From assembly GCA_964612665.1 (NCBI GenBank), contig CAZTCI010000002.1:147659-211658 (forward strand): DNA of 64,000 nt, read 5' to 3'. A model generated the notes under the pieces. That model searched no databases. It saw nothing but the letters and a program-made list of their open reading frames with translations, and was not told the DNA's origin. Both the position numbers and the translations under genes were made by a program. The stretch comes from an uncultured Planctomycetales bacterium. GTDB lineage: Bacteria > Omnitrophota > Gorgyraeia > Zapsychrales > JAHFFX01. This document shows positions 1 through 64,000 of this stretch, piece by piece. Within the stretch, counting starts at the first letter, position 1, and each line of letters opens with the position of its first letter.

Positions 1-738
1 GGTTTAGCAAAGGATCGTCATGAGGCCGCGGCGCGGGCGATTTTGACGACGGATTTAAAGACAAAGGAGATTGCGGTTGAAATCAATTTAGGTGGCAAGA
101 AAGTGACAATCGGCGGGTGCGCCAAGGGTTCAGGAATGATTCAACCTAATATGGCGACGATGCTGGCTTTTATCACAACGGACGCGGCGATTTCTCATGC
201 GATGCTTAAAGCCGCTTTAAAGCAGGCGGTCAATCTTTCGTTCAATGCTATTACCATCGATGGTTGCATGAGTACGAATGATATGGTGACAGTGATGGCG
301 AGCGGTTTGGCTGGAAACAAAACCATCAATTCTGAAAATCAGGATTTTAAAATTTTTGTTGAGGCGTTAAATTTTGTTTGTTTGGATTTGGCTAAAAAGA
401 TTGTTATCGACGCTGAAGGCGCGACCAAATTTATTGGGATCGTCGTGTCAGGTGCGGCCAATAAAGCCCAAGCAAAGAAAGTCGCTTTGGCGATTGCTAA
501 TTCTAATCTGGTTAAATGCGCCGCATACGGCAGCGATCCAAATTGGGGGCGGGTCGCGGCGGCGGTTGGTTCGTTAGGATTTAATATTACGGAAAAAGAT
601 TTGAAGATTCGTTTCAGTTCATTTGCCAAAAAAGAAATCACGATTACCGTTGATCTAACCCAAGGAAAAGAAAGCGCGACGATTTATACCGCGGATCTGA
701 GTATCGAATATGTCAAAATCAATGGACGATATAATTAA
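1..738 (+). CDS. argJ: Glutamate N-acetyltransferase / ornithine acetyltransferase ArgJ, 5'-truncated at the window edge
   Basis: Frame open from position 1. Autoproteolysis motif ATML and a conserved C-terminal ArgJ block (GCAKGSGMIQPNMATMLAFITTDA). Confidence 0.85.
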   Translation, partial: GLAKDRHEAAARAILTTDLKTKEIAVEINLGGKKVTIGGCAKGSGMIQPNMATMLAFITTDAAISHAMLKAALKQAVNLSFNAITIDGCMSTNDMVTVMASGLAGNKTINSENQDFKIFVEALNFVCLDLAKKIVIDAEGATKFIGIVVSGAANKAQAKKVALAIANSNLVKCAAYGSDPNWGRVAAAVGSLGFNITEKDLKIRFSSFAKKEITITVDLTQGKESATIYTADLSIEYVKINGRYN

Positions 739-1582
739 AAAAGCGAATGTTTTAGTTGAGGCGATTCCCTACATTCATGATTTTAGGGGAAAGGTTTTTG
801 TTATCAAATATGGCGGAAGTATTTTGGATAATGAAACCATCCGAAAACATGTTTTGGAAGATATTGTATTTTTAAGTTACGTCGGTATCCGAACGATTTT
901 GGTCCACGGCGGCGGCGTTCACATCAGCACGCGTCTTAAGGAAACCGGCCGGAAAGCGGAATTTCATGACGGAATCCGGGTTACTGACGAACATACTTTA
1001 AAGATTGTTAGTGAGGAGCTCGATAAACTTAACAAGCAAATTGTTCGTGAAGTCAAGACGCTTAAAGGTGATGTGACCGGTCTTAAAGGTGAAGAAAATA
1101 TTATCCGGGTTGAAAAAAAGAAAGCCGCTAAAGAACTTGGCTTCGTGGGGTCAATTACTTCAATTAATCGTGGGGCGATTGAAGCGCACCTAAAGAAAGG
1201 CCGGATTACAGTTGTCTCGCCGATGGGAATTAGCATTGAGCAACAGCCGCACAATGTTAACGCTGATGAAGTCGCCAGTGCGATTGCTGCATCGCTTGAG
1301 GCTGAAAAACTTGTATTGCTGACCAACGTTCCAGGAGTTTTACGTCATGCCGACGATCTGGAGTCTCTCATTTCAACACTTACGATCGATGAGATCGATA
1401 ACCTCATTAAAAATAATGTGATTCAAAGCGGGATGATTCCGAAAGTTAACGCCTGTATCGAAGCGCTTAACGGAGGTGTTAAGAAAACCCATATTATCGA
1501 TGCCCGTTTTCATCACGCACTTCTTTTAGAGTTCTTTACAGATCTGGGGGTCGGCACTCAGATTATAAATTCTTCGCCATAA
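710..1582 (+). CDS. argB: Acetylglutamate kinase
   Basis: Amino-acid kinase family N-terminus VIKYGGSIL; ArgB-like length; sits next to argJ and argD. Confidence 0.9.
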   Translation: MSKSMDDIIKKANVLVEAIPYIHDFRGKVFVIKYGGSILDNETIRKHVLEDIVFLSYVGIRTILVHGGGVHISTRLKETGRKAEFHDGIRVTDEHTLKIVSEELDKLNKQIVREVKTLKGDVTGLKGEENIIRVEKKKAAKELGFVGSITSINRGAIEAHLKKGRITVVSPMGISIEQQPHNVNADEVASAIAASLEAEKLVLLTNVPGVLRHADDLESLISTLTIDEIDNLIKNNVIQSGMIPKVNACIEALNGGVKKTHIIDARFHHALLLEFFTDLGVGTQIINSSP

Positions 1583-1611
1583 TATTGAAAGTTTTTTAAC
1601 GACGATCGGAC

Positions 1612-1653
1612 GCGGGCGGCCCCGGCATTGATTCAGCGCCGCCGGGGCCGCCC
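1612..1653 (+). promoter_or_regulatory. Very GC-rich 13-bp-stem hairpin (GGGCGGCCCCGGC / GCCGGGGCCGCCC) in the argB-argD spacer, with no T-tract after it
   Basis: Perfect inverted repeat read directly; it stands out in a 40% GC genome. Could be an intra-operon RNA structure or attenuator. Confidence 0.4.
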
Positions 1654-1670
1654 TGGCACAACTTTTCAAA

Positions 1671-2861
1671 ATGAAAAAACCAGAAATCTTCAAAACCTAC
1701 GACGATTACATCCTTTCAACCTACACCCGAACACCGGCGATCTTTGTTAAAGGCAAGGGGATGATGCTCATGGATATCGATGGAAAAAAATATTTGGATT
1801 TTTTTCCAGGCTGGGGTGTCAATAACGTTGGGCATTGTCATCCTAAAGTCATGTCTGCTGTGAGGGATCAAATTGGCACGTTGATTCATATCCCCAATAA
1901 TTTTTATCATCCCAACCAAGCCAAATTAGCCAAAGAGATCGTGCGGTGGTCGTTTCCTTCAAAAGTATTTTTTTGTAACAGCGGCGCTGAAGCAGCGGAA
2001 GCCGCGATCAAGTTTGCCCGCGCATTTGGAATGGGTAAGCGATTTGAAATCATTTCCACTTTGAATTCGTTTCACGGCCGGACGCTTGGGGCGCTTTCGG
2101 CGACGGGACAGAAAAAATATCAAGAAGGTTTTTCACCACTTGTTTCCGGGTTTAAAACAATTCCCTTCAATGATCTAAAGGCGCTAGAAGCCGCAATTAC
2201 GCCTGAGACAATCGCAATTATGTTTGAGCTCGTGCAAGGCGAAGGCGGCATAAATGTCGCCGGCATTGAATATGTCAAAAAAGTGCGGCAGATTTGTGAC
2301 GACAAAAAAATCCTTCTGATCTTTGATGAAGTGCAAACTGGCATGGGCCGCACGGGAGAGATGTTTGGATTTAAGCATTACGGTGTTGTTCCAGATTTAA
2401 TGATGCTCGCGAAAGCGCTCGGCGGTGGATTGCCGATCGGCGCGTTGGTTGTAAAAAAAGAATTGGCAGATACGTTTAAACCTGGCATGCATGCTTCAAC
2501 TTTTGGCGGAAGTCCGCTGGTTTGCAAAGCGTCTCTAGGTGTTTTTAAAGCGATCGACAAATATAAAATGCTTAAAAATACCAAAGTCATGGGTCAATAT
2601 CTCAAAGAAAAATTAGAAGCACTAAAAGTAAAATTCGATTGCATCCAAGAGGTCCGCGGTTTAGGATTAATGCTTGGTGTCGAGTTAAAAATAGAAGGGA
2701 AGGCCGTTGTCGATGAGTGTTTTAAACAAGGCCTTATCATTAATTGCACTCAACATAAAGTTCTCCGGATTATGCCGGTGCTCAACGTTACAAAAAAACA
2801 AATCGACAAGGCCATTTACATTTTAACGCAAGCCATACAAAAAGTATCGCCCAACCCATGA
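1671..2861 (+). CDS. argD: Acetylornithine aminotransferase (class III PLP aminotransferase)
   Basis: Class-III aminotransferase motifs (DEVQTGMGRTG, ASTFGGSP); arginine operon context. Confidence 0.85.
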   Translation: MKKPEIFKTYDDYILSTYTRTPAIFVKGKGMMLMDIDGKKYLDFFPGWGVNNVGHCHPKVMSAVRDQIGTLIHIPNNFYHPNQAKLAKEIVRWSFPSKVFFCNSGAEAAEAAIKFARAFGMGKRFEIISTLNSFHGRTLGALSATGQKKYQEGFSPLVSGFKTIPFNDLKALEAAITPETIAIMFELVQGEGGINVAGIEYVKKVRQICDDKKILLIFDEVQTGMGRTGEMFGFKHYGVVPDLMMLAKALGGGLPIGALVVKKELADTFKPGMHASTFGGSPLVCKASLGVFKAIDKYKMLKNTKVMGQYLKEKLEALKVKFDCIQEVRGLGLMLGVELKIEGKAVVDECFKQGLIINCTQHKVLRIMPVLNVTKKQIDKAIYILTQAIQKVSPNP

Positions 2862-3781
2862 AAAAAAGAGATCTTATTAGCATTAAGGAATTAACACCCC
2901 AAGAAATCATAGGACTTTTGGATTTGGCCCGGAAACTGAAAAAGGCCAAAGGCAAACGGACCAAAGATCTCGATGGCAAGTCCGTTGGGCTTTTGTTTCA
3001 AAAGCCCTCGAACCGTACCCGCGTTTCCTTTGAAGTCGCGGTGTGGCAACTCGGCGGCAATTGCATTTACTTAAGTCCCGAAGAAATTGATTTAGGCAAA
3101 CGCGAATCCGTCGCAGATGTTGCCAAGACATTGTCGCGTTATCTGGACTGTCTGGTCGCTCGGACGTTTACACACGCGGACATTTTAGATTTAGTTAAAT
3201 ATTCATCGATCCCAATCATTAACGGACTTTCGGATTTGTTTCATCCTTGTCAAGCGCTCGCGGATTTGCAGTCGGTGCGTGAACATTTCGGGAAATTAAA
3301 AGGAATTACACTCGCCTACATTGGCGACGGCAACAATGTCTGTCATTCCTTGATGCTCGGCTGCGCGCAAACTGGAATGCATATGCGCATGGCAACGCCT
3401 AAACAATACGAACCTTTAGAAGAAGTTATTAAAGCCGCTTACGCTATCGCCAAACAAACGGGCTCTAAGATTTCCTTTACAAATGATCCCAGAGAAGCAG
3501 TGAAAGACGTTCAAGTAATTTATTCAGATGTCTGGGTCAGCATGGGACAGGAATCTGAAACCAAACGCCGGCTCAAAGATTTTGAAGGATTTCAAATCGA
3601 TGACAAATTAGCCGCGCTCGCCGATAAAGATTATATCTTTATGCACTGCCTGCCAGCGCACCGGGGGCTGGAAGTTTCTTCCAGTATCATCGACGGGCCG
3701 CACTCAATTGTGTTTGACCAGGCGGAAAACCGGCTGCACGTGCAAAAAGCGATTTTAATATTTTTACTTCGAGGAAAATAA
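2858..3781 (+). CDS. argF: Ornithine carbamoyltransferase
   Basis: STRTRVSFE carbamoyl-phosphate binding motif and HCLP motif; start overlaps the argD stop. Confidence 0.85.
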   Translation: MKKRDLISIKELTPQEIIGLLDLARKLKKAKGKRTKDLDGKSVGLLFQKPSNRTRVSFEVAVWQLGGNCIYLSPEEIDLGKRESVADVAKTLSRYLDCLVARTFTHADILDLVKYSSIPIINGLSDLFHPCQALADLQSVREHFGKLKGITLAYIGDGNNVCHSLMLGCAQTGMHMRMATPKQYEPLEEVIKAAYAIAKQTGSKISFTNDPREAVKDVQVIYSDVWVSMGQESETKRRLKDFEGFQIDDKLAALADKDYIFMHCLPAHRGLEVSSSIIDGPHSIVFDQAENRLHVQKAILIFLLRGK

Positions 3782-4110
3782 TGATTGGATCGAAGGAAAA
3801 ACTGCAATTACCAAACGCTCTTATTGACGACATTGTTCATATTATTTCAAGACAGAAAAAAGTTCAAAGGATTGTGTTATTTGGATCCTGGGCGACTGGA
3901 ACAGCCAAGAAAACTTCTGATATTGATTTGGCCATTTTTGGAAAAGACTTAACTGATCTTGATTTGAGTTTAATAAAAGATGAATTGGAAGAAAAAGTTG
4001 AAACAGCATTAAAATTTGATGTTTTGCATTTTGATTCTTTAGTCAAAGAATCCTTAAAAAATGATATTTTAAACGAAGGTATCACAATTTATGAGCCCAA
4101 AGCGGATTAA
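3781..4110 (+). CDS. Minimal nucleotidyltransferase (MNT/MntA-like), antitoxin-type
   Basis: LFGSWATGTAKKTSDIDLAIF = GS-x9-DxD polymerase-beta nucleotidyltransferase motif; 109 aa; overlaps the argF stop. Confidence 0.7.
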   Translation: MIGSKEKLQLPNALIDDIVHIISRQKKVQRIVLFGSWATGTAKKTSDIDLAIFGKDLTDLDLSLIKDELEEKVETALKFDVLHFDSLVKESLKNDILNEGITIYEPKAD

Positions 4111-4510
4111 GCAACGGTTTAATGATTTTGATCATGCTTTAGAAAGGCTTAAAGAAGTCTTAAACGAAGATCCAAAGAAAACCAGTATTGTCGTCGATGC
4201 AACGATCAAAAGGTTTGAATTCACGTTTGAGTTATCTTGGAAACTGCTGCAGGTTGTTCTCGCTTTTGAGGCAATAGATGTGCAGACGCCTCGCGCCATT
4301 ATTAAAGAAGCATTTCAAAAAGGATTGATTCAAAATGGAGATGAGTGGATTCAAATGTTGGAAGACCGTAACAAAACGTCTCATATCTATGATGAGATTC
4401 AAGCTAATGCTATTTATCAGAAGATTAAAAACAAATATTGTAGCTTACTAGATGCATTACGTGTTCATATTAAGGCAATGATTCAGAATATTGATGGAGA
4501 ATTGAAATGA
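4091..4510 (+). CDS. HepT-like / HI0074-family nucleotidyltransferase substrate-binding (HEPN) protein
   Basis: 139 aa partner overlapping the MNT by 20 nt. R-x4-H HEPN motif (RNKTSH). Its stop overlaps the argG start (ATGA). Confidence 0.65.
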   Translation: MSPKRIKQRFNDFDHALERLKEVLNEDPKKTSIVVDATIKRFEFTFELSWKLLQVVLAFEAIDVQTPRAIIKEAFQKGLIQNGDEWIQMLEDRNKTSHIYDEIQANAIYQKIKNKYCSLLDALRVHIKAMIQNIDGELK

Positions 4511-5670
4511 AAAAAGTTGTTTTGGCTTATTCAGGCGGATTGGACACCTCCTGCGCGATCAAATGGCTTGAGGACAAAGGGTATGAAGTCATCGCTTTTA
4601 TCGCTGACGTCGGGCAGAAGGAAGATTTTGAATCGATTAAAAAGCGGGCGATGTCGACCGGCGCTAAAAAAGTTTATGTGCTGGATTTGAAAAAAGAATT
4701 CGTAAACGATTATGTGTTTGCGGCGCTTAAATCCGGCGCGGTTTATGAACGGAAATATTTTATGGCGACTTCGTTGTCGCGGCCGATTATCGCCAAATAC
4801 CAAGTTCAAATCGCCCACAAAGAAAAAGCCAGCGCCATTGCTCACGGCTGCACGGGAAAAGGGAATGATCAAGTTCGGTTTGAAGTGACCGCCAAAATTC
4901 TTGATCCCAAGTTAGAAAATATCGCGCCCTTGCGGATTTGGGAATTTAAAACGCGCGATGAAGAAATTGATTACGCCCGGGCCAAAGGGATTCCGGTTGA
5001 TGTGACCAAAAAGAAACCGTATTCCATTGATAAAAATATTTACGGCATGAGTATCGAAGCTGGAATTTTAGAAGACCCGTGGATCGAACCGCCCGAGGAC
5101 ATTTATCAAATGACGGTCAGTCCCATGAAAGCGCCCAACAAACCAACCTACATCGAAATCGAATTTGAAAAAGGGATTCCAGTCAAACTCGACGGCAAAT
5201 CTTATAACGGCATCGATCTTTTGCAAAAGCTAAACGAAATCGGCGGCGCTAACGCGATCGGCCGGGTTGATATGGTTGAAAACCGTTTGGTCGGCATTAA
5301 ATCACGGGAGATCTATGAATGCCCGTCGGGCACAATCCTTTATACCGCTCATCAAGAATTAGAAGCGCTCGTCCTAGACCGGGAAACCATGCGCTACAAA
5401 CAAATGATTGCACTCAAGTACGCCGAAATTATTTACTACGGCCTCTGGGAAACGCCGCTTAAAAAACAATTAGACGCTTACATCAATAAGACGCAAGAAA
5501 ACGTAAGTGGCACCATTCGGTTGAAGCTTTATAAAGGGAATTGTGAAGTGGTGGGGCGCAAGTCGAAGTTTTCGAGATATAAAGAGGAACTGGCAACTTA
5601 CGGTGCAAAAGATATATTTGATCAAAAGCTGTCGGAAGGGTTTATTAGAATTTTTGGGATGCCATATTAA
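4507..5670 (+). CDS. argG: Argininosuccinate synthase
   Basis: PP-loop AYSGGLDTS and conserved ArgG blocks throughout. Confidence 0.9.
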   Translation: MKKVVLAYSGGLDTSCAIKWLEDKGYEVIAFIADVGQKEDFESIKKRAMSTGAKKVYVLDLKKEFVNDYVFAALKSGAVYERKYFMATSLSRPIIAKYQVQIAHKEKASAIAHGCTGKGNDQVRFEVTAKILDPKLENIAPLRIWEFKTRDEEIDYARAKGIPVDVTKKKPYSIDKNIYGMSIEAGILEDPWIEPPEDIYQMTVSPMKAPNKPTYIEIEFEKGIPVKLDGKSYNGIDLLQKLNEIGGANAIGRVDMVENRLVGIKSREIYECPSGTILYTAHQELEALVLDRETMRYKQMIALKYAEIIYYGLWETPLKKQLDAYINKTQENVSGTIRLKLYKGNCEVVGRKSKFSRYKEELATYGAKDIFDQKLSEGFIRIFGMPY

Positions 5671-5673
5671 GTG

Positions 5674-5714
5674 ATAAAGAAGTAGAGAAGTAAGAGGTAG
5701 AGATGTAGAGAAGG
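5674..5714 (+). repeat. GTAGAGAAG-unit repeat (family 2), one copy immediately after the argG stop
   Basis: aaagaagtagagaagtaagaggtagagatgtagagaagg. A related palindromic copy lies at 59855-59957, and a partial inverted copy at 6283-6300. Confidence 0.5.
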
Positions 5715-5739
5715 CGCGTTGGCAAACGCTTAACCGAAC

Positions 5740-6261
5740 ATGGTGCTGTCAAAAGAAGAAAAATTATTTCGACGAATTTTTGGGAAATTGAAACCAATTG
5801 AATTTAATGTTTGGTTTGATGGCACCCGTATTGTTCTTCTGATAAGTAATTCATTTAAGATTACAATGCTTTTTACCAAGGCCCAATGGATTAGCTTTAA
5901 AACAACAATGAGTAAAACTATTGATTCAACCATATACTCTGAAGACGACATAGGTTGTAGTGGCATTGATGTTTTAAAAGGAGAAATATATTTTTATAAT
6001 TTAAAAATTCAGCAAAAAATTTATGAGGTTTCAAAAAGCAGGGACATTGGTCAAAAAGAATTTAAGAAGATTAAGCAGAAACAGCGTGACATAAAGAAGC
6101 ATCGGCTTACAAAACAGATTTTGTTTAAGATTGGAGAAAATGTTGAGGTTGATGTTCCTCGTCGAAAGTTTACAAAGTTTAGGAATTTCATACTGGCTGC
6201 AGAAACTCAAACAAGTATTGATCGAGATCAAAAGAATAGATCATTAGAGAAAGTGAAATAA
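5740..6261 (+). CDS. Hypothetical Lys-rich protein (173 aa) in an AT-rich insert between argG and argH
   Basis: Long ORF with no recognisable domain; local AT content clearly higher than the flanking arg genes; flanked by family-2 repeat fragments. Confidence 0.35.
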   Translation: MVLSKEEKLFRRIFGKLKPIEFNVWFDGTRIVLLISNSFKITMLFTKAQWISFKTTMSKTIDSTIYSEDDIGCSGIDVLKGEIYFYNLKIQQKIYEVSKSRDIGQKEFKKIKQKQRDIKKHRLTKQILFKIGENVEVDVPRRKFTKFRNFILAAETQTSIDRDQKNRSLEKVK

Positions 6262-6322
6262 ATGAGATCTCTGCCTGTTGCTTTTCTACTTCTTATTTCT
6301 AACAAATAAAGGACAACCAAAC

Positions 6323-7669
6323 ATGACCAAACTCTGGGGCGGTCGATTTAGTAAAAAGATTAATCCGCTTGTTGACGACTTCACCAAATCTATCCATATC
6401 GACCAAAAACTCGCCTACTGCGATGTCTGGGGGTCGTTGTTTCATATTGATGTGCTCAAGGAAGCCAAGCTTTTGACAAAAGAGGAATATCAGAAGCTCC
6501 ACGATGGTCTGCACAAAATTCTAGATTCCATCCAAAACGGATCCTTTAAACCGGATTTATCCAGCGAAGACATTCACACCAACATTCAGAATGTATTAGA
6601 GAAGAAAGTCGGCGAAGTTGCACTCAAACTTCATACCTGCCGGTCGCGTAACGACCAGATTGTTTTTGATATGAAGTTATACTGCCGGCTTGAGCTTAAT
6701 CGTGTGCTAGAAATTTTAGATGGTTGCAAAAAAAGTTTGTACGCGTTGGCTGACAAGAACAAATCGTTATACATGCCGGGGTACACGCATCTGCAGCACG
6801 CGATCCCGATTCACATCGGAGATTATTTGATGGCGTATGTTGAGATGCTCAATCAAGATGAACGGCGGCTGACGCATATTCAAGATAATATTAATTTAAC
6901 GATGGGCTCGGGCGCTTTGGCTGGAACGTTTATTGAAGCTGAGCATTACAATCAGGCGATGAAATCTGCGGCGGTTGAATTAGGTATTGTGAAACCATCA
7001 ACGAATTCCATTTATACGGTAAGCGACCGGGATTTTATTCTTGAAATTTTAAGTGCGCTTGCGATTGTGGGGATGCATTTGTCGCGGCTGGCTGAGGATT
7101 TTATTCTTTGGTCGACGAAAGAATTTGATTTTATCGACATTGATGACGCTTTCTGCACGGGAAGTTCGCTCATGCCGCAAAAGAAAAACCCGGATGTCCT
7201 TGAATTGATCAGAGGCTATAGCGGACGGTTGTACGGCAACCTGGTCAATATGTTGGTTCTGATGAAAGGCCTGCCGCTTTCCTACAACCGGGACATGCAG
7301 CACGACAAAGAACCGCTGTTTGATTCGTTATCCGTGGTTGAAAACGAACTGAAAGTATTAACCGAGCTGCTTAAAAATGTTTCCTTCAAAAAAGAAACGC
7401 TTGCCAAACAGCTCGCCGATGAATGTCTTTATGCAACGGACATGGCCGATCATCTCGTCCAAAACGGGGTTGCCTTTAAACAAGCGCATCACATCATCGG
7501 CCGGTTAATCCATTATAAACTTCAAACCAAAAATGAAATTGTATCGATGAGTAAAGAAGAGCTGGTGCAATTTCATCCGGCTTTAACACCATCGATTGTG
7601 CAAAAAATTATTGATCCGGCTTTCTCGGTTGGTTCCAAAAAATCTATTCGGCGTAAAAAAGGAAAATAG
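6323..7669 (+). CDS. argH: Argininosuccinate lyase
   Basis: MTKLWGGRFSK N-terminus and fumarate-lyase signature region (GSSLMPQKKNPD). RBS aaaggac upstream of 6323. Confidence 0.9.
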   Translation: MTKLWGGRFSKKINPLVDDFTKSIHIDQKLAYCDVWGSLFHIDVLKEAKLLTKEEYQKLHDGLHKILDSIQNGSFKPDLSSEDIHTNIQNVLEKKVGEVALKLHTCRSRNDQIVFDMKLYCRLELNRVLEILDGCKKSLYALADKNKSLYMPGYTHLQHAIPIHIGDYLMAYVEMLNQDERRLTHIQDNINLTMGSGALAGTFIEAEHYNQAMKSAAVELGIVKPSTNSIYTVSDRDFILEILSALAIVGMHLSRLAEDFILWSTKEFDFIDIDDAFCTGSSLMPQKKNPDVLELIRGYSGRLYGNLVNMLVLMKGLPLSYNRDMQHDKEPLFDSLSVVENELKVLTELLKNVSFKKETLAKQLADECLYATDMADHLVQNGVAFKQAHHIIGRLIHYKLQTKNEIVSMSKEELVQFHPALTPSIVQKIIDPAFSVGSKKSIRRKKGK

Positions 7670-7670
7670 C

Positions 7671-8927
7671 ATGCATGACTTTCGGTTTAAAGGTCAGGAA
7701 TTGTACTGTGAATCAGTCAAGGTAAGCGCGATTGCCAAAGAAGTTGGAACGCCGTTTTATCTTTACAGCCACCACACGCTCGTCGATCACTTCACCAAAA
7801 TTAAAAAAGCCTTTGCGCCGGTCCACCCGATTGTTTGTTTCGCGATGAAGGCAAACGGAAATTTGGCGGTTCTACGGACGCTTATTAAGGAAGGCGCGGG
7901 CATTGATATTGTTTCTCAAGGAGAATTGCTGAAAGCCTTAAAAGCCGGCGCCGATCCTAAAAAGATTGTGTTTGCTTCCGTCGGAAAAACCGACGCCGAA
8001 ATCGTCTTTGCAATCAAGACCGGGATTTTGTTCTTTAATGTTGAATCCGTTCCAGAATTGGAAGCCATTGAACGCGTGGCGAAATCATTGAATAAAACAA
8101 CCCAAGCGGCGCTGCGCGTTAATCCGGATGTTGAAGCGGCAACACACCACTTTATTACGACGGGAACTTTAAAAAATAAATTCGGCATTGATCTTAAATC
8201 AACGCACCATATTTTAAAATCTCAAAAAAAATATCCGCACGTCAAAATAAACGGACTGCACATTCATATCGGCTCGCAATTAACTTCGCGTGATCCTTTT
8301 GTGAAAGCCATCACGAAAGTGATTGAGTTTATTTCCTCCTTGAAACAGGAAGGGATTTCGATTGAATATCTGGACATCGGCGGCGGGATGGGGATTGTTT
8401 ACAAGGATGAAAAACCGCAGACTGCTCAGGAATATGCTGATGCGGTTCTGCCGCTTTTGCAAAAAAATTCCCTTAAGATCATCATGGAGCCTGGCCGTTT
8501 TATCGTCGGCAACGCTGGCATTTTTGTGACCAAGCTTTTGTACATTAAAGACAATGGTTATAAGAAGTTCATGATCGTCGACGGCGCGATGAATGATCTT
8601 ATTCGTCCTTCTTTATATCAGGCCTATCATGAAATTGTGCCGCTAAAAAAGTCGAAGGCCAGGGCTGAGAAATTTGATATTGTCGGCCCAGTGTGTGAGA
8701 GCGGAGACTTTTTTGCGAAAGAACGTCTATTGCCGAAACTCAAAGAGAATGATTTTCTAGCTATCATGAGCGCCGGTGCGTACGGTTATGTCATGTCCAG
8801 TAACTATAACGCCCGCTGCCGTGTGCCGGAAGTCATGGTCAAAGGGAATCAATATCACGTCGTTAAAGAGCGCGAAACGTACGACGATTTAATACGTGGG
8901 GAGAATATTCCGGGATTTTTGAAGTGA
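7671..8927 (+). CDS. lysA: Diaminopimelate decarboxylase
   Basis: Fold-III PLP decarboxylase; VGPVCESGD motif typical of LysA; ATG directly after the argH stop. Confidence 0.85.
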   Translation: MHDFRFKGQELYCESVKVSAIAKEVGTPFYLYSHHTLVDHFTKIKKAFAPVHPIVCFAMKANGNLAVLRTLIKEGAGIDIVSQGELLKALKAGADPKKIVFASVGKTDAEIVFAIKTGILFFNVESVPELEAIERVAKSLNKTTQAALRVNPDVEAATHHFITTGTLKNKFGIDLKSTHHILKSQKKYPHVKINGLHIHIGSQLTSRDPFVKAITKVIEFISSLKQEGISIEYLDIGGGMGIVYKDEKPQTAQEYADAVLPLLQKNSLKIIMEPGRFIVGNAGIFVTKLLYIKDNGYKKFMIVDGAMNDLIRPSLYQAYHEIVPLKKSKARAEKFDIVGPVCESGDFFAKERLLPKLKENDFLAIMSAGAYGYVMSSNYNARCRVPEVMVKGNQYHVVKERETYDDLIRGENIPGFLK

Positions 8928-8936
8928 AGGTTTCCG

Positions 8937-9533
8937 ATGAACAAATTAGACTATAAAAAATTCTTGGAGGCCTACAGAATTACAACTGGCAAATCTTCTT
9001 CAAAAAATAACCAAAGAAAGGCCTTTGAACTTTGGCAAGAGCTGGCTAAAAAATATGTCCGTTCGGCTTTTTATTTAGGGGTTTGTTATGACCAGGGATT
9101 TGGAATCAATAAAAATTTGAAGAAAGCATTTGAATGGTATAAAGTCGCCGGTGATGACGGACACTTAGAGGCAATGTATAATTTGTTCCTCATGTATCGC
9201 GATGGTGTAGGAGTGAAGAGAAATAATAGATTGGCCTTAAAGTGGTTAAATATGGCAGCAGAAAGAGGAGATGCTTCAGCAATTGGGGATCTCGGTTATT
9301 GCTATCATGAAGGTAAATTGCTTTCTAAAAATTTGACCAAGGCAGCAACTCTTTATCATCGAGCAGCGCAGATGGGTGATGTGAAATCCCAATGGAATTT
9401 AGCTTTGTGCTATCTATCGGGTGATGGAATTCGACTACCATCTGAACGCTGGGGAAAATATTGGTTAACAAAAGCTGCAAAAAGTGGACACGTCAAGGCC
9501 ACAAAAAAACTGAGAGAATATATCAAGAAGTAA
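8937..9533 (+). CDS. Sel1-repeat (TPR-like) protein
   Basis: Four or five repeats of the type AxxWYxKAAxQGxxxAQxxLGxxY. Confidence 0.6.
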   Translation: MNKLDYKKFLEAYRITTGKSSSKNNQRKAFELWQELAKKYVRSAFYLGVCYDQGFGINKNLKKAFEWYKVAGDDGHLEAMYNLFLMYRDGVGVKRNNRLALKWLNMAAERGDASAIGDLGYCYHEGKLLSKNLTKAATLYHRAAQMGDVKSQWNLALCYLSGDGIRLPSERWGKYWLTKAAKSGHVKATKKLREYIKK

Positions 9534-9542
9534 TGAAATAAA

Positions 9543-9905
9543 ATGCAGCAAGGAGAAAGAATTTCGAGATTTTATAAAAAGGTATTTATGACTTCGAAAG
9601 ACTATAAAATTGCTAGGGAATTGAAACTCAAATTAAATAAAATTGTTCCGCTTATTGATTTTCGGGTTTTCGGCTCAAGGGCCCGAGGGGATGCTCAAAA
9701 GGATTCTGATATGGATGTATTTATTGAAGTGCCTAGGTTAAATAAAAATTTGAAAAAAAGAATTTTACACGTGACTTGGGAAGTAAGTTTTAAATATCTT
9801 ATTGTTATTTCAAGTTTGATTTTTTCCCAAGAAGAGGTCGAAAAGTCTCCGTTGAGAGCCTCCCAAATAATAAGAAATATTTTCGAAGAAGGAATAAAAG
9901 TGTGA
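9543..9905 (+). CDS. Minimal nucleotidyltransferase (MNT) domain protein
   Basis: VFGSRARGDAQKDSDMDVFIE motif. The start may be the internal ATG at 9588, which has a better RBS. Confidence 0.65.
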   Translation: MQQGERISRFYKKVFMTSKDYKIARELKLKLNKIVPLIDFRVFGSRARGDAQKDSDMDVFIEVPRLNKNLKKRILHVTWEVSFKYLIVISSLIFSQEEVEKSPLRASQIIRNIFEEGIKV

Positions 9906-10294
9906 CGGACTTAGAATCATTATTTCATTTTAGAATACAGCAGGCTGAAGAAACACTTCAAGATGCCCAGAAACTGATTAAATCAGGGGCAACGCCGCGT
10001 TCAATTACTAATCGAGCTTATTATGCTGTCTTTTATGCCATCTTAGCGCTTCTTATTAAGGAAAACATAGCGCTGAAGACCTCAAAGCACTCCGGCGTTA
10101 TTGCTGTTTTTAACAAAGAATTTGTCAAGACGAAGAAATTTGAAAAACACTATTCAGAGATTGTTCATTATTTATTTAGGGCCCGACAAGAAGTTGATTA
10201 TAAAGATTTTGTCAACCCATTATTGGAAGATGCCGAAGAAAATTTAAAACTTGCTAAAGAGTTTGTTCAACAGGTTAAAAAGTTTATTGGATAA
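9902..10294 (+). CDS. HEPN domain protein, partner of the preceding MNT
   Basis: HEPN helix RAYYAVFYAILALL and an R-x4-DY motif; 4-nt overlap with the MNT gene. Confidence 0.6.
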   Translation: MTDLESLFHFRIQQAEETLQDAQKLIKSGATPRSITNRAYYAVFYAILALLIKENIALKTSKHSGVIAVFNKEFVKTKKFEKHYSEIVHYLFRARQEVDYKDFVNPLLEDAEENLKLAKEFVQQVKKFIG

Positions 10295-10298
10295 AAAA

Positions 10299-11123
10299 AT
10301 GTCTGAAAAAATTCCTTTCACCAAAATGGTCGGCGCGGGCAATGATTTTATTGTGATTGAACCGCAGAAGAATTTTGACCTGAAAAAATTTACGACCGAA
10401 GTTTGCAACCGACATAATGGAATCGGCGCCGACGGAGTTTTGGTGGTTGAGCCTTCTAAAAAAGCGGATTATAAAATGCGGATCATTAATTCTGACGGAT
10501 CCGAAGCGGAAATGTGCGGTAACGGTGTGCGGTGTCTGGCTTCTTATATTGTGGCGACCCGAGAGGAAAAGAAAAAACCATTTTCAATTGAGACGTTGGC
10601 TGGTATTATTCTCGCCGAAGCCAAAGATGAAATCGCCAATGTGCGTTTAAGTGATCCTAAAGATTATCAAGCGAACATCAAAATCAATGTGCACGATCGT
10701 CCGCTGACAGTTCACTATATTGATACCGGTGTTCCGCACACGATCGTGTTTGTGGCAGATCTTTCAACAATTGACGTCAATCGCATCGGTCCGCTCATTC
10801 GTTATCACGAACATTTTAAACCGCGCGGCACGAATGTAAATTTTGTTGAAGAGCTTGATCAGGATTTTATTGAATTGCGGACGTATGAGCGCGGGGTTGA
10901 AGCGGAAACGCTCGCTTGCGGCACGGGATCGGTTGCAGCAGGTTTGATCGGATTTAGGCACGCGAATCCAGACATCCGTCGGAAAAAAGGCGCCGCGGTC
11001 AAAGTTAAAACGAAAAGCGGCGAAGTGTTAGACATTACTTTTGATCTAGACGGCCAAAAGATTTCCAATGTATGGCTTAAAGGCAGCGCTAAATTTATAG
11101 CAAGGGGAGAATATTATGTTTAA
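10299..11123 (+). CDS. dapF: Diaminopimelate epimerase
   Basis: GAGNDFIVIE and CGNG active-site motifs. Confidence 0.85.
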   Translation: MSEKIPFTKMVGAGNDFIVIEPQKNFDLKKFTTEVCNRHNGIGADGVLVVEPSKKADYKMRIINSDGSEAEMCGNGVRCLASYIVATREEKKKPFSIETLAGIILAEAKDEIANVRLSDPKDYQANIKINVHDRPLTVHYIDTGVPHTIVFVADLSTIDVNRIGPLIRYHEHFKPRGTNVNFVEELDQDFIELRTYERGVEAETLACGTGSVAAGLIGFRHANPDIRRKKGAAVKVKTKSGEVLDITFDLDGQKISNVWLKGSAKFIARGEYYV

Positions 11124-12003
11124 GGGGTCGATTGTCGCGATCGCAACACCGTTTAAAGATGGACAGGTCGATGAAGCGAATTTAAAGGAGCTCGTTGAAT
11201 TTCAAATTAAAAACGGGACGGCGGGCATTGTTCCGTGCGGAACAACGGGTGAGTCGCCCACGTTATCGACGGCTGAACATGAACGGGTGATTGAGATTTG
11301 CATCAAGGCCGCGCGCAAACGCGTGCCGATTATCGCCGGCACGGGTTCAAACTCGACGGACGAAGCGGTGTCGTTGACCAAACACGCCGCTGATGCGGGT
11401 GCCAACGCGGTTTTGGTTGTCAGTCCTTACTATAATAAACCAACCCAAAAAGGTTTGTATCTTCACTTCAAAGAGATCGCAACCAGCGTCGATATTCCTA
11501 TTATTCTCTACAACATTGCCGGGCGAACCGGCGTTAATATTGAACCCTCAACGATTGCGCAACTCGCCAAAGATTGTTCGAATATCGTCGGCGTTAAAGA
11601 AGCCTCAGGCTCGCTTGAACAAATGGCGATGATTAAGCATTTGTGTCCGGATAATTTTGTTCTTTTATCCGGCGATGACGTGTTGACCTTGCCGGTTTTA
11701 AGTATCGGTGGGATCGGCGTGATTTCGGTTGTGGCGAACATCGTTCCTAACGCCGTGGCGCAATTGATTGAAATATTTAACAAAGGAGACCTTAAAAAAG
11801 CCCAGGCGCTTCACTACAAACTATTGCCGCTGGTTAAAGCGATGTTTATTGAAACCAATCCAATTGCGGTTAAAACTGCAATGGGATTGATGGATCTATG
11901 TTCAGGCGAATTACGTTTACCGCTTTGTCCGATGGCGGATGAAAATCTGTCAAAACTCAAAAAAGCCCTTCGGGATTACGGGCTCATGAAAGGAAAATCA
12001 TGA
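11116..12003 (+). CDS. dapA: 4-hydroxy-tetrahydrodipicolinate synthase
   Basis: GTTGE motif and DapA-family blocks. Confidence 0.9.
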   Translation: MFKGSIVAIATPFKDGQVDEANLKELVEFQIKNGTAGIVPCGTTGESPTLSTAEHERVIEICIKAARKRVPIIAGTGSNSTDEAVSLTKHAADAGANAVLVVSPYYNKPTQKGLYLHFKEIATSVDIPIILYNIAGRTGVNIEPSTIAQLAKDCSNIVGVKEASGSLEQMAMIKHLCPDNFVLLSGDDVLTLPVLSIGGIGVISVVANIVPNAVAQLIEIFNKGDLKKAQALHYKLLPLVKAMFIETNPIAVKTAMGLMDLCSGELRLPLCPMADENLSKLKKALRDYGLMKGKS

Positions 12004-12719
12004 TCAAACTCGCGGTCAGCGGCGCGTTAGGCCGCATGGGGCAGCGTATCACTCACTTAGCATCAGAAGACAAAACTTTTAAAATCACAACTCTCCTCGA
12101 GAACGCCAACCATCCGCGACTTTCCGAAACCTCGCACGAACGGACCATTGCAACCAATCCTTCCTCATTAAAGGGATCACAAGTTTTAATTGAATTCACC
12201 TCACCCCAAGCTACCCTCGAACATCTCGATGCCTGTTTAAAATATAAAGTCAAAATGGTCATCGGCACAACGGGTTTTTCCGATACCGAAATCCGCCAAA
12301 TCAAAAAAGCTTCTCAGAAGATTCCCATCGTCTTTTCCTCTAATATGTCAGTTGGCGTCAATCTTGTCTTTAAACTGCTTAAAGAAGCCGCTTCGACCTT
12401 GGGTTCTGATTACAAAATTAAAATTGTCGAAGGGCATCACATCCACAAAAAAGACGCGCCGTCCGGCACCGCCAAAACCATGGCGCAGGTGATTGAAGAT
12501 AATTCCAAACATAAAGTCAGCGACATCAAATCCATCCGCGAAGGCGAAATCATCGGCGATCACGATGTCGTTTTTGAAAGTGATGTGGATGTCATCAAAA
12601 TCTTTCATCACGCCAAGACCCGCGATATTTTTGCAAAAGGATCTATCGTTGCTGCGAAGTTTGTTGCTAAGAAAACGAAGGGACTATTCAATATGCAGGA
12701 TGTGCTTGGACTGAAATAG
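12000..12719 (+). CDS. dapB: 4-hydroxy-tetrahydrodipicolinate reductase
   Basis: N-terminal Rossmann fold (AVSGALGRMG) and EGHHxHKKDAPSGTA motif. Confidence 0.85.
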   Translation: MIKLAVSGALGRMGQRITHLASEDKTFKITTLLENANHPRLSETSHERTIATNPSSLKGSQVLIEFTSPQATLEHLDACLKYKVKMVIGTTGFSDTEIRQIKKASQKIPIVFSSNMSVGVNLVFKLLKEAASTLGSDYKIKIVEGHHIHKKDAPSGTAKTMAQVIEDNSKHKVSDIKSIREGEIIGDHDVVFESDVDVIKIFHHAKTRDIFAKGSIVAAKFVAKKTKGLFNMQDVLGLK

Positions 12720-12748
12720 GTGTTAGGTGTCAGGTTTTAGGTGTTAAG
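12717..12748 (+). repeat. TAGGTGT heptamer repeat element (family 1), overlapping the dapB stop
   Basis: taggtgttaggtgtcaggttttaggtgttaag. Near-identical to an inverted copy at 61199-61236. Confidence 0.55.
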
Positions 12749-12771
12749 ATAAAAATAAAAAAAAGATTGGC

Positions 12772-12915
12772 ATGATTTCTCCTAAAAAGCAAATGACAAA
12801 AATTATAAAAGAACAGCCGGATAATAGCTCCTATGAAGAAATTTTAAAAGAATTAGCTTTCGCTCGAATGGTTGAACGCGGGTTGGATGATTCGAGAAAA
12901 AAAGACAGTAAGTAA
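12772..12915 (+). CDS. Small hypothetical ORF (47 aa), antitoxin-like charged helical peptide
   Basis: ATG-to-stop ORF below the track cutoff, MISPKKQMTKIIKEQPDNSSYEEILKELAFARMVERGLDDSRKKDSK. Function unknown. Confidence 0.25.
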   Translation: MISPKKQMTKIIKEQPDNSSYEEILKELAFARMVERGLDDSRKKDSK

Positions 12916-13003
12916 TAAGAAAATGCAGCAAAGGATTCGTGCGTGGCAGAAGTAAGATGGACAAGAGAAGCGCAAGGTTATTTATAAGAAGAAGAGGAGT
13001 GAT

Positions 13004-14170
13004 ATGTCAATAAATATTGAATTTTCCGAACGTCTCAAACAACTTCCCCCGTATCTCTTCGTCGAAATCGACAAAGCCAAGCGCAAAGCGCGCGAGGAGG
13101 GGCGGGACATTATTGATTTGGGGATTGGGGATCCGGACACTTCGACGCCGGCGCATATTATTGAAGCACTGTACATGGCTGCGAAAGATCCCGCGAACCA
13201 TCGTTACGCGCTCGATGCTGGACTTCCGGCGCTGCGTAAAGCGATTTCTGAATGGTTCCAAAAACGTTTTAATGTCGCTATGGATCCTGACTCAGAAGTT
13301 TATCCGTGCATCGGTTCCAAAGAAGGTCTCGCGCATTTGCCGTTGGGTGTCGTTAACCCCAAAGACAAAGTTGTGATTCCTGAACCATGTTATCCGGGTT
13401 ACCGGGCGTTTACATTATTTGCCGGCGGCAAAGCGGTTTTTGTTCCGCTTAAAAGTAAAAATGATTTTCTTCCTGACTTGGATAAATTAGAGAACATGAA
13501 AGATGTTAAATTCATGTTCATCAATTATCCGCATAACCCGACGGCGGCGACAGCGTCGCGCGAATTTTATACGCGGCTCGTTCAAATCGCCCGCGATAAA
13601 GGAATTATCCTCGCGTCAGATCTGGCTTACTCCGAAGTTTATTTCGATGGGCAGAAACCTTTAAGCATTTTTGAAATCGACGGTGCCAAAGAAGTCGCCA
13701 TCGAATTTCATTCCTTTTCTAAGACCTATAACATGACCGGCTGGCGTTTGGCCTGGGCCTGCGGTAACAGCAAACTTATCGCCGCGCTCGGGAAGGTTAA
13801 GTCAAATGTTGATTCTGGAATTTTTCAAGCGATCCAGGTCGCGGGCATTGCCGCGCTTAAAACCTCTGACCAGCAATTGGATCAAATGCGCGCGATGTAT
13901 CAAGAACGTCGAGACTACCTTATTAATGGACTGCGTTCGCTTGGCTGGAAAATCACACCGCCCAAGGCGACATTTTACGTTTGGGCGAAAATCCCGAAAA
14001 AATTTAAAGACTCGATGGAAACCGCCAAAACTTTTTTGGATCAAGCAAACATCGTCGCTACACCGGGCGTAGGCTTTGGTGAATCAGGTGAAGGTTTTAT
14101 TCGAATGACGATTACAGCGCCCAAAGAACGCATTAACCAGGCGGTCGACCGATTACGAAAGGTTTTGTAA
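13004..14170 (+). CDS. dapL: LL-diaminopimelate aminotransferase (DapL-type class I aminotransferase)
   Basis: N-terminus RLKQLPPYLFVEIDKAK...LGIGDPD is typical of DapL; sits in the DAP cluster. Confidence 0.7.
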   Translation: MSINIEFSERLKQLPPYLFVEIDKAKRKAREEGRDIIDLGIGDPDTSTPAHIIEALYMAAKDPANHRYALDAGLPALRKAISEWFQKRFNVAMDPDSEVYPCIGSKEGLAHLPLGVVNPKDKVVIPEPCYPGYRAFTLFAGGKAVFVPLKSKNDFLPDLDKLENMKDVKFMFINYPHNPTAATASREFYTRLVQIARDKGIILASDLAYSEVYFDGQKPLSIFEIDGAKEVAIEFHSFSKTYNMTGWRLAWACGNSKLIAALGKVKSNVDSGIFQAIQVAGIAALKTSDQQLDQMRAMYQERRDYLINGLRSLGWKITPPKATFYVWAKIPKKFKDSMETAKTFLDQANIVATPGVGFGESGEGFIRMTITAPKERINQAVDRLRKVL

Positions 14171-14590
14171 TTGGCTGTTGTGTATTTAGGGTTTGGGTCA
14201 AACCTCGGAAACAGGGAGGACAATATCAAACAGGCATGCCAGCTCCTTCGGGAAAATGGTCTTGTGATTGAAAAATTCTCCAGCATGATTGAAACCGACC
14301 CAGTAGGCGGCCCGCCGCAAGGCAAATTTATTAACGCTGTCTGCAAGGCAACCACTCAATTATCACCGCATCAACTCTTGACACTTATTCATTCCATTGA
14401 AAGAAAGTTAGGCCGTGTCCGCGAAGTTATCAACGGTCCTCGTCTCATTGACATCGACATCCTGCTTTATGATCAACTTAAAATAAATGAACCAGACTTT
14501 AAGATCCCACATCCACGGATGCGTGAACGTGATTTTGTCATGAAACCGTTATATGAAATTGATCCAAATTTATTTAATGAATCTAATTAG
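14171..14590 (+). CDS. folK: 2-amino-4-hydroxy-6-hydroxymethyldihydropteridine pyrophosphokinase (HPPK)
   Basis: VYLGFGSNLGNRE N-terminus and ...RWGPRxIDxDIL-like region. Probable TTG start. Confidence 0.75.
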   Translation: MAVVYLGFGSNLGNREDNIKQACQLLRENGLVIEKFSSMIETDPVGGPPQGKFINAVCKATTQLSPHQLLTLIHSIERKLGRVREVINGPRLIDIDILLYDQLKINEPDFKIPHPRMRERDFVMKPLYEIDPNLFNESN

Positions 14591-15436
14591 ATGAAGGTTA
14601 TTCAAAATCCACAAGCCATGCAGCGATTAAGCCAGCGATGGCATCTAGAAGGAAAGACAATCGGTTTTGTGCCGACGATGGGTTATTTGCACGACGGGCA
14701 TGCGGCGCTTTTGCGGCGCGCTCGGCAAGAAAATCAAATAATTGTTTTGAGTATTTTTGTGAATCCGAAACAATTCGGCCCCAGTGAAGATTTTGCAAAT
14801 TACCCTCGAGATTTCAAAAAAGATGAAATGTTGGCAAAAAAAGAAAATGTTGATATAATCTTTCATCCGTCGGTCGACCAGATGTATCCCGAAGGGAATT
14901 TGAGTGAAGTCGAGGTTGTCAGAATTTCAAATGTGTTATGCGGCCGCAGCCGGCCTGGGCATTTCAAAGGTGTCGCAACCGTTGTGGCTAAATTGATCAA
15001 TATCGTTTTACCAAACCGGCTTTATCTTGGACAAAAGGATGCTCAACAAATCGTGGTCCTCAATCAGATGATTAAAGATTTAAATTTCCCTGTCAAAGTT
15101 TCCGTAGTCCCGACGGTCCGTGAAAAAGACGGTCTGGCCTTAAGCTCCCGTAATAAATATTTGACTCCGCAGCAAAGACACGAAGCGCCAGTTTTATTCC
15201 AATCCTTACAACTTGCCAAAACTAAGATTTTATCCGGCGAAAAAAACAGCCAAACAATTGTGGCTTTGATTCAAAAAATGGTTTCGTTTCATTCTTCGGG
15301 ACGCATTGATTATATTGCGTGTGTTGAAGCCCGGACACTTTTGCCTTTAAAGAAAATTTCAGGACGCGTATTGATTGCCTTGGCCGTGTGGTTTGGCCGG
15401 GCGAGATTAATTGATAATATTATTCTCAACGTTTGA
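14591..15436 (+). CDS. panC: Pantoate--beta-alanine ligase
   Basis: PTMGYLHDGH HIGH-type motif. Confidence 0.85.
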   Translation: MKVIQNPQAMQRLSQRWHLEGKTIGFVPTMGYLHDGHAALLRRARQENQIIVLSIFVNPKQFGPSEDFANYPRDFKKDEMLAKKENVDIIFHPSVDQMYPEGNLSEVEVVRISNVLCGRSRPGHFKGVATVVAKLINIVLPNRLYLGQKDAQQIVVLNQMIKDLNFPVKVSVVPTVREKDGLALSSRNKYLTPQQRHEAPVLFQSLQLAKTKILSGEKNSQTIVALIQKMVSFHSSGRIDYIACVEARTLLPLKKISGRVLIALAVWFGRARLIDNIILNV

Positions 15437-16332
15437 TGAAGACACCGAAGCCGAAAAAGACCGTCGGCGCACGGCGGATTAAAAAACCCGTTTTACCGAC
15501 ACTGTTGACAGAATCGTCTGAAAAAGTTAAGGTGGGGATCGTCGGGTGCGGGGCCATCGGGTCACGGATTGCCAAGAGTCTTCAAAAGGAATTAAAAGAT
15601 AATTGTGTCCTTGCCGGTTTATTTGATATTGATTTTGAGAAAGCCAAAGGTCTGGCGCAAACGCTTGGTGATTCGAATATTTTTAAAAAGTCTTTAGACG
15701 AACTTTTTACGGGCTGTGATTTTGTGGTTGAAGCGGTTGCCGCCGCTGAAACACAGGCTATTATCCGACGGGCATTGGAAGCTCAAAAAAATATTTTAGC
15801 CATGAGCGTTGGTAAATTGCTTAACGCTGATCATCTGTTTCGTCTGGCTCAAAAAAATAAATGTCATATTCTCATCCCCTCCGGGGCGATTGCTGGTATC
15901 GATGCGATTAAAGCAGCTAGTTTGGTTAATATTCAAAGTGTTTGTTTGACAACGCGCAAACCACCTATTGGTTTGGCAATGAGTTCTCTGGAAAGTCAGC
16001 AGGCTGTTGCTTTAGACAAGATCCGCGGCGAAACAGTTGTTTATGAAGGCGACGTTGATAACGCGGTCAAATTATTTCCCAAAAACATCAATGTTGCAGC
16101 AACAATAGCTTTGGCCTGCGGCGTTAAAGATAAGATGACGGTGCGCATCATTACCTCGCCGGAATTTAAAACGAATTCTCATGAAATAGAAGTTGTCGGC
16201 GATTTTGGACGGATGGTGACGCGCACGGATAATCAAGTATGTCCGGATAATCCTAAAACAAGCTATCTGGCTGTTTTATCGGCGATCGAAACACTGCGTG
16301 GGTATTTTCAGGAGGTCAGGGTCGGTACATAA
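15433..16332 (+). CDS. nadX: L-aspartate dehydrogenase (NadX-like), with a basic N-terminal extension
   Basis: VGIVGCGAIG Rossmann fold and FPKNINVAATIALA block typical of aspartate dehydrogenase. Confidence 0.65.
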   Translation: MMKTPKPKKTVGARRIKKPVLPTLLTESSEKVKVGIVGCGAIGSRIAKSLQKELKDNCVLAGLFDIDFEKAKGLAQTLGDSNIFKKSLDELFTGCDFVVEAVAAAETQAIIRRALEAQKNILAMSVGKLLNADHLFRLAQKNKCHILIPSGAIAGIDAIKAASLVNIQSVCLTTRKPPIGLAMSSLESQQAVALDKIRGETVVYEGDVDNAVKLFPKNINVAATIALACGVKDKMTVRIITSPEFKTNSHEIEVVGDFGRMVTRTDNQVCPDNPKTSYLAVLSAIETLRGYFQEVRVGT

Positions 16333-16344
16333 GTTTTTAAATAT

Positions 16345-16423
16345 GATTACACCGATTTTGAAGAGATTACACAGATACGAGGCTTCTAAATATCTGTGAA
16401 ATCAAAATTTAATCTGTGTCATC
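16345..16423 (+). promoter_or_regulatory. Four phased copies of GAT-N-ACAC-N-GAT (two direct, two inverted, 20 bp apart) upstream of 16471
   Basis: gattacaccgat (16345), gattacacagat (16365), atctgtgaaatc (16392), atctgtgtcatc (16412). Confidence 0.35.
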
Positions 16424-16470
16424 AAATTTAAAAACAAATTTTAACAACAAACGGAGGGAGGTGATAAGGT

Positions 16471-16722
16471 ATGGCAGCTAAAAAAGTCGCGAAGGTTGGA
16501 ATCAAAAAGGAAAAAGGTTACCTTTATTTTGTCGACAAACAAGGTGACATTTCTTGCGCGGTTATGGCTCGCGGTAATAAAAAAGGCGGGAAACCAAAGA
16601 AAGTCGCTAAGGTCGGTGTTAAAAAGGAATCAGGTTTCCTGTACTTCATCGACAAACAGGGTGATATCTCCTGTGCGCAGATGGTCCGTGGGGGGAAAAA
16701 GAAATCTAAGAAACGCAGATAA
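16471..16722 (+). CDS. Small basic protein (83 aa) made of two ~40-aa repeats
   Basis: KKVAKVGIKKEKGYLYFVDKQGDISCAVMARG then KKVAKVGVKKESGFLYFIDKQGDISCAQMVRG. Strong RBS ggagggagg, and a strong terminator downstream. Confidence 0.55.
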   Translation: MAAKKVAKVGIKKEKGYLYFVDKQGDISCAVMARGNKKGGKPKKVAKVGVKKESGFLYFIDKQGDISCAQMVRGGKKKSKKRR

Positions 16723-16745
16723 CCCACGCATTGGGAAAAATAAAG

Positions 16746-16780
16746 GCCCCCGGCATCAAAAACGGTCCGGGGGCTTTTAT
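16746..16780 (+). terminator. Rho-independent terminator
   Basis: gcccccgg ... ccgggggc stem followed by a T-run. Confidence 0.8.
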
Positions 16781-16953
16781 TTCTTATTTAATGACCAATC
16801 ACCAAACTCCAAATTGTAAATAAATTTCAAATCCAAATTTTTCAAAATATCAAACGGCAAGTTTGAAACATTGGAATTTTAAATTTGGTTCTTATTTGAA
16901 ATTTGGTGCTTGATGCTTGGATTTTAGACGTTGTTTTTCTAAAAGTTAAGTAT

Positions 16954-19770
16954 ATGAGCAACAACTCAATCCGCATCCGCGGAGCTAAAGAACATAATTT
17001 AAAAAATATTGATTTAACCATCCCGCGCAACCAGTTCGTCGTGGTCACGGGGTTAAGCGGTTCGGGCAAATCATCGCTCGCTTTTGATACCATTTACGCC
17101 GAAGGCCAGCGCCGCTATGTCGAAAGCCTTTCGGCGTACGCGCGTCAATTTCTTGAACAATTGCAAAAACCCGACGTTGAATTAATTGAAGGTCTTTCAC
17201 CCACGATTTCCATCGAACAAAAAACAACCAGCCGCAATCCGCGTTCAACCGTTGCCACGCAAACCGAAATCTACGATTATCTTCGTCTGTTATTTGCCCG
17301 TATTGGTACTCCGTACTGTTATAACTGCGGCAAAAAAATCGAACGCCAGTCCACCCAAGAAATCACCGAGCAAATTTTGTCTATGGAAGAAGGTTTGTCG
17401 ATCAATGTTTTGTCGCCTTTAATCGCCGGGCGCAAAGGCGAATACCTTAACATCCAACAGAAAGTGGCACAAGCCGGGTTCGCCCGCCTACGCGTCGATG
17501 GAAAAATTTACGATACGAATGATTCAATTAAATTAGATAAATTCAAAATTCATCATATCGAAGTTCTCGTTGATCGATTGACGCTTAAAGCCGGCGTCAA
17601 AAAACGTTTAGCGGATTCGATTGAAACCGCTTTGCAAACTGGCAACGGCATTGTGATTATTGATTTTAATGGAAAACTGCCGGATAAAGTTTTCAGTGAA
17701 AAATATGCGTGCCCGGATTGCGGGATTAATCTTTTGGAATTAGAGCCGCGCATTTTTTCCTTTAACTCGCCGTACGGCGCTTGCCCAAGCTGTAATGGTC
17801 TGGGAACGAAAATGGAAATCGACCCGCACTTGATGGTCCCGGATCCGTTGAAGCCTTGGATTCAAGCGGTTGCGCCGTGGAACCGCGGCGGCCGCGGATT
17901 TCTTATGTATCACCGCGCGGTTTTACGCGAACTGGCGCAGATGTATGACGTTGATCCGCAAACGCCGTTTAAAGATTTAAGCGCTAAGTTTAAGAAAATT
18001 GTTTTGAACGGTTCGGATGACACGATTTGGGGACGGACTTTTGAAGGCAGCGTTGGATATCTTGAACGGCTTTTTAATGAAACGGACAATGATTGGCTTA
18101 AAGATGAGATTTCAAAATTTATGTCGGTTCTACCGTGCCCGGAATGCCAAGGCAGCCGGCTTAAAAAAGAATCGCTCTCAGTTAAAATCAACAATCAGAA
18201 TATCGCTCAGGTCACCGCGCTGTCTATTAAAGAAGCAAAGAAATTTTTTTCCGGGCTGGAACTTTCCAAAGACAAGAAAATTATAAGCGAACAGATTTTA
18301 AAGGAAATTTCGCGGCGGCTGGATTTTTGTATTAATGTCGGGCTTGAATATTTGACGCTCGACAGGAAAAGCGCCACGTTGTCCGGCGGAGAAGCGGAAC
18401 GCATTCGCCTGGCGACGCAAGTTGGTTCCGGTTTGGTTGGGGTTATATATATTTTGGATGAACCGAGTATTGGGCTTCACCAAAAAGATAACGACCGGTT
18501 GCTTGCAACACTGCATTCTCTTCGGAATTTAGGCAATACCTTAATTGTGGTTGAACACGATGAAGACACAATCCGTGCGGCCGATTATGTAATTGATTTA
18601 GGACCGGGTGCGGGAGAGTATGGCGGTGAAGTGATTTATGCCGGCGATGTCCCGGGATTGTTAAAATCTGAAAATTCTTTGACTGGCCGATATCTTCGTG
18701 GCGAAATGAGAATTTTTATGCCGGAGAAACGCCGGGAAAGTTTCAAAACGCCGCAGTTAAAAATTTTAGGCGCTAGTGAACACAATCTTAAGAATATTGA
18801 CGTTACTATTCCCCTTGGAACTTTTGTGTGCGTGACTGGCGTTTCGGGTTCAGGGAAATCCACTCTGGTCGATGATATTCTTTATAAAGCCTTGTCGCAA
18901 AAATTATATGGATCAAAAGACAAGCCAGGTGCGTTTCGCAAAATCGAAGGTGTTGAACACATTGACAAAGTTATCGTCGTTGATCAATCACCGATCGGTC
19001 GTACGCCGCGTTCGAATCCGGCGACGTACACGGGCGTTTTTAGTTTGATCCGCGATGTGTTTTGCCAACTGCCGGAATCCAAAGTCCGCGGCTACAAACC
19101 CGGGCGTTTCAGTTTTAATGTGAAAGGCGGCCGATGCGAGGCCTGCGGCGGCGACGGGATTAAAAAAATTGAAATGCATTTCCTGCCGGATGTGTATGTG
19201 GAATGCGAAGTCTGCCACGGCAAAAGGTTTAACGAACAGACACTCGATGTTGAGTTCAAAGGAAAAAATATTTCTCAAGTTTTGAATCTTTCAATTTTGG
19301 AAGCGTTCGAACTTTTTGAGAATTTTCCGAGGATTAAGAATATTTTGCAGACGGTTAACGACGTGGGGTTAGGTTATATCAAACTGGGACAATCAGCGAC
19401 AACCTTATCCGGCGGAGAAGCCCAGCGCGTTAAATTAGCGAGCGAACTTTCCAAAGTAGCGACCGGCAAAACATTTTATATCTTAGATGAACCGACAACC
19501 GGTCTGCACTTCGCGGACGTTGATAAATTGCTTGGCGTCCTGCAGCGGTTAGTTGACATGGGTAATACGGTTCTCGTCATTGAACACAATCTGGAAGTCA
19601 TCAAAAACGCCGATTACATCATCGACCTTGGCCCCGATGGAGGAGACAAGGGAGGACAAATTGTGTTTCAAGGAACGCCTGAGGCCATTATTAAAGATAA
19701 AATTTCGCATACCGGCCGGTATTTAAAAAGTTTTTTGGAACGGCAGCAGTTGCCGGCGGCTGTTGTTTAA
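16954..19770 (+). CDS. uvrA: Excinuclease ABC subunit A
   Basis: Two ABC ATPase modules ([18 protein letters not shown]), zinc fingers, and LSGGEAQR signatures. Confidence 0.95.
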
Positions 19771-19833
19771 ATTGTGTTCGCGCCGATTTAACCCTTCATT
19801 GCAAACCCAAGGGAAACTGTTATAATAACCGTC

Positions 19834-22338
19834 ATGATTTCCTTCCTTAAAAGATTTTTTAGCGTTTTTATCGTCGTGTTTTGTTGTTTGTTTAGTCTTT
19901 GTTTTCCCCCGCCGCTTCGCGCTGATGACGCTTCAACTGCTGAAAAAGAGCTTTTTCTCGTCGCGCAGAAAGCTTTTGATGACGGTTTTTATGATGTAGC
20001 GACCCGTTATATCAACGAGTTCATCGAAAAATATCCGCAATCCGAAAAAAATCCCCAAGCCAAACTGCTTTTAGGGCAATGCTATTTTTTTCAAACGCAA
20101 TACCTTAAAGCCTTTGAAATTTTCCAAGAGTTACTCCCCAATACCGAATTTAAAGACGCCACACTTTTTTGGTTGGGCGAGACCTACCTTAAAGGTTCCG
20201 ACTACGCCAACGCCGAAAAACAATACAAACAATTAATTGATCTTTATCCAGATTCTACCTACACACCGCAGGCTTACTATTCCATGGCCTGGTCTTACCT
20301 CGACCAGAAAAAATATCAAGACGCGCTTACCGTTTTTCAATCCTTGATCTCAAAGTTTCCCGCCCACGCGCTGGCCGAAGATGCCGCTTTTAAGTCGGGA
20401 GAATGCACTTATAACCAAACTCATTATGACGAAGCGGTTGAATATTTTAAAAAATATATTCTGAACTATCCTCAATCCACCCGTCATGACCAGGTCTATT
20501 TTTATATTGCCGAAGCCAATTATTATTTAGGAAATTTTGAAGAAGCTATTACTTATTACACTAAGACCGCGGACATTACCAAAGATCAAAAGCTTTTGGT
20601 TTTAGCGAAAGTCGGAACAGCGTGGTCCTATCTTAAAGTAAATAATTTTGATCAATCTCAGAAAATTTTTGAAGAAGCATTAGCCATGGCTCAGGCCAAA
20701 GGTATTGTCTCTGATGATATATTTCTCGGCCAGGCGAGTCTTTATGCGCAAAAGAAAGATGATGCCAAGGCCCTTACTGCTTATCAGCAATTGATTGATC
20801 AATTCCCAAACAGCCCGCGTATCGTGGATGCTTATTTAGGAAAGGCGAACACACTATACACTTTGAAAAATTATGACGAAGCCATCAGTGCTTACAACAC
20901 GATCATTGAAAAATTTTCCAAACAGGACGACGCCAAAGACAACGTTGAGAAAGCGCATTTTGGTTTGGCCTGGACGTATTTGAAACAAGGTAACATTGAC
21001 CAGTCGATTGCAAGCTTCCAAAATATTATGGACAGTACCGAAAATAAAGTTGTCAAAGTCAGCGCCTTAACCCAGATTGCCGATGCGTATCAAGATGGAG
21101 GGCGGTTGGATAAAGCGCTCGACGTGTATGACCGCATTCTGCGGGATTATCCTGACAGTCTTTACGCCGATTATGTTCAATTCCGCCAGGGCATCGCGCT
21201 TTTAAAAATGGATAAGATAGAACCTGCGATCCTTTCTTTAAAAAGTTTGAAGGCCAATTTTCCTCAAAGTCAGTATTTGAAAGATGCTGATTATTATTTA
21301 GGTTTAGCTTATTTTAAAAAAGGTGATTGGAATGCTGCGCGTGATCAAATTGGAGACTTTTTGCTAAACGTTCCAAAGACCGACGACCTTCAATCACAAG
21401 CGCATTATGTCCTGGCCTCGACGTTTTTTAATTTGAAAGAATACGATAAAGCCCGCCAAACTTTTGAGACGATCATTAAAAAGTTTCCTGATCAAGATGC
21501 CATGGTGCGTGACAGCGAAATCGGCATTGCCAAATGTTTATATAGTGCGGGTAATTTAAAGGAAGCTTTAGAGCGATTTAATTTGCTTGCGACCAAGTAT
21601 GACCAAACCGAAACTGGTGAAGATGCTTTGCTGTGGTTGAGCGATTATTATTTGGAAGCGTCAGATTTCACTAACGCAGTTAGTTATTATGAGAAACTGA
21701 TGGAGAAATATCCCAAAAGCAGCCGGATCAATTTGTTTCGGTTCCAGTTAGGACAGGCTTATCAAGGGAAAGGGGAACTTGACAAAGCGCTTAATCAATT
21801 TAAAGTGATTGAAGATCCGACAGACAAAGAATTAAATGCCAAGGCTAAACTTGCGATTGCGGATATTTTTTCGCAAGGCGTAGATCCGGAAAAGGCCTTA
21901 AGCACCTATGAAAACATCGCCGAGAGTTCTCCTGAATTTAAGCGGGATGCGTACGTCAAGATTGCGGAGATTGATAAAAATAACCAAAAATACGACGAGG
22001 CTTTAAAGGCCTATCAAAACGCGCTTAACGCGGACATTTCCTTAAGCGATATCACCAATGCCCAGCTGCAGTTTTCAATCGGTGACACTTATGAATTATT
22101 AAATCAACCCGATAAGGCGATTGAGTCTTATTTAAAAATTCCTTACCTCTATAATAAGGAAGTAACCTGGGTCACCAAAGCTTATCTGCGGGCGGGACGG
22201 ATTTTTGAAGACAAATCGGATTGGGATAATGCTAAAAATATTTATCAAAAAGTGATTGATTTAAAGACGGATGAAGTTAAATTTGCGCAGGAGCGTTTGG
22301 ACTGGATTAAGGACAACAGCATGGTTCATAAAAATTGA
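19834..22338 (+). CDS. Large secreted tetratricopeptide-repeat protein (834 aa)
   Basis: N-terminal signal peptide, then many TPR units (e.g. AxxxYxxGxYxxAxxxF); it precedes TolQ/TolR. Confidence 0.6.
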   Translation: MISFLKRFFSVFIVVFCCLFSLCFPPPLRADDASTAEKELFLVAQKAFDDGFYDVATRYINEFIEKYPQSEKNPQAKLLLGQCYFFQTQYLKAFEIFQELLPNTEFKDATLFWLGETYLKGSDYANAEKQYKQLIDLYPDSTYTPQAYYSMAWSYLDQKKYQDALTVFQSLISKFPAHALAEDAAFKSGECTYNQTHYDEAVEYFKKYILNYPQSTRHDQVYFYIAEANYYLGNFEEAITYYTKTADITKDQKLLVLAKVGTAWSYLKVNNFDQSQKIFEEALAMAQAKGIVSDDIFLGQASLYAQKKDDAKALTAYQQLIDQFPNSPRIVDAYLGKANTLYTLKNYDEAISAYNTIIEKFSKQDDAKDNVEKAHFGLAWTYLKQGNIDQSIASFQNIMDSTENKVVKVSALTQIADAYQDGGRLDKALDVYDRILRDYPDSLYADYVQFRQGIALLKMDKIEPAILSLKSLKANFPQSQYLKDADYYLGLAYFKKGDWNAARDQIGDFLLNVPKTDDLQSQAHYVLASTFFNLKEYDKARQTFETIIKKFPDQDAMVRDSEIGIAKCLYSAGNLKEALERFNLLATKYDQTETGEDALLWLSDYYLEASDFTNAVSYYEKLMEKYPKSSRINLFRFQLGQAYQGKGELDKALNQFKVIEDPTDKELNAKAKLAIADIFSQGVDPEKALSTYENIAESSPEFKRDAYVKIAEIDKNNQKYDEALKAYQNALNADISLSDITNAQLQFSIGDTYELLNQPDKAIESYLKIPYLYNKEVTWVTKAYLRAGRIFEDKSDWDNAKNIYQKVIDLKTDEVKFAQERLDWIKDNSMVHKN

Positions 22339-22453
22339 ACCTTATTGAAATTGGTGTCCTTCGACATTGTTCAAGATGCATCGAAGGGTGCCAAAAAGGG
22401 CAAAGCATCTTGATAATTCAAATTCTTAAAACAACCATCAACTGGAGGGTAGC

Positions 22454-23104
22454 ATGAGCGTTTGGGAAATTAATGCTTGGAAACTATTTCTCGCCGGAGG
22501 GCCGGTGATGTGGCCGCTGGCATTCAGTTCTATTTTTGCGCTGGGTATTTTTATTGAAAAGATTTGGTATTTTTCGGCGGTGAATGGTCAGATACAAAAA
22601 TTGAAACAAGAAATATTTAAACATCTGAAGGCTGGAAAATTAAAGGAAGCGATTAGTCTCTGCGATGTTAATGATTCCCCTTTAGCCCGCATTATTAAAG
22701 CTGGAATTTTAAAATCGGGTTCTTCGCGTGCTGAAATGAAAGAGGCGATGGAAGATGCCAGTTATTTTGAAATGCCTCGTCTCGAAAGCCGGTTAAGTGC
22801 GCTGGCAACAATCGCGAATGTGGCGCCGCTTTTAGGGTTGCTTGGAACCGTCGCTGGCATTACTGGAAGTTTTCATACCATTGCGGCCCGCGCCAATTCT
22901 AATAATCCGATGAGCCAGGGTGAACTGGTGGGCGGTATTGGAGAAGCGTTGGTTGCAACACTCGGCGGTTTGCTCGTTGCCATCACCGCATTCATTGCAT
23001 ATAACTATTGTTTAAGCCGGGCCAAGCGGATGACATTGGATATGGAACGTATCGCGACGGAAGTGGTTGATTTCCTTTCGCAAAGCAGTGAATTCAGGAC
23101 TTAA
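22454..23104 (+). CDS. MotA/TolQ/ExbB-family proton channel
   Basis: Three TM segments; LAPLLGLLGTVAGITGSF signature. Confidence 0.75.
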   Translation: MSVWEINAWKLFLAGGPVMWPLAFSSIFALGIFIEKIWYFSAVNGQIQKLKQEIFKHLKAGKLKEAISLCDVNDSPLARIIKAGILKSGSSRAEMKEAMEDASYFEMPRLESRLSALATIANVAPLLGLLGTVAGITGSFHTIAARANSNNPMSQGELVGGIGEALVATLGGLLVAITAFIAYNYCLSRAKRMTLDMERIATEVVDFLSQSSEFRT

Positions 23105-23160
23105 ATGAGGCGAGATTCTCGACATAAAAAACTAACGGATAAAAAGAGGAGGTCAACACC

Positions 23161-23565
23161 TTGCAATTTAGACGGCCCACGCGACAACTTAGAGGACTCG
23201 AGTACATTAATGTAACGCCTTTAATCGATGTCATTTTGATGTTGTTAATATTTTTTATTTTGTCTTCAAGCTTATCCAACCAGTCTGGGATAAAAGTTAA
23301 ATTGCCCAAAGCCATAACGAGCGACGCAATTAAAGAAGAAAATCTTACCGTCACCATTACCAGTGAAAATGTTATTTATCTAAATAACAAAGTTGTAACG
23401 ATTAAAGAATTAAGTCGGGAATTAAAAAAACCTGCCAATAAATCACGTTCTATTCTGATTAAGTCTGACAGACGCGCGTCGATGGGACGGATTGTCGATG
23501 TCTGGGATCTTTGTCGCGATATTGGAATAGAAAGAATCAATATAGCAACCGACCAAGATAAGTGA
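23161..23565 (+). CDS. ExbD/TolR-family protein
   Basis: N-terminal TM segment (INVTPLIDVILMLLIFFI) typical of ExbD/TolR. Confidence 0.7.
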   Translation: MQFRRPTRQLRGLEYINVTPLIDVILMLLIFFILSSSLSNQSGIKVKLPKAITSDAIKEENLTVTITSENVIYLNNKVVTIKELSRELKKPANKSRSILIKSDRRASMGRIVDVWDLCRDIGIERINIATDQDK

Positions 23566-23568
23566 GGC

Positions 23569-24006
23569 ATGTCTCAAAGTCTTAGTGAAAATCGGGATGT
23601 GGTTAAAGCCTGCTTGATTTCAGTTTTGTTTCATGTGGCCGTCTTAGTCGGTATTATTTTTACTTTTAATATCCCGATTCCCTCACCGCGGCCTTTCTTT
23701 TTTTTCCTGGGGCCGATTTTACAGAAACAAGATTTTAGTTTTTCAAGTTTGGGAAACAATGGCGTTGAAGCCAGTTTAGACCTGGGGATACTTGACCCCA
23801 AAACGACATCCAGTCTGCTCTCACCGACGGTTGTTCCAAAACCGACATTCAACTCAGTATTGCCATCTGTAAAAAAGAAAAACTTTAAACAACCTCCTGT
23901 GCCGTCGCCAAAAGAAGAATCCGAGAACAGCAATTTAAAACCACTCACTACTCCTGAAGATTTACCCGTTGCCAACTATGTGCCTTTGCGGCTTTACTCT
24001 CGATGA
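23569..24006 (+). CDS. TonB/TolA-like membrane anchor with Pro-rich linker, lacking a C-terminal domain
   Basis: SVLFHVAVLVGIIF anchor (SxxxH motif) followed by a proline-rich segment. Confidence 0.4.
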   Translation: MSQSLSENRDVVKACLISVLFHVAVLVGIIFTFNIPIPSPRPFFFFLGPILQKQDFSFSSLGNNGVEASLDLGILDPKTTSSLLSPTVVPKPTFNSVLPSVKKKNFKQPPVPSPKEESENSNLKPLTTPEDLPVANYVPLRLYSR

Positions 24007-24218
24007 TAAAAATTGATTTTCTTTGGGCTATTTCAATCTTTTTTTTAGTCTTCATTGTGCTTGTTATCGGCCATTGGATATTTTATACTTTTGATAGAAA
24101 ACGACAGACACTTAGCGGCTCAGAATTTTTACAGCAATGCCCTTATTGTACTTATCTGTTTTTTGATTTTAATTCTAAGCCATTAAAGATTTGTCCTCGT
24201 TGTCAAAGTTGCATTTAG
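24003..24218 (+). CDS. Small membrane protein with C-terminal CxxC...CxxC zinc-ribbon
   Basis: One TM helix, then CPYC...CPRC. Confidence 0.3.
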   Translation: MIKIDFLWAISIFFLVFIVLVIGHWIFYTFDRKRQTLSGSEFLQQCPYCTYLFFDFNSKPLKICPRCQSCI

Positions 24219-24239
24219 TGTCCTTGAGGAGGCCATGGC

Positions 24240-24605
24240 GTGATGTTTAGAAAACTCAACCAGGAATCCGGAATGGTTCTGCTAACGGTGCTCATTGTAT
24301 CGATCGGTATGATTATTATTGGTATAAGCATTTTAAGTCTTAATATTAATCAGGTGAAAATGGGACAACTGGAGATCGAACGTATCCGTTCCGCTGAAAT
24401 AGCTAAAGGAAAATATTGGAGTGATTATTCTCTATTTGCTAACGCTGGAACAGCCCCTGTAGCTTCCACGACTTCAACTTCAATAACTGATAATTATCCT
24501 TACCCACCCGTGACAAGAATTTATCCAATCACCACTATCAACAAAGGTGCCAATTCCGGTCCTAACAGCACCACCGCTTTCGACATTAATGTCGGAAATT
24601 ATTAA
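24240..24605 (+). CDS. Hypothetical N-terminally anchored protein
   Basis: Single N-terminal TM helix; function unknown; immediately upstream of the pil locus. Confidence 0.3.
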   Translation: MMFRKLNQESGMVLLTVLIVSIGMIIIGISILSLNINQVKMGQLEIERIRSAEIAKGKYWSDYSLFANAGTAPVASTTSTSITDNYPYPPVTRIYPITTINKGANSGPNSTTAFDINVGNY

Positions 24606-24733
24606 TTCCTCAATATCCGCCGCGATTTTTTAAAAATAACTGTCAAATAATTGTGAATCTGATTGACAAAGGAAATACCATATAGTATTTCTAATGAAAC
24701 AAGTTTTAACCTTTTATTTTTTTGGGGAGAAGA

Positions 24734-26317
24734 ATGGCCAGTAAAAGAAAAATTGGGATCCTTTTTGGATCACATTTTTTAAGTTTAGTTGATACCGATC
24801 ATCAGACCCCCAAGAATTTTATTAGTATCCCTTATGCTTCACCTCAGGAACTCCCCGTAACCCCGTCGATCGATCCAGTAAAAATCACCGGTTTAATTCA
24901 GAAAACTTTACGCGACCATAACATGCCGGCAACTGAAGCCGGTTTATCACTGGCTTCAAAAGATATTATCTTTCGTTCCTTTATTATCCCCTGGATGAAC
25001 CCAAATGAAGTGAAGGGTGTCGTTGAGTTCGAGGTTCGTAAGTATATCCCTTTTAAACTCTCTGAGCTTAATTACACATACCACACGGTAACGATTACGG
25101 AAAAAGGCGCTAAATCTTTGCGTGTTGTTTTTTGCGCTGTTAAAAGCGATGTGCTTGAAAATTATTGTAATATCCTAGAACAGTCCGGTTTAACGGTGAC
25201 CGTTATTGAGCCAGCCCCTTTAAGTTTGGTCCGTGCGTTAATTTTTAAGAAAATTCTCCCCAAAGATAAAAGAATCGCGATCATTGAAGCCGATGACAAG
25301 GAAGGAAAAATCAGTATAGTTGATCAGTCTGTGCCGCAATTTATCCGTGATTTTCAGCTGGCTCCGGCGAATCCTCAGGCCGCTATAATGAACGTTGATC
25401 TCGCCAATGCGCGTTTATTCAATGAGATCCGAGTGTCTTTTGATTATTATGCTCGACAGAGCAGCCAAGACAAGATAAATGGATTGATGGCACTGGCTCC
25501 TTCTCCGACGGCGGCTAAGGAATTCAGTGATAATTTAGCCAAAGAATTTAGTCTTCCAGTTACTTCTGTTAATAGTCAAACAATATTAAATTCAAATACA
25601 CCGCTTAGCCTTGAGCTGCTCAGCGCCTTCGGCGCCTGCCTGCGCAGTTCAGTTTCTTTGCCTGCTCAATTTGATCTATCGAGAATAAAAGCATCGGCAC
25701 CTCTGCCGAAAGTAGTAAAAACGCCGGCCGTCCCGGTTGAGGTAACACCGGTGAATGTTTCATCATCAGTTAAAGTAGCCACAGCTTGCGTCGGGGGAAT
25801 TGTGATCGCTTTTTTAATTATGAACTACCGTTTAGATCAGGTTAAAAATCAAATCAACGCCTTGACCGCACAGGAAGGAATTTTTTCTCCACTCAGCATC
25901 GATGAGATTGAACAAAAGACGACAGATTCAGGCAATAAACAGACCGATTACAAGAATGTCCGGATTAAAAGCCATGCTGCTTTTTTTCTAAGCGTTATCC
26001 CTCCACTCTTACCGGAAGGCGTTTGGCTTAAAGAATTTATCATTAGTTATACCGACACCCTATCGGCATCAGATCTTGCCGCGGTACCAGCAAAGGGAAT
26101 AGACAAAAAATTTAAAGTATCTGTTGCTCTCGCCGGGTTCGTTTATAACGAAAATACAAATCAACAAATACGTCTGGCCAAGAAATTTACCTCAAATTTA
26201 GTTGAGAATAAAAATTTTTCAAATTTCTTCGAGGCGATTGAACTTGTCACTGCGCAGACCCAACAATTAGGAAGAAGCCAAATTCCAGTGACTTCTTTTA
26301 AGATTGAATGCCGTTAA
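24734..26317 (+). CDS. pilMN: Type IV pilus assembly PilM-PilN fusion protein
   Basis: N-terminal actin-like PilM region. A single TM helix (VGGIVIAFLIMNY) followed by coiled coil, as in PilN, sits ~350 aa in. Good RBS ggggaga upstream of 24734. Confidence 0.6.
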   Translation: MASKRKIGILFGSHFLSLVDTDHQTPKNFISIPYASPQELPVTPSIDPVKITGLIQKTLRDHNMPATEAGLSLASKDIIFRSFIIPWMNPNEVKGVVEFEVRKYIPFKLSELNYTYHTVTITEKGAKSLRVVFCAVKSDVLENYCNILEQSGLTVTVIEPAPLSLVRALIFKKILPKDKRIAIIEADDKEGKISIVDQSVPQFIRDFQLAPANPQAAIMNVDLANARLFNEIRVSFDYYARQSSQDKINGLMALAPSPTAAKEFSDNLAKEFSLPVTSVNSQTILNSNTPLSLELLSAFGACLRSSVSLPAQFDLSRIKASAPLPKVVKTPAVPVEVTPVNVSSSVKVATACVGGIVIAFLIMNYRLDQVKNQINALTAQEGIFSPLSIDEIEQKTTDSGNKQTDYKNVRIKSHAAFFLSVIPPLLPEGVWLKEFIISYTDTLSASDLAAVPAKGIDKKFKVSVALAGFVYNENTNQQIRLAKKFTSNLVENKNFSNFFEAIELVTAQTQQLGRSQIPVTSFKIECR

Positions 26318-26323
26318 TACGTT

Positions 26324-26917
26324 ATGAACATAACTGAATTAAAAGATATTGATATAAAAAATATTGATATGGCCACATTGCAGGCTACGCTGCTGAAGCG
26401 TCAGGATGTTTTGGCTAATTTGGTCATTGTTGTTATCACTCTCTTTGTCGTTATTAATCTTATTACTTCGAAAGAAAATGAAAGAGAGCATCTGTTATCA
26501 ACCATTCCTGGCAAACAAAAAAAAATTGAAGCGATTGAGCAGAATAAGAAAGCAGGAAAACAGTTTGATGAGTTTTTTAACGCCTTACCAAAAGGCTTGC
26601 CTGATAACATGATCATTGACAAATTGACCGATTTTGCGGAAAAGCACCATGTTCAAATTACAAATTTTTCTCCGACGAGATCAGAAAATGACAAATTATA
26701 TGATCGTGGTCGTGTGAACATCGACATTGTTGCACCGAGCTATAAAGATTTATGGCTTTTTGTTTATGATATTGAAAATTCTGGTTATAATCTTCGGGTG
26801 GATACTTGGTCGGCAACACTTAAACCTCAAGACGCAATGTCGCTGAAGATAGGCAAGAAAGATGATGAAGAGTTTACTTCACAAATAGGCATCTCGTGTA
26901 TTAATTATAAAAAATGA
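26324..26917 (+). CDS. pilO: PilO-like pilus assembly protein
   Basis: TM helix then coiled coil; located between pilMN and pilP. Confidence 0.45.
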   Translation: MNITELKDIDIKNIDMATLQATLLKRQDVLANLVIVVITLFVVINLITSKENEREHLLSTIPGKQKKIEAIEQNKKAGKQFDEFFNALPKGLPDNMIIDKLTDFAEKHHVQITNFSPTRSENDKLYDRGRVNIDIVAPSYKDLWLFVYDIENSGYNLRVDTWSATLKPQDAMSLKIGKKDDEEFTSQIGISCINYKK

Positions 26918-27348
26918 AAAGCCGGTTATATTACATAGCATTATTAATTTTTCTTTGTCTTCCCGGAATTTTACGGGCAGAAGAAACAACAATGTCTTTT
27001 GAAGATCTTCAAAAAGCAACCAATACATATACGCTTGGTGTCCTAAATGACATTTCCTCGCTTAAAAATCCTTTTCATTCACCCTTGCCTGCAACAGAAA
27101 CAATGTCGTCTTTAACGAACGAAACTAATTCAAATCACAATCCGGCCCCGACTGAAACTAAACCGCCCAATTTAAAAATTTCAGGATTAGTGTGGAATAC
27201 TAATCTACCGCAGGCTATTGTTAATGACCGAGTTGTTAGTGTCGGCGATACAATTGATGAATGGCAAGTGACGGCAATCAACCAATCCGGGATTGAGGTT
27301 GTTTCCAAGGGAGTCAAATTTACTGTTAAAAGTAATTTTGATATTTAA
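26914..27348 (+). CDS. pilP: PilP-like pilus assembly lipoprotein
   Basis: Signal peptide; C-terminal beta domain resembling the PilP secretin-interaction region (LKISGLVWN...VVSVGDTIDEWQVTAI). Confidence 0.5.
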   Translation: MKSRLYYIALLIFLCLPGILRAEETTMSFEDLQKATNTYTLGVLNDISSLKNPFHSPLPATETMSSLTNETNSNHNPAPTETKPPNLKISGLVWNTNLPQAIVNDRVVSVGDTIDEWQVTAINQSGIEVVSKGVKFTVKSNFDI

Positions 27349-27351
27349 ACT

Positions 27352-28911
27352 ATGACAAAAATTTTGAAAATTTGTTTCATAATATTCTTAGGACTGTTTG
27401 TTGTCGTGGGCGATTATCACTTGACGCTGGGGGACTCCTCAACGGACTTTCTTTATCCGGCTACAGCCAATAAAACCATATCGATGGAGTTTAAAGGGGC
27501 TGATCTTAATGATGTTTTACGGATTTTTTCTAATCAAAGCGGCCTAAATTTTATCGCCGGTCAGGAAGCGGGGGACAAAAAGGTCACCCTTTATTTAAAA
27601 AATGTTCCAGTTGAAGAAGCTTTAGAACGCATCCTAACCGCGAATAATTTAACTTATGAGATGCAACCTAACAGTGATATTTTTATTGTCAAACCGCTTT
27701 TAAAACAAGCCAAAGAACTTGTCACTAGAGTCTATCCATTAAAATATGCGACAGTTGCCTCTTCAAAATTAAATCAAACTATTCAAATTTCCCAGGGAGG
27801 ATCTGGTTCTTCGAGTAGTGGTTCTTCGTCAGGAGGATCAAGCGCTTCAGGTGGATCATCTGGAGGATCTGCTGGTTCTTCAGCAGGAGGCTCTGCTTCC
27901 GGCGGAGCTGGTGATGGCATTGTTAACGTATTGAAAGGTTTATTGACGGAATCTGGCAAGTTAGTAGAAGATCCAAGGACGAATAGTCTTATCATTACTG
28001 ATATTCCCAATCAATTTCCGACTATTGAACGTACTCTCGCGCGGTTAGACGTTCCCATTCCTCAAATTTTAATTGAAGTTGAAATGCTTGATGTCAGCAA
28101 AAGTACGTCCGATCTTTTAGGTGTGAAGTTCGGAAATACCCCGTTAACTTTCAAAGGAGCTCAACGGGATGTTACTTATCCATGGGACCAGGGGCGGCTT
28201 TTAGATAAAGGTTACCATTTTGTGCAGTCAGAATATAGAGTTGGCACAATTGATGCCTCTGGTTTATCAGCCACCTTACAATTTCTAAAAACTCAAACCG
28301 ACACCAAAAATTTGGCGCGTCCACGTATTATGACTTTGAACAATGAAACAGCTGAGATAAAAATTTCGACTGACGAAGCGATTGGTGCGAAAACTAAAAC
28401 CGACACCGCAGATACATCTGCAACTAAAACCGTTGAGGCTGAACGCACTCAAACGGGAGTTTTTCTAAGAGTGACACCCCAAGCTAATCCTTTAACCGGT
28501 GAAATCACAATGGCGCTTGTTCCCAAAGTAATTCAAGCACGCCCCGGCGCGACTTTTTCAGGAACGACTTTTAAAGATCCGGAGGAACGCGGCACTCAGT
28601 CAATTTTAAAAGTGTTGAGCGGTGACACGATTATTTTGGGCGGACTTATGCGGACGGATGCGGAGACAACCGTGACTAAAGTTCCTCTTTTAGGAGATAT
28701 TCCCTTCGTCGGCAGCGCCTTCAGACACAAAGACAAGGCGCAGACTCAACGTGAATTGATTATATTTATTACGCCTCATATCGTCGGTGATGTCGGTAAA
28801 ATTAACACGCCAGCTAAATATGGAAGAATTAACCGAGAACAGGATGTTCCAACCTCTTATCTCCGTAGTCAAGAAGTCAATCGTGCCTTGTCAACAATGG
28901 AACGTCAATAA
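27352..28911 (+). CDS. pilQ: Type IV pilus secretin PilQ
   Basis: C-terminal secretin signature (ILGGLMRT...VPLLGDIPFVGSAFR...IFITPHIV); Gly/Ser-rich linker at ~27783-27930. Confidence 0.85.
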   Translation: MTKILKICFIIFLGLFVVVGDYHLTLGDSSTDFLYPATANKTISMEFKGADLNDVLRIFSNQSGLNFIAGQEAGDKKVTLYLKNVPVEEALERILTANNLTYEMQPNSDIFIVKPLLKQAKELVTRVYPLKYATVASSKLNQTIQISQGGSGSSSSGSSSGGSSASGGSSGGSAGSSAGGSASGGAGDGIVNVLKGLLTESGKLVEDPRTNSLIITDIPNQFPTIERTLARLDVPIPQILIEVEMLDVSKSTSDLLGVKFGNTPLTFKGAQRDVTYPWDQGRLLDKGYHFVQSEYRVGTIDASGLSATLQFLKTQTDTKNLARPRIMTLNNETAEIKISTDEAIGAKTKTDTADTSATKTVEAERTQTGVFLRVTPQANPLTGEITMALVPKVIQARPGATFSGTTFKDPEERGTQSILKVLSGDTIILGGLMRTDAETTVTKVPLLGDIPFVGSAFRHKDKAQTQRELIIFITPHIVGDVGKINTPAKYGRINREQDVPTSYLRSQEVNRALSTMERQ

Positions 28912-28974
28912 GCTAATGTCGAGCATGTCCCGGCAAAACGTTCGATAATTGTACTTTTTTGACAGGGTAGTCCT

Positions 28975-46315: not shown

Positions 46316-47373
46316 TGTCTTCAAAGCTTGCCCAATTTGAGATTTTTTATTTTCGTTTGCCTTTGGCGAAACCATTTCCGACCCGAAAGGTAATGCTCAA
46401 ATGCCGCGAAGGATTTTTGATCCAATTAATAACGCCGAAGGGTAGAAAAGCCTGGGGTGAGGTGGCGCCGTTACCTGGGTTTAGTTTGGAAAGCCTCACG
46501 GCGGTAAAAAATCAATTATTCACCGTTCGTAAAAAAATTTTAAACGGAGAACTATCGTTTGATTTAAAAACTCTAGAAGCCCAGACATTATCAGCATCAA
46601 TTAAATTTGGTTTGGAAATGGCGTTTTATAATTTACAAGACGCGCTCAACAAAAAACCGCTTCAAAAAAATAAATTAGCGGTAATTAGACTTCTCGAGGG
46701 TGATCTGGATCAAGTCCGAAAACGAGCTTTGGAAGGAATGAATCATGGTTTTAAGTTCTTCAAATTAAAAGTGGGGGGAAGTTCTATTTTGCAAGAACAG
46801 AAAAAAGTTCGAGAGTTGCAACAATTGATTCGAAACAAAGCGACACTCCGCCTGGACGCCAACCGCCAGTGGTCGTTTGATGAAGCGGTTCGGTTCGCGC
46901 GGGGGTTAAATCCGTCGGGTATAGAATATATTGAAGAACCATTTGTTAACGGGAAGAATGACATGACGTTAATTGAAACGTTTTTTGACAAGACGGGATT
47001 TGCGGTCGCGTTGGATGAGTCGTTGTTGTCTATGAAGCCGGGGTCGTTAAAATTTATTAGAGGAGTGAGGGCGATCGTGGTGAAGCCGACGGTGATCGGG
47101 GGCCTTGGCCCGGCGATTACTTGGGTCCGATGGGCCAAGGCCCGGCGTCTGAGCGCTGTTATCAGCTCGAGCTTTGAAACAAGCGTTGGTCTTTCAACAC
47201 TCGCGCAATTAGCCGCTGCCTATCGATGTGAACCGCTGGGCATTGATACTTTAAAATGGCTGGCAGAGGATCTTCTCAAGTCGCCGCTAGATTTTTCTTC
47301 TGGAATTCTTAGTTTGAAATCTTCTTGGGTCACCGAAGAAAATATTAATTGGAACATCTTAGAAAAAATATGA
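46315..47373 (+). CDS. menC: o-succinylbenzoate synthase (enolase superfamily)
   Basis: Enolase-superfamily TIM barrel (KLKVG, LDANRQW, IEYIEEP); ATG overlaps the menA stop. Confidence 0.75.
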   Translation: MSSKLAQFEIFYFRLPLAKPFPTRKVMLKCREGFLIQLITPKGRKAWGEVAPLPGFSLESLTAVKNQLFTVRKKILNGELSFDLKTLEAQTLSASIKFGLEMAFYNLQDALNKKPLQKNKLAVIRLLEGDLDQVRKRALEGMNHGFKFFKLKVGGSSILQEQKKVRELQQLIRNKATLRLDANRQWSFDEAVRFARGLNPSGIEYIEEPFVNGKNDMTLIETFFDKTGFAVALDESLLSMKPGSLKFIRGVRAIVVKPTVIGGLGPAITWVRWAKARRLSAVISSSFETSVGLSTLAQLAAAYRCEPLGIDTLKWLAEDLLKSPLDFSSGILSLKSSWVTEENINWNILEKI

Positions 47374-48836
47374 ACGAAAAAATAATCTGCCCGCTAAGTC
47401 AAGCCGCCGCTAAACAAAGTGATTCACCCGCCATTCTCTTTGGCCGACGGGCCATCTCATTTAAGCAGCTTGATCAATACGTTTGGTCAACCGTTAAAAC
47501 GCTTAAGAAATTTGGTATCAATCCCGGTGACCGGGTGGCGATTGTCGATCAAAATAGCGTCGAGTATCTTATTGTGCTATTAAGTTTATGGCGCTTAGAC
47601 GCTGTTGCACTCCTTCTAAACTTCCGTTTGCCGCCAGAGGCGCTGGCTCAGACGCTCACCGAAACCGAGAGTCGTCTTATTTTCAGTAACCGCGAAGACA
47701 TTTTGTCAGCGAAAAAAATCCGGCACAAAAAAAATTCGCTCGCAGACGTTATTAATTTTGATATCCGTGATTTGCCTTTTCAAGAAACCGCTGAAATTTC
47801 TTTAACCCAAGAGGCAACATTGCTCCAAACATCCGGAACAAGCGGCGCACCCAAAATGGCCTTGCATACTTACGGTAATCATTATTCGAATGCACTTAGC
47901 GCCAATCAAAATATTCCCTTTAAACCCGGCGACCGGTGGCTTTTAACTTTGCCGTTGTTTCATGTCGGAGGATTAGGGATTCTATTGCGTTCATTGTTGG
48001 GGCAAGGGACGATGGTTATTATGACTTTTTTGAAAGATGAAAGCGTGGTCGAAATTATCCGACGAGAAAAAGTGACGCATCTTTCGCTGGTCTCGACGCA
48101 ATTATACCGTTTGTTGAACGATGTGGCGATGTCACCTGAAGATTTGAAAAGTTTAAAAGTTGTTTTACTCGGCGGCAGCAGTTTTCCCAGAAGTTTGCTT
48201 GAACGCGCGATTCAATTTAAATTGCCAATCAATTTATCCTACGGCTTAACCGAAATGGCTTCCCAAGTGGCCACTTCCATCAGACCGGTTATCGATTGGG
48301 CAGATTCGCAGGTCAAAGTTCTTTCTCATGCACAGCTTCAGATTTCCTCAGCAAATGAAATCCGCGTACGCGGTCCGTCTTTATTTAAAGGATATTGGTC
48401 TCAAGGACGATGTCATTTGCCTGTTACCAAGGATGGATGGTTTGAAACAGGCGATTTAGGATTTATCGACGCTCAAAATTATTTAACCATAACAGGCCGT
48501 AAGGATAATATGTTTATCTCCGGCGGAGAAAACATTCAGCCGGAAGAAATTGAAACCAAATTAACCGAACTGAAAGGCATTGCGCAGGCGATCGTTGTTC
48601 CTTTTAGTCATTCGGAGTTTGGTTTCCGTCCGGCGGCTTTTATTACATTGGACCAGGGCGTTCAACTTTCAAAAAAAGAAATTATTTCCAACCTTAAGAA
48701 TTCCTTGCCAGGCTTTAAAATCCCAACGCATTTTTATCACTTTCCCGAGGAGAAAAAGGGAGTTTTAAAACCAAGCCGCCGTGATTTTCAAAAATTAATT
48801 GAAGCTAAGGATGAGCGTTTGAAGCCAATTGCGTGA
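47370..48836 (+). CDS. menE: o-succinylbenzoate--CoA ligase
   Basis: AMP-binding motif LQTSGTSGAPK and YGLTE; ATGA overlap with menC. Confidence 0.8.
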   Translation: MNEKIICPLSQAAAKQSDSPAILFGRRAISFKQLDQYVWSTVKTLKKFGINPGDRVAIVDQNSVEYLIVLLSLWRLDAVALLLNFRLPPEALAQTLTETESRLIFSNREDILSAKKIRHKKNSLADVINFDIRDLPFQETAEISLTQEATLLQTSGTSGAPKMALHTYGNHYSNALSANQNIPFKPGDRWLLTLPLFHVGGLGILLRSLLGQGTMVIMTFLKDESVVEIIRREKVTHLSLVSTQLYRLLNDVAMSPEDLKSLKVVLLGGSSFPRSLLERAIQFKLPINLSYGLTEMASQVATSIRPVIDWADSQVKVLSHAQLQISSANEIRVRGPSLFKGYWSQGRCHLPVTKDGWFETGDLGFIDAQNYLTITGRKDNMFISGGENIQPEEIETKLTELKGIAQAIVVPFSHSEFGFRPAAFITLDQGVQLSKKEIISNLKNSLPGFKIPTHFYHFPEEKKGVLKPSRRDFQKLIEAKDERLKPIA

Positions 48837-49221
48837 GCGTCTGGCGCATGTCAGGGGGGAGGGAAATTTTGGTGCGGGTCTTTTTGTTGATTGTGACATG
48901 AACGGTTTTGCCGGTGCCGACAATTTTTTGTTCATCGTTACGCAGGATATATTCAAATGTGAAGGAGGTATCTCCGATTTTGCCGATTTTAATTTCAATC
49001 GTCACCCGGTCACCTACGAAAAGCGGGGCTTTGTAGTCAGATTCAGCATGAACAATAGGCAGAAAATAATCTTTTTCCAAAAGCAACCGGGCAAAACTAA
49101 AACCGATGGATTCCAAAAGGGATTCGTAGGCGTCATGAAGCAATTTAAATTGATTGCTGAAGAAAAGCAGCCCCGCCGCATCGGTTTCATGAAGTTTGAT
49201 AATGGTTTTGTAAGTGAACAT
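48805..49221 (-). CDS. menI: Hotdog-fold acyl-CoA thioesterase (YbgC/4HBT family), candidate 1,4-dihydroxy-2-naphthoyl-CoA hydrolase
   Basis: 4HBT-type N-terminus (HETDAAGLLFFSNQFKLLHDAYE); convergent with menE. Confidence 0.55.
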   Translation of the reverse strand: MFTYKTIIKLHETDAAGLLFFSNQFKLLHDAYESLLESIGFSFARLLLEKDYFLPIVHAESDYKAPLFVGDRVTIEIKIGKIGDTSFTFEYILRNDEQKIVGTGKTVHVTINKKTRTKISLPPDMRQTLTQLASNAHP

Positions 49222-49371
49222 AAAAGCGTGCTGCCCGACGGAAAACTACGGTTGTAATGAGATTGGCTAAGTCTTTAACCATCTTTAGAAGCGAAGTGAT
49301 TATAACATAGCCCGGTTTTTCGACAAGAAACTTGGAATAAAATTTTTACAATATTTTCTGTTTTTCTAAGG

Positions 49372-49400
49372 TTGACAAAATAAAGAAAACTTGTACTATA
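49372..49400 (+). promoter_or_regulatory. Sigma70-like promoter (TTGACA-N17-TACTAT) for aqpZ
   Basis: ttgacaaaataaagaaaacttgtactat, ~65 nt upstream of RBS aaggagg and ATG 49464. Confidence 0.45.
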
Positions 49401-49463
49401 AGAACGCTTCACTTACCTAATTTTTTCATTTCATTCATTTATAAAATCTAACAAGGAGGCGGT

Positions 49464-50117
49464 ATGAATTTTAAGGCTTTGGTTGCGGAATTAATCGGGA
49501 CTTTTGCCTTGATTTTCATTGGTGTCGGAGCCATTGCCGCGGATAAAATCAGCGGCGGGCAGTCAGGTTTGGTTGGCATCGCCCTGGCTCACGGACTGAC
49601 GATTGCTGTTATGGCGAGCGCCACGGTCGCCATCAGCGGCGGACATCTTAATCCCGCTGTCACGATTGGTTTATTTACCGCCCGAAAAATTGACGGCTTA
49701 AATGCCGCTGGTTATGTCATCGCCCAATGCGTTGGCGCTATTTTGGCCGCTTTTGCGATCAAAATTATCCTTCCTGAATCTCTGGCCAGTGGAACACCAA
49801 ACTTAGGAACAGGTGTTTCAGTTCAAGTAGCCCTTCTCACTGAAATCATTTTAACTTTCTTTTTAGTATTTGTTGTTTATGGAACAGCTGTGCACACCAA
49901 CGCCCCGAAGGTCGGCGCGTTGTTTATTGGTCTGACTGTCACGCTTGATATTTTAATGGGCGGGCCAATTACCGGCGCGGCCATGAATCCGGCGCGGCAT
50001 TTAGGCCCGGCGCTCGTCGGCGGTAATTTTGAAAATATTTGGCTGTATTGGCTGGGTCCGGTTTTAGGCGGTGTCATTGCGGCTAATGTTTATCGTTGTG
50101 TTTTGGAGCAAAAGTGA
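49464..50117 (+). CDS. aqpZ: Aquaporin / MIP-family channel
   Basis: Two NPA boxes (GGHLNPAVT and GAAMNPARH); six TM helices. Confidence 0.85.
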   Translation: MNFKALVAELIGTFALIFIGVGAIAADKISGGQSGLVGIALAHGLTIAVMASATVAISGGHLNPAVTIGLFTARKIDGLNAAGYVIAQCVGAILAAFAIKIILPESLASGTPNLGTGVSVQVALLTEIILTFFLVFVVYGTAVHTNAPKVGALFIGLTVTLDILMGGPITGAAMNPARHLGPALVGGNFENIWLYWLGPVLGGVIAANVYRCVLEQK

Positions 50118-50131
50118 AACTTAAGAATTTG

Positions 50132-50188
50132 ACGCGGATTATCGCAGATTACACACGGATCAACGCAGATATCCGCGATAATCCGCGT
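50132..50188 (+). repeat. Perfect 14-bp inverted repeat (acgcggattatcgc / gcgataatccgcgt) with a 29-nt loop, between aqpZ and tpx
   Basis: Read directly. ATCCGCG occurs three times, phased ~10 nt apart. Confidence 0.5.
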
Positions 50189-50227
50189 TAGAATAATTTT
50201 TCAATTGAAAGAAAGGAGAAGTTTGAA

Positions 50228-50752
50228 ATGAAAGAACGTGCCGGTCTTACTGCAATGAAAGGGAATCCTATTATTTTGCTTGGTGAGGAAATTAAAGTTG
50301 GTCAAACTGTTCCGGACGCGACGCTGGTCGCGCATGATTTGTCAGAAGTGAAGTTATCGTCTTTTAAAGGCAAACGTGTTCTTATTTCCGTTGTCCCGTC
50401 GTTGGACACGGGTGTTTGTGATACCCAAACTAAAAAATTTAATGCTGAGGCCGGAAAACTTGGCAATGATGTGATTATTCTCACCGTCAGCATGGATTTA
50501 CCTTTTGCGCAAAAGCGTTGGTGCGGCGCGGCTGGTGTTTCCAATGTGAAAACTTTATCTGATCACCGTGATGCCGCCTTCGGGACTGCTTACGGTGTGT
50601 TGATAAAAGGGCTGAGACTTTTAGCCAGATCAATTTTTGTTCTTGATCCCAAAGGCACCGTTCAGTATATTGAAATTGTTAAAGAAGTAACCCACGAACC
50701 GAACTATGCGGCCGCTCTCGACGCTGTAAGTAAACAGTTAAGCGCCCGTTGA
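50228..50752 (+). CDS. tpx: Thiol peroxidase (atypical 2-Cys peroxiredoxin)
   Basis: LISVVPSLDTGVCDTQ peroxidatic Cys motif and resolving Cys (FAQKRWCGA). Confidence 0.85.
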   Translation: MKERAGLTAMKGNPIILLGEEIKVGQTVPDATLVAHDLSEVKLSSFKGKRVLISVVPSLDTGVCDTQTKKFNAEAGKLGNDVIILTVSMDLPFAQKRWCGAAGVSNVKTLSDHRDAAFGTAYGVLIKGLRLLARSIFVLDPKGTVQYIEIVKEVTHEPNYAAALDAVSKQLSAR

Positions 50753-50781
50753 ACCGTTAAGTTATTTGGAAGGAGAATATA

Positions 50782-51396
50782 ATGGCTTACACATTACCCA
50801 AATTAGCATATCCCTATAATGCGTTGGAACCACATATCGACGCGCAAACCATGGAAATTCATCACACCAAGCATCATCAAACCTATATCACTAATGTCAA
50901 TAAAGCTCTTGAAGGAAAATCTAATCTAGAATCCAAAACCGTGGAAGCATTAATCGCGGATCTTAACAGCGTTCCAGAAGATATCCGCACCGTTGTCAGA
51001 AATAACGGCGGCGGTCATGCCAATCACACGTTTTTCTGGACGATCTTAGGACCTGGTAAAGGTGGAAAACCTTCGGGGGATTTGGAAAAAGCGATTTCAA
51101 AAGAATTTGGCAGCTTCGAGGCTTTTAAAGAAAAGTTCGAAAACGCCGGTAAAGGCCGTTTCGGCAGCGGTTGGGCGTGGCTGGCGATGGATAAAAATGG
51201 AAAATTAGAAGTGACGTCAACCGCCAACCAAGACAGTCCTATTATGGAAGGGAAGAAACCGATTTTAGGCGTTGATGTCTGGGAACACGCCTATTATCTT
51301 AAATATCAAAACCGTCGTCCGGATTATCTCGCGGCTTTTTGGAATGTGGTTGATTGGGATGCGGTTGCCAAATACTATCAATCCTCGAAAAAGTAA
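50782..51396 (+). CDS. Fe/Mn superoxide dismutase
   Basis: HHTKHH...; DVWEHAYY metal-binding motif. Confidence 0.9.
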
Positions 51397-51417
51397 ATTT
51401 TTCGAGGATTCTTTTTG
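51381..51417 (+). terminator. Rho-independent terminator overlapping the sod stop codon
   Basis: atcctcgaaaaa / tttttcgaggat stem followed by a T-run. Confidence 0.75.
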
Positions 51418-51548
51418 AGAAAAAATGAGCAGCGCGTTCATTAAAAATCCGTTAAAAATAATTCCAATGAAATTTTAAGAATATTTACACTGCTTAAATC
51501 ACCGACGAGAAGAACGTTCTAAGAATTCAAAAATAAGCGACAAACCGC

Positions 51549-51576
51549 TTGACACAATCAAGCTGCTGCATATACT
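51549..51576 (+). promoter_or_regulatory. Near-consensus sigma70 promoter (TTGACA-N16-TATACT), ~300 nt upstream of nrdA
   Basis: Read directly; implies a long nrdA leader. Confidence 0.5.
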
Positions 51577-51617
51577 AAATCTAGTATCAAAAGCTCACCG
51601 GTCTCTATATCTTGTAG
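51572..51617 (+). promoter_or_regulatory. Two candidate NrdR boxes ~31 bp apart (ATACTAAATCTAGTAT and CTATATCTTGTAG)
   Basis: Box 1 is a 6-4-6 palindrome matching the NrdR core ACTA-N4-TAGT and overlaps the -10. Box 2 is weaker. Spacing fits the three-helical-turn rule. Confidence 0.4.
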
Positions 51618-51877
51618 TTTAGGAGTTTTTCGGTTTCATGGGTATCCGCTGTCAACTTCAATCAAGCCTGCCATACCACCAAGTCCCGGGTTCTATCAAC
51701 CTTAAGCAAAAATACAACACTATCGATGTGATGAAGTGTCGATGGATTATAATTCTTGACGGTTCTCTTTTTTTTAAAGCCAAGACAATTTGGAAAATTT
51801 CTTCCGCGTCTGTGTTTTTACTTTTATCCAGATTATTAACGCCAGCGTTTAACATTATTTAACGGAGGTTGTGCGCA

Positions 51878-54800
51878 ATGTCCCCAGAAATTCAAATTGG
51901 GTCTGGAATGAAAGTCAAAAAAAGAAACGGCCAGCTAGTGGCGTTTAATGCGCTGCGCATTAAAAATGCGATCGGCAACGCTTTTAAAGAACATCAACGG
52001 CTTCCCCGCGAGGCCGAGTTAACGCAAGAAATAATTGATGAAGTCGAAAAAATAACCGGCTGTATGATGTCGGTTTTAAAAGGCCGGGCTTTGGAAAAAG
52101 ATTGCTTGTCGGTTGAAGAAATTCAGGATGAAGTTATTCGTCAGCTTTATGAAAATGGCAATAAAGAAGTCGCCGAACGTTATGCCAGCTACCGCCGCCA
52201 TCATGCGACCCGACGGGCGTTATTTGAATTATATTCAACCGTCAAACGCGACGGGAAAGTGGTTTCGTTTAAGCCGGAAAAAATTACCCTCGCCATCGCC
52301 AAGGCTTTTCGCGCGAACAATAACGGAGAACTAAACGATATTCTTTTAGAAAAAGCCCGTGAACTTTCCGACAAAGTCGTCGCTGAAATCCGCCGTCTGT
52401 GGCCAGAAGGCCGCGCCGTACCGATTGAAGAAGTTCAAGATATCGTTGAAAAAACTTTAATGACCTCTGGTTATCACGATGTTGCCCGTCGGTATATCAT
52501 CTATAGAGAAGAACGCGCCAAAGTCCGCCGTGCCCAGCAAAAAGATGTCCAGCTGCCTTTAAACTTTCTCAAAAATATTGTCGTCAAAACCGAAGACGGT
52601 CATGAAAAACCGCTTAATCTCGATGAGATCCGTTATCAGATCGAAACTTGCTGTCAGGGATTAAGTGATGTTTCCGTCGATAAAGTCTTCAACGAAGCGG
52701 TTAAGAATTATTACAACGGCATTACGGAAAATAAAATTTCCATTTGTAATATTATGGCGGCGCGTTCGTTAATTGAGATTGAACCCAACTACAGTTTTGT
52801 CGCAGCGCGGTTGGTTTTGCTGCAGGAATACCGTGAGGCGATCGACGAAGATGTGAGCTTTGAGCGCATTAAAACCGAATATCCGATTTATTTTGCCGCT
52901 TATATTAAAAAAGCGGTTGAATTGGAATTGTTAAGCGCAGATCTTTTGGATTTCAATTTGAATTATCTGGGGCAGCATTTGGATCCGTCGCGGGATTTTA
53001 TTTTTAGATACATGGGACTGCAGACGCTTTACGACCGCTATTTTATTCATTGGGAAGACCGCCGGCTTGAACTGCCGCAGATTTTCTGGATGCGCGTCGC
53101 CATGGGATTGGCTAAAAAAGAAGGCGATCAGAAAAATGAGAGGGCGGTTGAGTTCTATAATATTTTATCGACCTTTCGTTTTATGTCATCGACCCCGACG
53201 CTGTTTAATTCCGGTACCCGTCATTCGCAGTTGTCATCGTGTTTCTTAACGACCGTTGACGACGATTTGTTCCATATTTTTAAATGTATTCAAGACGATG
53301 CCATGCTTTCGAAGTGGAGCGGCGGGCTTGGCAATGATTGGACCAGTGTGCGATCAATGGGTTCGCGCATTAAAGGGACGAACGGCCGCAGCCAGGGTGT
53401 TATTCCGTTTTTAAAAGTGGCGAATGACACGGCGCTCGCGGTTAATCAAGGCGGTAAACGCCAAGGCGCGATGTGCGCGTATTTGGAAGTTTGGCATTTG
53501 GATATCGATGAATTTCTAGAACTGCGTAAAAATACCGGTGATGACCGCCGGCGCACACATGACATGCATACGGCCAATTGGATCCCGGATCTTTTTATGA
53601 AACGGGTTAAATCCAACGGCAACTGGACGCTGTTTAGCCCGAGCGATGTTCCTGATTTACATCACCTTTATGGTCAAGTCTTTGAAAAACGTTATGAAGA
53701 ATATGAGGCGATGACTAAAACCGGCCAGATCAAACATTTCAAGGTGATCTCCGCCGTGCAGTTGTGGCGTAAAATGCTTAGCATGCTTTTTGAAACCGGT
53801 CATCCTTGGATTACCTGGAAAGATCCGTCTAATGTCCGTTCGCCGCAAGATCACGTTGGTGTGGTTCACAGTTCGAATTTGTGCACAGAAATTCTTTTAA
53901 ATACCTCTAAGAATGAAACCGCCGTGTGTAATCTTGGATCACTCAATCTTTCCGTCCACACAACCGCACAAGGGTTAGATCATGCTTTACTAAAAGATAC
54001 TATTCGAACTGTTGTTCGAATGCTGGATAATGTGATTGACATTAATTATTATCCGACCAAAGAAGCCGAAACCGCAAATTCTGCGCACCGGCCGGTTGGG
54101 TTAGGCATCATGGGATTTCAGGACGCGTTATACATTCAAGATGTTAGTTATGCCTCACAAGCTGCCGTCGAATTTGCCGACAGCAGTATGGAAGCGATTT
54201 CTTATTATGCGATTCTGGCATCGATTAAATTGGCCAAGGAACGTGGAGCGTATTCCACTTATAAAGGTTCAAAATGGGACCGCGGGTATTTGCCCGTTGA
54301 CACGTTGGATATTTTGGAGAAAGAGCGCGGCGGGTATCTCGATGTTGACCGCACGATGCGCATGGATTGGACGCCGGTGCGTGAAGCGCTCAAGAAAAAT
54401 GGATTGCGCAATAGTTTAATTATGGCTATTGCTCCGACGGCAACAATCGGCAACATCGTCGGGGTCACGGCTTCAATTGAACCCATGTATAAAAATGTTT
54501 TTGTAAAAAGTAATTTGTCCGGCGAATTTACCGTCATTAATGAATATTTGGTTGAAGATTTAAAGAAGATCAATCTCTGGGATAAAGAGATGATCGATGA
54601 TATTAAATACTTCGATGGCAGCATCCAGGAAATTCCACGGATTCCAGAAAAACTTAAAGCCAAGTATGTGACAGCGTTTGAGATTGACTATGAATGGATC
54701 ATTGAAGCGGCCAGCCGTCGGCAAAAATGGATTGATATGGGGCAGTCTTTAAACTTGTATCAAGCTAAACCCAGCGGCAAAAAAATTAGCGACATGTATA

Positions 54801-55003
54801 TCTTCGGCTGGGAAAAAGGATTAAAGACGACCTACTATCTGCGCTCGATGGGAGCGACACGGATTGAAAAAAGCACCTTGGACATCACTCGCTATGCCAA
54901 TGTCATCGGCCAGCGCCAGCGGGGAGAAGACAGCAAGATTACCACAAATAATCCGCGCCCAACATCGACCCAATCATCCGAGGATTGCGAAGCATGTCAA
55001 TAA
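51878..55003 (+). CDS. nrdA: Ribonucleoside-diphosphate reductase class Ia alpha subunit with three N-terminal ATP-cone domains
   Basis: Repeated ATP-cone modules ([11 protein letters not shown]..., [15 protein letters not shown]..., [17 protein letters not shown]...). Catalytic core has SCFL, the NLCTEI active-site loop, and C-terminal CxxC. RBS ggagg upstream of 51878. Confidence 0.9.
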
Positions 55004-55050
55004 AATTAAATCAAGATTCAAAGAATTTGAATATAAATGAAGGGAGTTTA

Positions 55051-56106
55051 AAAATGTCAGGGTCGTCTTCTTCAATGCGTATGACCCAGGAAAGGGTCTC
55101 GGTTGATAAAAAAAGAATCATCAATAATGAAAGAATGGTTGATGTCAACCAGCTTGTTCCGATTAAATACAAGTGGGCTTGGCATTTTTATCTGGACGGC
55201 TGTGCCAATCATTGGATGCCGACGGAAGTTTCGATGCAGCGTGACATCGAGCAGTGGCGGAATCCCAAAGCTTTTACCGATGCCGAACGTCACGTGATTA
55301 AACGGAATTTTGGATTTTTTTCAACCGCAGAAACGCTCGTTGGCAACAATATTGTCCTGGCGATCTACAAATGTATTGATAATCCGGAATGCCGGCAATA
55401 TCTGCTTCGCCAGGCGTTTGAAGAAGCGATCCATGTGCACGCGTTTCAATACATAATTGAATCGTTGTCCATGGATGACGGTGAGCTGTTTAATATGTAC
55501 CGGGAAGTTAAGGCCATTTACAATAAGGATGAATTCGCGATGCGGTTAACCGATGACATTCTAGCGCCGGATTTTGAAATGGTTTCTGTTAAAGGCCAGC
55601 AGAAGATGGTTGATAATCTCGTCGGTTATTATGCGATTACCGAAGGGATTTTCTTTTACAGTGGTTTTGTCATTATGTTATCCTTCGGCCGACAAAACCG
55701 TTTGCCGGGCGCGTGTGAACAGATTCAATACATTCTGCGCGATGAGAGCATTCATATGAATTTTGGTATTGAGTTGATCAATACGGTTGTTGATGAAAAT
55801 CCGGATTTGTGGACGCCACGTTTTCAGGAATCGTTAATTGAAAAAATAAAAACCGCGGTTGAGTTGGAATGCCTGTATGCAAAAGATTGCTTGCCCAACG
55901 GTGTTTTAGGATTAAACGCCGAATTGCTTCGCGAATATGTGCAGTACATCGCGGACCGGCGTTTAGAAAAACTCCGTTTACGTAAAATTTACGGTTCGGA
56001 AAATCCTTTCCCCTGGATGTCCGAGGTCATTGACCTTAAGAAAGAAAAGAATTTCTTTGAAACCCGCGTGACTGAATATCAAACCGGCGGGGCGCTCGAA
56101 TGGTAA
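55051..56106 (+). CDS. nrdB: Ribonucleoside-diphosphate reductase beta subunit
   Basis: Di-iron ligand helices ([16 protein letters not shown]) and a Tyr-radical region. RBS aagggag upstream of 55051. Confidence 0.85.
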
Positions 56107-56137
56107 TCTAAGCGTTAAAAAATAGACGAAATACCCA

Positions 56138-56184
56138 CGGGCCTGCCAACGATTAAAAAAACGAGGGCAGGCCCGTTTCGTTTC
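56138..56184 (+). terminator. Rho-independent terminator after nrdB
   Basis: cgggcctgcc / ggcaggcccg stem followed by tttcgtttc. Confidence 0.8.
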
Positions 56185-56391
56185 GGCGCGCAATAAATTT
56201 TTGTACAAACCAAATATAACTTTGTATACTTAAATCGAAAAGATTTTTTCGGTTATCCGCATTGAAATTGATTTGATTATGATAAATATTTTAGTCCATA
56301 AGAAATTTTCACTGAAACGTAGGGATGGTCGATAGTGCAGTATTTTGTACGACTTTAATAAAATTTTTGACATCAATCTATAGATAAGAAA

Positions 56392-56865
56392 ATGAGCCTT
56401 TACGAAGATTACTTTAGAAAAATAGAAGCACCTGAAATGGATGATGGACAGAAAGTCCTTGCTATTGAGCTTTTAACTTCTACAGGCAAAGAACTACAGC
56501 CTTCGCGTCGCCGTTTAGCGGAAGAATTCGCTCCCCGTTTTGAGAAAATATTGCATGCAAAGTCCCCGAAGGTCAGAGCCGCCATTGTTAAAGCGCTAGG
56601 TAGTTTTGGTATTAAATTCTATGCAGCTTCTATTGTTCCCCTATTAGATGATGAAGATGGAGAAGTCCGTGGCATGGTTGTGTGGGCCCTTGACCAATTG
56701 GACGCTAGACAATATCGATTTAGAATAGAAAAGTTGAAATATGATTCCGCCCAATTTATAATTCAAGATGAAAAGTTTCAAATACGCAACTTAACAGTTA
56801 GCGGACTTGTAAAAGAAATCTTAGAAAAATGGGACTTTATTGATAAGAAAAAAGATGATTTCTAA
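56392..56865 (+). CDS. HEAT/PBS-lyase-like repeat protein
   Basis: Repeats of the type PKVRAAIVKALGSFG / GEVRGMVVWALDQL. Confidence 0.4.
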   Translation: MSLYEDYFRKIEAPEMDDGQKVLAIELLTSTGKELQPSRRRLAEEFAPRFEKILHAKSPKVRAAIVKALGSFGIKFYAASIVPLLDDEDGEVRGMVVWALDQLDARQYRFRIEKLKYDSAQFIIQDEKFQIRNLTVSGLVKEILEKWDFIDKKKDDF

Positions 56866-56960
56866 ATAACGAAATAAAGTTTTCCTCGAGACCTGCGGCT
56901 GTCCAATAAACGAATACGACACCAAGCCTGGTTCGAGATAGATTTAAAAGAGACAAAATT

Positions 56961-64000: not shown

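What the first reader, a model, noticed from the sequence alone, without database searches (positions are those of the whole stretch)
3781..4510. Three MNT-HEPN/HepT pairs, each wedged into a conserved biosynthetic operon with start/stop overlaps
Seen: pair 1 (3781-4510) lies between argF and argG; pair 2 (9543-10294) lies between lysA/Sel1 and dapF; pair 3 (42570-43282) lies inside the men operon. Each pair overlaps its neighbours by 1-20 nt. Pair 1 is overlapped by both argF and argG (TAATG and ATGA). All three share GS-x9-DxD nucleotidyltransferase motifs and R-x4-H or R-x4-DY HEPN motifs, but the three pairs are diverged from each other, so they were not recently duplicated. Established: HEPN/MNT (HepT/MntA) pairs are type VII-like toxin-antitoxin systems in which MntA AMPylates HepT. 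Inference: repeated, tightly coupled insertion into essential operons may be an addiction strategy. It also means these toxin-antitoxin genes are co-transcribed with arginine, lysine and menaquinone biosynthesis.
Basis: partly seen in the sequence, partly recalled or inferred. Interest (0 to 1): 0.6.

Follow-up and report, generated by a model that had tools for sequence, protein, structure and literature searches.

The report
Toxin-antitoxin cassettes inserted into biosynthetic operons
Three small two-gene toxin–antitoxin-type cassettes (nucleotidyltransferase plus HEPN protein) really do sit inside the arginine, lysine and menaquinone operons of an uncultured Omnitrophota bacterium, but they look like ordinary mobile cargo in a tightly packed genome, not a new kind of system.

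Summary
Three intact MNT–HEPN gene pairs lie at the stated coordinates, on the operon strand, between argF/argG, between lysA/dapF and between menD/menB. Independent assemblies reproduce all three junctions.

The pairs are not one family:
- Pair 1 is a Class I module (HI0074/PF08780 HEPN with RX4HXY). This is the class for which toxicity and antitoxin-mediated AMPylation have been shown experimentally.
- Pairs 2 and 3 are Class II modules (PF05168/UPF0332, R-x3-D-Y plus K-H-S, no catalytic His). A 2020 study stated that this class had no biochemical characterisation.

Ten related Omnitrophota loci share the argJBDF-argGH-lysA-dapFAB-dapL-folK-panC super-operon.
- The more distant six are compact.
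- The four closest carry different small cargo at different junctions: BrnT, HicA, MNT–HepT, AbiEii-like and other nucleotidyltransferases, an IS200-like transposase and GIY-YIG.
- The cassettes are therefore lineage-specific insertions, and they have lower GC3 than the genes flanking them.

Tight or overlapping junctions are the norm here (35 of 60 same-strand junctions). Only pair 1 overlaps both neighbours. Pair 3 is part of a 3.5-kb composite island.

A deliberate "addiction strategy" is not needed. Permissive insertion with read-through expression in a compact, one-strand genome fits better. This is a new member of a known kind, of moderate interest.

The parts
3781..4110 (+). MNT1: 109-aa minimal nucleotidyltransferase, the predicted antitoxin of the Class I pair. 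Motif G35-S36-x10-D47-x-D49. Its ATG shares one base with the argF stop (TAATG).
   Evidence: Pfam Polbeta 2.5e-18 and NTP_transf_2 1.1e-13. NCBIfam MntA_antitoxin 51.8 bits, below the cut-off of 60. Motif and junction. GC3 0.255 against 0.47-0.50 in argF/argG.
4091..4510 (+). HEPN1: 139-aa HI0074-family HEPN protein, the predicted RNase toxin of the Class I pair. Motif R93-NKTS-H98-I-Y100 (RX4HXY). It overlaps MNT1 by 20 nt, and its stop overlaps the argG ATG (ATGA).
   Evidence: Pfam NTase_sub_bind 1.3e-36. NCBIfam TIGR01987 HI0074 125.5 bits, above the cut-off of 55.8; HepT_toxin 26.6 bits, below 60. PDB sequence hits 1wty (4e-23) and the L. pneumophila HEPN toxin 8xdj (1.5e-16). RX4HXY is present in 117 of the 120 listed proteins (query itself included).
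9543..9905 (+). MNT2: minimal nucleotidyltransferase of a Class II pair, 120 aa (105 aa if it starts at 9588). Motif GS-x10-DMD.
   Evidence: Pfam NTP_transf_2 2.9e-11. Motif. The gene caller on an independent contig chose the 105-aa start.
9902..10294 (+). HEPN2: 130-aa Class II HEPN (PF05168/UPF0332). It has R95-x3-D99-Y100 and K62-H63-S64 and no RX4H. GTGA overlap with MNT2; 4 nt before the dapF ATG at 10299.
   Evidence: Pfam HEPN 2.4e-17. PDB hits 9xbd (3.6e-10) and AF0298 2hsb. Y40, Y41, Y45, H63, R95 and D99 are invariant in all 102 aligned sequences and Y100 in 101 of 102. The best non-self homolog is 59% identical.
42570..42902 (+). MNT3: 110-aa minimal nucleotidyltransferase of the second Class II pair. 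Motif GS-x10-DLD. A strong Shine-Dalgarno sequence (AAGGAGGG) lies inside the 3' end of the upstream helicase gene.
   Evidence: Pfam NTP_transf_2 3.4e-7 and Polbeta 4.8e-7. Sequence.
42899..43282 (+). HEPN3: 127-aa Class II HEPN (UPF0332) with R89-EIA-D93-Y94 and K56-H57-S58. ATGA overlap with MNT3.
   Evidence: Pfam HEPN 2.1e-13. The 119 listed non-self homologs are 71-81% identical; the few that carry a source name are labelled Deltaproteobacteria, Nitrospirae/Nitrospirota, Brocadia, Actinobacteria and Elusimicrobiota. In the two complete examples the MNT lies upstream with a 4-nt overlap; in the third the upstream ORF is cut by the contig end and was not searched. Motifs.
8937..9533 (+). 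Sel1-repeat protein (198 aa). It is co-inserted cargo at the lysA/dapF junction, absent from the compact operons of relatives.
   Evidence: Pfam Sel1 9.9e-36. No tblastn match in any related locus at >50% query coverage; the lysA/dapF spacing there is 2-129 nt. GC3 0.347.
5740..6261 (+). 173-aa ORF of unknown family between argG and argH. It is further junction cargo.
   Evidence: No Pfam or NCBIfam hit. No tblastn match in relatives at >50% query coverage, where the argG/argH spacing is 1-202 nt. GC3 0.276.
40985..42568 (+). Pif1-like SF1B helicase with a C-terminal WYL domain. It is the first gene of the 3.5-kb block between menD and menB. Its GTG start overlaps the menD stop.
   Evidence: Pfam PIF1 1.1e-33 and WYL 7.6e-7. 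PADLOC RecD-like and PDC-S68 hits. No match between menD and menB in any of the 52 menB-anchored metagenome loci >=6 kb that were scanned. Its GC3 (0.525) is like that of the host genes.
43285..44033 (+). Zeta-toxin-like P-loop kinase gene, split into 43285-43539 and 43638-44033 by a hairpin-rich insert of about 150-180 bp (27-nt imperfect inverted repeats at 43480-43506 and 43636-43662).
   Evidence: Pfam on the two halves. The rejoined 192-aa protein matches Zeta_toxin over residues 4-151 at 40.2 bits, above the cut-off of 22.3. Inverted repeat. Two independent contigs end inside the insert.
44030..44440 (+). Two small ORFs: 58 aa at 44030-44206 and a hydrophobic 66 aa at 44240-44440. A 38-nt direct repeat (44160-44197 and 44437-44474) brackets the second ORF and duplicates the 3' end of the first.
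   Evidence: the repeat finder family D1, 89% identity. Translations. No significant Pfam hit.

Best explanation
The window comes from an uncultured Candidatus Omnitrophota bacterium whose genes are packed head-to-tail on one strand.

Three unrelated MNT-HEPN cassettes were acquired horizontally. Each landed at a junction between genes of long housekeeping operons: argF|argG, lysA|dapF and menD|menB. They are co-oriented with the operon, carry no terminator-like sites, and are separated from their neighbours by at most a few bases. I infer that they are transcribed by read-through from the operon promoters and translated by coupling or re-initiation.

Pair 1 is a Class I (type VII-like) module. 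HEPN1 is predicted to be an RNase toxin. MNT1 is predicted to neutralise it by transferring AMP to the tyrosine of RX4HXY (Y100).

Pairs 2 and 3 are Class II modules. The nucleotidyltransferase is intact. The HEPN partner has an invariant R-x3-D-Y plus K-H-S constellation in place of RX4H. By analogy I expect the tyrosine to be nucleotidylated, but the toxic activity of this class, if any, is not established.

Their position inside operons most likely reflects where small co-oriented cassettes are tolerated in this genome architecture. Retention may be helped by the general difficulty of losing TA genes and by polar effects of imprecise deletions. I do not think it reflects a dedicated operon-targeting strategy.

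What is shown: gene identities, motifs, junction geometry, insertion polarity, and the compositional contrast with flanking genes. What is inferred: co-transcription, toxicity, AMPylation, and the reason for retention.
For: - Identity of the pairs: Pfam, NCBIfam and PDB hits and motifs.
- Class I / Class II definitions and the experimental status of each: Yao et al. 2020, PMC7641770. A Class I PF08780-type example in L. pneumophila has toxicity and AMPylation shown: PMC11586414.
- Organism and synteny: ArgG is 73-82% identical to Omnitrophota MAGs, and the 14-gene arg-lys-dap-folK-panC order is conserved.
- Insertion polarity: L008, L009, L010, L011, L022 and L029 are compact. L005, L006, L007 and L013 each carry different cargo at different junctions:
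  - L005 argF/argG: BrnT.
  - L006 argF/argG: DUF6968 plus a membrane ORF.
  - L007 argF/argG: Y1 (IS200-like) transposase.
  - L006 dapA/dapB: MNT plus HepT.
  - L006 dapB/dapL: HicA.
  - L007 dapF/dapA: GIY-YIG.
  - L007 dapB/dapL: a nucleotidyltransferase whose only hit above Pfam's cut-off is Aminoglyc_resit (DUF6036 marginal).
  - L013 argH/lysA: an AbiEii-like nucleotidyltransferase.
- No Pif1, MNT, HEPN or zeta homolog lies between menD and menB in any of the 52 menB-anchored loci >=6 kb that were scanned.
- Composition: the twelve inserted genes have mean GC3 0.33, against 0.41-0.53 for the flanking biosynthetic genes.
- Mobility: HEPN3 relatives at 71-81% identity occur in several phyla in unrelated contexts. 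More distant Class II pairs (33-45% identity) are on plasmids. HEPN1-type pairs sit co-directionally in other housekeeping arrays; L166 has three pairs within 4 kb next to queH. [quoted passage not shown]
- Genome-wide packing: 35 of 60 junctions are <=20 nt, and native junctions also use 4-nt overlaps. In L013 argF/argG itself is an ATGA overlap, which HEPN1 has taken over here.
- Promoter- and terminator-like sites in 1-17000 are not above shuffled expectation, and no terminator-like site lies at a cassette junction.
- Precedent: chromosomal TA loci in E. coli are reported as horizontally transferred and integrated in intergenic regions between core genes (PMC5120126, citing Ramisetty and Santhosh 2016).
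Against: - No expression data, so co-transcription is inferred from geometry only. AT-rich inserts could hide internal promoters; one promoter-like match ends at 3782, at the MNT1 start.
- Low GC3 is not unique to the inserts. The type IV pilus cluster at 23-36 kb is similarly low. The contrast is therefore local evidence, not proof of foreign origin.
- The nearest available relatives are only about 80% identical in ArgG. Insertion events cannot be dated, and no empty site is seen in a truly close relative.
- By my own tally, 7 of 13 junction insert blocks across five genomes contain TA or TA-like modules.
- No target-site duplications or terminal repeats flank pairs 1 and 2. The insertion mechanism is unknown.
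Confidence: 0.72

Rival explanations
1. Embedding in essential biosynthetic operons is itself a selected addiction strategy. Because the cassette is translationally and transcriptionally fused to indispensable genes, it cannot be silenced or deleted without polar damage, and so it persists.
For: - Pair 1 is fused seamlessly on both sides, and the argG Shine-Dalgarno sequence and start codon lie inside HEPN1.
- By my tally, TA or TA-like modules make up about 7 of 13 junction insert blocks in five related genomes.
- The one MNT-HepT pair found in 183 kb of relatives is also inside the operon, at dapA/dapB in L006.
- Homologous cassettes elsewhere keep 70-200 nt flanks, so the tight fusion here is a derived state.
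Against: - Tight or overlapping junctions are the genome-wide norm here (35 of 60). Nearly the whole window is one co-directional array. 'In an operon' is therefore the default location.
- Non-TA cargo occupies junctions too: Sel1, the 173-aa ORF, a transposase, GIY-YIG and DUF proteins.
- The cassettes are not conserved at their sites among relatives, so they do turn over.
- TA modules are the commonest small mobile cassettes anyway, so their enrichment is expected.
Confidence: 0.15
2. The modules are domesticated regulators. Because they are expressed from the arg, lys and men promoters, the ratio of HEPN to MNT activity could couple growth arrest or RNA turnover to amino-acid or quinone biosynthetic demand. 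The relA-mazEF arrangement in E. coli is the analogy.
For: - All three pairs are intact, with invariant catalytic residues.
- Each is placed so that its dosage follows operon transcription.
- E. coli mazEF lying directly downstream of relA is a precedent for a TA locus linked to a starvation-response gene. This rests on my own knowledge and was not checked here.
Against: - The cassettes are not conserved at these positions in any related genome.
- Each relative has a different family at a different junction, which argues against a conserved regulatory role.
- The composition differs from that of the flanking operon genes.
Confidence: 0.08
3. A site-directed insertion mechanism targets stop/start junctions of translationally coupled genes. 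The argF|argG and dapB|dapL junctions would then be hot spots for an unrecognised cassette-integration system.
For: - argF/argG is occupied in four of the five closest genomes (window included), by four different cargos. dapB/dapL carries inserts of 700-1174 nt in three relatives, plus a 284-nt gap here.
- In the window and in L007 the inserted ORF ends exactly on the ATGA that argF uses in L013.
- A 38-nt duplication flanks the small ORF at 44240-44440.
Against: - No integrase, attachment-site-like repeat or target-site duplication flanks pairs 1 or 2.
- The similarity of the last bases before argG is explained by the Shine-Dalgarno sequence plus an A/T-rich spacer.
- The cargos are heterogeneous, and in L005 and L006 they do not abut argG.
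- Hot spots between core genes are a general feature of horizontal transfer (my own knowledge).
Confidence: 0.05

Closest known systems
[quoted passage not shown] Examples: L. pneumophila HEPN-MNT (PDB 8xdj), Thermus TTHA0048, H. influenzae HI0074.
   Same: Pair 1 has the MNT gene upstream overlapping the HEPN gene. MNT1 carries GSX10DXD. HEPN1 is PF08780/TIGR01987 with RX4HXY. HEPN1 gives significant sequence hits to the solved L. pneumophila toxin and to TTHA0048.
   Different: Pair 1 scores below the NCBIfam equivalog cut-offs for HepT and MntA proper. It has no spacer or promoter region of its own and is fused to argF and argG by overlapping codons. Toxicity and AMPylation are untested. 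In L. pneumophila the RX4HXY Arg and His were reported not to form the catalytic site, and a metal site was implicated instead. The catalytic details may therefore differ even within this subtype.
Class II HEPN/MNT modules (PF05168 HEPN / UPF0332 with PF01909 MNT). Examples: A. fulgidus AF0298 (PDB 2hsb) and PDB 9xbd. These are the modules Yao et al. 2020 describe as having a wide distribution in hyperthermophilic bacteria and archaea.
   Same: In pairs 2 and 3 the MNT with GSX10DXD lies upstream with a 4-nt overlap. The HEPN partner lacks RX4H and has a conserved Tyr, an Asp in place of the His, and a conserved His elsewhere (K-H-S). This matches the HEPN-T description in Anantharaman et al. 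2013 and Class II in Yao et al. 2020.
   Different: They occur in a mesophile-like Omnitrophota genome (42% GC) and are embedded in lys and men operons. Pair 3 belongs to an unusually conserved clade, 71-81% identical among the listed homologs, whose few source names span several phyla. No experimental function is known for the class as of the 2020 paper.
Chromosomal TA loci integrated between core genes (E. coli type II TA loci; relA-mazEF), and the general notion of HGT hot spots flanked by core genes.
   Same: Small horizontally transferred TA cassettes sit in junctions between conserved housekeeping genes. Occupancy varies between relatives, and polar effects on neighbours are possible.
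   Different: Here the junctions lie inside long translationally coupled biosynthetic operons. The spacing is reduced to 0-9 nt. Several different TA families occupy different junctions of the same operon in sister genomes.

Membership tests
Class I HEPN/MNT (type VII HepT/MntA) as defined by Yao et al. 2020 | HEPN partner belongs to PF01934 or PF08780 | tested here: met
   HEPN1: PF08780 at 125.9 bits (cut-off 31.8) and PF01934 at 29.3 bits (cut-off 23.5). HEPN2 and HEPN3 do not match either family.
Class I HEPN/MNT (type VII HepT/MntA) as defined by Yao et al. 2020 | RX4HXY motif in the HEPN protein | tested here: met
   HEPN1 has R93-NKTS-H98-I-Y100. The motif is present in 117 of the 120 listed proteins, the query itself included. 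It is not met by HEPN2 or HEPN3, which have RQEVDY and REIADY.
Class I HEPN/MNT (type VII HepT/MntA) as defined by Yao et al. 2020 | Adjacent PF01909 nucleotidyltransferase with GSX10DXD, encoded upstream | tested here: met
   MNT1 GSWATGTAKKTSDID, 20-nt overlap with HEPN1.
Class I HEPN/MNT (type VII HepT/MntA) as defined by Yao et al. 2020 | Scores above the NCBIfam equivalog cut-offs for HepT_toxin (NF047751) and MntA_antitoxin (NF047752) | tested here: not met
   HEPN1 scores 26.6 bits and MNT1 51.8 bits, both below 60. HEPN1 instead passes TIGR01987 (HI0074 subfamily). Pair 1 is therefore the HI0073/HI0074 subtype, not HepT/MntA in the strict sense.
Class I HEPN/MNT (type VII HepT/MntA) as defined by Yao et al. 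2020 | HEPN is toxic (RNase) and is neutralised by MNT-catalysed AMPylation of the motif tyrosine | not testable with these tools
   This needs expression and toxicity assays and mass spectrometry. It has been shown for homologs only (PMC7641770, PMC11586414).
Class II HEPN/MNT (PF05168/PF01909) | HEPN partner in PF05168, lacking RX4HXY but with a conserved Tyr | tested here: met
   HEPN2 scores 63.6 bits and HEPN3 50.9 bits against PF05168 (cut-off 22). R95 and D99 are invariant in all 102 aligned sequences and Y100 in 101 of 102. Asp in place of His, with a conserved His elsewhere (H63), matches Anantharaman et al. 2013.
Class II HEPN/MNT (PF05168/PF01909) | Adjacent upstream PF01909 MNT with GSX10DXD | tested here: met
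   MNT2 GSRARGDAQKDSDMD and MNT3 GSRINGKAQEDSDLD, each with a 4-nt overlap with the HEPN gene.
Class II HEPN/MNT (PF05168/PF01909) | Functions as a toxin-antitoxin pair | not testable with these tools
   Yao et al. 2020 state that no biochemical study of Class II existed and that TA status needed validation. I found no later paper in the searchable library.
Zeta/PezT-type toxin (the neighbour of pair 3) | Intact P-loop kinase matching PF06414 | tested here: not met
   The gene is split in two. Only the artificially rejoined sequence passes the Zeta_toxin cut-off, at 40.2 bits. It is probably a pseudogene.

The most novel reading that the evidence does not exclude
In this Omnitrophota clade, stop/start junctions of essential, translationally coupled operons (notably argF|argG and dapB|dapL) are preferred landing and retention sites for toxin-antitoxin cassettes. 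The cassettes give up their own promoters and ride on operon transcription. Operon embedding would then be a distinct persistence strategy for selfish two-gene modules, or the footprint of an unrecognised junction-targeting insertion mechanism.
Probability: 0.12. Interest if true: 0.65.

Novelty: new member of a known kind. Interest (0 to 1): 0.35.

Why it matters
Taken one at a time, the cassettes are ordinary. MNT-HEPN is described as the most abundant predicted TA family in prokaryotes (PMC7641770 abstract).

The mildly interesting part is the context. One conserved 14-gene amino-acid and cofactor super-operon in a little-studied phylum acts as a string of landing sites. Sister genomes carry different TA families at different junctions. 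In this genome the cassettes have been trimmed until they share stop and start codons with arginine-biosynthesis genes.

This offers a clean natural system for three questions:
- Does embedding in an operon stabilise selfish cassettes?
- How is toxin-to-antitoxin dosage tolerated under a host promoter?
- What do the biochemically uncharacterised Class II modules do?

It is also a warning for annotation: genes that sit within a conserved operon are not necessarily part of its pathway.

Tried and rejected
- Assembly chimera: rejected. Four independent Logan assemblies reproduce every junction.
- Recent duplication of one pair: rejected. The MNTs are 22-36% identical, and HEPN1 has no detectable BLAST similarity to HEPN2 or HEPN3.
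- Target-site duplications or terminal inverted repeats around pairs 1 and 2: only short chance-level repeats were found.
- Promoter and terminator scan of 1-17000: counts equal shuffled expectation, so it is uninformative except that no terminator-like site sits at a junction.
- DNA-level homology of cassette flanks with relatives of pair 3: similarity stops at the coding sequence. No shared flank or mobile backbone was found.
- The idea that the last codons of HEPN1 are leftover argF 3' sequence: the resemblance to L013 and L007 (GGAGA..ATGA) is explained by the Shine-Dalgarno sequence plus spacer, so I do not claim it.
- Close orthologs of pairs 1 and 2 at the same junction in other genomes: none. 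The best non-self hits are 62% and 59% identical.
- men-operon comparison: only distant relatives (MenD <=53%) were available. Many have a gap of about 800 bp between menD and menB whose content I did not identify (possibly menH). None has the island genes.
- Pfam found nothing for the 47-aa ORF at 12772-12915, the BrnA-like ORF or the HicB-like ORF.
- Structure prediction and the representative-protein search were not used. The sequence-profile and PDB sequence hits were already decisive for family assignment.
Full report
**What is there**

The window (42% GC) is one co-directional gene array: every gene called between 1 and 57.4 kb is on the + strand.

Its first 16 kb encode argJ-argB-argD-argF, argG, argH, lysA, dapF-dapA-dapB, an LL-DAP-type aminotransferase, folK, panC and an aspartate dehydrogenase. 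Positions 37-49 kb encode a ubiE/menG-type methyltransferase followed by menF, menD, menB, menA, menC and menE.

- Pair 1: 3781-4110 and 4091-4510.
- Pair 2: 9543-9905 and 9902-10294.
- Pair 3: 42570-42902 and 42899-43282.

In each pair the upstream gene is a minimal nucleotidyltransferase (Pfam NTP_transf_2/Polbeta). The downstream gene is a HEPN-superfamily protein.

Independent assemblies of four sequencing runs contain the same junctions, so the arrangement is not an assembly artefact.

**The three pairs are not one family**

HEPN1 matches NTase_sub_bind/PF08780 (1.3e-36) and NCBIfam TIGR01987 (HI0074 family) above cut-off. It carries R93-NKTS-H98-I-Y100, the RX4HXY motif. It also hits the solved L. 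pneumophila HEPN toxin (8xdj) and Thermus TTHA0048.

Under the definition of Yao et al. 2020 (PMC7641770), pair 1 is a Class I HEPN/MNT module. This is the class in which the HEPN protein has been shown to be toxic and the MNT to neutralise it by adenylylating the motif tyrosine. A PF08780-type example was dissected in Legionella (PMC11586414). Pair 1 falls short of the NCBIfam equivalog cut-offs for HepT and MntA proper, so it is the HI0073/HI0074 subtype.

HEPN2 and HEPN3 are PF05168 (UPF0332) proteins. They have no RX4H. Instead they have R-x3-D-Y (RQEVDY, REIADY) and a K-H-S triplet.
- In an alignment of 102 family members, Y40, Y41, Y45, H63, R95 and D99 (HEPN2 numbering) are invariant and Y100 is conserved in 101 of 102.
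- This matches the 'HEPN-T' description of Anantharaman et al. 2013: Asp replaces His, with a conserved His elsewhere.
- It also matches 'Class II' in Yao et al. 2020. Those authors state that no biochemistry existed for this class and that TA status still needed validation.

For pairs 2 and 3 it is an extrapolation.

**They are insertions**

A scan of species-representative genomes with ArgG identified the organism as Candidatus Omnitrophota; the closest MAGs are 73-82% identical. Ten related loci share the same 14-gene order.
- Six of them (L008, L009, L010, L011, L022, L029) are compact, with all junctions at or below about 220 nt.
- The four closest (L005, L006, L007, L013) each have 0.5-1.2 kb gaps at different junctions.

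Cargo found at those junctions in the four closest relatives:

| Locus | Junction | Cargo |
|---|---|---|
| L005 | argF/argG | BrnT toxin plus a partner ORF |
| L006 | argF/argG | DUF6968 plus a membrane ORF |
| L006 | dapA/dapB | MNT plus HepT (PF01934) |
| L006 | dapB/dapL | HicA plus a partner ORF, and DUF3592 |
| L007 | argF/argG | IS200-like Y1 transposase |
| L007 | dapF/dapA | GIY-YIG nuclease |
| L007 | dapB/dapL | Nucleotidyltransferase (only Aminoglyc_resit passes Pfam's cut-off; DUF6036 marginal) plus a small ORF |
| L013 | argH/lysA | AbiEii-like nucleotidyltransferase plus a small ORF |
| L013 | dapB/dapL | DUF5674 plus two small ORFs |

In this window the Sel1 protein (8937-9533) and a 173-aa ORF (5740-6261) are further junction cargo without a match in the relatives.

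None of the 52 menB-anchored metagenome loci of at least 6 kb that I scanned has the helicase, the MNT, the HEPN or the zeta-like gene between menD and menB.

The inserted genes have GC3 of 0.26-0.41. The flanking biosynthetic genes have 0.41-0.53. Low GC3 also occurs in the pilus cluster, so this contrast is only local evidence.

In other phyla, genes interposed in the same operon were not TA-like. A rough motif screen found 3 pairs in this 64 kb, 1 in 183 kb of the Omnitrophota relatives, and 0 in 1.84 Mb of the other loci.

**Mobility of the cassettes**
- HEPN3 has well over a hundred relatives; the 119 listed are 71-81% identical. The few with a source name are labelled Deltaproteobacteria, Nitrospirae/Nitrospirota, Brocadia, Actinobacteria and Elusimicrobiota. 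In the two complete examples examined, an MNT lies upstream with a 4-nt overlap, and the neighbourhoods are unrelated.
- More distant Class II pairs (33-45% identity) are on plasmids, several of them cyanobacterial.
- HEPN1-type pairs are common in Omnitrophota and sit co-directionally in other housekeeping arrays. One contig has three pairs within 4 kb between an NnrD-like (Carb_kinase) gene and a glycosyltransferase gene, flanking queH.

**Junction geometry in context**

Pair 1 is fused on both sides. The argF stop shares a base with the MNT1 start (TAATG), and the HEPN1 stop overlaps the argG start (ATGA). The argG Shine-Dalgarno sequence lies inside HEPN1. In L013, which has no insert, argF and argG themselves overlap by ATGA. 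HEPN1 has therefore taken over the coupling position.

Pairs 2 and 3 abut their neighbours with gaps of 1-9 nt and do not overlap them. dapF most plausibly starts at the ATG at 10299, not at the upstream TTG.

Such packing is not special to the cassettes. 35 of 60 same-strand junctions in the window overlap or are at most 20 nt apart, and native junctions (argD/argF, dapA/dapB, panC/aspDH) use 4-nt overlaps.

Homologous cassettes in other genomes usually keep 70-200 nt flanks. The seamless fit here is therefore a derived, compacted state.

The promoter and terminator scans are at background level, and no terminator-like site falls on a junction. No target-site duplications or terminal repeats flank pairs 1 and 2.

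**Pair 3 sits in a composite island**

Between menD (ends 40988) and menB (starts 44516) lie:
- a Pif1-like helicase with a WYL domain, whose GTG start overlaps the menD stop;
- MNT3-HEPN3;
- a zeta-toxin-like kinase gene split by a hairpin-rich insert of about 150-180 bp;
- a 58-aa ORF;
- a 66-aa hydrophobic ORF bracketed by a 38-nt direct repeat that duplicates the end of the preceding ORF.

This looks like stepwise accretion and decay of cargo at one junction.

**Interpretation**

The best-supported reading (about 0.7) has four parts. Horizontally acquired MNT-HEPN cassettes landed at junctions of long co-directional operons. They are expressed by read-through. They were trimmed by the same pressure that compacts the rest of the genome. 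They persist because co-oriented, terminator-free small cassettes are tolerated, and perhaps because TA genes are hard to lose.

TA or TA-like modules make up roughly half of the junction cargo across five genomes. However, non-TA cargo also occupies junctions, occupancy turns over between relatives, and 'in an operon' is the default location in this genome.

A regulatory domestication model and a junction-targeting insertion mechanism are less likely still.

The phenomenon parallels the reported integration of chromosomal TA loci between core genes in E. coli.

**Verdict**

These are new members of known families (one Class I and two Class II HEPN/MNT modules) in a noteworthy but explicable genomic context. 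Interest is moderate to low (0.35). The most useful follow-ups are transcript mapping across the junctions, toxicity and AMPylation assays (especially for the uncharacterised Class II pairs), and a genome-wide occupancy test in complete Omnitrophota genomes.

Noticed in passing
window 43285-44033 (insert at about 43480-43662); partial copy at 37041-37073: A zeta-toxin-like P-loop kinase gene is split by a hairpin-rich element of about 150-180 bp with 27-nt imperfect inverted repeats. The rejoined protein passes the Pfam Zeta_toxin cut-off. Two independent contigs end inside the element, and a 33-nt partial copy (91%) lies just upstream of menG. This suggests a multi-copy MITE-like repeat.
   Followed up: partly
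window 44160-44197 and 44437-44474: A 38-nt direct repeat (89% identity) brackets a 66-aa hydrophobic ORF (44240-44440) and duplicates the 3' end of the 58-aa ORF at 44030-44206. It looks like the footprint of a nested insertion.
   Followed up: partly
window 40985-42568: A Pif1-like SF1B helicase with a C-terminal WYL domain sits between menD and menB, and its GTG start overlaps the menD stop. Its GC content is like that of the host genes. It has no match between menD and menB in the distant men-operon relatives available. It hits RecD-like and PDC-S68 candidate defence models in PADLOC.
   Followed up: partly
L005-L013 (Omnitrophota relatives), junctions of the arg-lys-dap super-operon: The argF/argG junction is occupied by four different cargos in the four occupied genomes: MNT-HEPN here, BrnT in L005, DUF6968 plus a membrane ORF in L006, and an IS200-like Y1 transposase in L007. 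dapB/dapL is occupied in L006, L007 and L013. These appear to be recurrent hot spots.
   Followed up: yes
window 5740-6261 and 8937-9533: A 173-aa ORF with no family hit (between argG and argH) and a Sel1-repeat protein (between lysA and MNT2) are also low-GC3 junction cargo without a match in related operons.
   Followed up: partly
window 12720-13003 (ORF 12772-12915): The 284-nt gap between dapB and the aminotransferase gene contains a 47-aa ORF that an independent gene call also reports. It has no Pfam hit. The same junction carries TA-like cargo in relatives, so this could be a remnant.
   Followed up: partly
L050-type hits: P0122-P0240 (homologs of HEPN3): The Class II HEPN3 clade is unusually conserved, 71-81% identical among 119 listed homologs whose source names span several phyla. 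This implies recent wide horizontal spread or very strong constraint on a protein of unknown activity.
   Followed up: partly
window 1-57400; 36157-36800: Every gene called over 57 kb is on the + strand. A tRNA-Thr/Tyr/Gly cluster sits in the only large intergenic region, upstream of the men operon. The men operon here has no menH-sized gene between menD and menB, unlike many of the metagenome loci.
   Followed up: no
L166 4697-8521: An ENA metagenome contig has three consecutive MNT/NTase_sub_bind pairs within 4 kb, co-directional with ftsH-folP-cdaA-pdxJ-acpS and queH. This is another example of these cassettes stacking inside housekeeping arrays.
   Followed up: no

What the first reader, a model, noticed from the sequence alone, without database searches (positions are those of the whole stretch)
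5671..6322. AT-rich unknown 173-aa ORF inserted between argG and argH, flanked by GTAGAGAAG repeat units that also form a palindromic element upstream of ilvB
Seen: argG and argH are normally adjacent. Here a ~650-bp segment of visibly lower GC content carries a Lys-rich ORF with no recognisable domain. It starts right after a repeat made of gtagagaag / gtaaga units (5674-5714) and ends near a partial inverted copy (ttttctacttctt at 6283-6295). The same repeat family forms a ~100-bp imperfect palindrome at 59855-59957, directly upstream of the ilvB start. Inference: a MITE-like family of elements that can carry cargo, or a family of structured intergenic RNAs.
Basis: partly seen in the sequence, partly recalled or inferred. 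Interest (0 to 1): 0.55.

Follow-up and report, generated by a model that had tools for sequence, protein, structure and literature searches.

The report
Gene-carrying hairpin cassette between argG and argH
A small foreign gene sits in the loop of a long tandem-repeat hairpin between two arginine-synthesis genes of an uncultured Omnitrophota bacterium, built like the 'intervening sequences' known from bacterial ribosomal RNA but lying in a messenger RNA spacer and carrying a different gene.

Summary
Between argG (4507-5670) and argH (6323-7669) lies a 552-nt AT-rich insert holding one intact 173-aa gene. It is bracketed by a purine-rich arm (5672-5714) and a pyrimidine-rich arm (6267-6300), both built of 7/8-nt tandem repeats. 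In the sense RNA the arms pair over about 33 bp (-44 kcal/mol). The same arm family forms an empty hairpin at 59854-59949.

The organism is a Candidatus Omnitrophota MAG. Six relatives keep argG and argH 36-128 nt apart with no ORF. All four whose spacer DNA could be read have a stem-loop right after the argG stop, and three of those are built from unrelated 7-nt units.

ORF173 is foreign (GC3 0.28 against about 0.50) and basic (pI 9.9). Only four relatives were found in the protein databases searched. They sit at unrelated loci and have no flanking arms.

Arms of the same kind enclose small genes in other MAGs (L003, L010, L002). There the gene is always PF05635, the protein encoded inside 23S rRNA intervening sequences (IVS).

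Best reading: an IVS-like hairpin cassette in an mRNA spacer, with a new cargo gene. Cleavage by RNase III and mobility are inferred, not shown. I rate it a new variant of a known kind, of moderate to high interest.

The parts
4507..5670 (+). argG (argininosuccinate synthase), the upstream cistron. Its stop codon is 1 nt before the 5' arm.
   Evidence: ORF list. 100-87% identical ArgG proteins carrying PF00764/PF20979.
5672..5714 (+). 5' arm: a purine-rich tandem repeat (GTAGAGAA / GTAAGAG units, period 8/7, 15-nt super-unit). It has no structure of its own.
   Evidence: TRF 5677-5713. 27-mer match at 5677-5703. Folded alone, MFE is 0.
5715..6266 (+). Loop: a 552-nt AT-rich foreign insert with no terminator and no distinctive promoter.
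   Evidence: GC 0.30-0.33. Promoter and terminator scan at background level. Absent from the same junction in relatives.
5740..6261 (+). ORF173: an intact gene for a basic (pI 9.9) 173-aa protein of a very small uncharacterised family. No Shine-Dalgarno sequence precedes it.
   Evidence: No Pfam, PHROG, PADLOC, NCBIfam or PDB match.
6267..6300 (+). 3' arm: pyrimidine-rich and complementary to 5677-5704. Together with outer bases it forms about 33 pairs with the 5' arm.
   Evidence: the repeat finder pair I9. The long-range stem appears in both the MFE and the centroid fold of 5660-6325. Duplex energy is -44.4 kcal/mol against -19.8 +/- 3.5 for shuffled arms.
6323..7669 (+). argH (argininosuccinate lyase), the downstream cistron. 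Its RBS (AAAGGA, 6308) follows the 3' arm.
   Evidence: PF00206, PF14698.
59854..59949 (+). Empty (hairpin-only) copy of the same arm family. Arms 59859-59894 and 59909-59944, 14-nt loop. It lies in the divergent spacer between ilvB (minus strand) and a ThiI/MnmA-like gene (plus strand).
   Evidence: + strand fold -47.6 kcal/mol (z = -8.5) against -32.3 on the - strand. TRF period 8/15 in both arms. 27-mer matches.

Best explanation
The segment 5671-6322 is an IVS-like hairpin cassette sitting in an intercistronic mRNA spacer.

Two inverted arms made of 7/8-nt tandem repeats bracket a 552-nt foreign, AT-rich insert that carries one small gene (ORF173). The arms belong to a dispersed family of tandem-repeat hairpins that occupy spacers between genes in Omnitrophota and PVC-group genomes. 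Most copies are empty hairpins, like the one at 59854-59949. Some enclose a small gene.

The cassette has no terminator, so it is most likely transcribed as part of the arg/lys operon message (inferred). In that predicted RNA the arms pair over about 33 bp and close the whole ORF into a loop.

Inferred mechanism: a stem this long is a substrate for RNase III, as in rRNA intervening sequences. Cleavage would remove the cassette, or separate the argG and argH messages. That would explain how selfish DNA is tolerated inside an essential operon and why the in-loop gene needs no ribosome-binding site.

Spread of the family by horizontal or intragenomic transfer is inferred from its distribution. 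The mobility mechanism is unknown.
For: Shown:
1. The arms pair. 26-27 of 27-28 core positions and 33 pairs in all form, at -44.4 kcal/mol against -19.8 +/- 3.5 for shuffled arms. The long-range stem is present in both the MFE and the centroid fold.
2. The insert is private to this genome. Six relatives with ArgG 80-87% identical have argG-argH gaps of 36-128 nt and no ORF.
3. All four relatives with readable DNA have a stem-loop directly after the argG stop. Three are built of other 7-nt units: a CCCCAGT type in L013, GTGTCAC in L014 and GTCACAA in L052. L051 has a short GC stem.
4. The cargo is foreign. GC3 is 0.276 against 0.50. Its four homologues are at unrelated loci, one of them in the same MAG as L013 but on another contig.
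5. The family is dispersed. The 27-mer finds hairpins between stop codons and the next RBS in several MAGs. Some carry nested hairpins of another unit family, and a 190-bp composite recurs in four contigs.
6. A gene in the loop recurs. L003 has fabH | arm | PF05635 ORF | arm | fabD, and the RNA fold closes a 23-bp stem. L010 has arm | PF05635 ORF | arm. L002 has moxR | arm | PF05635 ORF | arm | DUF58. All these ORFs are 10-20 GC points below their flanks.
7. The Coxiella IVS has the same anatomy. It is 428-444 nt with a 28-bp terminal inverted-repeat stem, an AG-rich stretch plus tandem heptamers on the 5' side, an ORF with a poor SD in the loop, and excision by RNase III in mid-stem (PMC4990558).
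8. Sense-strand pairing is stronger than antisense in 3 of 4 gene-bearing cassettes: window -44.4 against -25.8, and L010 -44.6 against -32.0. It is also stronger in 10-11 of 14 empty hairpins that lie between co-directional genes.
Against: - There is no expression or cleavage data. RNase III action is pure inference, and no rnc signature lies in the 64-kb window.
- ORF173 homologues elsewhere have no flanking arms. ORF173 may therefore simply have landed in a resident hairpin rather than being part of a travelling unit.
- I saw no target-site duplication and no transposase or integrase.
- The sense-strand G-U excess could come from GT skew or C-to-T bias on the leading or coding strand rather than from selection. 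L014, L042 and L025 fold better on the antisense strand.
- The loci used for comparison were fetched with the arm pattern. That inflates the apparent association, although the L010 and L002 cassettes lie 1-4 kb from the match that fetched them.
- Only two family copies occur in 64 kb.
Confidence: 0.55

Rival explanations
1. Accidental capture. A resident intercistronic hairpin (a structural operon feature or a simple-sequence palindrome) broke at its centre. The break was repaired with a stray piece of foreign DNA that happened to carry ORF173. The arms and the gene are not a unit, and nothing is processed or mobile.
For: Relatives already have a hairpin at this junction. ORF173 homologues have no arms. 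The arms are asymmetric: the 5' arm has an extra unit (5705-5714) with no partner, as expected after loss of the palindrome centre. Other junctions of the same operon have also accreted foreign small genes without any hairpin, namely MNT/HEPN at 3781-4510 and Sel1+MNT/HEPN at 8937-10294.
Against: The same geometry recurs with PF05635 genes in at least three other loci in two phyla, which is hard to get by accident. The arms still pair almost perfectly. The hairpin at this junction is of a different unit family in every relative, so whole-element turnover is the norm.
Confidence: 0.22
2. Autonomous element and its MITEs. ORF173 is the mobility protein of the GTAGAGAAG hairpin family, and the empty hairpins are its deletion derivatives.
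For: Terminal inverted repeats flank a single basic protein (pI 9.9), which could plausibly bind nucleic acid. Empty copies exist. Ralph and McClelland proposed the same for the IVS ORF, as quoted in PMC4990558.
Against: Four of five family members have no arms. The same arm family encloses an unrelated protein (PF05635) elsewhere; hhalign gives 0.2% probability of a relationship between the two. ORF173 has no transposase, HUH or DDE match and only one His, and no SD. The arm family is far more widespread than the five-member protein family.
Confidence: 0.05
3. The hairpins are host regulatory or stabilising RNA structures. They would act as barriers to 3' exonucleases, processing sites or translational couplers, like REP/BIME stem-loops in E. 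coli operons, and would be maintained by selection for structure only. The ORF is a passenger that the long-range stem lets the operon tolerate.
For: A stem-loop directly after the argG stop is present in all five genomes with DNA, despite non-homologous sequence. The usual position is between a stop codon and the next RBS. There is a sense-strand G-U excess.
Against: The same unit sequences recur at non-orthologous sites and in distant MAGs, which argues for dispersal rather than local evolution. Nested and composite copies exist. Some hairpins fold better on the antisense strand. This reading overlaps with the best explanation rather than excluding it.
Confidence: 0.15
4. The two arms are independent simple-sequence arrays that grew by slippage. 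Their complementarity is a by-product of low complexity.
For: Lone arms exist (12717-12746 in the window; L008, L026). Heptameric intergenic simple-sequence repeats are known to be over-represented in bacteria (PMC4692102).
Against: A pyrimidine-rich array on the sense strand occurs only as a partner of a purine arm. 26 of 27 positions pair in one fixed register, and no other site within 3.5 kb exceeds 20 of 27. Shuffled arms give -19.8 against -44.4 kcal/mol.
Confidence: 0.03

Closest known systems
Bacterial rRNA intervening sequences (IVS) with an S23p/PF05635 ORF (Coxiella burnetii, Leptospira, Brucella; PMC4990558)
   Same: An element of about 430-620 nt bordered by terminal inverted repeats that form a 28-33 bp stem. 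AG-rich tandem 7-nt repeats on the 5' side. A small ORF lies in the loop, in sense orientation, with a poor or absent SD. Distribution among relatives is sporadic. Sister cassettes with the same kind of arms (L003, L010, L002) carry the very PF05635 gene family.
   Different: It lies in an mRNA spacer (argG|argH) and not in helix 25 or 45 of 23S rRNA. The cargo is an unrelated protein family. RNase III excision has not been tested here. Both arms are entirely tandem repeats.
REP/BIME elements and REPtrons (a RAYT gene flanked by inverted REPs). REP/RAYT biology is from my own knowledge. The paper on GTAG- and CGTC-tagged palindromic repeats (PMC3733652) was seen only as a title and abstract.
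   Same: Dispersed extragenic palindromes between cistrons. Mosaic and nested arrangements occur. A gene is bracketed by inverted copies. The units contain GTAG.
   Different: The hairpins are 75-170 nt with arms made of tandem 7/8-nt units, not 20-40 nt single palindromes. The enclosed genes are not Y1/HUH transposases.
Intergenic heptameric simple-sequence repeats occurring as convergent (inverted) pairs: Xanthomonas GGGAATC (70-75 pairs), Nostoc GGGGA(C/T)T, Calothrix STRR (PMC4692102)
   Same: 7-nt tandem units. Intergenic, close to the 3' end of the upstream ORF. Paired in inverted orientation so that stem-loops can form. Length and sequence vary between relatives while the repeat type (single or inverted pair) is usually preserved.
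   Different: The units are not G-tract or G-quadruplex-forming. Several unit families coexist in one genome. Loops hold nested elements or genes, which that paper does not report.
MITEs
   Same: Terminal inverted repeats, small size, several copies, intergenic location, and the existence of a longer gene-bearing version.
   Different: No target-site duplication seen and no cognate transposase. The arms are internally repetitive, and the cargo genes are not transposases.
Integron gene cassettes / attC
   Same: Small, promoterless, often orphan genes associated with imperfect hairpin sites and inserted in the same orientation as the host transcript.
   Different: An attC is one self-folding site downstream of each gene and has RYYYAAC/GTTRRRY cores. 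Here two arms flank the gene and pair with each other, and the GTAGAGA family has no such cores.

Membership tests
rRNA-type intervening sequence (IVS) | Terminal inverted repeats form a long stem (about 20-28 bp or more) that closes the whole element | tested here: met
   33 pairs at -44.4 kcal/mol. The stem is present in both the MFE and the centroid fold.
rRNA-type intervening sequence (IVS) | Inserted in a 23S (or 16S) rRNA helix | tested here: not met
   It lies between argG and argH. The Rfam gathering-threshold scan of the window found only three tRNAs.
rRNA-type intervening sequence (IVS) | The loop ORF, when present, is S23p / PF05635 | tested here: not met
   ORF173 has no Pfam hit. 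hhalign against the PF05635 alignment gives 0.2% probability. The feature is met by the sister cassettes L003, L010 and L002.
rRNA-type intervening sequence (IVS) | Excised from the transcript by RNase III | not testable with these tools
   No transcript data. The expectation rests on stem length only.
rRNA-type intervening sequence (IVS) | Sporadic distribution among close relatives | tested here: met
   Absent from six relatives at this junction.
MITE | Terminal inverted repeats | tested here: met
MITE | Target-site duplication flanking each copy | tested here: inconclusive
   No shared direct repeat is visible at the outer edges of the copies at 5672/6300 and 59854/59949. No empty orthologous site was available for comparison.
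MITE | A related autonomous element encoding a transposase | tested here: not met
   The enclosed genes are ORF173 (no transposase domain) or PF05635. The rest of the genome could not be searched.
REP / REPtron | The gene flanked by inverted REPs is a RAYT (Y1 HUH transposase) | tested here: not met
   No PF01797 or other hit, and only one histidine in ORF173.
REP / REPtron | A short (20-40 nt) imperfect palindrome with a GTAG or CGTC tag | tested here: inconclusive
   GTAG occurs in each unit, but the elements are 75-170 nt tandem-repeat hairpins. The second and third unit families lack GTAG.
Paired intergenic heptameric simple-sequence repeats (Xanthomonas type) | Tandem units of about 7 nt, intergenic, in convergent pairs that can form a stem-loop | tested here: met
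   TRF periods of 7, 8 and 15 in both arms. Folds.
Paired intergenic heptameric simple-sequence repeats (Xanthomonas type) | G-tract units able to form G-quadruplexes | tested here: not met
   The units GTAGAGA and TAGGTGT have no GGG tracts.
Integron cassette | A single attC hairpin with RYYYAAC ... GTTRRRY cores downstream of the gene | tested here: not met
   The arms flank the gene and pair with each other. There are no core sites in 5672-5714 or 6267-6300.

The most novel reading that the evidence does not exclude
The classical 23S rRNA intervening sequences would be only the most visible members of a wider class of selfish 'hairpin cassettes'. Each has tandem-repeat inverted arms plus an exchangeable small gene in the loop. 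The class would also colonise intercistronic spacers of essential operons (arg, fab, moxR), where host RNase III renders it harmless. ORF173 would define a second cargo family beside PF05635. The empty tandem-repeat hairpins that litter Omnitrophota and PVC spacers would be the gene-less form of the same elements.
Probability: 0.35. Interest if true: 0.78.

Novelty: new variant of a known kind. Interest (0 to 1): 0.62.

Why it matters
The origin and function of bacterial IVS elements, and of the widespread PF05635 'four-helix-bundle' genes, have been open since 1990. [quoted passage not shown]

Here the same anatomy appears in protein-coding operons, with the same gene family in sister loci and a different gene in this window. 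This suggests that the hairpin, not the rRNA context or the particular protein, defines the element. It also makes the question testable in three ways:
- a census of arm-flanked small genes;
- RNase III mapping on mRNAs;
- comparison of filled and empty sites.

It also offers an explanation for how conserved biosynthetic operons in these reduced, uncultured bacteria can accumulate foreign genes between cistrons without being broken. Finally, it gives annotators a recognisable signature (tandem 7/8-nt inverted arms) for a class of repeats that is currently unannotated.

Tried and rejected
Searches that gave nothing:
- Function of ORF173. Pfam, PHROGs, PADLOC, NCBIfam and a PDB profile search gave nothing significant. 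AlphaFold2 reached pLDDT 44 with a single sequence and 55 with a four-sequence alignment, and Foldseek against the PDB gave no hit below E = 0.37. No fold can be assigned.
- Phage or plasmid origin. tblastn against phages and plasmids found no match, and a profile scan of IMG/VR found none. The two IMG/VR hits of the 27-mer are the same lysine-rich coding sequence seen in Bacillota contigs, so they are chance matches.
- Curated RNA families. Rfam at gathering threshold found only three tRNAs. At E <= 1 it found only sub-threshold matches of the 59854-59949 hairpin to generic miRNA-precursor models, which means only that it is a long hairpin.
- Terminator or attenuator reading. No terminator-like site lies in 5400-6500, and no U-tract follows the hairpins.

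Readings considered and rejected:
- ORF173 as a RAYT or transposase (no motifs), or as a remote PF05635 relative.
- Arms as a property of the ORF173 family. Three homologue loci have no flanking inverted repeat. A purine-rich stretch (GTAGGGAAGAAGTAG) upstream of the L017 copy is one-sided and may be chance.
- Integron attC. The TAGGTGT family contains GTTAGGT/ACCTAAC strings, but in the wrong order for an attC, and the GTAGAGA family has none.
- 'Purine arm first' as a marker of strand. It is uninformative, because the reverse complement of such a hairpin also starts with a purine arm. Only the G-U against A-C asymmetry carries strand information, and mutational skew can mimic it.

Limits and dead ends:
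- The window's own genome is not in the genome-contig collection, so no genome-wide census was possible.
- L044 looked like a second gene-in-loop case by arm distance. It is in fact two separate hairpins flanking a DUF192-like gene.

Full report
**1. The observation.**
argG ends at 5670 and the next gene of the pathway, argH, starts at 6323. Between them lies an open reading frame, 5740-6261, of 173 codons. GC content drops from 0.44-0.47 to 0.30-0.33 across 5700-6300. GC3 of the ORF is 0.276, against 0.50 in argG and argH.

Tandem Repeats Finder reports an array of period 8/15 at 5677-5713. The repeat finder pairs 5677-5704 with 6267-6294, 28 nt at 86% complementarity. Three of the four differences are G-U compatible on the + strand, so 26-27 positions pair.

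It has arms 59859-59894 and 59909-59944, a 14-nt loop, and 35 of 36 positions paired on the + strand. The arm at 5672-5712 and the arm at 59908-59948 agree at 35 of 41 positions. A degenerate 27-mer written from the arms hits only these four arms in 64 kb, even with three mismatches, with none expected by chance.

**2. Organism and synteny.**
The best named ArgG relatives are all Candidatus Omnitrophota. Six relatives with ArgG 80-87% identical keep the order argJ-argB-argD-argF-(variable)-argG-argH-lysA-dapF-dapA-dapB. Their argG-argH gaps are only 36-128 nt and hold no ORF. The gene is therefore an insertion private to this genome.

Wherever the DNA could be read, the short spacer holds a stem-loop directly after the argG stop:
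- L013: a 79-nt hairpin of CCCCAGT-like units.
- L014: GTGTCAC units.
- L052: GTCACAA units.
- L051: a plain 8-bp GC stem.

These are supported. A hairpin at this junction is therefore the rule, but its sequence is replaced from genome to genome.

**3. The gene.**
ORF173 is real. An open run of 175 codons in a 552-nt, 31% GC insert was never reached in 20,000 shuffles. It also has relatives. A full HMMER scan of 1.8 billion representatives and a profile search of 5.8 billion proteins together found four other members: P0122 to P0125, 116-165 aa, about 30% identical, with twelve invariant residues.

They lie at unrelated places:
- L015: after a dinB-like gene.
- L017: between a thiolase and a crotonase.
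- L019: on another contig of the very MAG that supplied L013.

All are much more AT-rich than their flanks. None has flanking inverted arms.

The protein is basic (pI 9.9). It matches nothing in Pfam, PHROGs, PADLOC, NCBIfam or the PDB. The structure models are of low confidence. The window copy is full length, but unlike P0124 it has no Shine-Dalgarno sequence.

**4. The arm family.**
The 27-mer was scanned against one genome per GTDB species and against JGI metagenomes. Apart from a lysine-rich coding sequence in Bacillota and phage contigs, which is a chance match, the hits are intergenic. They come from Omnitrophota MAGs (OFTM38, nDJH6bin14), from MAGs labelled Planctomycetales, from a Kiritimatiellia MAG, and from metagenome contigs.

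Most are hairpins of 75-170 nt placed between a stop codon and the RBS of the next gene. A few are lone purine arms on the sense strand (L008, L026).

Some loops hold a second hairpin made of another unit family. A roughly 190-bp composite of two such families recurs in four different contigs with unrelated flanks. This mosaic, dispersed arrangement resembles BIMEs (bacterial interspersed mosaic elements) as I know them.

The window itself holds a second family, (TAGGTGT)n. It forms a hairpin at 61156-61235 and a lone arm at 12717-12746.

**5. A gene in the loop is recurrent.**
Searching for distant partners of purine arms and for proteins in the fetched loci turned up three more cassettes with the geometry of the window:
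- L003: fabH stop | purine arm 597-655 | 118-aa ORF | pyrimidine arm 1077-1103 | fabD start. The RNA fold closes a 23-bp long-range stem. L037 is the same locus in a relative.
- L010 (Omnitrophota OFTM38): arm 311-365 | 130-aa ORF | arm 775-820.
- L002 (Kiritimatiellia): moxR | GTAATAG-type arm | 142-aa ORF | complementary arm | DUF58, with 63 pairs at -79 kcal/mol.

A second copy in L002 (6648-7076) is followed by a CTCCTAA array.

All four ORFs are PF05635/TIGR02436, the '23S rRNA intervening sequence protein' (E = 1e-24 to 1e-38). All are 10-20 GC points below their flanks. ORF173 is unrelated to them (hhalign probability 0.2%).

**6. Comparison with IVS.**
The Coxiella burnetii IVS is a 428-444-nt selfish element (PMC4990558). 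It has these features:
- It is bordered by inverted repeats that form a 28-bp stem.
- Its 5' side has an AG-rich stretch followed by tandem heptamers (GACAGAT) whose number varies between strains.
- An S23p (PF05635) ORF with a poor SD lies in the loop.

The window element shares every anatomical point except two. It lies in an mRNA spacer and not in 23S rRNA, and its ORF belongs to a different family. The sister cassettes differ from an IVS only in location. I found no paper in the searchable library that describes IVS-type cassettes in mRNA spacers. That is absence of evidence only.

**7. How it most likely works.**
Shown:
- The 5' arm has no structure of its own (MFE 0).
- It pairs with the 3' arm over 33 bp at -44.4 kcal/mol, against -19.8 +/- 3.5 for shuffled arms.
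- The pairing dominates the predicted fold of the whole 666-nt segment.
- No terminator or distinctive promoter lies inside, so the cassette should be co-transcribed with the operon.

Inferred: a near-perfect duplex of more than two helical turns is a substrate for RNase III, as I know of the enzyme and as PMC4990558 shows for the IVS. Cleavage would detach the ORF-bearing loop and split the argG and argH messages. Empty hairpins would act as processing sites or as barriers to 3' exonucleases.

The sense strand pairs better than the antisense strand in the window (-44.4 against -25.8), in L010 and in L003, but not in L002. It also pairs better in 10-11 of 14 empty hairpins that lie between co-directional genes. 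This fits a role in RNA. However, GT skew or C-to-T bias on the leading or coding strand would give the same asymmetry, and L014, L042 and L025 go the other way.

Two points remain open. First, how the elements move. Second, whether arms and gene travel together or the gene enters a resident loop. The unit family differs at the argG|argH junction in every relative, which shows that whole hairpins turn over there. An arrival of 'arms plus gene' is therefore as plausible as insertion into an existing loop.

**8. Rival readings.**
These are accidental capture at a broken palindrome, ORF173 as the family's transposase, purely host-selected regulatory hairpins, and independent simple-sequence arrays. 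They are weighed in the rival section. The recurrence of the geometry with PF05635 genes is the main argument against accident. The lack of arms around ORF173 homologues is the main argument against a dedicated ORF173 element.

**9. Verdict.**
There is a dispersed hairpin family that can enclose genes and that folds in RNA. It does not meet the definition of a MITE. Its nearest described relative is the rRNA intervening sequence. Paired intergenic heptamer repeats of the Xanthomonas type (PMC4692102) and REP/BIME elements are looser analogues. I rate it a new variant of a known kind. Interest is moderate to high, because it ties an old puzzle (the origin of IVS and the role of PF05635) to a testable, wider class.

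Noticed in passing
window 3781-4510: A nucleotidyltransferase (MNT, PF18765/PF01909) and HEPN/NTase_sub_bind (PF08780) pair is wedged between argF and argG with ATGA stop-start overlaps. Its GC3 is 0.26-0.34 against about 0.50 in the host genes. Relatives carry different small genes at the same junction (BrnT plus a 72-aa ORF; DUF6968 plus a 135-aa ORF; a 308-aa unknown) or nothing. The junction is a hot spot for selfish small genes.
   Followed up: partly
window 8937-10294: A Sel1-repeat protein and a second MNT/HEPN pair lie between lysA and dapF. These two genes are adjacent in relatives L013 and L014.
   Followed up: partly
window 61156-61235 and 12717-12746: A second tandem-repeat hairpin family, (TAGGTGT)n. 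One copy is a hairpin ending 1 nt before the cydA start codon. The other is a lone arm overlapping the dapB stop, followed by a 47-aa ORF (12772-12915) with no Pfam hit.
   Followed up: partly
window 16333-16435, 16796-16912, 50128-50192, 58015-88, 63648-63736: Further long intergenic palindromes of other sequence families. 58046-58069 (ilvB|ilvN spacer) and 63645-63668 (after cydB) are 96% complementary to each other.
   Followed up: no
window 36086-36327: A complete tRNA-Thr(TGT) at 36157-36231 lies between an extra 5' half (36086-36121, 30 nt identical) and an extra 3' half (36285-36327, 92%) of a Thr-like tRNA. It looks as if a tRNA gene were split in its anticodon loop by a 163-nt insert that itself contains a whole tRNA-Thr. 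ARAGORN and Rfam call only the inner gene. Unexplained.
   Followed up: partly
window 37005-37077 and 43587-43659: A 73-nt repeat (71% identical) containing a GGCCTTTTCTC...GAGAAAAGGCC stem. Each copy lies just upstream of a gene. It may be a shared leader or regulatory RNA. Rfam found nothing at gathering threshold.
   Followed up: no
window 5683-5704 (L001, L053, L054): In the Logan assemblies of two runs (SRR12313478, SRR12313479) the contigs carrying argG stop at window 5704. This is exactly the inner edge of the paired part of the 5' arm. The contig carrying ORF173 starts at 5683. This suggests repeat-number or presence/absence heterogeneity in the population, or a coverage gap.
   Followed up: partly
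L044 5828-5925 (minus strand): The pyrimidine arm of a family-1 hairpin is in frame with a DUF192-like ORF and reads as its hydrophobic signal peptide with a lipobox (FFFTSYFLFLCFFSAGC). A repeat arm may have been exapted as coding sequence.
   Followed up: no
L024, L025, L031, L048 (AMWB02 metagenome contigs): A composite repeat of about 190 bp is conserved in four contigs with unrelated flanks. It is built of nested hairpins from two unit families (GCAAGAG/GTAAAGA outside, CAGATAC/CGGATAC inside). Further arrays (GACACTTT, CAGACGA) lie nearby.
   Followed up: partly
window 59993-60011: A short GC-rich stem (TCCCCGCGCAAGGGGA) followed by T-rich sequence on both strands lies between the 59854-59949 hairpin and the promoter-like sites of the + strand gene. 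On the + strand, hairpin plus terminator-like stem could mark the end of a small transcript.
   Followed up: no

What the first reader, a model, noticed from the sequence alone, without database searches (positions are those of the whole stretch)
16345..16788. Small internally duplicated basic protein with a phased four-site operator-like array and a strong terminator
Seen: ORF 16471-16722 encodes two ~40-aa repeats (KKVAKVGIKKEKGYLYFVDKQGDISCAVMARG and KKVAKVGVKKESGFLYFIDKQGDISCAQMVRG) that are conserved at the protein level but diverged at synonymous positions. That indicates an old duplication under purifying selection. It has a near-perfect RBS (ggagggagg) and a textbook terminator, which suggests high expression as a monocistron. 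Upstream are four copies of GATnACACnGAT (two direct, two inverted), each pair spaced exactly 20 bp apart. No known family comes to mind; it could be a nucleoid, ribosome or RNA-binding protein of this lineage.
Basis: seen in the sequence. Interest (0 to 1): 0.55.

Follow-up and report, generated by a model that had tools for sequence, protein, structure and literature searches.

The report
Conserved basic mini-protein plus inserted palindrome
The 83-residue, very basic two-repeat protein is real, extremely conserved across the bacterial phylum Omnitrophota and shared with some archaea, and belongs to no described family; the 'operator array' in front of it is a gene-less miniature copy of a widespread mobile palindrome that in its full form carries a small nuclease-like gene.

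Summary
This includes the 83-aa ORF, two repeats (26/33 aa identical, 14 of those by different codons), a strong SD, a strong terminator and four phased 12-mers.

The protein belongs to a large unnamed family:
- 3400 clusters at 90% identity and 936 at 50%, found in at least 587 GTDB species genomes.
- It is 70-91% identical across Omnitrophota, where its neighbours are about 40-65% identical.
- It also occurs in Woesearchaeota and marine Euryarchaeota.
- There is no Pfam, NCBIfam, PDB or BFVD relative. AlphaFold (pLDDT 89.6) gives two three-stranded β units.

My best guess, which is inferred, is an abundant nucleic-acid-binding, nucleoid-type protein.

It is not a stand-alone monocistron. In most relatives it lies 13-60 nt behind an aspartate-dehydrogenase gene, at the end of a conserved operon.

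The "operator" reading fails:
- The four sites lie in a ~105-nt palindrome inserted only in this species.
- The same phased GATTACACAGAT arrays recur in more than 120 metagenome contigs.
- They bracket PD-(D/E)xK "GxxExxY" (PF13366) genes in 7 of 7 independently chosen loci carrying five phylum labels.

The array is therefore a MITE-like derivative of an apparently undescribed mobile element.

The parts
16471..16722 (+). Gene for the 83-aa basic two-repeat protein (stop codon included)
   Evidence: ORF list and translation. It has 3400 homologue clusters and 936 clusters at 50% identity.
16480..16583 (+). Repeat unit 1, a three-stranded β unit (residues ~4-36)
   Evidence: Direct repeat D1. 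The AlphaFold model has strands at residues 4-7, 17-21 and 27-31.
16597..16700 (+). Repeat unit 2, a three-stranded β unit (residues ~43-75)
   Evidence: Direct repeat D1, 73% DNA identity to unit 1. Strands at residues 43-46, 56-60 and 66-70.
16453..16464 (+). Shine-Dalgarno sequence GGAGGGAGGTGA
   Evidence: Read. A GGAGGTGA-type SD is present in essentially all 80 relatives.
16738..16789 (+). Intrinsic terminator: a 16-bp G+C-rich stem, 13-nt loop and T-rich tail
   Evidence: Inverted repeat I9. Fold -33.1 kcal/mol, z = -5.6. A comparable hairpin plus T-tract follows the gene in 40 of 79 relatives.
16333..16445 (+). Inserted palindromic mini-element, a gene-less copy of the PDDEXK_3-associated element. 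It begins 1 nt after the aspDH stop codon. The 3' edge is approximate.
   Evidence: The insertion is absent from the closest relatives (alignment A4). Nested inverted repeats. Fold z = -4.1. The same architecture occurs in 52 elements from metagenomes.
16345..16356 (+). Site 1, GATTACACCGAT
16365..16376 (+). Site 2, GATTACACAGAT
16392..16403 (-). Site 3, GATTTCACAGAT on the minus strand
16412..16423 (-). Site 4, GATGACACAGAT on the minus strand
15433..16332 (+). Upstream aspartate-dehydrogenase-like gene. In relatives it ends 13-60 nt before the small gene.
   Evidence: ORF. The orthologue in L086 carries Pfam NAD_binding_3 and Asp_DH_C. Synteny holds in 71 of 81 loci.
16951..19770 (+). Downstream uvrA-like gene, a conserved neighbour in a separate transcription unit after the terminator
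   Evidence: ORF. It lies downstream in 56 loci. The name rests on reading the sequence; no profile search was run.

Best explanation
Two unrelated things lie side by side.

(1) The ORF.
- Shown: it encodes a member of a large, unnamed and very strongly conserved family of ~75-85-aa basic proteins. Each protein is built from two tandem three-stranded β units.
- Inferred: it is an abundant architectural protein that binds nucleic acid without sequence specificity, most likely DNA, in the manner of a nucleoid-associated protein. Binding would use the conserved lysines and the exposed aromatic residues of the G-[YF]-L-Y-F hairpins. In many orthologues a histone-H1-like K/A-rich tail would add to this.
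- Shown: it is the last gene of a conserved block (dapB, aminotransferase, folK, panC, aspDH, small gene). It is translated from a near-perfect SD and followed by an intrinsic terminator.
- Inferred: it is co-transcribed with that block.

(2) The four-site array.
- Shown: it is not an operator of this gene. It is a ~105-nt gene-less miniature of a mobile palindromic element. That element has phased (20-22 bp) GATTACACAGAT sites in direct pairs on one side and inverted pairs on the other.
- Shown: in its full ~0.5-kb form these arrays bracket a PD-(D/E)xK 'GxxExxY' (PF13366) gene.
- Shown: the copy here was inserted into the ~20-nt spacer between aspDH and the SD, in this species only.
- Inferred: the PF13366 protein recognises the 12-mers and mobilises both forms.
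- Inferred: the insertion is neutral, or at most adds a hairpin to the operon transcript.
For: Protein:
- No hit in Pfam, NCBIfam or PDB sequences.
- 3400 clusters at 90% identity, the best 120 all 78-100% identical, and every source name among them reads Omnitrophota or 'hypothetical protein'.
- At least 587 GTDB species genomes carry it.
- It is 63-91% identical where aspDH is 39-64% and panC 45-65% identical.
- Almost every residue, surface lysines included, is invariant within the phylum.
- pI is 10.3.
- K/A-rich tails of 10-90 aa occur in many orthologues.
- Homologues sit in clearly archaeal gene neighbourhoods.
- The module is fused to membrane anchors, zinc ribbons and other domains.
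- The AlphaFold model reaches pLDDT 89.6 and pTM 0.73 with six strands.
- There are no phage or plasmid copies.

Operon:
- Synteny, spacers of 13-60 nt, a universal SD and terminators.

Element:
- The insertion is private to this species.
- The sites are absent upstream of 80 orthologues.
- More than 120 metagenome contigs hold phased pairs. The unconstrained positions strongly prefer GATTACAC[ACT]GAT.
- 52 compact elements have the same layout, of which 22 are clean ++-- quads.
- One host contig is Omnitrophota, judged by its Rho protein.
- Long-loop copies contain PF13366 genes.
- PF13366 homologues chosen by protein similarity alone carry the arrays on both sides in 7 of 7 independent loci. 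These loci carry Omnitrophota, Nitrospirae, Ratteibacteria, WOR-3 and Deltaproteobacteria labels.
- A mini-element is nested inside a full element.
- There is no hairpin-specific covariation of variable site positions or of spacers. Selection therefore appears to act on the sites rather than the stems.
- PF13366 is listed with unknown function and 'multiple transfers' (PMC3424549).
Against: Protein:
- Nothing here shows that it binds DNA or RNA, or that it is abundant.
- The K/A tails are absent from the window's own protein.
- The only similarities found are short motif-level ones. They are to choline-binding hairpins and, more weakly, to bL36.
- A promoter inside the 3' end of aspDH cannot be excluded.

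Element:
- Only one copy and no PF13366 gene lie in the 64-kb window.
- The rest of the genome could not be searched.
- No clear target-site duplication was seen.
- No experiment links the PF13366 protein to the 12-mer.
Confidence: 0.5

Rival explanations
1. The protein is a lineage-specific ribosomal protein, or another RNA-binding or ribosome-associated factor, rather than a DNA-binding protein.
For: - It is small, basic, single-copy and near-universal in the phylum, with a strong SD and very high conservation.
- A single-repeat profile gives its best PDB hit to bL36, though at E = 0.3.
- The K-G-[YF]-x-[YF]-[VI] hairpin recalls the RNP1 motif of cold-shock domains. This last point is my own knowledge and was not tested.
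Against: - No ribosomal family matches in Pfam, NCBIfam or PDB ribosome chains.
- hhalign against bL36 gives only 28% probability.
- The gene is never next to translation genes in Omnitrophota.
- The family crosses the bacteria/archaea divide. That is common for chromatin proteins and unusual for ribosomal proteins (my own knowledge).
- The module is fused to membrane anchors and zinc-ribbon/GAF proteins.
Confidence: 0.2
2. The four-site array is a working operator in this species. A transcription factor, or the PF13366-type protein acting in trans, binds the phased sites and regulates the small gene.
For: - The sites are phased by two helical turns and are far more frequent here than chance allows.
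- Across elements, selection seems to act on the 12-mers rather than on the stems, which points to a protein that binds them.
- The array sits directly upstream of the SD.
Against: - It is absent from all relatives, including the 96%-identical orthologue.
- The same arrays occur at unrelated loci, for example coaE|rho, ispA|dxs and dnaX|ybaB, with no common downstream gene.
- No sigma-70-like promoter was found on the + strand in the spacer.
Confidence: 0.07
3. The palindrome acts at the RNA level. In the operon transcript it would form a long hairpin serving as a partial terminator, an RNase III processing site or a 5' stabiliser, and so uncouple the small gene's mRNA from the upstream genes. 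This is compatible with a mobile origin.
For: - The predicted hairpin folds at -32.8 kcal/mol, z = -4.1, and starts 1 nt after the upstream stop codon.
- Other relatives have acquired unrelated hairpins at the same spot: L024, L027, L029, L041 and L062.
- The window holds several other long intergenic hairpins.
Against: - There is no covariation that would maintain pairing. Spacers are no more complementary than shuffled ones (0.41 against 0.41), and the variable site positions match no better in pairing than in non-pairing combinations.
- No U-tract follows the hairpin.
- No Rfam family matches.
Confidence: 0.2
4. The protein binds a non-nucleic-acid ligand, such as a polyanion, choline-like head groups or another protein, through hairpins related to cell-wall or choline-binding repeats.
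For: - The profile gives weak hits to a choline-binding protein and to glucansucrase repeats, E = 0.08-0.14.
- The module occurs in many copies in larger membrane-anchored proteins.
Against: - The hits are not significant in database searches, and Pfam CW_binding_1 was not reported even at E <= 10.
- The protein has no signal peptide, only two units and extreme basicity.
- Orthologues carry H1-like tails.
Confidence: 0.1

Closest known systems
Small basic β-sheet chromatin proteins of archaea (Sso7d/Sac7d, Cren7)
   Same: It is about 7-9 kDa, lysine-rich, all-β and stand-alone. Its conservation suggests high abundance. This is a resemblance in kind only, drawn from my own knowledge of those families.
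   Different: There is no sequence match and no Foldseek match to any PDB chain (best E = 0.88, TM < 0.3). The protein here is an internal tandem duplication of a three-stranded unit, not an SH3-like barrel.
Histone-H1-like K/A-rich tails of bacterial nucleoid proteins (Hc1, HupB, AlgP-type)
   Same: Many orthologues end in (KKxA)n tails of 10-90 residues. In those known proteins such tails bind DNA (my own knowledge).
   Different: The tail is an optional add-on and is missing in the window's protein. The conserved core is unrelated to HU or Hc1.
Choline-binding / cell-wall-binding repeat (Pfam CW_binding_1)
   Same: It shares the hairpin motif G-x-aromatic-Y-[YF]-x-D-x-x-G. hhalign gives 84% probability over 17 columns, and there are weak PDB hits.
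   Different: The match is below significance in database searches. This protein is cytoplasmic, very basic and has two units of ~39 aa, rather than long arrays of 20-aa units on secreted proteins.
REPIN-RAYT systems and MITEs (for the array)
   Same: Short palindromic doublets are dispersed in intergenic spacers. An enzyme gene is bracketed by the same sequences in inverted orientation. Presence varies between close relatives.
   Different: The bracketed gene is a PD-(D/E)xK PF13366 protein, not a HUH/Y1 (RAYT) or DDE transposase. The conserved units are phased 12-mers that are not themselves hairpins. The same 12-mer is kept across loci carrying at least five phylum labels. No target-site duplication is evident.
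Transposon ends with multiple phased transposase-binding sites (Tn7, Mu, Tn402 type)
   Same: Each end has several directly repeated sites about two helical turns apart, and the two ends are inverted. The description of those known transposon ends is my own knowledge.
   Different: The element is only ~0.5 kb with a single ~122-aa gene, and it has no DDE transposase.

Membership tests
HU/IHF and other described nucleoid protein families | Match to the family profile (for example Pfam Bac_DNA_binding) | tested here: not met
   Pfam and NCBIfam scans at E <= 10 give no such hit.
Known ribosomal protein families | Match to a ribosomal protein profile or to a ribosome chain in the PDB | tested here: not met
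   No hit. The single-repeat profile hits bL36 only at E = 0.3, and hhalign gives 28%.
Known ribosomal protein families | Physical presence in purified ribosomes | not testable with these tools
   This needs mass spectrometry or cryo-EM of Omnitrophota ribosomes.
Nucleoid-associated protein (functional class) | Binds DNA with little sequence specificity and is abundant in the cell | not testable with these tools
   The only support is indirect: basic charge, conservation, H1-like tails in orthologues and a strong SD.
Sso7d/Cren7-type SH3-like chromatin proteins | SH3-like five-stranded barrel fold | tested here: not met
Choline-binding / CW_binding_1 repeats | Significant match to the repeat profile, in long tandem arrays on secreted proteins | tested here: not met
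   Not reported by Pfam. PDB profile hits have E = 0.08-0.7. There are only two units and no signal peptide.
Operator of the downstream gene | Sites conserved upstream of orthologous genes | tested here: not met
   None of 80 relatives has a site. The closest relatives lack the whole segment.
Operator of the downstream gene | Overlap with or proximity to a promoter | tested here: inconclusive
   No sigma-70-type match on the + strand in 16333-16470. Omnitrophota promoters are not characterised.
MITE-like non-autonomous mobile element | Terminal or subterminal inverted repeats | tested here: met
   Nested inverted repeats at 16333-16357/16411-16435 and 16365-16377/16391-16403.
MITE-like non-autonomous mobile element | Presence/absence difference between close relatives at the same locus | tested here: met
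   Alignment A4: the segment is absent from L083, L085, L086 and L001 and present in the same-species contig L081. L082, also same-species, carries the same four sites.
MITE-like non-autonomous mobile element | Many dispersed copies at unrelated loci | tested here: met
   More than 120 contigs, several with 2-3 copies. Only one copy lies in this 64-kb window, and the rest of the source genome was not searchable.
MITE-like non-autonomous mobile element | A longer form with the same ends that encodes an enzyme | tested here: met
   PF13366 genes are bracketed by the same arrays in 7 of 7 loci chosen by protein similarity and in 6 motif-selected loci.
MITE-like non-autonomous mobile element | Target-site duplication | tested here: inconclusive
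   Comparing the filled and empty sites shows no unambiguous duplication.
REPIN/RAYT | The associated gene is a HUH/Y1 (IS200/IS605-like) transposase, and REP units are hairpins | tested here: not met
   The associated gene is PF13366 PDDEXK_3 (E = 1e-30 to 1e-35). The 12-mers are not palindromic.
Intrinsic (Rho-independent) terminator | G+C-rich stem-loop followed by a T-tract, just after a stop codon | tested here: met
   Located at 16738-16789, -33.1 kcal/mol, z = -5.6.

The most novel reading that the evidence does not exclude
The small protein would be the main chromatin or nucleoid protein of Omnitrophota, and of some Woesearchaeota and marine Euryarchaeota. That would make it a new cross-domain family of DNA-packaging proteins with a fold not yet in the PDB. 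Separately, the PF13366 'GxxExxY' PD-(D/E)xK proteins would be the mobilising enzymes of a new class of small mobile elements. Those elements are defined by phased GATTACACAGAT arrays and have abundant gene-less miniatures.
Probability: 0.25. Interest if true: 0.8.

Novelty: new variant of a known kind. Interest (0 to 1): 0.6.

Why it matters
Omnitrophota are widespread, mostly uncultured nanobacteria. A single-copy protein that is more conserved than its neighbours, present in hundreds of species, shared with two archaeal lineages and absent from every protein-family and structure library is a good candidate for a missing core component, either chromatin or ribosome. It is small enough to test quickly in vitro.

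The reinterpretation of the array also gives PF13366, a family listed as 'function unknown', its first concrete and testable context. It would be a nuclease-like gene embedded between phased inverted 12-mer arrays, with MITE-like derivatives that insert into operon spacers of housekeeping genes in genomes labelled as at least five phyla.

Tried and rejected
- Pfam, NCBIfam, PHROGs and PDB sequence searches with the protein, a family profile and a single-repeat profile gave no significant relative. The DotY, BaiB and PspA hits are far below their cut-offs, and I take them as chance or compositional matches.
- The first AlphaFold run, with a shallow alignment, was poor (pLDDT 58). The second, with 69 diverse sequences, was good.
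- tblastn against phage and plasmid collections gave no match.
- Rfam has no family for the palindrome or the leader.
- A literature search for the 12-mer strings, for Omnitrophota nucleoid proteins and for PF13366/GxxExxY found nothing that describes either feature.
- The idea that the arrays are the two ends of a 6-kb transposon in L097 was rejected, because the interior holds ordinary housekeeping genes.
- The idea that the element travels with the small-protein gene was rejected, because none of the 120 motif-bearing contigs encodes it.
- An integron attC site and a REP/RAYT element were considered and rejected on motif and gene content (the defining motifs are from my own knowledge).
- A search for HU in the held sequence found none. 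This is uninformative, because only fragments of genomes are held.
Full report
**Observation.**

The ORF 16471-16722 (+) encodes the 83-aa protein exactly as quoted. It has pI 10.3, 25 K+R and 6 D+E.

Residues 4-36 and 43-75 are 26/33 identical, and 14 of the 26 identical residues use different codons. DNA identity between the two halves is 72-73%.

The SD GGAGGGAGGTGA lies at 16453-16464. The terminator at 16738-16789 has a 16-bp stem and folds at -33.1 kcal/mol, z = -5.6.

Four 12-mers lie at 16345, 16365 (+) and 16392, 16412 (-), with each pair 20 bp apart. The third site reads GATTTCACAGAT, so the shared pattern is GATnnCACnGAT. That pattern occurs 5 times in the window against 0.35 expected.

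Together the four sites form one nested palindrome, 16333-16435. It starts 1 nt after the upstream stop codon and folds at -32.8 kcal/mol, z = -4.1.

**The protein family.**

Pfam, NCBIfam and PDB sequence searches give nothing above noise.

The word-indexed search of 5.8 billion clusters found 3400 relatives. The best 120 are all 78-100% identical and about 80-100 aa long. Wherever a source names them, they are 'hypothetical protein' from Omnitrophota.

The exhaustive profile search of 1.84 billion representatives found 936 clusters at 50% identity. Nearly all keep the two-repeat layout. The duplication is therefore ancient and has been maintained.

Members also occur in Woesearchaeota and in marine Euryarchaeota, in clearly archaeal neighbourhoods:
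- L014 has an RPA-like OB-fold protein and a PIN-domain-like protein; both names rest on my reading of the translations.
- L073 has HerA-like, small-GTPase-like, DUF2073-like and zinc-ribbon proteins, again named by reading the translations.
- L217-L220 have eIF2α, PAC2, ThrRS and PcrB by precomputed Pfam hits, with the gene standing alone.

Longer proteins carry the same module. Examples are membrane proteins with 2-5 copies after a transmembrane helix, a DoxX fusion, and a protein with zinc ribbons, GAF and a prokaryotic RING domain.

Many Omnitrophota orthologues, and one Woesearchaeota orthologue, add K/A-rich tails of 10-90 residues resembling histone H1.

There are no phage or plasmid copies.

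**Conservation and context.**

In 71 of 81 loci the small gene directly follows an aspartate-dehydrogenase-like gene, within the block dapB, aminotransferase, folK, panC, aspDH, small gene. A uvrA-like gene lies downstream in 56 loci (Asp_DH_C domain).

The small protein stays 63-91% identical, while aspDH is 39-64%, panC 45-65% and uvrA 60-89% identical. Within the phylum almost every residue is invariant, surface lysines included.

A GGAGGTGA-type SD precedes the gene in essentially all relatives. A long hairpin plus T-tract follows it in 40 of 79 relatives by a crude scan.

The spacer between the aspDH stop codon and the start codon is only 13-60 nt in most relatives. The gene is therefore best read as the strongly translated last cistron of an operon, not as a monocistron with its own control region. 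A promoter inside aspDH cannot be excluded.

**Structure.**

With a shallow alignment AlphaFold was unconvincing (pLDDT 58). With 69 diverse sequences it gave pLDDT 89.6 and pTM 0.73. The model has two equivalent units of three strands each: residues 4-7, 17-21, 27-31 and residues 43-46, 56-60, 66-70.

Profile searches of PDB sequences give only sub-threshold hits:
- Choline-binding protein and glucansucrase repeats, E = 0.08-0.14.
- bL36 with a single-repeat profile, E = 0.3.

hhalign of the repeat profile against LytA choline-binding repeats gives 84% probability over 17 columns, and against bL36 gives 28%.

**The array is an inserted mobile palindrome.**

None of the 80 GTDB relatives has a single GATnnCACnGAT site in the 200 nt upstream of the gene.

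I aligned the window with the closest available relatives, whose proteins are 96, 90, 89 and 88% identical. A block of about 105-110 nt holding all four sites is present only in the window and in the same-species contig L081 in that alignment; L082, also same-species, carries the same four sites. The relatives go from the aspDH stop codon to the ATG in 18-26 nt.

Five positions of each site were left free, yet three variants dominate: GATTACACAGAT (106 instances), GATTACACCGAT (68) and GATTTCACCGAT (67).

Fifty-two compact elements (three or more sites on both strands, spanning at most 130 nt) have the same layout; 22 of them are clean ++-- quads. In those quads the direct pairs are 20-22 bp apart and are followed, after 2-63 nt, by inverted sites with the same spacing. 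Several contigs hold two or three copies.

They sit in short spacers between ordinary genes, for example coaE|rho, ispA|dxs and dxs|tlyA-like; the gene names rest on my reading of the translations. One such contig is Omnitrophota, since its Rho protein is 84-87% identical to Rho proteins named as Omnitrophota or Omnitrophica. None of the contigs encodes the small protein.

**Link to PF13366.**

Clustering of the genes near arrays gave only one family that recurs immediately beside them. Another four-locus cluster, polyprenyl-synthase-like, was ordinary neighbouring genes. The recurring family is a ~122-aa PD-(D/E)xK 'GxxExxY' protein, Pfam PDDEXK_3, E = 1e-30 to 1e-35.

Six of the seven elements with a long interior contain exactly this gene. 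They are L090, L143, L152, L161, L172 and L199. The seventh, L149, holds a PIN toxin and antitoxin pair.

As an unbiased test I took homologues of the L143 protein by protein similarity alone and fetched their loci. The loci were labelled as follows:
- Omnitrophota: three loci.
- Nitrospirae: one locus, inserted between dnaX and ybaB-recR.
- Ratteibacteria: one locus.
- WOR-3: one locus.
- Deltaproteobacteria: one locus.

All seven independent loci have 2-5 GATTACACAGAT-type sites directly upstream, with the last abutting the start codon. All seven also have at least two inverted sites downstream, and in most the first overlaps the stop codon. One Omnitrophota locus (L210) matches only as a one-mismatch variant, GATTACAGCGAT. 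One locus (L221) has a gene-less mini-element nested inside the full element.

The window's array is therefore a miniature of this element, with a 15-nt centre where the gene would be.

**DNA sites or RNA stem?**

Across 22 clean four-site elements, the variable positions of the sites match no better between pairing partners than between non-pairing sites. At position 9 the figures are 0.55 against 0.59. The spacers are no more complementary than shuffled spacers, 0.41 against 0.41.

Selection thus appears to act on the 12-mers themselves. That fits recognition by a protein, and the PF13366 product is the obvious candidate. This last step is an inference.

**Mechanism, with what is shown and what is inferred.**

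Shown:
- The gene, its repeats, the family's size and conservation, the operon position, the SD and the terminator.
- The insertion, its dispersal, and its association with PF13366.

Inferred:
- The protein is abundant and binds nucleic acid, most likely DNA as a nucleoid-type protein.
- The grounds are its charge, the conservation of its whole surface, the H1-like tails in orthologues, its cross-domain spread, and the use of the module in larger proteins.
- I put nucleic-acid binding of any kind at about 0.6 and DNA/nucleoid at about 0.4.
- The PF13366 protein mobilises the element (about 0.5).
- The insertion is neutral, or adds an RNA hairpin to the transcript.

**Comparison with known systems.**

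The protein works, if the inference holds, like Sso7d, Cren7 or HU-class architectural proteins. It fails every membership test I could run for those families, for ribosomal proteins and for choline-binding repeats.

The element is closest in logic to REPIN-RAYT pairs and MITEs. It is also close to transposon ends with phased binding sites. It differs in its enzyme (PD-(D/E)xK, not HUH or DDE), in its non-palindromic 12-mer units, and in keeping the same 12-mer across loci with different phylum labels.

I found no paper that describes either feature. The one survey that lists PF13366 gives 'unknown' function and 'multiple transfers' (PMC3424549).

**Limits.**

- No binding, abundance or mobility data exist here.
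- Only 64 kb of the source genome could be searched, and it holds one element and no PF13366 gene.
- The more sensitive fold libraries were unavailable.
- Taxon labels of metagenome bins are those of the depositors, and some are clearly wrong.

**Verdict.**

The 'monocistron with a four-site operator' reading is replaced by 'last cistron of a conserved operon, with a species-specific insertion of a PF13366-type mobile palindrome'.

Noticed in passing
window 61153-61235, 59854-59949, 58015-58088, 63639-63745: Other long (75-110 nt) intergenic hairpins whose arms are built from short internal repeats, each with its own sequence. The one at 61153-61235 uses TAGGTGT/ACACCTA units and fills the whole spacer between two co-directional ORFs. 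They may be further families of palindromic insertions.
   Followed up: no
window 16795-16912: An A+T-rich inverted repeat with 51-nt arms (76% complementary) lies between the small gene's terminator and the uvrA start. The spacer is not conserved in the closest relatives.
   Followed up: partly
L014 3998-4414, L064, L007, L011 and other loci: Orthologues of the small protein carry histone-H1-like (KKxA)n C-terminal tails of very variable length, up to about 90 residues.
   Followed up: partly
L014, L073, L217-L220: Close homologues (63-85% identical in the best segment for the GTDB loci labelled as archaea, L014 and L073 among them) lie in genuinely archaeal gene neighbourhoods in Woesearchaeota and marine Euryarchaeota. 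This implies transfer between domains.
   Followed up: partly
P0121 (886 aa), P0125, P0154, P0194, P0195, P0212: The two-strand-hairpin module also occurs in 2-6 copies inside larger proteins. These include proteins with the module after transmembrane helices, a DoxX fusion, and a protein with zinc ribbons, GAF and a prokaryotic RING domain.
   Followed up: partly
L097 640-710 and 6525-6612; L094, L100, L149, L171: A second site variant, GATTTCACCGAT, dominates contigs of GC 0.42-0.46. One of these (L097) looks Bacteroidota-like and carries arrays of four sites.
   Followed up: no
L149 388-1240: Here the arrays bracket a PIN-domain toxin and antitoxin pair instead of a PF13366 gene. The gene names rest on my reading of the translations.
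   Followed up: no
L221 899-982 within 470-1051: A gene-less mini-element is nested between the PF13366 stop codon and the right-hand array of a full element.
   Followed up: yes
L024, L027, L029, L041, L062 (spacer between aspDH and the small gene): Several other Omnitrophota species have acquired unrelated hairpin-forming insertions of 90-160 nt at the same spot. The site seems prone to such insertions.
   Followed up: no
L013, L017, L019, L042, L063 and others: GTDB records labelled Planctomycetales, Deltaproteobacteria, Phenylobacterium or Halanaerobiales carry the full Omnitrophota synteny block. These bins are probably mislabelled or contaminated.
   Followed up: no
window 36157-36800: A cluster of tRNA-Thr(tgt), tRNA-Tyr(gta) and tRNA-Gly(tcc) genes.
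   Followed up: no
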